Positions 1-28,254 of a stretch of 28,254 nucleotides of DNA are shown here, in pieces. This stretch comes from a virus (Duplodnaviria > Caudoviricetes), in the IMG/VR virus record IMGVR_UViG_3300031460_000007, positions 1 to 28,254 of that record; one strand, given 5' to 3'. The notes below the pieces were generated by a model that worked only from the letters and a program-made list of their open reading frames with translations, had not been told where the DNA came from and did not search any database. Position numbers and translations under genes: made by a program. Within the stretch, counting starts at the first letter, position 1. Each line of letters starts with the position of its first letter.

Positions 1-67
1 GCGACTAGCGCTCGTCGAGCGCGCAACCGTTGAAAGTGCCGTACTGTGCATTAGCGGACACGCGGCG

Positions 68-93
68 GCGCCCCGGCCAGGCGGTCGGGGCGC
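68..93 (-). terminator. GC-rich hairpin downstream of the HTH gene, possible terminator
   Basis: gcgccccggcc-aggc-ggtcggggcgc stem-loop just past the stop at 99; no clear U-tract. Confidence 0.35.
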
Positions 94-98
94 TGGGG

Positions 99-290
99 TC
101 AGGGGGTGCGGCGCGTGGCTTTCCACGTTTTCTTGTCGCGCGCGTACCGCTCGACCTCTGCGCGCGTCAGGAACCAGTCGCGCCCCAGGCGTGTCGCCGC
201 CAGCGCGCCGCGCCGGATCGACTGGCGCACGGTCGCGGCGGTGATACCGAGGAGGCGCGCGGCCTCCCCGGTCGTCAGGGTGTCGGTCAT
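99..290 (-). CDS. Small helix-turn-helix DNA-binding protein (excisionase/HTH_17-like), 63 aa
   Basis: MTDTLTTGEAARLLGITAATVRQSIRRGALAATRLGRDWFLTRAEVERY is the typical xis-like winged-HTH pattern; ATG 290 overlaps the upstream stop (ATGA). Confidence 0.85.
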   Translation of the reverse strand: MTDTLTTGEAARLLGITAATVRQSIRRGALAATRLGRDWFLTRAEVERYARDKKTWKATRRTP

Positions 291-559
291 GCGCGGTCCC
301 CGGCCACGGTCTGCGCCAACTCCGCGCCAGCGAGGAGTCGGAACGCACCCGCAGCACCCGCTGCCGCATCCTGCTCGGCGAACCACGCATTGTCCTCGTC
401 GGCCATGTTGACGCCGAAGTCGCTCGGGTCGTTGGTCAGGTCGGCGGCTGCGACCGGGCCGACGCTGGCGATCACGTTCTGCGCGGCGTCCAGCTGCACG
501 GCGAAGATGTCGCCGCTGGTCATGTGCTGCAAAAACTCGTAGCGGGTCGTGGTGCTCAT
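287..559 (-). CDS. Small acidic hypothetical protein, 90 aa
   Basis: Directly downstream of a TTGACA promoter, AGGAG SD upstream, GC3-rich codons; 13 D/E versus 3 R and no K. Confidence 0.75.
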   Translation of the reverse strand: MSTTTRYEFLQHMTSGDIFAVQLDAAQNVIASVGPVAAADLTNDPSDFGVNMADEDNAWFAEQDAAAGAAGAFRLLAGAELAQTVAGDRA

Positions 560-582
560 GGTCCCTGCTCCTGCGTGATTCA

Positions 583-642
583 GGCCGCGCCGTGCGTCCC
601 TGCCATACCTCTATAATACTACGCTGCGGAGTATTTGTCAAG
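583..642 (-). promoter_or_regulatory. Sigma70-type promoter copy 1 with palindromic operator
   Basis: TTGACA (641-636), 17 nt, TATTAT (618-613); AATACT-N9-AGTATT inverted repeat across the spacer and -10; near-identical to 1049-1108. Confidence 0.85.
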
Positions 643-725
643 TGTTTCCCGGGGCAATCTCGCACACAGCGCCCCGCCCGTCGCGTGTCACCGCGCGCAG
701 CTCGTCGCGCGTGCGGACGGGGTGC

Positions 726-1025
726 TCAGACGAGGCCGGGGTGGCGGGCCTTGAAATCGTAGCGCCCCGCGTGGTCGGCGGTCTGGATGGCGGCCCGCAG
801 GTGCGCTCGTAGCGTGCCCAGGTGCGTGCGGCTGATCAGTACTCCCGGCAGGTATTCGATGCCGCGAATCCGCTCGTTGATGCGCGCGGTGAGTTCGTCT
901 TGCAACGCCATCCGCTCGGCGGCGGTGCCCGCCTTGGCGCGGGCCATCGTCTCGTCGTGGTGCGCTTGGACCTCGACTTTGGTTGCATACTCGGTCGTGT
1001 CGTCGATGCGGATGCGCTCGATCAT
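726..1025 (-). CDS. Hypothetical protein, 99 aa
   Basis: ORF directly downstream of promoter copy 2, with GAGGAG/AAAGGG upstream and GC3-rich codons. Confidence 0.7.
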   Translation of the reverse strand: MIERIRIDDTTEYATKVEVQAHHDETMARAKAGTAAERMALQDELTARINERIRGIEYLPGVLISRTHLGTLRAHLRAAIQTADHAGRYDFKARHPGLV

Positions 1026-1048
1026 GACGCTAGCCCTTTCGCTCCTCG

Positions 1049-1108
1049 GGCCGCTCCGTGCGTCCCTCCCATGTATCTATAATACTACGGTGCGGAGTAT
1101 TTGTCAAG
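1049..1108 (-). promoter_or_regulatory. Sigma70-type promoter copy 2 with palindromic operator
   Basis: TTGACA (1107-1102), 17 nt, TATTAT (1084-1079); same operator as copy 1. Confidence 0.85.
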
Positions 1109-1134
1109 GGGTTGGTGGGCGAATATCGCGCGCA

Positions 1135-1167
1135 ATAAAGCCCCCGCCGCATGGTGACGGCGGGGGC
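1135..1167 (-). terminator. Intrinsic terminator ending the late operon
   Basis: Minus strand gcccccgccg-tcaccatg-cggcgggggc followed by TTTATT, just after the holin stop. Confidence 0.75.
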
Positions 1168-1195
1168 CGGGTCGGGGCTGCGGGGCGCGGCGGGG

Positions 1196-1789
1196 TTACG
1201 CGGTCGGCGGCGTCAGCGGGACCGGCGTGGCCGCGCTCACCGGGGCGACCCCCTCCACCGGCGCGGACTGCGGTGCCGGTCCGCTCTGCGGTGCCGGTCC
1301 GCTCTGCGGGCCCGGTCCGCTCTGCGGGAACAGCGCCCCGACCGCCGCCGCGATCGCGGCGATCGTCTGCTCGGCGGTCGGGCCGAGGGGCGCAACGCTG
1401 ATCGTCGGGCTGTCCCCGGTCGCCACCACGCCGGGCATGGTCGTGGCGGCGTTGGCCTGCCTGATCTGCGTCACCGCGCCCTCGATCAGGGTGCGTAGCT
1501 GCTGGTCGCTGAGCGCGATCCCGTGCTGCGCGAGGAATGACGTGGCGCGGTTCGCGGCCTCGCTGTATTTGGCCTGCGGGTCGAGGCCGTGCGTCCGCCC
1601 GATCTGCTCGGCGGCGCGGACGGCCTCGCCGGTGATGGCGATCGCCTGCGCGGTGTGGGTCGCCCCGATCCGCGCCTCGACCAGGCGACGGAAGTAGACG
1701 AAGATCGCGCCGAGCAAGCCCGAAGAGAGCAGCAGGGAGAGCGCGCCGATCACGGCGGCGGTCGCGGTTGTTGGGGTGGCGTTGGTCAT
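1196..1789 (-). CDS. Holin, LL-H-like family, with Pro/Ala-rich C-terminal tail, 197 aa
   Basis: N-terminal TM segment then AVRAAEQ...AKYSEA...LIEGAV motif; AGGAGG SD before ATG 1789; in the lysis cassette. Confidence 0.75.
   Translation of the reverse strand: MTNATPTTATAAVIGALSLLLSSGLLGAIFVYFRRLVEARIGATHTAQAIAITGEAVRAAEQIGRTHGLDPQAKYSEAANRATSFLAQHGIALSDQQLRTLIEGAVTQIRQANAATTMPGVVATGDSPTISVAPLGPTAEQTIAAIAAAVGALFPQSGPGPQSGPAPQSGPAPQSAPVEGVAPVSAATPVPLTPPTA
1268..1327. repeat. 18-nt tandem repeat (about 3.3 copies) encoding PQSGP(A/G)
   Basis: ctgcgg(tg/gc)ccggtccgct units inside the holin tail. Confidence 0.85.
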
Positions 1790-1799
1790 GGTGTCCTCC

Positions 1800-2147
1800 T
1801 CAATCGATCCAAAAGGCTGGCGTCCGAATGACGTACAGCGTCCGGGTGGCATCCTGATCGCCCTTCCAATGGGTGACATAGATCTTCAGGCGGTTATCGG
1901 CGGGGTGGATCAGCGTGTCGTAGCGGAACACATTGATGCCCGGCATAGAGGTGTTGATGTCGATGCTCTTGAACCCCAAGTCCTCGAACCAGAAGTCCCA
2001 GGACCGCTTCCCCTGATCGTGGCTATAGGCCACCGTGGGTGGCATGGGGACGCTACGCCCGCCCGGCACGACGATCGTATCCGCCCCGGCTGGCAGATCG
2101 CCCTTGTTGACGGCCTCCATCTGTGTGCCGCGCCATTCCCATCCCAT
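1800..2147 (-). CDS. Hypothetical protein between endolysin and holin, about 115 aa (alternative start 2120)
   Basis: ATG overlaps the endolysin stop (TAATG); globular-looking, aromatic-rich sequence; fills the gap up to the holin SD. Confidence 0.65.
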   Translation of the reverse strand: MGWEWRGTQMEAVNKGDLPAGADTIVVPGGRSVPMPPTVAYSHDQGKRSWDFWFEDLGFKSIDINTSMPGINVFRYDTLIHPADNRLKIYVTHWKGDQDATRTLYVIRTPAFWID

Positions 2148-3028
2148 TAGCTCGCCCGCACTTTCCACGCCTGAAAGACGTTGTTTTGCATCGATCGATC
2201 CTCGATCTTGCCGTCTGTATCGACAACGCTGATCCCCACGTCCGCGAGGTTCACCCCGAGGATCCGGGCGGCGACCCCGCCGAACGCCACGTCGATATGC
2301 GGCACGCCCTGCGCGTCGATGTAGTAGCGCACGTCCTCGCCGGTCGCGTTCGTCGGTTGCAGCGCCGCGCCGATCGCCGCCGCCGGGTCGCTCGGCACGG
2401 TCGCCGCCGTGACGGCCCCCGGCTTGCCGTAGGCCATGAGTTCCGCGACCGTGCCGTCGAACTGGTCGCCGTCCACGTGGCCGACGCCGGGGATCGTCTC
2501 GTTGTCGCTGTACTGCCAGGCCATCAGCTTGCCCCACCCGCGCGGAGCGGACGGCTCGTTGGTCTGATAGGAGGCGTACCAGAGCGGGTAGGCCGTCACG
2601 CGCGCATCGTTCGCCAGCCCGTGCTCGGTGATGTAGGACGGGTAGGTATAGACGCTCGGCTTGAAGCCGTAATGCGCTTCGAGCGCGCCCAGGCAGGCCA
2701 GCGCCTGCTCGATGTACGGGTAGCCATTCTCCTCCCAGTCGAGCGAGATACCCTCACCGGGGAGGATGTCGTCGCCCACCTCTGCGATGAAGTACTCGGC
2801 CTGCGCTTGGCCACTCACATTGGCGCACCCCGGTTCCCCGAGGTAGAGGTAGTGGATGACGAGGATCCCGACCGACCGCGCGCCCGCGACTTGCGCCCGC
2901 CCGTCGGGGTTGGTGTAAGCATCGCCGCCAGTCCGCTTAATCGCGCAGAATGAAATGCCGGATGCTTTGAGCGTCGGCCAGGACTCGGTTGGTTGGTTGC
3001 TGGAAATGTCAGCGCCCATCAGTGTCAT
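2147..3028 (-). CDS. Endolysin, GH25 muramidase with C-terminal extension
   Basis: GADISSNQ start, IKRTGG, LDWE, LWYASY, WQYS and VDGD motifs of GH25 lysozymes. Confidence 0.9.
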   Translation of the reverse strand: MTLMGADISSNQPTESWPTLKASGISFCAIKRTGGDAYTNPDGRAQVAGARSVGILVIHYLYLGEPGCANVSGQAQAEYFIAEVGDDILPGEGISLDWEENGYPYIEQALACLGALEAHYGFKPSVYTYPSYITEHGLANDARVTAYPLWYASYQTNEPSAPRGWGKLMAWQYSDNETIPGVGHVDGDQFDGTVAELMAYGKPGAVTAATVPSDPAAAIGAALQPTNATGEDVRYYIDAQGVPHIDVAFGGVAARILGVNLADVGISVVDTDGKIEDRSMQNNVFQAWKVRAS

Positions 3029-3055
3029 GCCGTTTTCCCCTTTCGTGCCCTCATG

Positions 3056-3511
3056 TCAGCGTCCCTCTTCGTCGTCGTTGCTCAGCGAGCCGCGATAGCC
3101 CTTGCCCTGTAGCGCGGTTATCTGCGAGCGCAGGCGGGTCAACTCCCCGGCCTGACGCTGATTCTCGGATTTGAGGTCGCGGATCGTGCCGTTCGCCATC
3201 GCCAGGTCGGCGCGGAGTTGCGCGGTTATCGCCTGCTCGGCCTGGAGGCGACTTTCCAACATCTCGACCCGCGCAGCCAGTCGCGTCATCTCCACCCGCA
3301 ACCCCTCCACGTACTCCCAGGTTTGTTTGTCCAGGCGTTCGATCCTGCTCTCCTCGCGTTGCGCCGCCGCCTGCGTCGCCTGGGTCTCCCGTTCATCGCG
3401 CTGCTTCTTGGTCTCATCACCGCGGTGGAGATACCACTGCCGCGCCGTGAGCAACAGGGACACCGCCGCGATCACGGTCCCGGTCAGGGCGCTGATCACC
3501 GTCGGATTCAT
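3056..3511 (-). CDS. Membrane-anchored coiled-coil protein, lysis-cassette associated, 151 aa
   Basis: N-terminal hydrophobic helix then long heptad region; ATG 3511 overlaps the upstream TGA. Confidence 0.7.
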   Translation of the reverse strand: MNPTVISALTGTVIAAVSLLLTARQWYLHRGDETKKQRDERETQATQAAAQREESRIERLDKQTWEYVEGLRVEMTRLAARVEMLESRLQAEQAITAQLRADLAMANGTIRDLKSENQRQAGELTRLRSQITALQGKGYRGSLSNDDEEGR

Positions 3512-3909
3512 CGCCACCGTCCCCGCACGTTCGCGCGTAACGCCCACAACTGCGCGGACGCGAGGACCGCGTAGCAGAGCCAGGTGATCGAGCTCGACAC
3601 GCTCAACACGAACACCCCGGCGAGCGTGGTCCAGAAGATCGTCCCGAGGATCAGTCCCGCCACCCGGATGGTGGTGTGTTCGAGCAGCACGCCGACGAAC
3701 TTCAGCGCCGCCGACACCGCGCAGAGTGCGGCGAGCCAGTAGGCGTGCTGGATGGCGTTGACCGTGCTGCCGTGGTAGACGAGCAGGACGGCGAACGCGC
3801 CCGACAGGGACGCGGAGAGGAGTTCCACCCCATCCGGCGGGGCGTCGTTCCAGAGGTAATGCACCCGCGCGCGGAGTCGTGACTGTCGTGCTGTCAGACG
3901 ATGCCGCAT
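3508..3909 (-). CDS. Multi-pass membrane protein (about 4 TM), possible holin or accessory
   Basis: Four hydrophobic stretches; AAGGAGG SD; upstream of the endolysin. Confidence 0.7.
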   Translation of the reverse strand: MRHRLTARQSRLRARVHYLWNDAPPDGVELLSASLSGAFAVLLVYHGSTVNAIQHAYWLAALCAVSAALKFVGVLLEHTTIRVAGLILGTIFWTTLAGVFVLSVSSSITWLCYAVLASAQLWALRANVRGRWR

Positions 3910-3949
3910 GGCCGGGCCTCCTTCCTGTGCGCGATCTGGTAGCGCATCG

Positions 3950-4300
3950 CTAGTCCCCCTGCGCCAGTTGGCGGCGCGCGAGCCAGCGCATGACCTGATT
4001 GAGTTGCGCGAGCGTCAGGTCGGTCCCGGCGAGGAACGCGGGGGCCAATGCCTGTACCCCCGCCCGTGCGGTCGCGTCCTGTGCCGCCGCCGCTTGCGCC
4101 GCCGCGTCGAGCGCCGTCGCGTCGTGCGCCGCGACCACCGCCGCGATCGTCGGTTCGAGGATGATGTCCGGGACGGTGAGCCAGACATCGGTCGCGGTGC
4201 CTTCCATGCGCGTGTTCCGCGCGGTCAGTCCGGGCACCTGCGCGAGCACCTGATCGAGCAGCGCGGCACGGGTCGGTTTCGTGTAGTGATAGCGCGCCAT
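3950..4300 (-). CDS. Hypothetical protein following the tail fibre (possible fibre chaperone)
   Basis: GGGGGAG SD, GC3 bias, synteny. Confidence 0.65.
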   Translation of the reverse strand: MARYHYTKPTRAALLDQVLAQVPGLTARNTRMEGTATDVWLTVPDIILEPTIAAVVAAHDATALDAAAQAAAAQDATARAGVQALAPAFLAGTDLTLAQLNQVMRWLARRQLAQGD

Positions 4301-4324
4301 GCGCTCCCCCTTTCCTGCTACCGC

Positions 4325-6217
4325 TCATGCGCCTGGCACGCGCCAGAGCGCGAACGCGAACGCCACGCCCGCCAGACGGTTGAGCGCCACGCCGCTGGTC
4401 TGATAGAGACTCGTGGTCAGATAGTCGCCGGCCGCGTAACTGCGGGGCGGCACCAGCACGATCGGCTGCGGTGAGGCGCTCGCGTCCATGTTCATGACGG
4501 CCTGCGCGCCGAGTTGGGTAACGCCGTTGAGCCGGATTTCCGCCTGTCGGTTGCCGGTCGCGTTGGCGTCGAGCGCGTGCGAGGCGTAGGCGATGTAGCG
4601 CCCCGCTGCCCCGACCGGGATCGTCAGGCGCGTGTTTGCCCCCGCGCTATAGAAGCCGCCGCGATCCTCCACCACGCTGTTGAACGTGATCGCCTGGAAA
4701 CCGCCGCCCGTGGCGATCGCCTGGGTGACGGTGCTGTAGACGTTGGTCCCGACGAACGGTGCCGCCTCAGCGATCCACGTCCCCGGTGTCCCCGCCACGG
4801 TGCAGACCCAGATCGCCGCCGTCTGGTCGATCACGAAGTCGCCGACCGCGAACGTGCCGGTCGTCGGTGCGCCGCTCGCCGTGCCGCCGACATAGCGCGT
4901 CGCGGCGGTCGCGCCCGTCAGCGCCGCCGGTGCGCCCGTCGCCGGGGTGGACCAGGTGAGGAGGCCATTGACGACCGTGAGCACCTGGCCGTTCGCGCCG
5001 GCCCCCAGCCTGGCGGGGTTGCCCGCCAACAGGCCGCTGTACAGCTCCACGCTGGTGAGCGCCCAGTCGGCCTTGCCGCTCGTGATCCGCCAGTAGCGCG
5101 CGAGGACAGCGGGCGCGACGGTGAACACGCCGCTGTCCCCGAACGCGCCTGACCCGGTGTAGGCCGTTGTCCAGGTCGTGCCGTCGGGCGAGGATTGCAA
5201 CAGCAGATCGCTCGCGCGATAGATGGTGTTGGCATTCTGGACGATGCGTCCCGACACGACCGTGGCCGGGGTGGGGCCGAGGTCGAAGCGCACGAACGCG
5301 GGCAGCGGCGAGGCACCGCCGGTGTAGAAGTCGGTCGCGGGGTTGTTGTCGATCAGTTGCGCCCCGGCGCGTCCCGTCGCCGCCGCCGACTCGGTCGCCG
5401 TCACGCCGAGCGTGGCGAGGAGGCTATTCGTGGTGGTCGCCGCCCCGCCTACGAGCAGGTCGCCCTGTGCGGTCAGCGGGTTGCGTACATCGCCAACCAC
5501 GCCCCAGGCCGCGTCGCCGACGGCCGCGCTCGCCTTGACCACCGCTTGGCCCGTCGTGCCGCCAGCAGGCAGCGCCCCGCCGCCCGCCGCCGGGGCGGCC
5601 CAGGTCAGCACGCCGTTGACCACGGTGAGCACCTGATTCGCGCCGCCGACGCCGAACCGGGTCGGCGTGCCACTCGCGCCGCCGACGATGAGGTCCTGCG
5701 CGGTCGTCATCGGGTTCGTCAGCCCGCCGCCCGTACCCGGCGCGATCCAGGAGCGCGCCCCCGCCGCCGTGCTGCTAAGCACGTAGCCGCTGGTGGCCGG
5801 GTTGCCGAGGCTCGCCTCCTTCGTCGCCAGCCCCGGTACGGTCGGATTCGGGTAGGTGCTTCCCAGATCGCCGCCCGCCGCGCCGCTCGGTGCGCCGCTC
5901 GCGCCCGTGCCCCAGCCGGTCGCGTAGTCGGTGGACCCCGTCTTGACCAGCGCCTGCCCGGTCGTGCCCCCAACGGGCACACCCTGCCCCGCTGGGCCGG
6001 TCGCCCCGTTCGCGCCCGCTGGTCCCGCCGGTCCCTGCGAGAGCATCCAGACGGGGGTAGTGGCCGTCAGGAGGTAGAGCGCGCTGGTGTCTAACTGGAG
6101 CGCCAGCGCGCCCACGTCGGCGGCGCCGAACCCGGTCGCCGCCAGCCTTGTCGCGGCATCCGGGTAGGTCCAGCGGTACGCCACGGCGTTCTGTAGCCCG
6201 TTGGTCGCGAGTGTCAT
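4325..6217 (-). CDS. Tail fibre/receptor-binding protein with Gly-X-Y stretch, F5/8-C (discoidin)-like domain and C-terminal C1q/BclA-like head
   Basis: GPAGPAGANGATGPAG; LIDNNPAT...RFDLG...LQSSPDGTTWT...ARYWRI...SVELY; C-terminal ITFN...TRLTIP...GRY...GDYL pattern; internal fibre repeats. Confidence 0.8.
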   Translation of the reverse strand: MTLATNGLQNAVAYRWTYPDAATRLAATGFGAADVGALALQLDTSALYLLTATTPVWMLSQGPAGPAGANGATGPAGQGVPVGGTTGQALVKTGSTDYATGWGTGASGAPSGAAGGDLGSTYPNPTVPGLATKEASLGNPATSGYVLSSTAAGARSWIAPGTGGGLTNPMTTAQDLIVGGASGTPTRFGVGGANQVLTVVNGVLTWAAPAAGGGALPAGGTTGQAVVKASAAVGDAAWGVVGDVRNPLTAQGDLLVGGAATTTNSLLATLGVTATESAAATGRAGAQLIDNNPATDFYTGGASPLPAFVRFDLGPTPATVVSGRIVQNANTIYRASDLLLQSSPDGTTWTTAYTGSGAFGDSGVFTVAPAVLARYWRITSGKADWALTSVELYSGLLAGNPARLGAGANGQVLTVVNGLLTWSTPATGAPAALTGATAATRYVGGTASGAPTTGTFAVGDFVIDQTAAIWVCTVAGTPGTWIAEAAPFVGTNVYSTVTQAIATGGGFQAITFNSVVEDRGGFYSAGANTRLTIPVGAAGRYIAYASHALDANATGNRQAEIRLNGVTQLGAQAVMNMDASASPQPIVLVPPRSYAAGDYLTTSLYQTSGVALNRLAGVAFAFALWRVPGA

Positions 6218-6421
6218 CCGTCCCCCCTAGCGTCGTTTGGTGACGATCGCGCCGTCGCCGCGCAGGGCCACGTTACCCGCGCCCGTGAAGACGATCCCAT
6301 ACGTCTCGATCGTCCCGCCCCCGCCGCTCGCGACGGTGCCCCAGCCGGTCGCGTAGTCGGCGGGGCCGGTCTTGACCAGCGCCTGCCCGGTGGTGCCCCC
6401 GACCGGCACACCCTGCCCCGC
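5907..6421. repeat. 86-bp imperfect direct repeat (5907-5992 and 6336-6421) shared by two adjacent tail genes
   Basis: Both copies encode AGQGVPVGGTTGQALVKTGxxDYATGWGT; offset 429 nt. Confidence 0.85.
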
Positions 6422-6709
6422 CGTGATGTCGGCGCGCATGTCGTTGAGCGCCCCCGCCGTGACCCCGTGACTGACGACCGCGCCCGCCGCGTGCGCCGCC
6501 GCCGTGGTGCCCTCGATCCCCCGCGTCACGGTCAGGACATTGCCCGCCCGCGCCGTGACCCGCATGATCTCGGTGCCGCAGATCAGCCGGTAGGGCAACG
6601 ACGCCGGGAACTCCTGCGCGGGCGTGGTGACGGTCAGCGTCGTGTCGCTCGCCGCGCAGGCCACGGCGAGGGTGCTGCGGGCGCGATCGGCGAAGTACTC
6701 GATTGGCAT
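6227..6709 (-). CDS. Minor tail/fibre-anchor protein, 160 aa
   Basis: EIMRVTAR...LTVTRGIEGTTAAAHAAGAVV motif typical of phage tail proteins; shares a repeat with the fibre. Confidence 0.75.
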   Translation of the reverse strand: MPIEYFADRARSTLAVACAASDTTLTVTTPAQEFPASLPYRLICGTEIMRVTARAGNVLTVTRGIEGTTAAAHAAGAVVSHGVTAGALNDMRADITAGQGVPVGGTTGQALVKTGPADYATGWGTVASGGGGTIETYGIVFTGAGNVALRGDGAIVTKRR

Positions 6710-7215
6710 CAGCGCCCCACCTCCCCGAGCGACAGCGGCAAGGCGCTACCGTCCGCGATCGTCCAGTCAGCCTGTGTCGCCAGCCCCGTCGTGCCGTCCG
6801 TGGTCGTGCCCGGCCCGACGCCCGGTGCGCCACCCGGCACCAGCGCCCCGCCCGACGACTGCGCCGGATAGCCGAGGCCGGAGCCGCTCGCGCGGGGCGG
6901 CACGTTGTACGGCTCGACTTGGTAGTTGCTCGCCACCACGACGAGCTGCGCGACCCCCGGCGCGACGGCCTGACAGAACACCAGTCGCCCGACCCGGATC
7001 GCGCTCGGCAGTGGGTAGAGCGCGAGGCGTTGCCCCCCGTCCACGCGCACCGCGACGGTCGGTGTCCCGCCCAGCAGCCCGCTAGCGGCGAGGATCAACG
7101 CCTCGCGGATCGGGTTGGGACGGCGCAGGCGGTCGAGCACCCCGCGCGCCAGCCGGTCATAGTCCGCGTCCCGCGCCGCCCCGGTCGCGCCGATGATGTC
7201 CACGGGGACGCTCAT
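6709..7215 (-). CDS. Hypothetical tail-region protein, 168 aa
   Basis: Stop/start overlaps at both ends; synteny. Confidence 0.65.
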   Translation of the reverse strand: MSVPVDIIGATGAARDADYDRLARGVLDRLRRPNPIREALILAASGLLGGTPTVAVRVDGGQRLALYPLPSAIRVGRLVFCQAVAPGVAQLVVVASNYQVEPYNVPPRASGSGLGYPAQSSGGALVPGGAPGVGPGTTTDGTTGLATQADWTIADGSALPLSLGEVGR

Positions 7216-7427
7216 GCCCGCACCCCCCGACCGAGCACGGCGAGCACGGCCAGCCCGCCTTCCGCAGCCCCCGCGAGGAGGACGCGATCCCCGACCGCCA
7301 GCCCGGTCGCGGCGTTGAAGCGCAGCGGATCGACATACACCCGCAGGCGCGACCCGCCGACCGCCGCCGTGGCGTAGCCGCGCGGGTCGGGGAGGGCGGT
7401 GATGGTGGCGTGGCGCAGCGTGTTCAT
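7212..7427 (-). CDS. Small tail-tip protein (OB-fold-like), 71 aa
   Basis: MNTLRHATIT...LAVGDRVLL...VLAVL pattern; ATGA coupling downstream. Confidence 0.6.
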   Translation of the reverse strand: MNTLRHATITALPDPRGYATAAVGGSRLRVYVDPLRFNAATGLAVGDRVLLAGAAEGGLAVLAVLGRGVRA

Positions 7428-7476
7428 CCGGCCACCACCAATCCGTCCGCGTACCAGCCCCACGCGATCCCGTCCA

Positions 7477-8226
7477 TCACGACCCCGCGATCTTGTAGGC
7501 GACGTTGCTGATGGCCGGCTGGGTGCCCCCGGTGAAATACCCGAACTCGACCGCGAGGACATGCGCCTCGCCGGGGATGAGCGCCGGGCCGAGGTCGTAG
7601 ACGCCATAGGTGGTGGGCGCGGACTCGGTTTGCACCCGCACGGCATTCAGCCAGACGCCGAGATAGAATTGCGCGGCGGCGATCGTGATCGTCGCCGTCG
7701 TCGTGCCCGCCGGCACCACGAACGTGTGCCGCAAGATGATCTCCCCTTGCGGGTAATCGGCATAGGCGGTGATGTTGTCCGCGCCCGCGATCGGCGACGG
7801 CTCATGGGCCAGTTCGGGCGGCTGCCACGCATACGCCTGGAAGTTCGGGCCGGCCTCGAAGTTGCGGTCTCGCCAGTCCGTGCCGCCATAACCGAGCCGA
7901 TTGAGGATTCCGACGCCCGCCGCGCTTACCACGGACCACCCGGACGCCTGCGGCAGCGCCAGCCAGGGCGCGGTCGGCTCCGGCCCGGTCCTGACGCATT
8001 GCAGGAAACTCCCCACGGCGGGACGCGGGCCGTCCCGGTAGATCGCCAGTTTCCGCGCGCCTTCCACGTTGACCGCTACATAGGAGGCCCCAACCGCCGA
8101 CCACTGACTGTTATCGGTGACGACGTAGCGACCGAGCGGGCGCAGCGGGTCGTGCATCTCCGTCAGCGTGGCGACGAATCGCCGCATGGCCTCGTCAGGG
8201 GCGAAGCGCCCGATATCCTGGCTCAT
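7477..8226 (-). CDS. Minor tail protein with probable C-terminal beta-sandwich (sugar-binding-like) domain, 249 aa
   Basis: ATGA overlap with the upstream gene; LRHTF...VWLN...LIPGEAHVLAVE pattern. Confidence 0.65.
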   Translation of the reverse strand: MSQDIGRFAPDEAMRRFVATLTEMHDPLRPLGRYVVTDNSQWSAVGASYVAVNVEGARKLAIYRDGPRPAVGSFLQCVRTGPEPTAPWLALPQASGWSVVSAAGVGILNRLGYGGTDWRDRNFEAGPNFQAYAWQPPELAHEPSPIAGADNITAYADYPQGEIILRHTFVVPAGTTTATITIAAAQFYLGVWLNAVRVQTESAPTTYGVYDLGPALIPGEAHVLAVEFGYFTGGTQPAISNVAYKIAGS

Positions 8227-9407
8227 AAAAAACACTCATCAAGCGTGAATCTCGTGCTCATGGTGCGCTGATCCTGGTTGACGGTGTAGGCGATCTGCCG
8301 GATCACAAACTTCTTGGCGGTCCAGACGATGCCCCGTTGCGGGATCGTGGTGGTCACGGTGACGAGATCGCCGATGTCCGCCTTGAAGATGATCCCCGCC
8401 GTGATCGTGACGTTGCGCCATACACGGCGCTCGTGCGCGTAGACGAGCGGGGCCAGCGCGTCGAGGCTCGGCTGGTCGTCGTAGCGCAGCCCGGAGAGGG
8501 TCAGGCGCGAGCCGGTCGCGGTCGGCGCACCGTCGGTCGGGTAGCGGCTCGTGAGCTGGTCCTGGTAGCTCGTCTGCGCGGTCAGGTTGACCGAGGCGAC
8601 GAGATCGGGGCGCTCCTGCGGCCCCGCGTCGATGCCATACACCATGTCGTCGCTGAAATCGAGCACGGGGGTGCGGAACGGATAGGCCGCGCCCGCGAGG
8701 TTGGGGTGGCTCGTCACGACGAACTGATCGTCGCGCCGGAAAAACACCCACGGTTCGGGCAGCGCCGACCCGGCCAGCCCCTTGATGATGCTCAGGATGT
8801 CGCTCGCCGAGGTCGAGAGTTGATAGAGCGTGATCGCGGGCAGGGCGATCGTCACGCCGCTGCGCGGGGTCAGGTTGGTGTGATTGAAGACGAAGTGCTG
8901 GATGGCGTCCGCGAGCGCGAGCGGCGCGAGGTGGCTGGCGCTCGTGTACCAGTCGATCCCGTAGGAGAGTTGCGCCTGTTGCAGGAAGCGGTGCGATGTC
9001 GCCACCACGAACTGCGTCAGGTCGCTCCCCGCCGTCCGTTGCGGGTGGACCTCCTGCATGTAGCCGCGCAGGAGCGTCACGGCGGCCTGCGGCGCGTTGG
9101 AGTAGTAGGCGGTCCCCGCGATCGTCACGCCGTAATAGGCCGCGAACGTCGCCGGGTAGCGCGCGATGGCGAACGGGCAGGTCCAGCCGTTGCCGTCAAC
9201 GCTGCCGCTCAGCGGGCCGAGCGCGGTGATCCCGTCGAACTCGGTCACGGTGACGGACGCCGCGATGTCGGACGGCGGCGGCGCGGCGGTGTCATCGCCG
9301 TACAGATCTACGTCCATGACCCCGAACTGGCGCGGCGAAAACAAGCTGAATTGCAGCCGGTAATCGCTTGTACTGTGCCCGAGGAGCATCGCGTCAGGTG
9401 TTGGCAT
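8223..9407 (-). CDS. Tail-tip hub (Tal-like) protein, 394 aa
   Basis: Position after the Dit-like gene; C-terminal DIGDLVTVT...FVIRQIAY...TRFTL hub-like motif. Confidence 0.65.
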   Translation of the reverse strand: MPTPDAMLLGHSTSDYRLQFSLFSPRQFGVMDVDLYGDDTAAPPPSDIAASVTVTEFDGITALGPLSGSVDGNGWTCPFAIARYPATFAAYYGVTIAGTAYYSNAPQAAVTLLRGYMQEVHPQRTAGSDLTQFVVATSHRFLQQAQLSYGIDWYTSASHLAPLALADAIQHFVFNHTNLTPRSGVTIALPAITLYQLSTSASDILSIIKGLAGSALPEPWVFFRRDDQFVVTSHPNLAGAAYPFRTPVLDFSDDMVYGIDAGPQERPDLVASVNLTAQTSYQDQLTSRYPTDGAPTATGSRLTLSGLRYDDQPSLDALAPLVYAHERRVWRNVTITAGIIFKADIGDLVTVTTTIPQRGIVWTAKKFVIRQIAYTVNQDQRTMSTRFTLDECFL

Positions 9408-9874
9408 CAGGTGGCTTCCTCGCCGTAGAGATCGGGCCAGAGCGGGCGGTTATCGGGCGACTCGTGCACCCGCTCGAAATACTGCTTGCCGTCCCGATCC
9501 CAGGCTTGACGTGTCTGCGTATCACGACCGAGCAACCGCGGATCGGCGGTGTGCTGTTCGTTGCGCGGGATCGGTGATGCACTCCCCGCTGTCGGATTCA
9601 GGTTGTGCCACGAAAACCACTCGCCGGTTGCCACCCACTGCCGGTCGATAGGTTGATAGCCGCCACTGGCATATCGAGACGCCCTACGCTCACCACAGGT
9701 CGTGCACTGCTCGTAGCGGTTGGCCTTCGTATCCTTGACCGTCTCCCACTGGTGCAAGGGATGATCCAACCACCGGAAGGATCGCTGCAATAATGACAAC
9801 CGACGCGGCGGCAACAGTTCGCCCTCACGGCCTTGTGGTGGCGGTGGTGGTGGCACTAATCCCATTACCCTCAC
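9407..9874 (-). CDS. Lower-GC inserted hypothetical protein with H...CxxC motif, about 155 aa (alternative ATG 9865)
   Basis: GTGA overlap upstream and TGATG overlap downstream; HQW...CTTCGERR. Confidence 0.6.
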   Translation of the reverse strand: MRVMGLVPPPPPPQGREGELLPPRRLSLLQRSFRWLDHPLHQWETVKDTKANRYEQCTTCGERRASRYASGGYQPIDRQWVATGEWFSWHNLNPTAGSASPIPRNEQHTADPRLLGRDTQTRQAWDRDGKQYFERVHESPDNRPLWPDLYGEEAT

Positions 9875-10311
9875 CCTAGCGCTCCCTGTCCCGGATACAC
9901 GCATTTCAGCAGCACGAGCGACGAGCCGACGAAGACACCGGGCGGCGACCACTTGCCGCGCTTCGGCCAGGCCATGAACGCGGTGAACGTCACGTATTTG
10001 CCCGCCTGGTCGGGATCGGGCCAGGTCACGGTGATGCGCCGCTGATCCCCGACAAGCGCGAGTTTGCTGTCAAAGAGCGTCCTGAGCGCCTGCCACTCGT
10101 CGATGGTCATCCAATCCCAGGTGAGCGTGCGGTTCGGCAACCCCATGAACGCGGGTGCGCCGCTCAGGTAGGTGCCGACCTGGGGCGGCTCCGTCTCGTC
10201 CAGGGAGGTCGGCGTCGGGATATTGAGTTGCCCGTCGAGGATGATATCCGCGCCGATCGCCACCCCTTGCGGGACGTAGGTGCCGAGGGCGGGGACCACA
10301 CGCGCGCTCAT
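9871..10311 (-). CDS. Distal tail protein (Dit-like), 146 aa
   Basis: Size, position, LTWDWMTIDEWQALRTLF...ITVTWPDPD pattern. Confidence 0.6.
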   Translation of the reverse strand: MSARVVPALGTYVPQGVAIGADIILDGQLNIPTPTSLDETEPPQVGTYLSGAPAFMGLPNRTLTWDWMTIDEWQALRTLFDSKLALVGDQRRITVTWPDPDQAGKYVTFTAFMAWPKRGKWSPPGVFVGSSLVLLKCVYPGQGALG

Positions 10312-10321
10312 CGTGCCCTCC

Positions 10322-11758
10322 CTACAGCGCCGGGATACGGGCCGTGCCCGCCACGGTCGAGCGGATCACCAGCGCGTCACCCTTCGTGCCGCCCGTCGCG
10401 GTCGCGGCGGTCACGGCGGTATAGGTCGCGGCGGAGAGCGCGAAGATCGTCCCGCGCGCCGTGCCCGCCGGGATTGCGGCGACCGCCTCGCTCGAGGTCG
10501 TGGTGGTGTTGGTCGTCGCGGGGGTTGCGCCCGTACTCGTCGGCGGTGCGGTCAGCGTCAGCGCCGTGCCGATCGCGGTCGGCGACCCCGCCGCCTGCTG
10601 CCGGGTATAGGTCCCGGTCGCGCCCGCTTGCTGCATGTAGGCGTACCACCCGGTCGCATTGCCGCTGGCAGGAGGTGAGGCGATGGTCAAGGTGCTGGTG
10701 TTGCTCGGGGCGGTCCCGGACGCCAGTGGTGCGGTGCCGGTGTTCGTGGGTGGCGCGGTCAGCGTCAGCGCCGTACCGATGGCTGTGGGGCTACCCACCG
10801 CCTGCTGTCGCGTCGTCGCGCTCGCCGCACCGCCCGCCTGACTCATGTAGGCGTACCACCCGGTCGCATTGCCGCTGGCTGCGGGCGAAGGGATGGTGAT
10901 CGTGCTGGTCGTCCCGGTCGTCGTCACCGTCGCCGCCAGCGATCCGACCGTCTCACCATTCGCGTTGATGTAGGAGACGATCACCTGATACGTGCCCGCC
11001 GCGATCGTGCCGCCAGTCGCCGCCATGGTCGGTGCGGGTGCCCCCGGAGGGGCCAGCGCGCCCCCCGTGGTATAACTCGCGGAGGGACCGGGCAACGTCT
11101 CGCCCCTCGCGGTGACGTAGGCCGTTTCTACCGTATACGCGGCGTTGACCATCATGCCCCCGGTCGCCGCACTCGACAGCACAGGCGCGGCGGGCGCGGC
11201 AAGGCCGGGGCCGCTGCAGGTCAGCGTGAGTGCGGTGATCGCCGCCGCCCCGATCGGTGTTCCGGCCACGACTTCGAGGGTCGTCGCGGTGCCGAGCGGC
11301 GTCCCGGTCGCCAGGGTCGTCGCGCTCGGCGGGTTGAGGGTCGCCGCGCCGACGCGCGGCTTCGCGTCGAGGATTTGGAGTTGCGGCACCGCCGTATACC
11401 CGCCCACCTCGGCCAGCAGATCGGCGAACGCCTGGGAGACGATCGCGGTCGGGTTCGCGGCGAGGTAGGCGAGGATGCCGCCCGTCGCCACCGTGGCATT
11501 GAGCGCGGCGAGCGCCCCACGGAACCAGGCCGGGACGGGCGACCACGGCGCGGCGCTCGCGTTGTGGAGGTCGTCGTAGTCCGCGATCAGGGCGCGCACG
11601 TTGACGGACGCCGCGAGCGCCTGCACGCGCGCGAGGTTGTTCGTCGCCCCGGTCAGCACGTTGCCGCCCGGTGTCGTGCCCGCTAGGGCTTTGAGGTTTG
11701 ACCATTGCAGTCCCAGGCTGTCGGAAATCGCCTGGAAATCGGCTACCGCCAGCGTCAT
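10322..11758 (-). CDS. Thr/Ala/Gly-rich virion protein with repeated Ig/FN3-like modules, 478 aa
   Basis: Duplicated PxASGNATGWYAYMxQAG...TRQQAxGSPTAIGTALTLTAPPT module (210-nt period); ATGA-coupled to the TMP. Confidence 0.7.
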   Translation of the reverse strand: MTLAVADFQAISDSLGLQWSNLKALAGTTPGGNVLTGATNNLARVQALAASVNVRALIADYDDLHNASAAPWSPVPAWFRGALAALNATVATGGILAYLAANPTAIVSQAFADLLAEVGGYTAVPQLQILDAKPRVGAATLNPPSATTLATGTPLGTATTLEVVAGTPIGAAAITALTLTCSGPGLAAPAAPVLSSAATGGMMVNAAYTVETAYVTARGETLPGPSASYTTGGALAPPGAPAPTMAATGGTIAAGTYQVIVSYINANGETVGSLAATVTTTGTTSTITIPSPAASGNATGWYAYMSQAGGAASATTRQQAVGSPTAIGTALTLTAPPTNTGTAPLASGTAPSNTSTLTIASPPASGNATGWYAYMQQAGATGTYTRQQAAGSPTAIGTALTLTAPPTSTGATPATTNTTTTSSEAVAAIPAGTARGTIFALSAATYTAVTAATATGGTKGDALVIRSTVAGTARIPAL

Positions 11759-14721
11759 GCCGCACTCACCCTCTGTATCGCCCCGGTCAATTTATCGAGG
11801 AAAGCGGCCTCGCCGACGCCGTAGTTGTTGACGTTGATGGTGCTCTGTGTCGTGCTCGAACTTGCACCGCCCCCGCCGCTATTGCCGTCCGGGATCTGAT
11901 AGCCACCCGCCCCGCCCGGCGCGTAGGGGTGGAGACTGCCGTCCTTGCCGAGGTAGAGCATGGGGTTCGGACCCGGCCCCGCGTAGTCGGCCGGCTGCCC
12001 GGACGGGGTCGGCGGCAGCGCGCCCGCGCCGTCGCCGTACCCGGAGTCGACGGTACGATCGTGCGTCGGGCCGGGGATCGCGCCCGCGCCGTCGCCGTTG
12101 GGGTTGTCCCCGTTCGGATTGTCGCCGTTCGGGTTGTCGCCGTTGGGGTTGTCCCCGTTCGGATTGTCGTCCTGCGTGCCGCCGCTCGTCGGGCGCATCC
12201 AGATCGGCGTCTGCCCGAACTGCCCCGACGCGGCGATCTCGGCGTTGATCGCCTTGACGGAGGTCAGCAGGGTATTGGCCTCGGTGACCTGGCCCTGCCA
12301 GAAGATCAGGGACTCGCGCGCCGCCGTGATCGATTCGCCGTCCGCCGCCTGGCGGTCCTGCCAGAATTGCGCGGTCGCGGTCGCCACCTCCTGCAAGTCC
12401 ACGATCCGCTGGTTGTCGTCGTCGTGGCGCACCCTGGCCGCGTTGGTCACCGTGTCGATGACCTTCTGACTGTCCTCGATCTGGCGTTGAAAGCCCGCCT
12501 GCACCGCCGCATTGTGCGCGGTCTGCGCGGTGATCTGCGCTTGTAGGGATTGCGTCTGCGCGGCGCTGGCGTCGCTCGCCGCTTTCGCCTTGTCCGCGAT
12601 CCCCTTCTGTGCCTGGGATAGGCCGTAGTTCTCGACCGTGGCGCGCTCGCGCTCTAGCGCAATCTGCGGCTTGGTATTGCGCTCCTCTTGCGCCCGCTCG
12701 CGGCGCAGGGTCGCGGCCTCGCGCAGATCGTTGGTGTCGCGCGACTTGCCGATCTCCGCTAGCCGCTCATCGATCGCGAGGAACTTCACGTCGCGCTGGT
12801 GTTCGAGTTGCCCGACGATCTGGTTATTGAGGTCGATCTGGCGCTGTAGCTCGTCGTTCTGTGATTTGTAGCCGAGCGCGACCGTCGCCGCCGACTCCTG
12901 CACGCTTTTGAGTTCGGCATTGAGCGGGACCAGCGCGGCCACGCCCGCCGCCGCCGCGTCCTTCTGCGCGAAGCCGAGCGCCTTCTGCGCCTCGGTCAGC
13001 CCCCGGATGTTCTCCGCTTCGGCCTTGTCCGCTTCGCTCTGGTTGTGCTGTGCCTCGGTGATCCCGCGCTGCAATTCGCGGTTTTCGCGCGTCGCTTGCG
13101 CGGTGTCCGCGCGCTGCTGTGCTTCGAGCGCATGGATGTCGGCGGTCACCTGCTTGACGCGCAGTTTGTCGGCGGCGAGCGCCTGATAGTCGGCGACCAG
13201 TTCCTTGACCTGTTGCGTCTCGCCGCCCAACGCCTCGGAGATGTCCGCCCACGTCGCCTCGGTCACACCGCCGATCTGGGTTATTTCTGTGGCAAGCCGC
13301 GCAAATGCCGGGAGATAGGCCCGCTCCCAATCGACATCGACCTTGCCGGTCGGGCTCATCCCCTTCATCGCCTCTTCAACGACTTTCTTGAGGTCGTCGA
13401 ACATCGTGATACCGTCCGGCGTCATCCCCTGCACGTAGGCGGTGAGCACATCGGAACCGTAGCCCTTGGCCTTGGCGGCGGCGGCGGGGTCGTCCAGTCC
13501 GGCGGCGGCGGCGTCGGGGATTTTCTTCGCGGCGTCCTTGACCGCCGCCGCGCCCGCGTCGATGCTCGCCTGGGTGTGGCCGATCTGCTCATCGAGCCAC
13601 TTGTTCATCGGGTCGTCGGCGGCGCGATCGTTGGGGATGTCGCGCAGCAGTTCGAGGAAGCCCTTACGGGTATTGAGCGCCCACTCGTAGGTCTTCCGCT
13701 GGGTCGCGTCGAGTGCGTCGCCATACGCCCCGAACACCTTGGGCAGCATCCCGACGATACTGTTCTCGTCTTTCAGCGCGGGGATCAGCGTGCTATTGAT
13801 GTTCTCCGCGAAGTGCGCGCCCACCTTCGCCAGTTCCGCCATCGCGGGCATCAGCAGGGTGCCAACGGTGATCTTCAACCCCTCGAACGCCTCTTGCATG
13901 TCCTTGTGCGCGAGGGTGTAGGTGACGACATCGTGCAGGTTACTGCCGGTCAGCGTCAGCCCGAGCTCCTTGGCCTTCGCGCTCAGTTCGGTGATCCCCT
14001 CGCTGCCCTGATTCAGGACGAGGAGCATATCCTTGCCGCCCTTGCCAAACAGCGACATCGCCAGCGACGTCTTCTCCTGGCCATTCGACAGCTCCTTGAA
14101 TTTGTCGGCGACTTTCAGCAGGGTGTCGTCCATCGGCAGGAGTTTGCCGTGCGCATCGTGGAAGTCCACGCCCAACTGCTTCATCGAGTCGGAGAACTTC
14201 TTGCCGCCCGTTATCCCTTCGTCGGCGGCGAGTTGGTAGCCGCCCATCTGCTTACTGAACAGCCCGAGTTCCTTGCTGGCGTCCGCGCCGTTCACCCCGA
14301 AACGGGCGAACACGGAGATCAGCGCGCTGGTCGTCTCGGCGGACATCCCCGTTTCGCGCGAGAGTTTCAGCGTTTCCTTGCCGAGTTCCATCGTGGCCTC
14401 GACCGCGCTATGCCCCGCGAGCGCGAGCGCCCCGAATCCGGCGGTCGCGGCGGCGGCGGGCGTGACGAGCGCGGCCAGCCCACCGCCCGCGCCGAGTTCG
14501 GTCGCGGCGGTGCCGAGCATCCCCGCGCCACCCCCGACCATCCCGCCCAGCTTTTCCAGGTTCAGACCGGAGGCGGTCGAGGCGAGTTCGATCAACTTGG
14601 CTTGCAAGCCCTCGAACGAGTGTTCGAGCATCCCGACCTGGGCCTCGGTCTTCTGGAAGTCGGCCCGCGCGTTCGAGCCGTCTCCCACAGTTTCTACACG
14701 GAGTTGCGTCTTGTTAGACAT
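11755..14721 (-). CDS. Tape measure protein, about 988 aa
   Basis: Longest ORF, Ala/Gly-rich and helical, AMSLFGKGGKDML motif, coiled coils, follows the tube and chaperone genes. Confidence 0.9.
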   Translation of the reverse strand: MSNKTQLRVETVGDGSNARADFQKTEAQVGMLEHSFEGLQAKLIELASTASGLNLEKLGGMVGGGAGMLGTAATELGAGGGLAALVTPAAAATAGFGALALAGHSAVEATMELGKETLKLSRETGMSAETTSALISVFARFGVNGADASKELGLFSKQMGGYQLAADEGITGGKKFSDSMKQLGVDFHDAHGKLLPMDDTLLKVADKFKELSNGQEKTSLAMSLFGKGGKDMLLVLNQGSEGITELSAKAKELGLTLTGSNLHDVVTYTLAHKDMQEAFEGLKITVGTLLMPAMAELAKVGAHFAENINSTLIPALKDENSIVGMLPKVFGAYGDALDATQRKTYEWALNTRKGFLELLRDIPNDRAADDPMNKWLDEQIGHTQASIDAGAAAVKDAAKKIPDAAAAGLDDPAAAAKAKGYGSDVLTAYVQGMTPDGITMFDDLKKVVEEAMKGMSPTGKVDVDWERAYLPAFARLATEITQIGGVTEATWADISEALGGETQQVKELVADYQALAADKLRVKQVTADIHALEAQQRADTAQATRENRELQRGITEAQHNQSEADKAEAENIRGLTEAQKALGFAQKDAAAAGVAALVPLNAELKSVQESAATVALGYKSQNDELQRQIDLNNQIVGQLEHQRDVKFLAIDERLAEIGKSRDTNDLREAATLRRERAQEERNTKPQIALERERATVENYGLSQAQKGIADKAKAASDASAAQTQSLQAQITAQTAHNAAVQAGFQRQIEDSQKVIDTVTNAARVRHDDDNQRIVDLQEVATATAQFWQDRQAADGESITAARESLIFWQGQVTEANTLLTSVKAINAEIAASGQFGQTPIWMRPTSGGTQDDNPNGDNPNGDNPNGDNPNGDNPNGDGAGAIPGPTHDRTVDSGYGDGAGALPPTPSGQPADYAGPGPNPMLYLGKDGSLHPYAPGGAGGYQIPDGNSGGGGASSSTTQSTINVNNYGVGEAAFLDKLTGAIQRVSAA
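12094..12168. repeat. 15-nt tandem repeat x5 encoding (DNPNG)5
   Basis: Five units in A-B-C-A-B order differing only at synonymous positions. Confidence 0.9.
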
Positions 14722-14938
14722 CGACACCCCCGAGCGTCAGGTCGATGTCGAGGACGTGCAGTGCGCAGACAGCGCCCCAGGTGCGGGTGCGGTCCTCGCG
14801 GCTGGCCGCGATCCAGTACAGCCCCGCTTGCAGCGCCAGCGTGGGCGCGGCGAAGTCCACGGCCAGGAGATTCAGCCCGGTCGCCTGCTCGATGGCGACC
14901 GCCTCCCCCACGGTCAGGCTGTTCGGGTCGAGCCGCAT
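14714..14938 (-). CDS. Tail assembly chaperone, 74 aa
   Basis: LTVGEAVAIEQATG...LYWIAASR pattern; immediately before the TMP; GGAGG SD. Confidence 0.65.
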   Translation of the reverse strand: MRLDPNSLTVGEAVAIEQATGLNLLAVDFAAPTLALQAGLYWIAASREDRTRTWGAVCALHVLDIDLTLGGVDV

Positions 14939-15466
14939 CTAGCCCTCCGTGTGATTGGCGTTGACGGTACGCGCCAGGAACCGTTCGAGCGACTCCGCGT
15001 AAGCGTCGATGATCTTCGGGACCGCCGCGCGGATCGTGGGGTAAAAGAAATACCCGGCGCTCCCGCCGCCCAGTCGCGGTGAGGCGGGCGGGAACTGCTT
15101 GTGGCGGATCGAGCCGAACTCGTAGCCGACCATCCATCCTTTCGTGCGCGCGGTCGAGCCGTAGAGGATCGCGCTGCTCGTCTGCGTCGCCACCGCGCGC
15201 ACGCTCGCCACCGCGTCGGCCCAGTGCTGCTTCGAGTGGCCCGCCCGTGCGTTGTAGCCACTCGTCGGCTTGTGCGCCGCCGCCGCCGCGCGCACGGGCG
15301 GGACCAGCACCTCCTCCACCACACGCTTATTCGTGTCGCGCAACTCGCCCGGCAGCCCCGCGTCGAGGTCACGGAGGAGTTTGCGCAGGTCTTTCATCCC
15401 CACGACTTTCAGCGCGAGGTTCGTGGTCCTGACGGTCCCGGCGCGCGGCGGGCGCGGTGCGCTCAT
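14939..15466 (-). CDS. HK97 gp10-like tail completion/neck protein, 175 aa
   Basis: VVGMKDLRKLLR...YEFGS...YFFYPTIR pattern, basic composition. Confidence 0.7.
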   Translation of the reverse strand: MSAPRPPRAGTVRTTNLALKVVGMKDLRKLLRDLDAGLPGELRDTNKRVVEEVLVPPVRAAAAAHKPTSGYNARAGHSKQHWADAVASVRAVATQTSSAILYGSTARTKGWMVGYEFGSIRHKQFPPASPRLGGGSAGYFFYPTIRAAVPKIIDAYAESLERFLARTVNANHTEG

Positions 15467-15498
15467 GCTGCTCCCTCGTTACGGCGTCGTGTCAAGCA

Positions 15499-16449
15499 TC
15501 AAGGAGCGCTGTCAGCTGTTTGATACGCCAGCGTGATCAGCGGGCTGCCCGGCGTCAGGAGCGCCTTGAACGGGATCGTCTGGCGCACGAGGTCGGAACC
15601 GGCGATCGCGGGGTTGGCCCCGGTATACTCGATGGCCGGGATCGTGGTCGTCAGGATGCTCGCGCCGTTGGTGTGCGTCATCGTCAGCGCGGCGACCGCG
15701 CCGCTGATGAATTTGTTGTAGACGGTCATATCCTCGAACTCTTTGTCGAGTTGGCCCGTGACCGCGTGCTCGCCGTTGGCGATCGGCTGCGACTTCTGAT
15801 TGCCGAGGTAGCGCCGGTCCATCGCCATCGCCCGCGTGCCCGTGATCTGCACGGTGCGGAGGTTGGCCGAGACGCCATCGAGCGAGATCGCCGCGTCGAG
15901 GAACGCCAGCGGGGCATTGGCGGCGGGGTAGGACGCGACCGCGAGCGCCGAGGCCACGTCGTTGATGTTGGTGAAGTCGAAGGTCAGGCGGAGCTTCAGG
16001 TTCTGGTCCATCTGCTGATCGAGCATCCAGGTATGGATTTTGCCGCCGGTGTAGTTGAAGGGCACGACGACGCCGTTCGTCTGCGGCTTGCCGACCTGCA
16101 CGGTCAGCGACGACCCTTGCAAGCCGACGCCATCCGGGGTCGCGGTGTGGGTGAACGGTGCGGCGGCCCCCGCCGTGACGATCGTGCCGAGCATGTTCTT
16201 GAGCAGGATACCCATGCCCGACGCCATGAAATCCACTTCGATCTGGCCGTTATAGTTTTTGATGTAGGCGCGGCGGCGGGTGGTGCGGACGAACTGATCG
16301 CCCAGTCCGCGCGTCTGCAACGACGGACGATCGGGGACGATCCCCTCCGTGAGGAACTCCAGGAAACGGGTGGGGGGGGTGAACACCCCGTACCCCACGC
16401 CCTCTTGTGCTATTCCCACTTGTGAACTTAGTCCACTCCCAAATGGCAT
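15499..16449 (-). CDS. Major tail tube protein, 316 aa
   Basis: MPFGSGLSSQVGIAQE...YG...PTRFLEF start typical of siphophage tube proteins; GGGAGGGG SD before ATG 16449. Confidence 0.85.
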   Translation of the reverse strand: MPFGSGLSSQVGIAQEGVGYGVFTPPTRFLEFLTEGIVPDRPSLQTRGLGDQFVRTTRRRAYIKNYNGQIEVDFMASGMGILLKNMLGTIVTAGAAAPFTHTATPDGVGLQGSSLTVQVGKPQTNGVVVPFNYTGGKIHTWMLDQQMDQNLKLRLTFDFTNINDVASALAVASYPAANAPLAFLDAAISLDGVSANLRTVQITGTRAMAMDRRYLGNQKSQPIANGEHAVTGQLDKEFEDMTVYNKFISGAVAALTMTHTNGASILTTTIPAIEYTGANPAIAGSDLVRQTIPFKALLTPGSPLITLAYQTADSAP

Positions 16450-16549
16450 TCTACAGCCCTCCCATGCTATACTTTTGGCAACAGAAAGCCGCGCCGGTGC
16501 TGCAAACACCGCGCGGCGCGACACCCCGAACTCGTGTCAGGAGTTCCGA
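16444..16549 (+). promoter_or_regulatory. HNH promoter and structured 5' leader, copy A
   Basis: TGGCAT (16444-49), TGcTATACT (16465-73), hairpin 16488-16517, GCGAC, SD-covering stem gaactc/gagttc. Confidence 0.75.
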
Positions 16550-17407
16550 ATGCCCCGCAAGTATACGCCGCCCGCGCCCCGCTGCTGCGAGCAATGCGGC
16601 CAAGCCTTCACCCCGAAGCGCAACCGTCACGACCAAGCCCCGCAACGCTTTTGCAGCCGTGCTTGTCGCGGTGCCAGCCAACGACGCACCGTCACTGCGG
16701 TGTGCGCCAGTTGCGGGGTGGATTTCGTCCCCGTCACCAGCGAGCGCGCCCGTGGCGGCGGTCTGTACTGCGGCACCGCGTGTTACCACACCGCCCAACG
16801 CACTACCATCGAACTGACGTGCGCCCACTGCGAACGGGTATTCACCCGCACACCCTCGACGGTCGGGCGATTTTGCTCCCATACGTGCTACAACCTGTCG
16901 CGGAAGGTTGCGCTCGTTTGCCCGCGCTGTGGCGAGACGTTCTACCGCAAGGCAAGCCAGACGGGAACGGCCCGGTATTGCTCCCGTGCGTGCAAGGAGC
17001 GCGAAACGCCCGCCGAGACGGCGGCGCGCTTCTGGTCCCAAGTGGACAAGTCGGGCGAATGCTGGCTGTGGAAAGGCAGTGTGATCCACTCCGGCTACGG
17101 ACGATTTACCGCAGACGGCAAGCAGACCTCCGCGCACCGTTGGTCGTACCAACACGCCTATGGCCCGTTGGCTGAAGGCCTGCTCGCCTGCCACAGTTGT
17201 GACACTCCCCGCTGCGTCAACCCTGCCCATCTGTTCCCCGGCACTCATGCCACCAACACCGACGATATGGTCAGGAAGGAACGCAACGTGCGCGGTAGCC
17301 TCTGCCACACGGCGAAGTTGCGCGTTGCAGACGTTCACGCTATTCGTGGCGCTTACGCACGCGGCGAACGCACCCAACGTCAACTCGCCACCCATTACGG
17401 GGTGTGA
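16550..17407 (+). CDS. Free-standing HNH endonuclease with four N-terminal Cys4 zinc-finger repeats, antisense to the operon; C-terminal HTH cut by a TGA (frame continues to 17458)
   Basis: CxxC...(F/Y)C(S/G)xxC x4; RFWSQVDKSGECWLW...GYG...AHRWSY...HSCDTPRCVNPAHL...N; AGGAG SD before ATG 16550. Confidence 0.9.
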   Translation: MPRKYTPPAPRCCEQCGQAFTPKRNRHDQAPQRFCSRACRGASQRRTVTAVCASCGVDFVPVTSERARGGGLYCGTACYHTAQRTTIELTCAHCERVFTRTPSTVGRFCSHTCYNLSRKVALVCPRCGETFYRKASQTGTARYCSRACKERETPAETAARFWSQVDKSGECWLWKGSVIHSGYGRFTADGKQTSAHRWSYQHAYGPLAEGLLACHSCDTPRCVNPAHLFPGTHATNTDDMVRKERNVRGSLCHTAKLRVADVHAIRGAYARGERTQRQLATHYGV

Positions 17408-17454
17408 CCTGAACTGATCGGGCGTGTTGTCCGGCGCGAAACTTGGCGTCACGT

Positions 17455-17793
17455 TTAGTTACCCCCTGTCTGTGGTAGCGCGACCGGGGCCACGGGCGGC
17501 ACATACGGCACCGCCTCGGCGGGCGGGGCCGGTGGCACGACGATCTGCCCGGTCTGCGGATCGACCGCCGCGACCGGGATGCTCTGCTGCGCCTCGGCGA
17601 TCGGCTCGGCGGCCTTGCCGACCGCCTGCCAGTCCGCCTGCAACGTCAACGCGGCGGCCAGGTCGAGCGGTACTTCGATGACGCCGTTCTGCGGCACCTC
17701 GCCCGGCAAGCCCAATTCTTCGAGCGCGGGGATGAATACCCCGTCCTGGAACGGCCCGACATAGCGGATGCGGGCCTTTGTCTCATCGGCCAT
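17455..17793 (-). CDS. Hypothetical Pro-rich protein preceding the tail tube, 112 aa
   Basis: AAGGAGG SD; IRYVGP...GV.IP pattern; synteny. Confidence 0.7.
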   Translation of the reverse strand: MADETKARIRYVGPFQDGVFIPALEELGLPGEVPQNGVIEVPLDLAAALTLQADWQAVGKAAEPIAEAQQSIPVAAVDPQTGQIVVPPAPPAEAVPYVPPVAPVALPQTGGN

Positions 17794-17803
17794 CGTCTCC
17801 TCC

Positions 17804-18277
17804 TTAGCTCGTGAGTTCGGTGTACACGTCGATCCTGATCTCCAGCGTGGCCCACCTGCCGTTATCGGTCATGCCCTGCGTCAGATTGGCGCTCGCCAGT
17901 TGCGTGCGGTAGACCGAACGCTGCATCGTGTAATTCGTCCGTAGCTCGTCCTCCACGACCGCCAGGATCGCGTAGGCCCGCTGGCGCGCGGCGTCCGCGA
18001 CCGCCTCGGAGCCATCCGCGAGGTCCGCGCCCGCCTGCAGGATGAAGATGCCGCCCCGGATGGTGTACTGCTCGGTGCGCCGCCGGTTGCCGAGCGCGCC
18101 CCACGCCTGCGTGTCGTCGCTCCCGTATAGCTCCACCATCTCGAGCGGCAGCGGATCGCCCGCCGGGGCGGCGAACGCCAGCACGGTCGCGGTCGTCGGA
18201 TTGCCCGCCAGTCGGACATTCAGCCGATCGCGCAGCGTCGCCATGAACGCCGGGACGGTGCTGGTCGTCGTTGCCAT
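17804..18277 (-). CDS. Tail terminator-like protein, 157 aa
   Basis: Size and position; RAYAILAVVEDELR helix followed by terminal beta strands. Confidence 0.65.
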   Translation of the reverse strand: MATTTSTVPAFMATLRDRLNVRLAGNPTTATVLAFAAPAGDPLPLEMVELYGSDDTQAWGALGNRRRTEQYTIRGGIFILQAGADLADGSEAVADAARQRAYAILAVVEDELRTNYTMQRSVYRTQLASANLTQGMTDNGRWATLEIRIDVYTELTS

Positions 18278-19158
18278 CAGGCGATCCCCACGGTCGATTC
18301 CATGTAATCGGAGAGCACCGCGTCGACGTTGGGTATCCCGAACCAGCTATTCCGGCCCATGCCGGGGGTCGCCATGCGGAACGTGCCCGCCCCGCTCGGA
18401 TCGGACCAGCTCGTCGTGCGCTCGCTGATGTTGGTCAGCACCAGTTGGTTGACAACCGCGATCAGCGCCGCGCGCCGGATCGGTTCGGGCGGTTGCGCGT
18501 AGCCGTACTCGTAGCCGACCTGCACGGTGAGGCTCGGCAGGCGTAACTCGCTGTACAGGCTGGTGCCGTAATACATGCTGCCGCGCGTGACGATCCCCGT
18601 GGCGAGGTCGCTGTCGAGCGCGGCCAGTTGGGCGGCGCTGTACGGGACGTAGGCCGACGCGCCCGGTGCGCGCGTGGCGATCGAGCGGATCGCCGTGATC
18701 GGCTGGTCGGGCAATTGGAACTCGAACCAGTCCGCGCCCGAGATGGCGCGGAAGCGGTAGCGCGGGACGAACGAGACTTTGCAGATACGCTCGAACCGCT
18801 CGGTGATCAGCGTCCGCGCCGCGAGGATCGCCGCGTCGGGGAAGTTGGTCGCGTTGGCAAGCTGCCGCTTGTCGAACGCCCGCGCGTCCGCGACCTCGAA
18901 GAGGGTCGCCCCGACGAGCTCCACCCGCGCGCTCAGAGTGCCGAGCGATTGCGAGGTGAACACGCCGACCAGGGTGTTCAGTTGCGCCGTGTCGAGCAGC
19001 GTCATGGCGTAGCTGGCGACGTTACCGGCGACCGTGGCGAGCGCGTTGGTGTAGACCGGGACGCCATCGAGCGTCGTCACCGTGACCGTCACCGCGCCGG
19101 GCGGGGCCGGATAGGTGACGCTGAGGGTGGCCGGGGTAGCGATCAGGCTCATCGTCAT
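18277..19158 (-). CDS. Head-tail adaptor (gp6/gp15-like) with N-terminal beta-rich extension, 293 aa
   Basis: ITERFERIC...VGYEYGYAQPPEPIRRAAL...VDAVLSDY motif. Confidence 0.75.
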   Translation of the reverse strand: MTMSLIATPATLSVTYPAPPGAVTVTVTTLDGVPVYTNALATVAGNVASYAMTLLDTAQLNTLVGVFTSQSLGTLSARVELVGATLFEVADARAFDKRQLANATNFPDAAILAARTLITERFERICKVSFVPRYRFRAISGADWFEFQLPDQPITAIRSIATRAPGASAYVPYSAAQLAALDSDLATGIVTRGSMYYGTSLYSELRLPSLTVQVGYEYGYAQPPEPIRRAALIAVVNQLVLTNISERTTSWSDPSGAGTFRMATPGMGRNSWFGIPNVDAVLSDYMESTVGIA

Positions 19159-19361
19159 CCGCGCCGCTCCGTGCGTGCGCTGACGGCGGCGGTATCCACG
19201 ACCGCGCCGCCAGTCGCCCGCTTGACGACGCGCGCGGGCGTGTCCGCATACTCGGCGCGACCGACCGCGACGAGCGCCCGCGCCTCCTCAGCGGTGGCCT
19301 CGCGTACCGCGCCCGGTACGTCCGTCGTCCCCGCCTGTCGCGCCAGTATGCGGATCAGCAT
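19155..19361 (-). CDS. Small conserved-type post-capsid protein, 68 aa
   Basis: PGAVRE...EEARALVAVGRAEY pattern; GGAGG SD. Confidence 0.7.
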   Translation of the reverse strand: MLIRILARQAGTTDVPGAVREATAEEARALVAVGRAEYADTPARVVKRATGGAVVDTAAVSARTERRG

Positions 19362-19374
19362 CCTCGTACCCTCC

Positions 19375-19803
19375 TTAGACCGGGCGATCGTTCGGGGTGT
19401 TGACCGCCGCCTCGTTCACGGCCTGCTGCTGCTCGATCGGCGGGGCGACCGGCGCGACCGGCACCTCGACGTGGGTGATGTTCTGCTTGGCGGCGGCGTC
19501 ATACGCGGCCTGATACGCCTTCGCGGCCTCGGCGCGGGCCTGCTCGCGCAGGTGGGAGACGCCGCCCGGTGCCGCCGCCTGGGCGACGAGCGCGGCGGCG
19601 GCACCATCGCGCGCCCCGGCGGCGGTCGCGTCCGCGACGACGCGGGCGTTGGCGACCTCCTCGGCGAACTGGTTGGGGAACGTGTCGAATCCCTGATGGC
19701 TCACCTGCTCCACGATCGTCTGCGACGCGGTCACCGCGTCTACCGGGGTATTGACCACTTCCAGCACACCGTCCGGGTTCTGTGGGGTGTCGTTGCGTGC
19801 CAT
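19375..19803 (-). CDS. Hypothetical Ala-rich protein, 142 aa
   Basis: GGAGG SD, strong GC3 bias, follows the capsid gene. Confidence 0.7.
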   Translation of the reverse strand: MARNDTPQNPDGVLEVVNTPVDAVTASQTIVEQVSHQGFDTFPNQFAEEVANARVVADATAAGARDGAAAALVAQAAAPGGVSHLREQARAEAAKAYQAAYDAAAKQNITHVEVPVAPVAPPIEQQQAVNEAAVNTPNDRPV

Positions 19804-19826
19804 CTGCTCTGTCCTCCGTGTTAGGT

Positions 19827-19853
19827 GCCGCGCGGGACCATTCCCCGCGCGGC
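19827..19853 (-). terminator. Hairpin after the major capsid gene (terminator or mRNA stabiliser)
   Basis: gccgcgcggga-ccat-tccccgcgcggc; no U-tract. Confidence 0.5.
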
Positions 19854-19884
19854 GACTCGTGTTACCAGTCGTGTATTACGCTAA

Positions 19885-21168
19885 CTACGTGGCCGAGTTG
19901 GCATAGTAAACTATCGGGTTGGTGCCCGCGTTTACTAGCGTACCGTCGAGCCGTTCAAAGACAAAAAACCCTGTTTGGAGGTAATCAGCGTAGCGCTCCT
20001 CGAGCCGGATCAGCGTGTTGTCCTTCACGCTGCGAATCCAGTAGTTGGAGAAGTCGCCGTAGAGGATGCTCTTCGCGCTCGCGGTCATCACCGGCATGTC
20101 CTGGTTGATGGTGTAGGGCGCGTTGAGGATGCTCGGCGGCATCCCGCCGATGTTCTGCCCGAGGTCGTAGCCGGGGTTCCACAGCGGGCGGCCCTGGCCG
20201 TCGAGCAGCGCCCGGATCGCGCGCAGCGTCGAGTCGTGGAACATCCACTCCGCGCCGTCGCGGTAGGCCGGATCGACCGCGTGCTGCATGGCCAGGAGGT
20301 TGAGGTACGAGATCGCGGTCGTGTTGCCCACCGCTGCGGTGACGCCCGCCGTGGCCCCGGTGAGGATGCCCTGCGGCTGGCCCGCGCCCGTGCCGCTGGT
20401 CAGGTAGGTGTTCTCCACGCGCCCGAGGCGCTCGCCCGCGATCGAGGCGATGAACGCGGGCAGGTCGAAGTAGCTGTCCTGCAACATCTGCCAGGAGATC
20501 AGGATCAGCTTCGAGGTGAAGGTGTAGGCGTTGAGGGTCTTCGTGGTGAAGACCGGCTCCTGCTCGGTGATCTGGGTGTTCTCCGTGAGTAGCGCGCCCG
20601 CGTTCCCGGTGTCGTTGACCATCGGGATCGGCAGGGGGTTGCCGGTGTCGGTGTTGAACTTGCGCGTCCCGGCCTTGAGCATCCCGCCGTATTGCAGGCG
20701 GGCGCGGGTCAAGATGTCCGCGAACCCTTGCGGGATCAGATAGCCGCCGACCGCGCCAGCGGTGGTACCGAGCGCGGCGCGCTCCTCAATCCGCATCCCC
20801 CGATCGAGCACCATCCGCTGCTCGCGCTCGATGCCGGTCTTGCCGTTGCGGACGTAGCCCCAGAACGCCGCGTCGTACTCCTCCTGGGAGGGCACGACGC
20901 GCGTGTTGCGCCCGGTGACGAGATCGCCACCCGGCAGCATCCGCACGTCCCGATCGACGATCGACAGCTCGCTCTTGCGGTCGGCGTGGCGCTTGACGCG
21001 CTCCAATTCGGCGGTCTTGGCGTCGAGATCGGCTTCCAGTGTGTCGTACCGCTGCGCCTCCTCGGCGGTGAGGCTGCGCTGCCCGTCCGCGCGGGCACCT
21101 TCGAGGATGCCCGTCATGTCCTTCCATGTCACCTGTCGCTGCTCGGCCAGTCGTTTCAGTTCTTCCAC
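19885..21168 (-). CDS. Major capsid protein, HK97 fold with N-terminal delta domain, 427 aa
   Basis: N-terminal coiled coil, GGYLIP, ISWQMLQDS, GTGAGQPQGIL, GRPLW, YGDFSNYWI, ERLDG. Confidence 0.95.
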   Translation of the reverse strand: MEELKRLAEQRQVTWKDMTGILEGARADGQRSLTAEEAQRYDTLEADLDAKTAELERVKRHADRKSELSIVDRDVRMLPGGDLVTGRNTRVVPSQEEYDAAFWGYVRNGKTGIEREQRMVLDRGMRIEERAALGTTAGAVGGYLIPQGFADILTRARLQYGGMLKAGTRKFNTDTGNPLPIPMVNDTGNAGALLTENTQITEQEPVFTTKTLNAYTFTSKLILISWQMLQDSYFDLPAFIASIAGERLGRVENTYLTSGTGAGQPQGILTGATAGVTAAVGNTTAISYLNLLAMQHAVDPAYRDGAEWMFHDSTLRAIRALLDGQGRPLWNPGYDLGQNIGGMPPSILNAPYTINQDMPVMTASAKSILYGDFSNYWIRSVKDNTLIRLEERYADYLQTGFFVFERLDGTLVNAGTNPIVYYANSAT

Positions 21169-21174
21169 GGTGTC

Positions 21175-21268
21175 ATGCTCCTAGTGCGTAGTGCCGCGCG
21201 TTCATCGCGTGGCGGCGGGTCAACAGATCCAGCGCGTACCCGTCCGAGTGGCTTGTCACCGGCTCGGC
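21175..21268 (-). pseudogene. Probable decayed original 3' end of the prohead protease gene
   Basis: Starts with a 13-bp copy of protease sequence; reads AEPVTSHSDGT then, after a 1-nt shift, LDLLTRRHAMNARHYALGA*. Confidence 0.45.
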
Positions 21269-21951
21269 TCTGCATCGGAGTGTGGTTCACACGGCTCCGG
21301 TGTGGGCGTTAGTAGTAGTCGTAGTTGTGCGGGGATGCGGCCTGCGCCGCGCGACAGGTTGCAGGAAGCATGGGCAACAGCGAGATTATTCGCGGTGTGA
21401 TCGCCGCCCTTGCTCACCGGTACGAGATGGTCAAGATGGATGGCTTTCGGGTCAAGTACCCGCTTGCCGCAAATGTGGCAAATCGCCCTGTCCCGCGCGA
21501 TGACTGCTGCCCGGTCAACCTTATCGACTCGCGCAGCGGCCATCTTGCGCGCGCGGTATTGCCCACTAAAGTCGAGGTTCTTCGCGGGGTTCGCCTGTCG
21601 CCATAGACGCTGGTATGCGCGGCGTTCTGCGCGATACGTATCGAGATGAGCAAGCCGACGCGCGCGCGCCTTTGCGCCGAGTTCCGCGCGATAGGTGGCA
21701 TCTTCGTGGTACCGCCGTAGCATTCGCGCCTTGGTCGCGGCGGCATACTGCTTCTTGCGCTCCCGCTCCCGGTCGAGGTTCGCGGCGGCAAATGTCCGCT
21801 TCGCGTGGTCCCGGCAGGACTTGCAACGCGAGTCATAGCCATCGGGCCGCCCGCAATTGCGCGGGAACTCTGCCAGCGACTTGGTTTGCACGCACGCTGT
21901 GCAACGTTTCGTGGTGGGCAAGGTGGGGGCGTGTTGGGTATGATGGTCCAT
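21256..21951 (-). CDS. Free-standing HNH endonuclease with N-terminal zinc finger, 231 aa (frame open to ATG 22062)
   Basis: KRCTAC...EF...DG...CKSC; RDRAICHICG...HLDHLVPVSKGGDHTANNLAVAHASCNLSRG; AGGAGGT SD before ATG 21951. Confidence 0.9.
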   Translation of the reverse strand: MDHHTQHAPTLPTTKRCTACVQTKSLAEFPRNCGRPDGYDSRCKSCRDHAKRTFAAANLDRERERKKQYAAATKARMLRRYHEDATYRAELGAKARARRLAHLDTYRAERRAYQRLWRQANPAKNLDFSGQYRARKMAAARVDKVDRAAVIARDRAICHICGKRVLDPKAIHLDHLVPVSKGGDHTANNLAVAHASCNLSRGAGRIPAQLRLLLTPTPEPCEPHSDAEPSR

Positions 21952-22054
21952 GCCGTACCTCCTGAATAGGTCGGTCGCGCCGGAGGCTGTTTGCAGCAGC
22001 GCTCCGGCACATCTCTGTTCGCCCAAGTATATCATTTTTGGCGTCCCAATGCCA
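21952..22054 (-). promoter_or_regulatory. HNH promoter and structured 5' leader, copy B
   Basis: TGGCAT (22054-49), 17 nt, TATACT with TG extension (22034-26), hairpin 22008-21979, GCGAC, SD-covering stem. Confidence 0.75.
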
Positions 22055-22064
22055 TAAATCATGG

Positions 22065-22886
22065 TTACGCGACCCCCGCAAGATGGACCGGAAGGTCGTA
22101 TTTCACCGCGCCGAGCCGGTACTGACGAGCGGCGGTGCCAAAGTCCCTGCTGCCCTTACTCACCGGCTCGGCGCGGCTTACAAGTTCGGCCAGCGCTGTA
22201 TGGGCGGCTCGCAGCGCGGGCAGGAGGGCTTCATCGGGGGTGGTCGAGGTGGTGAGGGCGCGCACCAACTGACCGCGCTGCTCCTCGGGGAGATCGAGCA
22301 GGCCGAACGCATGGAGGAAGGACCGCGCCTCGCGCGAGCGCAGGCCGATGTCCGTCTCCGCGTAGGCGGGCGTGCTCACGGCGGCCACGTCGTACAGGTT
22401 CACCTCGCGCAGGGTGCGGATCGGCGTCCCCTCGTCCGTCTCGTCCCAGTCGTCCTTGACGGCCTGGAAGGCGAACGACATCTGCGAGATGTTGCCCGCT
22501 TGCATGTTGGTGGCGAGGTCGCGGGCGTAGGTCGTGGGGGCCATCCGCGCGTCGATCAGCAACCCGTCGCCATCGTCGGAGAGGGTGAGGTTCCCGGCGG
22601 CGGTGCGCGCCAGGATGTAGGTGTCGTTGTGATCAATATTGAACGTGACATCGCCACCGTCGCGCAGCGTCTTGGTGAACGCACCGGGCGCGATGACCTC
22701 AATGAAACGCCCCTCCCACAAGTCTTGGAGCGGCTGCGAGCGCACGTCGTAGAGCGCGGCGTGCCCCTGGACCGGGATCGCGCCATCCGCACCCGCCGCG
22801 CGGACTTCGAGGCCCACGGTCGCGGTGCGACGCACCACCTGGGCGCGATTGGCCGCGCGTCGCGCCTGATCGATCAGCGTGCTCAT
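22065..22886 (-). CDS. HK97-type prohead maturation protease, 273 aa
   Basis: GHAALYD, EVIAPGAF, DHND..ILART, QMSFAF, LYDVAAVSTPAYAET. Confidence 0.93.
   Translation of the reverse strand: MSTLIDQARRAANRAQVVRRTATVGLEVRAAGADGAIPVQGHAALYDVRSQPLQDLWEGRFIEVIAPGAFTKTLRDGGDVTFNIDHNDTYILARTAAGNLTLSDDGDGLLIDARMAPTTYARDLATNMQAGNISQMSFAFQAVKDDWDETDEGTPIRTLREVNLYDVAAVSTPAYAETDIGLRSREARSFLHAFGLLDLPEEQRGQLVRALTTSTTPDEALLPALRAAHTALAELVSRAEPVSKGSRDFGTAARQYRLGAVKYDLPVHLAGVA
22106..22176. repeat. Perfect 15-bp inverted repeat with 41-nt spacer inside the protease 3' end
   Basis: ccgcgccgagccggt (22106-20) / accggctcggcgcgg (22162-76). Confidence 0.85.
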
Positions 22887-23137
22887 GTGCGGTACTCCTT
22901 GCTGAAAACGGGCATCAGGTCAGGCGCGACCGCCCCATCTACTACCTCGTTGAATGTCTCCGAGTGCACGAAAAACAGCAGCACGTCGGAAACGGGGTCG
23001 TATGCGGTCCTGAGCAGCTTGGCGTCCTCTGGCATCCCCGAAATGAAGAGCGCATCGCGAAGCGTGGCATCCTGCAATGACACCAGCATCCCGATCAGGA
23101 GAACCGGACGAATACGCAAGATACGATAGCGATTCAT
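22883..23137 (-). CDS. Lower-GC hypothetical protein between portal and protease, 84 aa
   Basis: TGATG and ATGA overlaps; GMPEDAKLL...VHSETF..V.DG..AP. Confidence 0.7.
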   Translation of the reverse strand: MNRYRILRIRPVLLIGMLVSLQDATLRDALFISGMPEDAKLLRTAYDPVSDVLLFFVHSETFNEVVDGAVAPDLMPVFSKEYRT

Positions 23138-24411
23138 CAGTTCACCCCCGTATTGTCCGGAGCGGACCCATCGGCCCCGCCCTGCCCCTGGCCGCCATCG
23201 CCGCCGTTCCCGGCCGGTGTCGGCGCGGGGCCGACGTTGCTGTTCAGCGCGGCCTCGTAGTCGTCCCCGGTCGGGTCATCGATCGGGGCCAGTTGCTCGG
23301 TCGTGCGGATGTCATTCTTGCTGAGCACGCCGATCGTCCGGGCGATCTGGTAGATCTGCCAGCGCTCGATCGCCTTGCCCCGCAGCACGGAGTCGAGGTC
23401 GAACCGCGCGTACCGGTCGGCCACGGGCAGGAGGTCGTCGCTGATCGCCTGCTCGAAGCGCGACAACCACGGGCCGAGCGTGTAGGTGACGAAACCCTGC
23501 TGCTGCTCCTCGAGCCCCTTGCCCCAGGAAGTCGATTTGTCCATGATACCGAGCATGTGGGGCGGCACCCGGAAGAGCGTGGCGATCTCCGTCGCCGAGA
23601 ACTTCATCGTATCGAGGAACTGCGCGTCGCCCGGCGTGAGCCCGGTCGATTGCCAGGTCGCGCCATTGCCAAGGACGCCGACCTTGTGCATGTTCCGCGC
23701 GCCCGCGTGGAGCTTCTGCCAGCGCCGCCCCAGTTCGCTCGCCTGCTGGTCGCTGATCTCCTCCTTGGTCGAGAGGAAACCGGGGACGTGCGACCCCTGC
23801 GCGTAGAAACTCGCCGCGCCCTGCTCCGCGCCCATGCCGATACCGAGCGACTCTTTCGCCTGGGCGATCGGCGATAACCCTTTCAGTCCGTCCACGCCCC
23901 ACGCCGGGATATGGCAGATGTCGGCGGTGGTGAACGTCTCCCGCCCGATGTCGAACACTTTGGCCCCGCTGCGCTCGTCGCGCCGGATCGTCACCTGCTG
24001 CGGGTTGATCGGCCAGAGTTCGGCGAGCGCGCCCGACCGATCGCGCAGCTTGTGGATGTAGGCGTTCCCGTCGAGCAGGCAGTGACCGGCGAGGAGTTCC
24101 CAGAACACCTGCCGGGTCATCTCCGGGTTCGGCTTGCCCCAGATCAGGCGGTCGGCAGGCTGGTGCAACTCCTCGCGGAAATTGCCGCGCCGGTAGACCT
24201 GCAACGGCAACGCGCCGATCCCCTCGGCGATGATCCGCACGCAGGTATAGACCGTGACGTTGCGGAGCGCGGTCGCCTGATTGACGAGCAGGCCGCTATT
24301 GGCGGGGAGTCCCGAATCCGTGCCAAGCACGAGGGCGGCATAGGCATCCGCGCTCGGATTGTTCAGCGAGGATCCCGCGCGGCGCTCCATCATGCGCGTC
24401 AGCACCGTCAT
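23137..24411 (-). CDS. Portal protein, HK97 family, 424 aa
   Basis: VYTCVRIIAE, PNPEMT, GNAY, GLSPI, DAQFL, IATLFRVPPHMLG, NDIRTTE; start MTVLTR at 24411 after GGAG. Confidence 0.95.
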   Translation of the reverse strand: MTVLTRMMERRAGSSLNNPSADAYAALVLGTDSGLPANSGLLVNQATALRNVTVYTCVRIIAEGIGALPLQVYRRGNFREELHQPADRLIWGKPNPEMTRQVFWELLAGHCLLDGNAYIHKLRDRSGALAELWPINPQQVTIRRDERSGAKVFDIGRETFTTADICHIPAWGVDGLKGLSPIAQAKESLGIGMGAEQGAASFYAQGSHVPGFLSTKEEISDQQASELGRRWQKLHAGARNMHKVGVLGNGATWQSTGLTPGDAQFLDTMKFSATEIATLFRVPPHMLGIMDKSTSWGKGLEEQQQGFVTYTLGPWLSRFEQAISDDLLPVADRYARFDLDSVLRGKAIERWQIYQIARTIGVLSKNDIRTTEQLAPIDDPTGDDYEAALNSNVGPAPTPAGNGGDGGQGQGGADGSAPDNTGVN

Positions 24412-24512
24412 CGGCCCATCTCCGGACAAAAGTTTGGGCAAAAATAGGGCAATAAAGTGTCCGCCGCGCCGCCTGCGCCGGGGATATACTGGCACGGTAG
24501 GAAGGAGGAGCG

Positions 24513-24776
24513 ATGATCACGACACGACCGGACTATCTGACCGAGCGCGAGTGGGGCGCGTTCTGCGAGATGTGGCGATGGAAGCGACTCTGCCAACAAT
24601 TGCTTGATAACCCCATGATCGAGCGCAAAGTCGCGTACACACTGATCGACAGTACGATGAAAGAGGCGTGGCGACGGGCGGGCATGACGAAGGGGGTGTG
24701 GCACCATACCGCACAAGAATCTGCATGGCTGATCGCGCTGCACGCCGTACACCTGCCCGACGATGATTTGCTCTGA
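24513..24776 (+). CDS. Antisense-oriented Trp-rich hypothetical protein (moron), 87 aa
   Basis: AGGAAGGAGG SD, TATACT at 24485-90, lower GC than the flanks. Confidence 0.7.
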   Translation: MITTRPDYLTEREWGAFCEMWRWKRLCQQLLDNPMIERKVAYTLIDSTMKEAWRRAGMTKGVWHHTAQESAWLIALHAVHLPDDDLL

Positions 24777-24781
24777 TGCGC

Positions 24782-24970
24782 TCACCGTGGCACCGCCACG
24801 AGCGGCGCGACGTACCAGATCAGGAACGCGCCGAACGCCACCAGCCCGAGCGGCCACGACCACCACGCGGCACCGCTCACCGCGACGAGCCAGCCGAGGA
24901 GTTCGCAGGCGATCGCCGCGAGGGCGCGCACGGCGCTGACACGCGGCACGGCGGGGCGCTCGTCCATCAC
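24782..24970 (-). CDS. Small two-TM membrane protein between TerL and portal
   Basis: ELLGWLVAVSGAAWWSWPLGLVAFGAFLIWY; GTGA overlap with the TerL stop; common at this position. Confidence 0.75.
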   Translation of the reverse strand: MMDERPAVPRVSAVRALAAIACELLGWLVAVSGAAWWSWPLGLVAFGAFLIWYVAPLVAVPR

Positions 24971-26544
24971 GCCCCCGCTTCGTCGTCATCGAAGACCCAG
25001 AACTGCGGCACCTTCGACGGCTCCGCCGGTTTGCCCGCCTCAGCCACGGACATCACCAACGCGATCGGGCCGTCGTTCTCACGGCGGTCGTGCGTCTTGA
25101 CCAGTCGCTGCCCACCACCCGAGACTTGCTTCGCGACCGCGTCGCCCATCTGGCGCGCGAGCGCGGGATCGCCCTCGTGCCCGAGGCGTTGGTCGATGAT
25201 CAGCTCGTAGAGCGCCTGGGTGGGCGGGCACATGCGCGTGTTGGTCTGCGGCATCTCCACCATCGCCACGCCCTCGGCTTCGAGGCTCGCGGCCATCCAG
25301 GTGATAAACGCGGGGTCATACGCCACGGCGGCGAGGTTGCCGCCCCGATGCAACTCCCGGATGTGGTTCTCCACCTCGGCGATCGGCAGCCGCCAGCCGT
25401 CCGCGACCTGGCCGGTGTGCGGGTCGCGCGGCGCGCTCCAGATGCGCGCCTTGATCCTGAGCTGATCGTCCCACCACTGCGCGCAGACGACAGCCGTGCT
25501 GTCCTTCTTGGTGGAGGCATCGACGCCCGCATAGATCGGGCGCTGCAAATCGAACGCGAACGGCGCGATCGCGCAGTCGTGCCACGCGCCGGGCGGTAGC
25601 CACGGCTTCTCGCCGCGCGTCCAGATACCGAGGAAGTAGCGGACGAAGACCTCGCGCGGCTTGCGCTTCCATTGGTCGCGGTAGAACGGCAGATCGACCG
25701 TATGACCGAGCGAGGGATTCGCCTGCGCGACTGCGCGCTCCCACTGTGCCGGGTCTTCGAGGTCGAGCGTCTCGTCCGCCGCGTAGATGCGCGCGTAGAA
25801 CTCGGGATCGCTCAGTTCGCCCTTGATGATTTTCAGCGCCTGCTCGTGGTAGCGCCCGCAGACCGTATCGAGGTCGAATCCCGCCGTGGTGATCATGATC
25901 ACGAGCGGTTCCTGTCGCGCGCCGGTCGCGTTCGTCAGGACGTTGAACAAGCCTTCGCCCTTCGGCCCCTTGAACTCGTGCAGCTCATCGAGTGCGACCA
26001 GGCTCAGGTTTTTGCCGTCGTTGGTGCCGACCGTCGCCGAGTAGCGCGCGATCTTGGCGGCGGGGTTCTCCTTCAGGACGATCTCTTTGGCGTAGCAGGT
26101 GGTCAACGCCGCGAGGTCCGGCGACATCTCGCACATCGCTTTGGCCGCGCCGAAGACAAGATCGGCCTGCTCGTCGCTGTTGGCCGCACAGGCGATCTCC
26201 GGCGATTCCTCGCCATCCGCGACGAGCATGTAGACATCGATCGCGGCGATCAGCTCGGTCTTGCCCTGCTTCTTCGGGATCTCGATGTACGCCCAGCGAT
26301 AGCGCCGCCGCCCCGTGACCGGATCGATCTCGAAGAGTTCGTAGAGGAGCTTCTTCTCCCACGGCAGCAGGACGAACGGCTTGCTGCGCCAGCGTCCCTT
26401 GGTGTGGACGCAGTACCGCTCGATGAAGTCGATCACATGCTGGCCGCGCGTGGGGTATTCGCGCACGGTGCCGTCCGGCATCCGCTGGCGGATCGTGCGC
26501 GTGGCGACCGGCGCGGCGGTCGGGCGCTCCATGACCACCATCAA
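24967..26544 (-). CDS. terL: Terminase large subunit
   Basis: Walker A IPKKQGKT, Walker B VALDELH, ITTAG coupling motif, ANPSLG, nuclease GVDAS..KDSTA and NDGPIA. Confidence 0.96.
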   Translation of the reverse strand: MMVVMERPTAAPVATRTIRQRMPDGTVREYPTRGQHVIDFIERYCVHTKGRWRSKPFVLLPWEKKLLYELFEIDPVTGRRRYRWAYIEIPKKQGKTELIAAIDVYMLVADGEESPEIACAANSDEQADLVFGAAKAMCEMSPDLAALTTCYAKEIVLKENPAAKIARYSATVGTNDGKNLSLVALDELHEFKGPKGEGLFNVLTNATGARQEPLVIMITTAGFDLDTVCGRYHEQALKIIKGELSDPEFYARIYAADETLDLEDPAQWERAVAQANPSLGHTVDLPFYRDQWKRKPREVFVRYFLGIWTRGEKPWLPPGAWHDCAIAPFAFDLQRPIYAGVDASTKKDSTAVVCAQWWDDQLRIKARIWSAPRDPHTGQVADGWRLPIAEVENHIRELHRGGNLAAVAYDPAFITWMAASLEAEGVAMVEMPQTNTRMCPPTQALYELIIDQRLGHEGDPALARQMGDAVAKQVSGGGQRLVKTHDRRENDGPIALVMSVAEAGKPAEPSKVPQFWVFDDDEAGA

Positions 26545-27047
26545 GACACCTCGTCGATGTCGATAATCGCGTCCACCTCGCGCGCCAGTTGCCCGCGCAG
26601 GTCGCCCGTCGTCTTGGTGTTGACGTAGGCGTTGGTGGTCACGCCGAGACGCATCCGCGCCATCGGGAGGATGCCGAGCTGGTCGCGCAGCTTCTCGATC
26701 TCGCGGTTCAACTCTTTGAGGATAACGAGTTTGGGGTTGACCACCCGCTGCCCCATCGAGCCCTCAACCGTGGGATGGGCCAGCACACCGCCCTGGATCG
26801 TGTCGCGCTTGCCAAGCAAGGTGAAATAGCGCCCGATGTCATAGTGGTCGGCGCCCGTGACCATCTGCGCGACCGGATCGGCCCAGAAGGCCTCCCAGAC
26901 GACGCGGTAGGCCTGGGAGAGTTTCGGCGGGTACGCGGGGAGCGGTCGACGCGCGTCGGGCAGCACGAGCGCCAGGGTGGACGAGCCGGTGTAGCGGCTG
27001 CCCTTCCCCTGCAATTGTTCCGGGCTCTTCTGGCGCTGATTCGCCAC
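26541..27047 (-). CDS. terS: Terminase small subunit, P27-like
   Basis: PPKLS...W, VVNP, QLGILPMARMRL; immediately upstream of terL. Confidence 0.88.
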   Translation of the reverse strand: MANQRQKSPEQLQGKGSRYTGSSTLALVLPDARRPLPAYPPKLSQAYRVVWEAFWADPVAQMVTGADHYDIGRYFTLLGKRDTIQGGVLAHPTVEGSMGQRVVNPKLVILKELNREIEKLRDQLGILPMARMRLGVTTNAYVNTKTTGDLRGQLAREVDAIIDIDEVS

Positions 27048-27328
27048 TACGCGATCTCCATCGGACTGCGGCGGTGCTTACGCAGGTGGCACGTATGGCA
27101 GAGCGTGATCCCGTTATCCAGCGCATCCCCGCCACCATCGGCCAGGGCGATCATATGGTCGGCTTCCAGTCGCTCGCGCGACCCGCACACGACGCATCGC
27201 CAGCCGTCGCGGTCCTTGACACAGAGCGCCCACTCGGTACGGCTGTAGCTCGTCCGATACTTCGCCCGGCACAGGGAACAGCGCGATCCCCGTCCGATCA
27301 GGACGTTGCAGCCAAGACAGCGCCGCAT
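27047..27328 (-). CDS. Packaging-associated HNH endonuclease (HK97 gp74-like position), 93 aa
   Basis: RDGWRCVVCG...ADHMIALADGG...NGITLCHTCH..KH; adjacent to terS. Confidence 0.88.
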   Translation of the reverse strand: MRRCLGCNVLIGRGSRCSLCRAKYRTSYSRTEWALCVKDRDGWRCVVCGSRERLEADHMIALADGGGDALDNGITLCHTCHLRKHRRSPMEIA

Positions 27329-27371
27329 CAGGCAGACCCCCCGGAAATCAGTCGGCGATAGCGGACGCATG

Positions 27372-27445
27372 AAAAGTTGAGGGCGGCGGTCCGGGAGTGT
27401 ACGTACACTTGCCGACTTTTGCCCTCCCCCCCGGTGGTACCCCCG
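27372..27445. other. Putative cos/packaging-initiation region
   Basis: G/C runs, perfect palindrome AGTGTACGTACACT (27396-27409), AAAAGTYG inverted pair, GACCGCCGCCCTC core; non-coding just upstream of HNH-terS. Confidence 0.5.
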
Positions 27446-27461
27446 CGCCCGCCGCGTACGC

Positions 27462-27501
27462 AAAAACGCCCCGCCATCGATCTTGCGATCGGAGCGGGGC
27501 G
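27462..27501 (-). terminator. Intrinsic terminator just downstream of the late promoter
   Basis: cgccccgc-tc-cgatc-gcaa-gatcg-atg-gcggggcg followed by TTTTTG. Confidence 0.8.
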
Positions 27502-27531
27502 CCGAATGGCCCGGTGTATCCAGTGACTTAC

Positions 27532-27560
27532 AGTCTAGACTACGGGGGTTAGTCTGTCAA
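27532..27560 (-). promoter_or_regulatory. Probable late promoter with palindromic spacer
   Basis: TTGACA (27560-55), 17 nt, TAGACT (27537-32); AGACTA-N7-TAGTCT inverted repeat. Confidence 0.8.
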
Positions 27561-27763
27561 GCCACATGCACCGCGTTCTCCTTGCTGCATGACTCGCACC
27601 ACACCCTGATGCGCTGCGCCTCGGTCAGGCCCTCGATCAGCAGGGTGCGCCCGGCATGACGTGACCAATACGCACCGGGCGCGACGATGCCAAGCATGTG
27701 GTTGCAACGCTGGCACTTAACCGGCTGCCCGATCGGGGTCGGCGTGGTCGGTCGGTCCGTCAT
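27557..27763 (-). CDS. Small zinc-ribbon protein, Mu Com-like, 68 aa
   Basis: VKCQRCNHMLG...IRVWCESCSKEN; GGAGG SD before ATG 27763. Confidence 0.7.
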   Translation of the reverse strand: MTDRPTTPTPIGQPVKCQRCNHMLGIVAPGAYWSRHAGRTLLIEGLTEAQRIRVWCESCSKENAVHVA

Positions 27764-27776
27764 CGCCCGCCTCCCC

Positions 27777-28007
27777 TCAGCGCCCGTGTCGCACGTCGGC
27801 GTCCGGCGTGGCCCGCGCGTAGGCACCCGGCCGGCTATGCGCGTGGTCCACCTCGGCATTGCCGTCGAGTTCGTCCTCGTCCCAGAAGAGGAGCCCCAGC
27901 GCGGCGTCGGGTCCGGTGACATAGCGGCCATCGCTGAGACGCGGGAAACCCCAATACGGGTGGATCGCGGGCGTCACGGTCACGGCAGCGGGCAAATGCG
28001 CGCTCAT
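27777..28007 (-). CDS. Hypothetical protein, 76 aa
   Basis: ATGA overlap with the upstream gene; GAGG SD. Confidence 0.5.
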   Translation of the reverse strand: MSAHLPAAVTVTPAIHPYWGFPRLSDGRYVTGPDAALGLLFWDEDELDGNAEVDHAHSRPGAYARATPDADVRHGR

Positions 28008-28249
28008 CGGGCACCTCGCGCCGCCAGCTCTTCGAGCAGCAATGCCTGTGTCCGCCACTCTTTTGCGGCTTGCTCCGGCAACCAGCGCACCAACCATGAC
28101 AGCAGCGCGGCCTCGGTAGGCGCGGCACAATGGTGCATGATGGATTGTTGGCCGTGCAGCATCGACGGCAACGAAAACGTCACCTCCCAATCGCTGCCAT
28201 CCTGATCGCCCGCCTGGTGTCGCACGTCGTAACCGTAACCAGCCACCAT
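28004..28249 (-). CDS. Hypothetical protein, possibly extending beyond the window
   Basis: Open frame near the window edge, stop coupled to the next gene. Confidence 0.5.
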   Translation of the reverse strand: MVAGYGYDVRHQAGDQDGSDWEVTFSLPSMLHGQQSIMHHCAAPTEAALLSWLVRWLPEQAAKEWRTQALLLEELAARGAR

Positions 28250-28254
28250 ATCCT

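Follow-up and report, generated by a model that had tools for sequence, protein, structure and literature searches.

Two unrelated HNH endonuclease genes of a phage share a 5' unit with the layout of the P22 sar antisense RNA

Introduction

Two HNH endonuclease genes lying in opposite orientations in a viral genome fragment are preceded by the same succession of short sequence elements and by hairpins of the same geometry. Why do unrelated nucleases share a 5' unit, and on which of its two strands does this unit act? The window, by which we mean the whole stretch of DNA analysed, comprises 28,254 nt (positions 1-28,254 of IMG/VR record IMGVR_UViG_3300031460_000007; Duplodnaviria, Caudoviricetes). 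A first-pass annotation regarded the unit as a portable, structured cis-regulatory RNA, listing a protein-binding switch, a riboswitch-like element and an antisense target as options. As a class of mechanism, antisense control is familiar since the 1980s. Judging from sequence signatures, we think that HNH-A and HNH-B are probably each capped by an antisense RNA of a predicted 69-75 nt, which would start at a reverse promoter within the gene and end at the shared hairpin, P1.

Results

HNH-A (16550..17407, plus strand) encodes 285 amino acids with zinc-finger repeats and an HNH_3-type nuclease domain; its stop codon is a TGA, 16 codons ahead of the next in-frame stop and likely within a C-terminal HTH. 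HNH-B (21256..21951, minus strand) encodes 231 amino acids with a PF01844-type HNH nuclease domain. The two proteins cannot be aligned (best E 0.23) and belong to separate HNH families, in keeping with the different subtypes first assigned to them. Each gene sits in a cassette. Cassette A (16369..17455), delimited by alignment gaps in relatives, comprises a variant form of codons 1-27 of the tail-tube gene, the sense promoter, the leader and HNH-A, and is flanked by the tail-tube gene itself (15499..16449, minus strand; Pfam Phage_tube_2). It is skipped by contigs that are ~98-99% identical (4/4 compared runs), with 81 other letters in its place, and is also missing in the alignment of a relative, L491. 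Cassette B (21272..22160, ends approximate) comprises a replacement 3' end for the protease gene, the sense promoter, the leader and HNH-B, with a short direct repeat at both sides. The prohead protease gene (22065..22886, minus strand) receives its last ~28 codons from this cassette, and its original 3' end is stranded downstream of HNH-B (21173..21271, minus strand), where the translation corresponds to the C-terminus of the L491 protease. Cassette B is a gap in the L491 alignment and is found in near-identical relatives. From these alignments, both cassettes appear to be recent insertions that are lacking in a relative. A search with the capsid protein, meant for host assignment, gave a best match of 35% identity.

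On re-reading the sequence, both genes are preceded by one and the same unit of 100 nt, and both leaders carry the shared promoter, AACAGA, hairpin, GCGAC and Shine-Dalgarno (SD) sequence in the order originally reported. In copy A (plus strand), the predicted sense promoter (16443..16473) consists of ATGGCA (16443-48), a 19 nt spacer and an extended -10, TG-c-TATACT, ending at 16473; there follow AACAGA (16480-85), the hairpin (16488-16517), GCGAC (16518-22), AGGAG (16539-43) and the ATG at 16550. In copy B (minus strand), the promoter scan predicts a sense promoter at 22026..22055 with ATGGCA (22055-50), an 18 nt spacer and an extended -10, TG-a-TATACT, ending at 22026, followed by AACAGA (22019-14), the hairpin (22008-21979), GCGAC, AGGAG (21963-59) and the ATG at 21951. 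Sense promoter A is absent from the list of the promoter scan using 16-18 nt spacers. It overlaps the SD and start codon of the tail-tube gene on the opposite strand, where, as first noted, the TGGCAT stretch of copy A reads as the first two tail-tube codons; as a -35 box, however, TGGCAT has to give way to ATGGCA, which is the better candidate with the spacers given above. An 11-mer common to both copies has exactly two occurrences; with one mismatch allowed there are 3 matches versus 0.26 expected, and 0/100 shuffles reach 3.

P1, with 7 bp, a bulged C, 4 bp and the loop CUGCAAA, is the minimum-energy fold in both copies (z -2.7 and -2.8), which bears out the identical geometry claimed for them, as do the four compensated base pairs between copies A and B, read from the sequence. 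On the minus strand, P1 of copy A (16488..16517) reads as a 13-bp stem followed by UUUCUGUUG, a predicted terminator of an antisense RNA. P1 of copy B (21979..22008) is a predicted terminator on the plus strand, with a weaker tail, ACAUCUCUGUU, whose U-tract is weak. Among the other loci carrying the unit (members), the antisense side of P1 has U-rich tails (3-8/10 nt versus 0-3), although family statistics on P1 are circular because P1 served as the search pattern. The loop sequence is kept among phage members and varies in Streptomyces. Its motif is seen on either strand in different members, being flipped in integrase leaders, and an antisense cap leaves this use of either strand unexplained.

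In both HNH genes, codons 3-6 hold a -10 box in reverse orientation. In copy A this is TATACT (16560..16565, minus strand; codons 4-6 of HNH-A), the same hexamer as in P22 Psar; in copy B there is a predicted antisense promoter (21915..21944, plus strand), TGGGCA-18-TATGAT, in the first 13 codons of HNH-B, one of 3 promoter-like sites in 14000-28254, where 2.1 are expected by chance. As a sequence signature, the antisense -10 lies at +11 in A, at +8 in B and at +7 in P22; the sense and antisense promoter signatures converge at a distance of ~90 nt. A clear antisense -35 consensus was not found across members, and copy A has none. Of 25 dereplicated hairpin-led genes, 21 carry TAnnnT in reverse orientation between +5 and +14 relative to the start, versus 24/239 controls, the +5..+14 window having been picked post hoc and many members being related actinophage cassettes. 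The motif is present in 6/145 high-GC control genes, and within the same 25 genes it recurs at deeper positions in 0-1/25 and as a same-strand mirror in 0/25. An out-of-sample test, with the prediction set in advance and the -10 lying outside the model, found the reverse -10 in 24/28 Streptomyces model matches (background 0-1/28). The sense -10, identified in 14/23 members, is less consistent. In 15/19 members the reverse -10 lies 7-8 nt from the start of the second stem (the antisense 5' stem), and the spread of its spacing is smaller relative to this stem than to the AUG (SD 1.4 versus 3.4 nt); in this register test copy A gives 4 nt and copy B has no stem above p 0.5.

Such a promoter might instead act by transcriptional interference, or transcribe a neighbouring phage gene, with the short RNA as a by-product. 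The reverse promoter of copy A does face the tail-tube gene, and the accessible part of PMC2988022 describes T4 endonuclease genes that embed promoters for host genes. A second reverse -10, found in copies A and B as well as in 7/23 members, overlaps the sense -10 and would also suit this explanation. However, the reverse promoter of copy B faces the 3' end of an oppositely oriented gene, a hairpin resembling a terminator comes within 60-70 nt, and a by-product RNA needs no covarying 5' stem in register with its start site. We therefore consider this explanation unlikely.

The predicted antisense RNA A (16479..16553, minus strand) is 75 nt long, forms two stem-loops and could base-pair with both the SD and the AUG of HNH-A; its fold (-37.2 kcal/mol) uses G.U pairs that are possible on the minus strand only. 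The predicted antisense RNA B (21951..22019, plus strand; 69 nt, -31.5 kcal/mol) also forms two stem-loops, and the anti-SD lies in the first of the two loops (probability unpaired, 0.76). Both RNAs are putative transcripts. The second stem is more stable on the antisense strand in 19/21 members, and its G.U pairs number 35 antisense versus 10 sense (shuffles: mean 9.9, maximum 16). In an alignment of 54 copies that was fitted to the model (A4), one pair of this stem is U.G in 45/54 and compensatory changes occur at 6/7 pairs. Copy B prefers the antisense strand by a small margin (-8.4 versus -7.5 kcal/mol). Of the options first listed, it is thus the antisense target that the antisense-only G.U pairs and the reverse promoter in the first codons support.

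The same elements could serve as a cis switch, the mRNA leader itself sequestering the SD until a protein, for instance a Com-like one, or a ligand opens it. Both hairpins form on the mRNA strand too, where the second stem has -7.5 kcal/mol in both copies, and the phage members keep the loop sequence. The SD was said to be covered by the second stem; this pairing is partial, the SD being unpaired with a probability of 0.46 in copy A, 0.40 in copy B and 0.46 on average over 20 rows. As the SD is partly paired on the mRNA strand, too, a cis contribution remains. A cis switch does not explain the strand asymmetry of the second stem or the reverse -10, and it sits badly with a loop motif that flips strand and varies in Streptomyces. 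A Com-like protein in particular had been named as a candidate factor. The Com motif is CC(N2-3)GAG according to the part of PMC6483171 available to us, whereas the P1 loop is CUGCAAA; the Com-like ORF at 27557-27760 has two CxxC pairs, no Pfam match and only a weak match to an unknown PHROG. Com activation was rejected on these grounds. Overall, the modelled fold is a poorer fit to a riboswitch-like leader than to an RNA from the opposite strand, and a cis switch as the main function is quite improbable.

An antisense RNA with this layout is known from phage P22, where sar occupies 15021-15090, with its terminator at 15021-58 and its promoter at +7..+35 of ant. Sar RNA obstructs the ribosome-binding site (RBS) of ant, as stated in the consulted sections of PMC7968456. 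P22 and the present unit have in common a promoter in the first codons of the target, here a sequence signature, and an RNA of ~70 nt, here predicted in silico (75 and 69 nt), that starts at the start codon and has an anti-RBS in its 5' part and two stem-loops, of which the 3' one is a terminator. The -10 hexamers of P22 and copy A are identical, and the P22 terminator loop is 9/10 identical to the family core of the unit. The two differ in the conserved bulge of P1 and in what they target: in P22 the antirepressor of the mnt-arc-sar-ant region, and in the unit endonucleases of the free-standing kind (HNH endonucleases in the window), recombinases and small genes without known function. The Rfam sar model, RF00262 (gathering cut-off 43 bits), matches neither copy at E <= 10, while P22 sar as positive control scores 97.8 bits. 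Our models R1 and R2 missed P22 sar; R3 hits it at noise level (12.2 bits, E 1.1), yet in exact register. The only R3 matches in L490 and L566 are exactly sar and a mycobacterial sar homologue (E 1.1 and 0.78). This homologue scores 39.3 bits on RF00262 and 12.9 bits on R3. In the portion of PMC6582537 at hand, it is an actinobacterial prophage RNA, expressed on Northern blots and encoded on the opposite strand between two genes; it differs in lying ahead of a signal-peptide protein. L566, an exact match to the probe, has the same layout, with a reverse -10 at +7.

How widespread is the unit? Genes headed by the same unit encode nucleases (HNH, endonuclease VII-type and others), integrases and a replication initiator; it is found in 33/121 sampled Streptomyces genomes and at at least 19 phage endonuclease genes. 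Seven protein relatives of HNH-A have no upstream motif match and no match to R1 (structure mis-registered); therefore the module does not track the protein family. SD-anchored pattern matches are mostly chance or coding: among the matches listed, 3/117 in viral contigs pass the hairpin filter, as do 15/240 in genomes and metagenomes, ~3 of them leader-like. A scan for the exact loop gave one new copy (L564) among 29 distinct stretches. In an Rfam cmscan, which the first-pass annotation had called for, the element matched no described family, whether in the region searched in the window or at 40 loci of members, and this includes riboswitch, cis-regulatory and HEARO models; a weak antisense ctRNA_pGA1 match (E 0.59) fell on L475. 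There was no motif match in six supplementary files of the viral structured-RNA catalogue PMC10690425, and the literature covered, with few subscription papers, gave no description of the module on homing endonucleases. A portable structured RNA outside Rfam that travels with unrelated nucleases is thus supported; a main function as cis leader, be it riboswitch-like or protein-binding, is not. A hairpin that serves cassette mobility as a DNA-level end or recognition signal, or forms part of a nuclease guide RNA (HEARO- or OMEGA-like), is very improbable and was rejected: the hairpin does travel with both insertions, but is set back 100-200 nt from the cassette ends, heads genes as diverse as nucleases, integrases and a replication initiator, and has no Rfam HEARO match.

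Discussion

The antisense cap would operate as follows. The reverse -10 in codons 3-6 would drive transcription of the 69-75 nt RNA, which would end at P1. Pairing with the mRNA would begin at the anti-SD, which the 5' stem-loop exposes, and extend over the ribosome-binding site, likely blocking ribosome loading and translation. One may speculate that the antisense RNA keeps nuclease levels low once steady state or a high copy number is reached, and permits a burst when DNA first enters a cell.

T4-family homing endonucleases (I-TevI/II/III, segB, Aeh1 mobE) are likewise restrained at translation initiation, and to this extent the analogy drawn at the outset stands. The T4-type genes have an RBS-sequestering cis hairpin that is escaped via a late promoter inside the hairpin (PMC2988022, in the part seen). 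In the unit, by contrast, both hairpins are downstream of the sense promoter, and the coding sequence contains a reverse promoter, so the analogy is loose. Also comparable are IS10 RNA-OUT (PMC7968456, same sections) and, from similarly partial sources, IS200 art200; in both, a cis-antisense RNA covers the 5' end of the mRNA for a mobility enzyme and blocks ribosome binding. Their targets, however, are insertion-sequence transposases, and Rfam scans give no match of these RNAs to the unit. The layout of the unit is of the P22 sar/ant kind, but RF00262 does not match it.

The unit is common, yet Rfam does not see it. It limits which codons its genes can begin with and can lead start calls astray: in Gordonia phage Spooky, gene 31 has its annotated start upstream, reading through the module. 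A wider reading, which we regard as doubtful, is that sar-like caps form a large uncatalogued family, a plug-in safety module swapped independently of the protein, in which a host factor would dock at the conserved terminator loop (UGUU-N-CAGCA or the complementary sequence, on either strand), or different cassettes would cross-pair through this shared signal. If this were true, the RNA pool of a resident element could damp incoming homing endonucleases and integrases, timing homing and integration. The antisense cap, if real, would be a solution unlike the T4 cis hairpin, and antisense control as exerted by P22 sar would be a general, unannotated restraint on free-standing homing endonucleases and recombinases.

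Results

Two HNH genes of types unrelated to each other, HNH-A (16550..17407, plus strand, beside the tail-tube gene) and HNH-B (21256..21951, minus strand, in the protease gene), lie in this 28-kb fragment of an uncultured phage (a linear virus record), whose head and tail genes are on the minus strand. Their leaders, copies A and B, share one layout: an extended -10 promoter signature, AACAGA, a first hairpin (P1), GCGAC, a second stem, AGGAG and the start codon. P1 consists in both of 7 bp, a bulge and 4 bp with a CUGCAAA loop, and four pairs are compensated between A and B. Both leader folds beat shuffled sequences, and an 11-mer common to both copies exceeds chance expectation. The first-pass annotation had described a shared promoter and covarying hairpin ahead of two dissimilar HNH genes, and sequence, shuffles and 11-mer statistics bear this out; the element was also proposed to be possibly new, and an Rfam scan of the window element gave no family match for either leader. 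The ATGnTA shared by the sense promoters (16464-16469, 22030-22035) also reads as a reverse -10 box, as it does in 7 of 23 members. From their sequence both promoters may be bidirectional; in copy A, the reverse -10 at 16464-16469 would face the tail-tube start.

We then scored a reverse -10 box, TAnnnT on the antisense strand, inside the first codons. A box starting at +5 to +14, a range picked after data inspection, marks 21 of the 25 hairpin-led genes left after dereplication (a count that retains two doubtful rows, L024 scored present and L161 scored absent) versus 24 of 239 controls (6 of 145 at high GC). Deeper in the same genes the reverse box occurs in 0-1 of 25, and its same-strand counterpart in 0 of 25. 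A prediction set before inspection of 30 Streptomyces loci, for which the model stops where the start site is predicted, found the box in 24 of 28 non-duplicate matches, against a background of 0-1 of 28. Four of 35 hand-listed window starts (a few misplaced by a few bases) have it, both HNH genes among them. The antisense -35 showed no clear consensus across members.

The element had first been interpreted as a portable structured cis-regulatory RNA, with a protein-binding switch, a riboswitch-like element and an antisense target as options. A structured, portable element outside Rfam, on unrelated nucleases, stands; a switch on the mRNA strand as its main function is not supported, as the opposite strand is, judged from sequence, the informative one. 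Strand tests used 21 rows: of the 25, L386 and L461 were dropped for lacking the box, and the doubtful L024 and L161 as well. The second stem is more stable antisense in 19 of these, and has 35 G.U pairs antisense versus 10 sense, where 200 shuffles reach at most 16. In 15 of the 19 rows with a confident stem, 7-8 nt separate the box from the stem's first base, a tighter spacing than that from box to AUG; neither window leader is a clean example, copy A showing 4 nt and copy B lacking a confident stem. Among the 54 copies of a model-fitted alignment, six of seven second-stem pairs show compensatory change, and U.G stands at one of the pairs in 45; the fitting inflates both counts. Read antisense, AACAGA would be the U-rich tail of a predicted terminator and GCGAC the stem end plus a 3-nt linker. 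Against the antisense reading count the tails, which are often weak, the missing -35 consensus, and the Shine-Dalgarno sequence (SD), about half of which is paired on the mRNA strand too. The anti-SD, in or beside a 5' loop, has an unpaired probability of 0.49 (A) and 0.76 (B), and predicted duplexes, with intramolecular structure left out of account, reach -171 and -159 kcal/mol for cognate pairs versus -81 and -71 for cross pairs.

A tight pattern search found a third copy ahead of an unrelated HNH gene (L002); the remaining three of four matches are one coding sequence. P1 alone matched at least 121 loci. A stem filter applied across all collected loci passed at least 69 distinct hairpins; among the matches listed, 28 are followed by an SD and ORF, 22 by a T-tract and 19 by neither. 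Judged by translations of the opposite strand, the T-tract cases are mostly putative leaders of integrase-like genes with the loop motif flipped. Such leaders, with the motif on the other strand, are L370, L373, L382, L417, L439 and L475; in several the reverse -10 precedes the SD, which would leave the ribosome-binding site (RBS) outside the predicted RNA. Scanning 30 downstream proteins gave 19 endonucleases, 2 integrases, 1 replication initiator/HTH and 8 without a family. R2, a covariance model built here, matched 33 of 121 sampled Streptomyces genomes, where 26 scanned downstream proteins comprised 3 serine recombinases, 2 HATPase_c_2, 1 DUF6415 and 20 without a family. With endonucleases, integrases, recombinases and others all downstream, the module is thus not confined to HNH genes.

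The annotated start of gene 31 of Gordonia phage Spooky (L492:19985-20563) lies upstream of the module, which points to the GTG at 20063. The model matches a second time, more weakly, at 19879-19943. At Streptomyces loci L497, L500, L501 and L504 the module sits between a small ORF without known role and a divergent small regulator, GntR-like by eye, an arrangement that echoes the mnt/arc layout.

Both cassettes, each a leader with its HNH gene, are by alignment insertions. They are missing from the related phage L491 (77-91% identical blocks). Contigs about 98-99% identical lack cassette A exactly in 4/4 aligned runs, skipping 16369-17455 and carrying 81 other letters instead. Since 81 nt makes up 27 codons, the opening stretch of the tail-tube gene, cassette A supplies its own variant of that start. 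Cassette B occupies the 3' end of the gene for the protease, whose C-terminus it replaces; the former C-terminus now lies stranded downstream. Such behaviour is expected of free-standing homing endonucleases, cleavage by the two proteins being putative. The HNH-A frame closes at a TGA, 16 codons short of the next in-frame stop (17405-17458); the codons between look like the remainder of its C-terminal HTH, and the gene may be decaying. A third insertion without counterpart in L491 (24413-24782, at the portal gene start) contains an 87-aa ORF in reverse orientation (24513-24776) that has an SD and a TATACT box of its own.

Two near-consensus minus-strand promoters, TTGACA-17-TATTAT (580-687 and 1046-1153), are 76% identical copies, each ahead of a small ORF; they contain an inverted repeat, likely an operator from its sequence, and downstream of them comes an excisionase-like HTH gene (99-329). 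A minus-strand promoter, TTGACA-17-TAGACT, with a hairpin and T-tract after it (27560-27460), precedes the genes for the packaging HNH and terminase; we take this arrangement to resemble a late antitermination leader. A 67-aa minus-strand ORF with two CxxC pairs (27557-27760) precedes the late promoter; family searches gave no match for it. Six tandem 15-nt repeats (12076-12195), missing in L491, translate into a DNPNG-like repeat close to the C-terminal end of a likely tape-measure protein.

Discussion

A sar-like antisense RNA is the best, and a probable, explanation for both leaders. The P22 antisense RNA sar blocks the RBS of ant (PMC7968456 and PMC13397905); in the P22 GenBank record sar occupies 15021-15090, with the terminator at 15021-58, and the sar promoter lies at +7..+35 of ant. 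Its -10 hexamer is identical to that of copy A, and its terminator loop is one base off the core of the leader family. A mycobacterial prophage sar homologue is expressed, according to PMC6582537, and L566, a record with an exact match to its probe, has the same layout as the window leaders; our best model places sar and L566 in exact register, with non-significant scores. The sar family, RF00262, had no match in the window, and sar targets ant whereas the window leaders precede HNH endonucleases. On this comparison we regard the leaders as working like sar, yet as lying outside the sar family, because the RF00262 match is absent and the targets differ. The hairpins of T4-type endonucleases (PMC2988022) differ from the window leaders, and Mu Com/mom-type activation was rejected, the Com motif (PMC6483171) being missing from them. 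Streptococcus pyogenes prophages are reported to have small RNAs beside integrases (PMC4829319). We found no description of the module on homing endonucleases in a literature whose coverage was thin for subscription papers and partial for the PMC10690425 supplement.

Under the sar-like model, the reverse promoter in codons 3-13 likely yields an antisense RNA of 69-75 nt, which would begin near the start codon and end at P1, its terminator. The anti-SD in or near the 5' loop would nucleate pairing with the RBS and block initiation. In copy A, the late transcript would also run into P1, immediately ahead of the tail-tube gene, and late antitermination at a leader of the 27560-27460 type would permit read-through of P1.

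Follow-up and report, generated by a model that had tools for sequence, protein, structure and literature searches.

Stop-free operon-strand frames across antisense HNH genes are candidate ribosome bridges in phage late operons

Leader and coupling peptides and engineered non-polar cassettes are known cases in which translation matters rather than its product, carrying ribosomes to the next start; they are short or man-made and do not lie on the back of another gene. The free-standing homing endonuclease genes of T4-type phages (mob and seg; PMC2988022) resemble the genes studied here in being optional HNH genes between or inside conserved genes, with filled and empty alleles, an altered flank, and a predicted hairpin covering the Shine-Dalgarno sequence (SD), and upstream coupling is known for the co-oriented ones. 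They differ in that the available part of that account describes no opposite-strand open frame for an inverted gene, and in that segD, the lone inverted T4 case, has terminators on both sides and a shadow frame broken by stops. Hidden out-of-frame HNH inserts in actinophage DNA methylases (ShiLan; PMC11855218) also leave a frame stop-free, and translation passes without splicing, but there the insert is intragenic and shares the strand of the methylase, to which the open frame belongs, whereas here the HNH gene is antisense and intergenic and the open reading frame (ORF) has its own start and stop. The words “reverse”, “antisense”, and “opposite” occur 0 times in that text, and the antisense HNH gene described below is not a hidden insert of this type. 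Two further comparisons concern the frames themselves. Frame −1 shadow ORFs of GC-rich genes (PMC3454372) share the in-register antisense geometry, the lack of a family, and the lack of a conserved product, while here the excess follows operon orientation rather than third-position GC content (GC3) and the ends are coupled to neighbors. In the Pseudomonas phage Fc02 (olg1/gene 10; PMC9936078), an operon-strand ORF also overlaps an oppositely transcribed gene, but both of its proteins function in exclusion, whereas no shared protein constraint is seen among the frames here. A literature search covering mainly open-access texts found no description of such bridges.

The window is the whole 28,254-nt stretch analyzed, from a phage described as rock-dwelling, with two backward inserts within its particle-building operon. 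The initial annotation had proposed that these inserts are exactly spanned by open frames on the operon strand, and the coordinates and ends of both minus frames (17452/16451 and 24785/24408) were reproduced (Table 1). Bridge 1 starts at a GTG 2 nt past the TAA (17457-17455) of the 112-aa gene, ends in a TAG 1 nt short of the tail-tube ATG (16449), and is codon-in-register with the plus-strand HNH gene; bridge 2 is in register with the plus-strand 87-aa ORF, and its frame is also open further upstream, to ATG 24989. As had been noted, both cross putative promoter DNA, each spanning a plus-strand −10-like hexamer (16465-16473; 24485-24490). The bridge 1 protein has no Pfam or PHROG match, and no identical entry was found among called proteins.

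Table 1 Features of the late operon and its inserts, in window coordinates
Feature	Position	Strand	Details
Tail tube gene	15499..16449	−	Phage_tube_2 E=2e-28; downstream partner of bridge 1
Bridge frame 1	16451..17452	−	333 aa; no family
Predicted promoter of antisense HNH, extended −10	16465-16473	+	sequence prediction
Predicted leader hairpin of antisense HNH	about 16488-16517	+	
Predicted hairpin covering antisense-HNH SD	SD 16539-16543	+	
Antisense free-standing HNH_3-type endonuclease gene	16550..17407	+	285 aa, N-terminal Cys repeats
112-aa operon gene	17455..17793	−	precedes bridge 1; bridge GTG served by its stop and SD-like run
Displaced original protease 3′ end	21173..21268	−	right repeat copy 21268-21256; peptide identical to L001 protease end
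Co-oriented HNH gene (PF01844)	21256..21951	−	HNH E=5e-10; inserted within protease 3′ end; not in L001
37-codon in-frame extension over sense HNH leader	21952..22062	−	extended −10 at 22034-22026, hairpin about 22010-21977
Replacement C-terminus of prohead protease, cassette-borne	22065..22172	−	starts with left copy of 13-bp direct repeat (22172-22160)
84-aa co-oriented insert	22883..23137	−	between portal and protease; ends coupled (−1, −4); not in L001
Portal gene	23137..24411	−	Phage_portal E=1e-94; downstream partner of bridge 2
Bridge frame 2	24408..24785	−	125 aa; GTGA on 61-aa gene stop, ATGA on portal start (24411)
Antisense orphan gene (“moron”)	24513..24776	+	87 aa; strong SD, −10 hexamer 24485-24490; not in L001
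61-aa hydrophobic gene	24782..24967	−	between terL and portal; empty allele: direct overlap with portal start

The antisense HNH gene contains zero TTA, CTA, or TCA codons. Its domain matches HNH_3 at E=2e-4, below the Pfam cut-off, and 64 other proteins were found for it, most with PF13392; by sequence, it carries the HNH nuclease domain expected of a free-standing homing endonuclease gene. Across its leader (16465..16543), the bridge 1 frame is stop-free and the other two frames contain stops. The hairpin prediction for this leader has z=−1.74, with 14 of 200 shuffles equally good.

A close relative (L001) is without both HNH genes, and the antisense HNH gene is missing from runs X2, X4, X5, and X6, where contigs of all four join across the site. 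Both genes are thus optional, and close relatives have the empty alleles. Comparison with these alleles shows that an insertion divides a single coupled stop/start junction so that each flank keeps a copy: for either bridge, the two ends correspond to junctions of the empty allele, and the halves at bridge 2 derive from a GTGA of L001. Because the bridge ends are inherited halves of an ancestral junction, end coupling seen in the window proves little and was ruled out as proof of selection; the initial annotation's view that precise end coupling is the real signal does not stand. From the packaging HNH gene to the capsid start, 10/10 junctions lie within −4 to +4 nt, bridges counted. The first 81 nt of the tail tube gene have other letters in the empty X2/X4/X5 allele, and the displaced protease ends differ between alleles; the replaced tube letters and differing ends are at most indirect hints of a possible spread by cleavage of the empty allele and gene conversion.

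Bridging had also been claimed for the leader of the co-oriented HNH gene. The start codon was placed correctly, as ATG 22062 lies 2 nt past the TAA of the protease gene and is followed, 37 codons further on and in frame, by a strong-SD ATG (21951), but bridging itself found no support: the chance of an open frame across this leader is P=0.20, and among 49 co-oriented leaders the three frames bridge in 3, 4, and 3 cases, in a test biased against the claim since start choice can absorb open leaders. Beyond this gene, a 28-aa frame runs from GTG 21259, which overlaps the HNH stop in a GTGA, and ends 4 nt before the capsid GTG. An intron was considered for the protease insert and rejected, given the lack of Rfam support (positions 16000-25200 gave no match to group I or group II intron RNA at E values up to 5, a search that divergent introns can escape) and a different right-hand end in X2/X4/X5.

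A rival account of the frames is that GC-rich codon use opens them and insertion leaves the old stop and start flanking, with no selection involved. The match of the bridge ends to empty-allele junctions fits this account, as do the fully open in-register shadows of 7 of 29 other genes in this GC-rich genome, counted with one out-of-frame row left aside and in line with the earlier caveat that such frames are often open by chance; codon bias is known to generate long in-register antisense ORFs (PMC3454372). Depending on the codon model, an open shadow has P=0.07-0.16 for the coding sequence of the antisense HNH gene alone and P=0.02-0.57 for the moron, and the probability of an open leader is 0.41 (HNH) and 0.50 (moron). 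On the window alone, the probability of such openness by chance is modest but not negligible.

A survey of dereplicated HNH loci, with gene calls from our own simple finder, compared 49 antisense and 175 co-oriented inserts with a codon-matched null. TTA, CTA, and TCA were all absent from 23/49 antisense HNH genes against 2.26 expected, and from 13/175 co-oriented genes against 13.64 expected (Fisher p=1.7e-9). Held-out sets gave 12/23 open antisense against 12/126 open co-oriented genes (p=8.8e-6), while the GTDB set alone was not significant (2/8 vs 6/49, p=0.31). Of 59 codons, TCA, TTA, and CTA show the strongest depletion (ratios 0.48, 0.54, and 0.56), and off-register frames in the discovery set had no depletion. 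Mean GC3 is 0.56 in antisense and 0.58 in co-oriented genes, and low-GC3 genes are open too (L058, 0.38; L257, 0.36; L275, 0.39), with only 1/6 open among loci below 50% GC. The open HNH proteins share <49% identity with each other, and 19 changes are needed for 20 rows on a poorly resolved tree (2/75 branches starred in a first quick tree); phylogenetically independent pairs numbered just 3. These statistics show that selection on antisense HNH genes disfavors precisely the three anti-stop codons, and the openness of this class does not appear to be explained by the host gene's codon use.

The proposal that inserts are tolerated only if ribosomes can pass went too far, as shadows are interrupted in 26/49 antisense HNH loci and in T4 segD (9 anti-stops vs 7.7 expected). 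Among the 26 broken loci, relays of several ORFs were not found with three or fewer ORFs, and 3 loci had four. The call for a survey against a codon null was nevertheless borne out in the excess itself and in the coupling of both ends, as set out next. Non-HNH lone antisense genes were open in 3/10 cases against 1.8 expected, which is no clear excess, the 10 calls being uncertain, and 6/6 HNH matches inspected in annotated phages for a cultured example were not lone antisense inserts.

Coupling was scored in windows picked after seeing the discovery loci. In 15 of the 23 open loci, the in-register frame ends −11 to +17 nt from the downstream start, compared with 2 and 2 for the other frames; within −4 to +3 nt the counts are 10 vs 1 and 0. 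The 12 held-out loci alone give 6 vs 2 and 0. At the 5′ end, a start lies −4 to +10 nt from the upstream stop in 15/23 loci vs 6 and 1 (an alternative 5′ count, 18 vs 1 and 3, was dropped as biased by conditioning on openness). Complete single bridges occur in 12/23 open loci, where 0.04-0.25 would be expected among 49. Statistically, the open frames show frame-specific coupling to their operon neighbors, and the signal appears to be frame match plus openness over many independent loci, not the precise ends in the window. If the frames were open by chance and their ends inherited, ends and frame would agree only at random, which the 15 vs 2 and 2 counts contradict; at equal GC3, co-oriented HNH genes follow the null, whereas antisense ones are tenfold above it. 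These patterns largely refute the account by chance for the HNH class, and overall we consider it unlikely. For the moron insert alone it is appreciably more plausible, though still doubtful, because the joint chance (0.02-0.57 × 0.5 × 1/3) is not small and no homologs were found for comparison.

We therefore propose, with reasonable though not full confidence, that the minus-strand frames are ribosome bridges across backward inserts. Ribosomes that terminate on the preceding operon gene would reinitiate at the start inherited from the old junction, traverse the backward insert while producing a likely junk protein, and halt at the start of the downstream gene. With ribosomes on it, the late transcript would be protected against early termination or decay, and the tube and portal genes would stay coupled; polarity is an established effect on RNA that is not translated (PMC12360218). 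Unrelated antisense nuclease genes of other phages avoid the three codons far more often than co-oriented ones do, likely because expression of the downstream genes would depend on ribosomes crossing the insert. We infer that the frames are translated, with a benefit in anti-polarity or coupling. The HNH cassette probably arrived already stop-free, because near-identical strains lack it, so that selection likely had little time for removing stops.

Translation might instead be selected for the handling of sense-antisense RNA, blocking pairing with the HNH transcript and cutting of double-stranded RNA, or damping HNH expression. Each antisense insert comes with a predicted promoter directed into the operon. 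Over the antisense HNH gene of the window, the operon strand is G-rich (skew +0.10) and not C-rich, the make-up usually tied to Rho loading, a point in favor of this alternative and against the ribosome bridge. Among the costs ascribed to inverted endonuclease genes are antisense transcripts (PMC2988022). RNA handling does not require a frame to end at the downstream start, yet the −4 to +3 nt counts above show just that, and we regard it as quite improbable as the main explanation; it and the ribosome bridge are not mutually exclusive and can both hold.

The bridge product itself is likely junk. Third-position identity at shared four-fold residues is 0.274 in open antisense genes and 0.277 in matched co-oriented ones, and therefore no shadow protein appears to be shared. 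That the bridges are true overlapping genes with functional proteins, for instance in exclusion or nuclease inhibition, is the least probable reading, although phages are known to carry antisense overlapping genes whose proteins have a function (PMC9936078) and a coupled late-operon ORF would be well expressed: shadow sequence identity among 21 distant open loci is 0.208 vs 0.201 in controls, 0/25 shadow proteins match PHROGs, and the single coding single-nucleotide variant (SNV) in the moron (n=1) is silent for the moron and alters the shadow. A lineage-specific shadow function would be compatible with comparisons this distant.

In GC-rich genomes, long antisense frames are usually written off as artefacts; the subset described here has an orientation-dependent signature of selection. 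If translation of the bridges is confirmed, selfish genes could sit backward in essential operons without silencing downstream genes, and the frames would offer both a sequence-readable marker, applicable to uncultured phages, of sites at which polarity or coupling is important and a directly testable natural example in which translation itself is what is selected. More tentatively, bridge ORFs may form a general, unrecognized class: any cargo landing backward among coupled phage genes would either be screened for a stop-free frame that takes over the downstream start or bring one along. Inverted cassettes would then be portable and non-polar, their passengers under a three-codon ban, and the abundant translated junk proteins would be raw material for new genes.

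The moron bridge may be the same phenomenon as the HNH bridges, a reading by analogy only, because a search for moron homologs found none. Three SNVs occur across four runs in the bridge 2 region, 0/3 of which create a stop. A terminator-like hairpin within the bridge (24465-24448) does not exceed chance, as 4 such hairpins were found against 6.6 in shuffled sequence. The 84-aa co-oriented insert downstream has a weak match to phrog_20473. Counting against the bridge, the SD ahead of the bridge 2 GTG is GGCGG in the window, compared with a stronger GGAGG before the same GTG in the empty allele.

The window is a complete contig of 28,254 bases, whose source runs are rock metagenomes (DNA only), and carries a minus-strand head-and-tail operon encoding terminase, portal, prohead protease, capsid, tail tube, tape measure, lysin, and holin by Pfam. 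All frame coordinates of the initial annotation were reproduced on re-examination. Two open operon-strand frames, here termed bridges, span the antisense inserts, one across an HNH gene and one across an 87-aa orphan, and each crosses a plus-strand -10-like element. The inserts fit the class of free-standing homing endonuclease genes as outlined in PMC2988022. Taken alone, the open frames of the window are weak evidence, because fully open shadows also occur in 7 of its 29 other genes and a shadow would stay open by chance with a probability of 0.07–0.16 for the HNH and 0.02–0.57 for the orphan.

Features of the head-and-tail operon and its inserts in the window
Feature	Position	Strand	Description
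Bridge 1	17452-16451	minus	begins 2 nt past upstream stop; terminates 1 nt before tube ATG
Antisense HNH gene	16550-17407	plus	codon register shared with bridge 1
Bridge 2	24785-24408	minus	from GTGA to ATGA of portal; in register with the orphan
ATG of co-oriented HNH	22062		adds 37 codons
Co-oriented HNH cassette	22172-21173	minus	inside protease gene (3′ end); 13-bp direct repeat on flanks
HNH leader	16465-16552	plus	
HNH leader	22034-21949	minus	
Candidate promoter	27560-27532	minus	near-consensus sigma-70 type; upstream of packaging HNH
Start of tube gene	16369-16449	minus	first 81 nt
84-aa co-oriented insert	22883-23137	minus	both ends coupled; weak phrog_20473 match

A total of 327 loci around HNH relatives were retrieved as samples, being the best 80 per scan among the matches listed. 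Flanking genes were called independently of the HNH stretch with our own simple finder, tried on the window and on L001, a close relative lacking the inserts. After removal of 20 loci whose match contained a stop (19 of them in the PF01844 set), 20 near-duplicates (≥70% identity), 35 that lacked callable neighbours on one or both sides, 26 whose orientation was mixed, and 2 of <80 codons, 49 antisense and 175 co-oriented HNH loci were retained. A PHROGs scan of the antisense class confirmed at least one opposite-strand neighbour in 32 of 49 loci, including 15 of the 23 open ones, mostly head, tail, and lysis genes.

The survey demonstrates statistically that antisense HNH shadows are selected for openness. 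Genes free of TTA, CTA, and TCA, the codons that would place stops in the in-register shadow, made up 11/26 antisense versus 1/49 co-oriented loci in the discovery set, 7/10 versus 4/43 in a second viral set, 3/5 versus 2/34 in the PF01844 family, and 2/8 versus 6/49 in the GTDB set, which by itself is not significant. Pooled held-out sets gave 12/23 (1.5 expected) versus 12/126 (11.8 expected; p = 8.8e-6), and all sets together 23/49 versus 13/175 (p = 1.7e-9); restricting the count to the homology match through the stop gave 24/49 versus 20/175. Shadows in frame -1 are commonly ascribed to codon bias, as stated in PMC3454372. Here, these three codons were the most depleted among 59 and no depletion was found in off-register frames, making GC content, strand bias, or an overall avoidance of rare codons unlikely explanations.

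The ends of the open frames are also coupled to the neighbouring genes. Among 23 open loci, the first non-coding stop of the in-register frame fell -11 to +17 nt from the start of the downstream gene in 15, compared with 2 for each of the other frames, and a strict -4 to +3 window gave 10, 1, and 0; the 26 broken loci gave 4, 3, and 1 by frame for the wider window; leader stops by frame were 7, 20, and 16 (20 open loci). Starts near the upstream stop numbered 15, 6, and 1 by frame in open loci and 10, 5, and 10 in broken ones. Complete single bridges occur in 12 of 23 open loci (0.04–0.25 expected among 49). The coupling windows were fixed after inspection of the discovery loci; held-out loci only gave 6, 2, and 0 of 12 by frame (p = 0.02). 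Open HNHs share <49% mutual identity and are scattered over poorly resolved trees, while their shadow proteins showed identity no higher than controls and no PHROGs match. In four loci (L027 2156, L063 3435, L084 3139, L121 3475) the upstream stop, TAG in three, sits in the bridge frame, so that read-through could feed the bridge too. Three near-bridges are possibly decaying or relay bridges: L080 (3349) has coupled ends and just one stop inside, followed 6 nt later by an ATG, while L077 and L078 are coupled at the 3′ end yet contain four stops.

The initial annotation regarded precise end coupling as the real signal, but empty alleles indicate that the ends are largely inherited and that only the frame match and openness are free. 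In L001, whose capsid is 94% identical, neither the three inserts nor the 84-aa gene is present, and the 61-aa gene runs into the start of the portal gene through a GTGA. The window retains this GTGA at the left and the portal TGA-CG at the right, so bridge 2 starts where the portal gene ancestrally began. At the tube junction, contigs from four runs join across the antisense HNH site; the empty junction of run X6 reads stop, 2 nt, ATG, and the window has stop, 2 nt, GTG with equal spacing. The window's right junction agrees with the end of the L001 upstream gene in 11 of 13 letters, TAG included. An X2 contig shows 59 differences from the window in 17456-23182 and 7 in 23181-25200, yet lacks the antisense HNH, so the shadow was probably open by the time the cassette arrived. 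In the empty X2/X4/X5 allele a different sequence replaces the start of the tube gene, which is a candidate co-converted target region of the antisense HNH. Two short matches to 24413-24824, ~900 bases apart on one X8 contig (record 8) and too short to trust, hint at a longer, different insert in the portal junction.

Together, the observation stands and the interpretation in the initial annotation is supported in part: backwards inserts likely carry a selected, non-universal ribosome bridge, with strong support for the HNH class and by analogy for the orphan. Most probably, ribosomes finishing the upstream gene resume translation at the inherited start, pass over the insert together with its promoter, and terminate where the next gene begins. 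Operons become open to Rho-dependent polarity when their RNA is left untranslated, as described in PMC12360218; such crossing would counter it, and would also serve coupling and RNA protection. Both the translation of the bridges and the choice of a main benefit among these are inferences. The proposal that inserts are tolerated only if ribosomes run through them does not hold: 26 of the 49 antisense loci are broken, with no short relay of ORFs found across them, the T4 segD shadow is broken, and low-GC loci are open in only 1 of 6, so bridging is one solution and no condition of tolerance. Its extension to sense leaders found no support, as co-oriented leaders showed no in-frame excess. Two features of the window also speak against bridging: the operon strand is G-rich over the antisense HNH, and the SD preceding bridge 2 is weaker than its counterpart in the empty allele. 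No homologs of the orphan were found, lone antisense genes of other kinds were too scarce to be informative, and none of three SNVs seen in bridge 2 across four runs makes a stop. In the two loci from records titled cyanobacteria, which are not known to have Rho, shadows are interrupted by 7 (L152) and 2 (L185) anti-stops.

Literature searches on antisense bridges of this type found no description. The closest logic is the hidden HNH of ShiLan, where the host frame is kept open, although that HNH, as presented in PMC11855218, is same-strand and inside a gene, unlike the antisense HNH of bridge 1. The overlapping genes of Fc02, as reported in PMC9936078, encode functional proteins.

The co-oriented HNH cassette brings a replacement protease C-terminus and pushes the original end downstream, as a 28-aa frame that overlaps the HNH stop by GTGA and finishes 4 nt short of the capsid start. 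Counting this frame, 10 of 10 junctions from packaging HNH to capsid lie within -4 to +4 nt. The GTGA overlap is absent from the X2/X4/X5 allele and thus not required. The protease C-terminus comes in several versions among cluster members, and the displaced end in X2/X4/X5 is a different one, a pattern that would be expected from homing into different recipients. The candidate promoter may start the late transcript. The window's two different HNH leaders are alike (alignment score 68 versus ≤38 in 500 shuffles), sharing an extended -10 followed by a bulged hairpin with a CUGCAAA-type loop, with no Rfam match. Using a pattern fitted to these same examples, 4 of 7 survey matches lie directly upstream of an HNH start (0.08 expected; L125 2768, L129 1762, L135 2943, L276 1629), and the motif may be a regulatory RNA element that HNH cassettes have in common.
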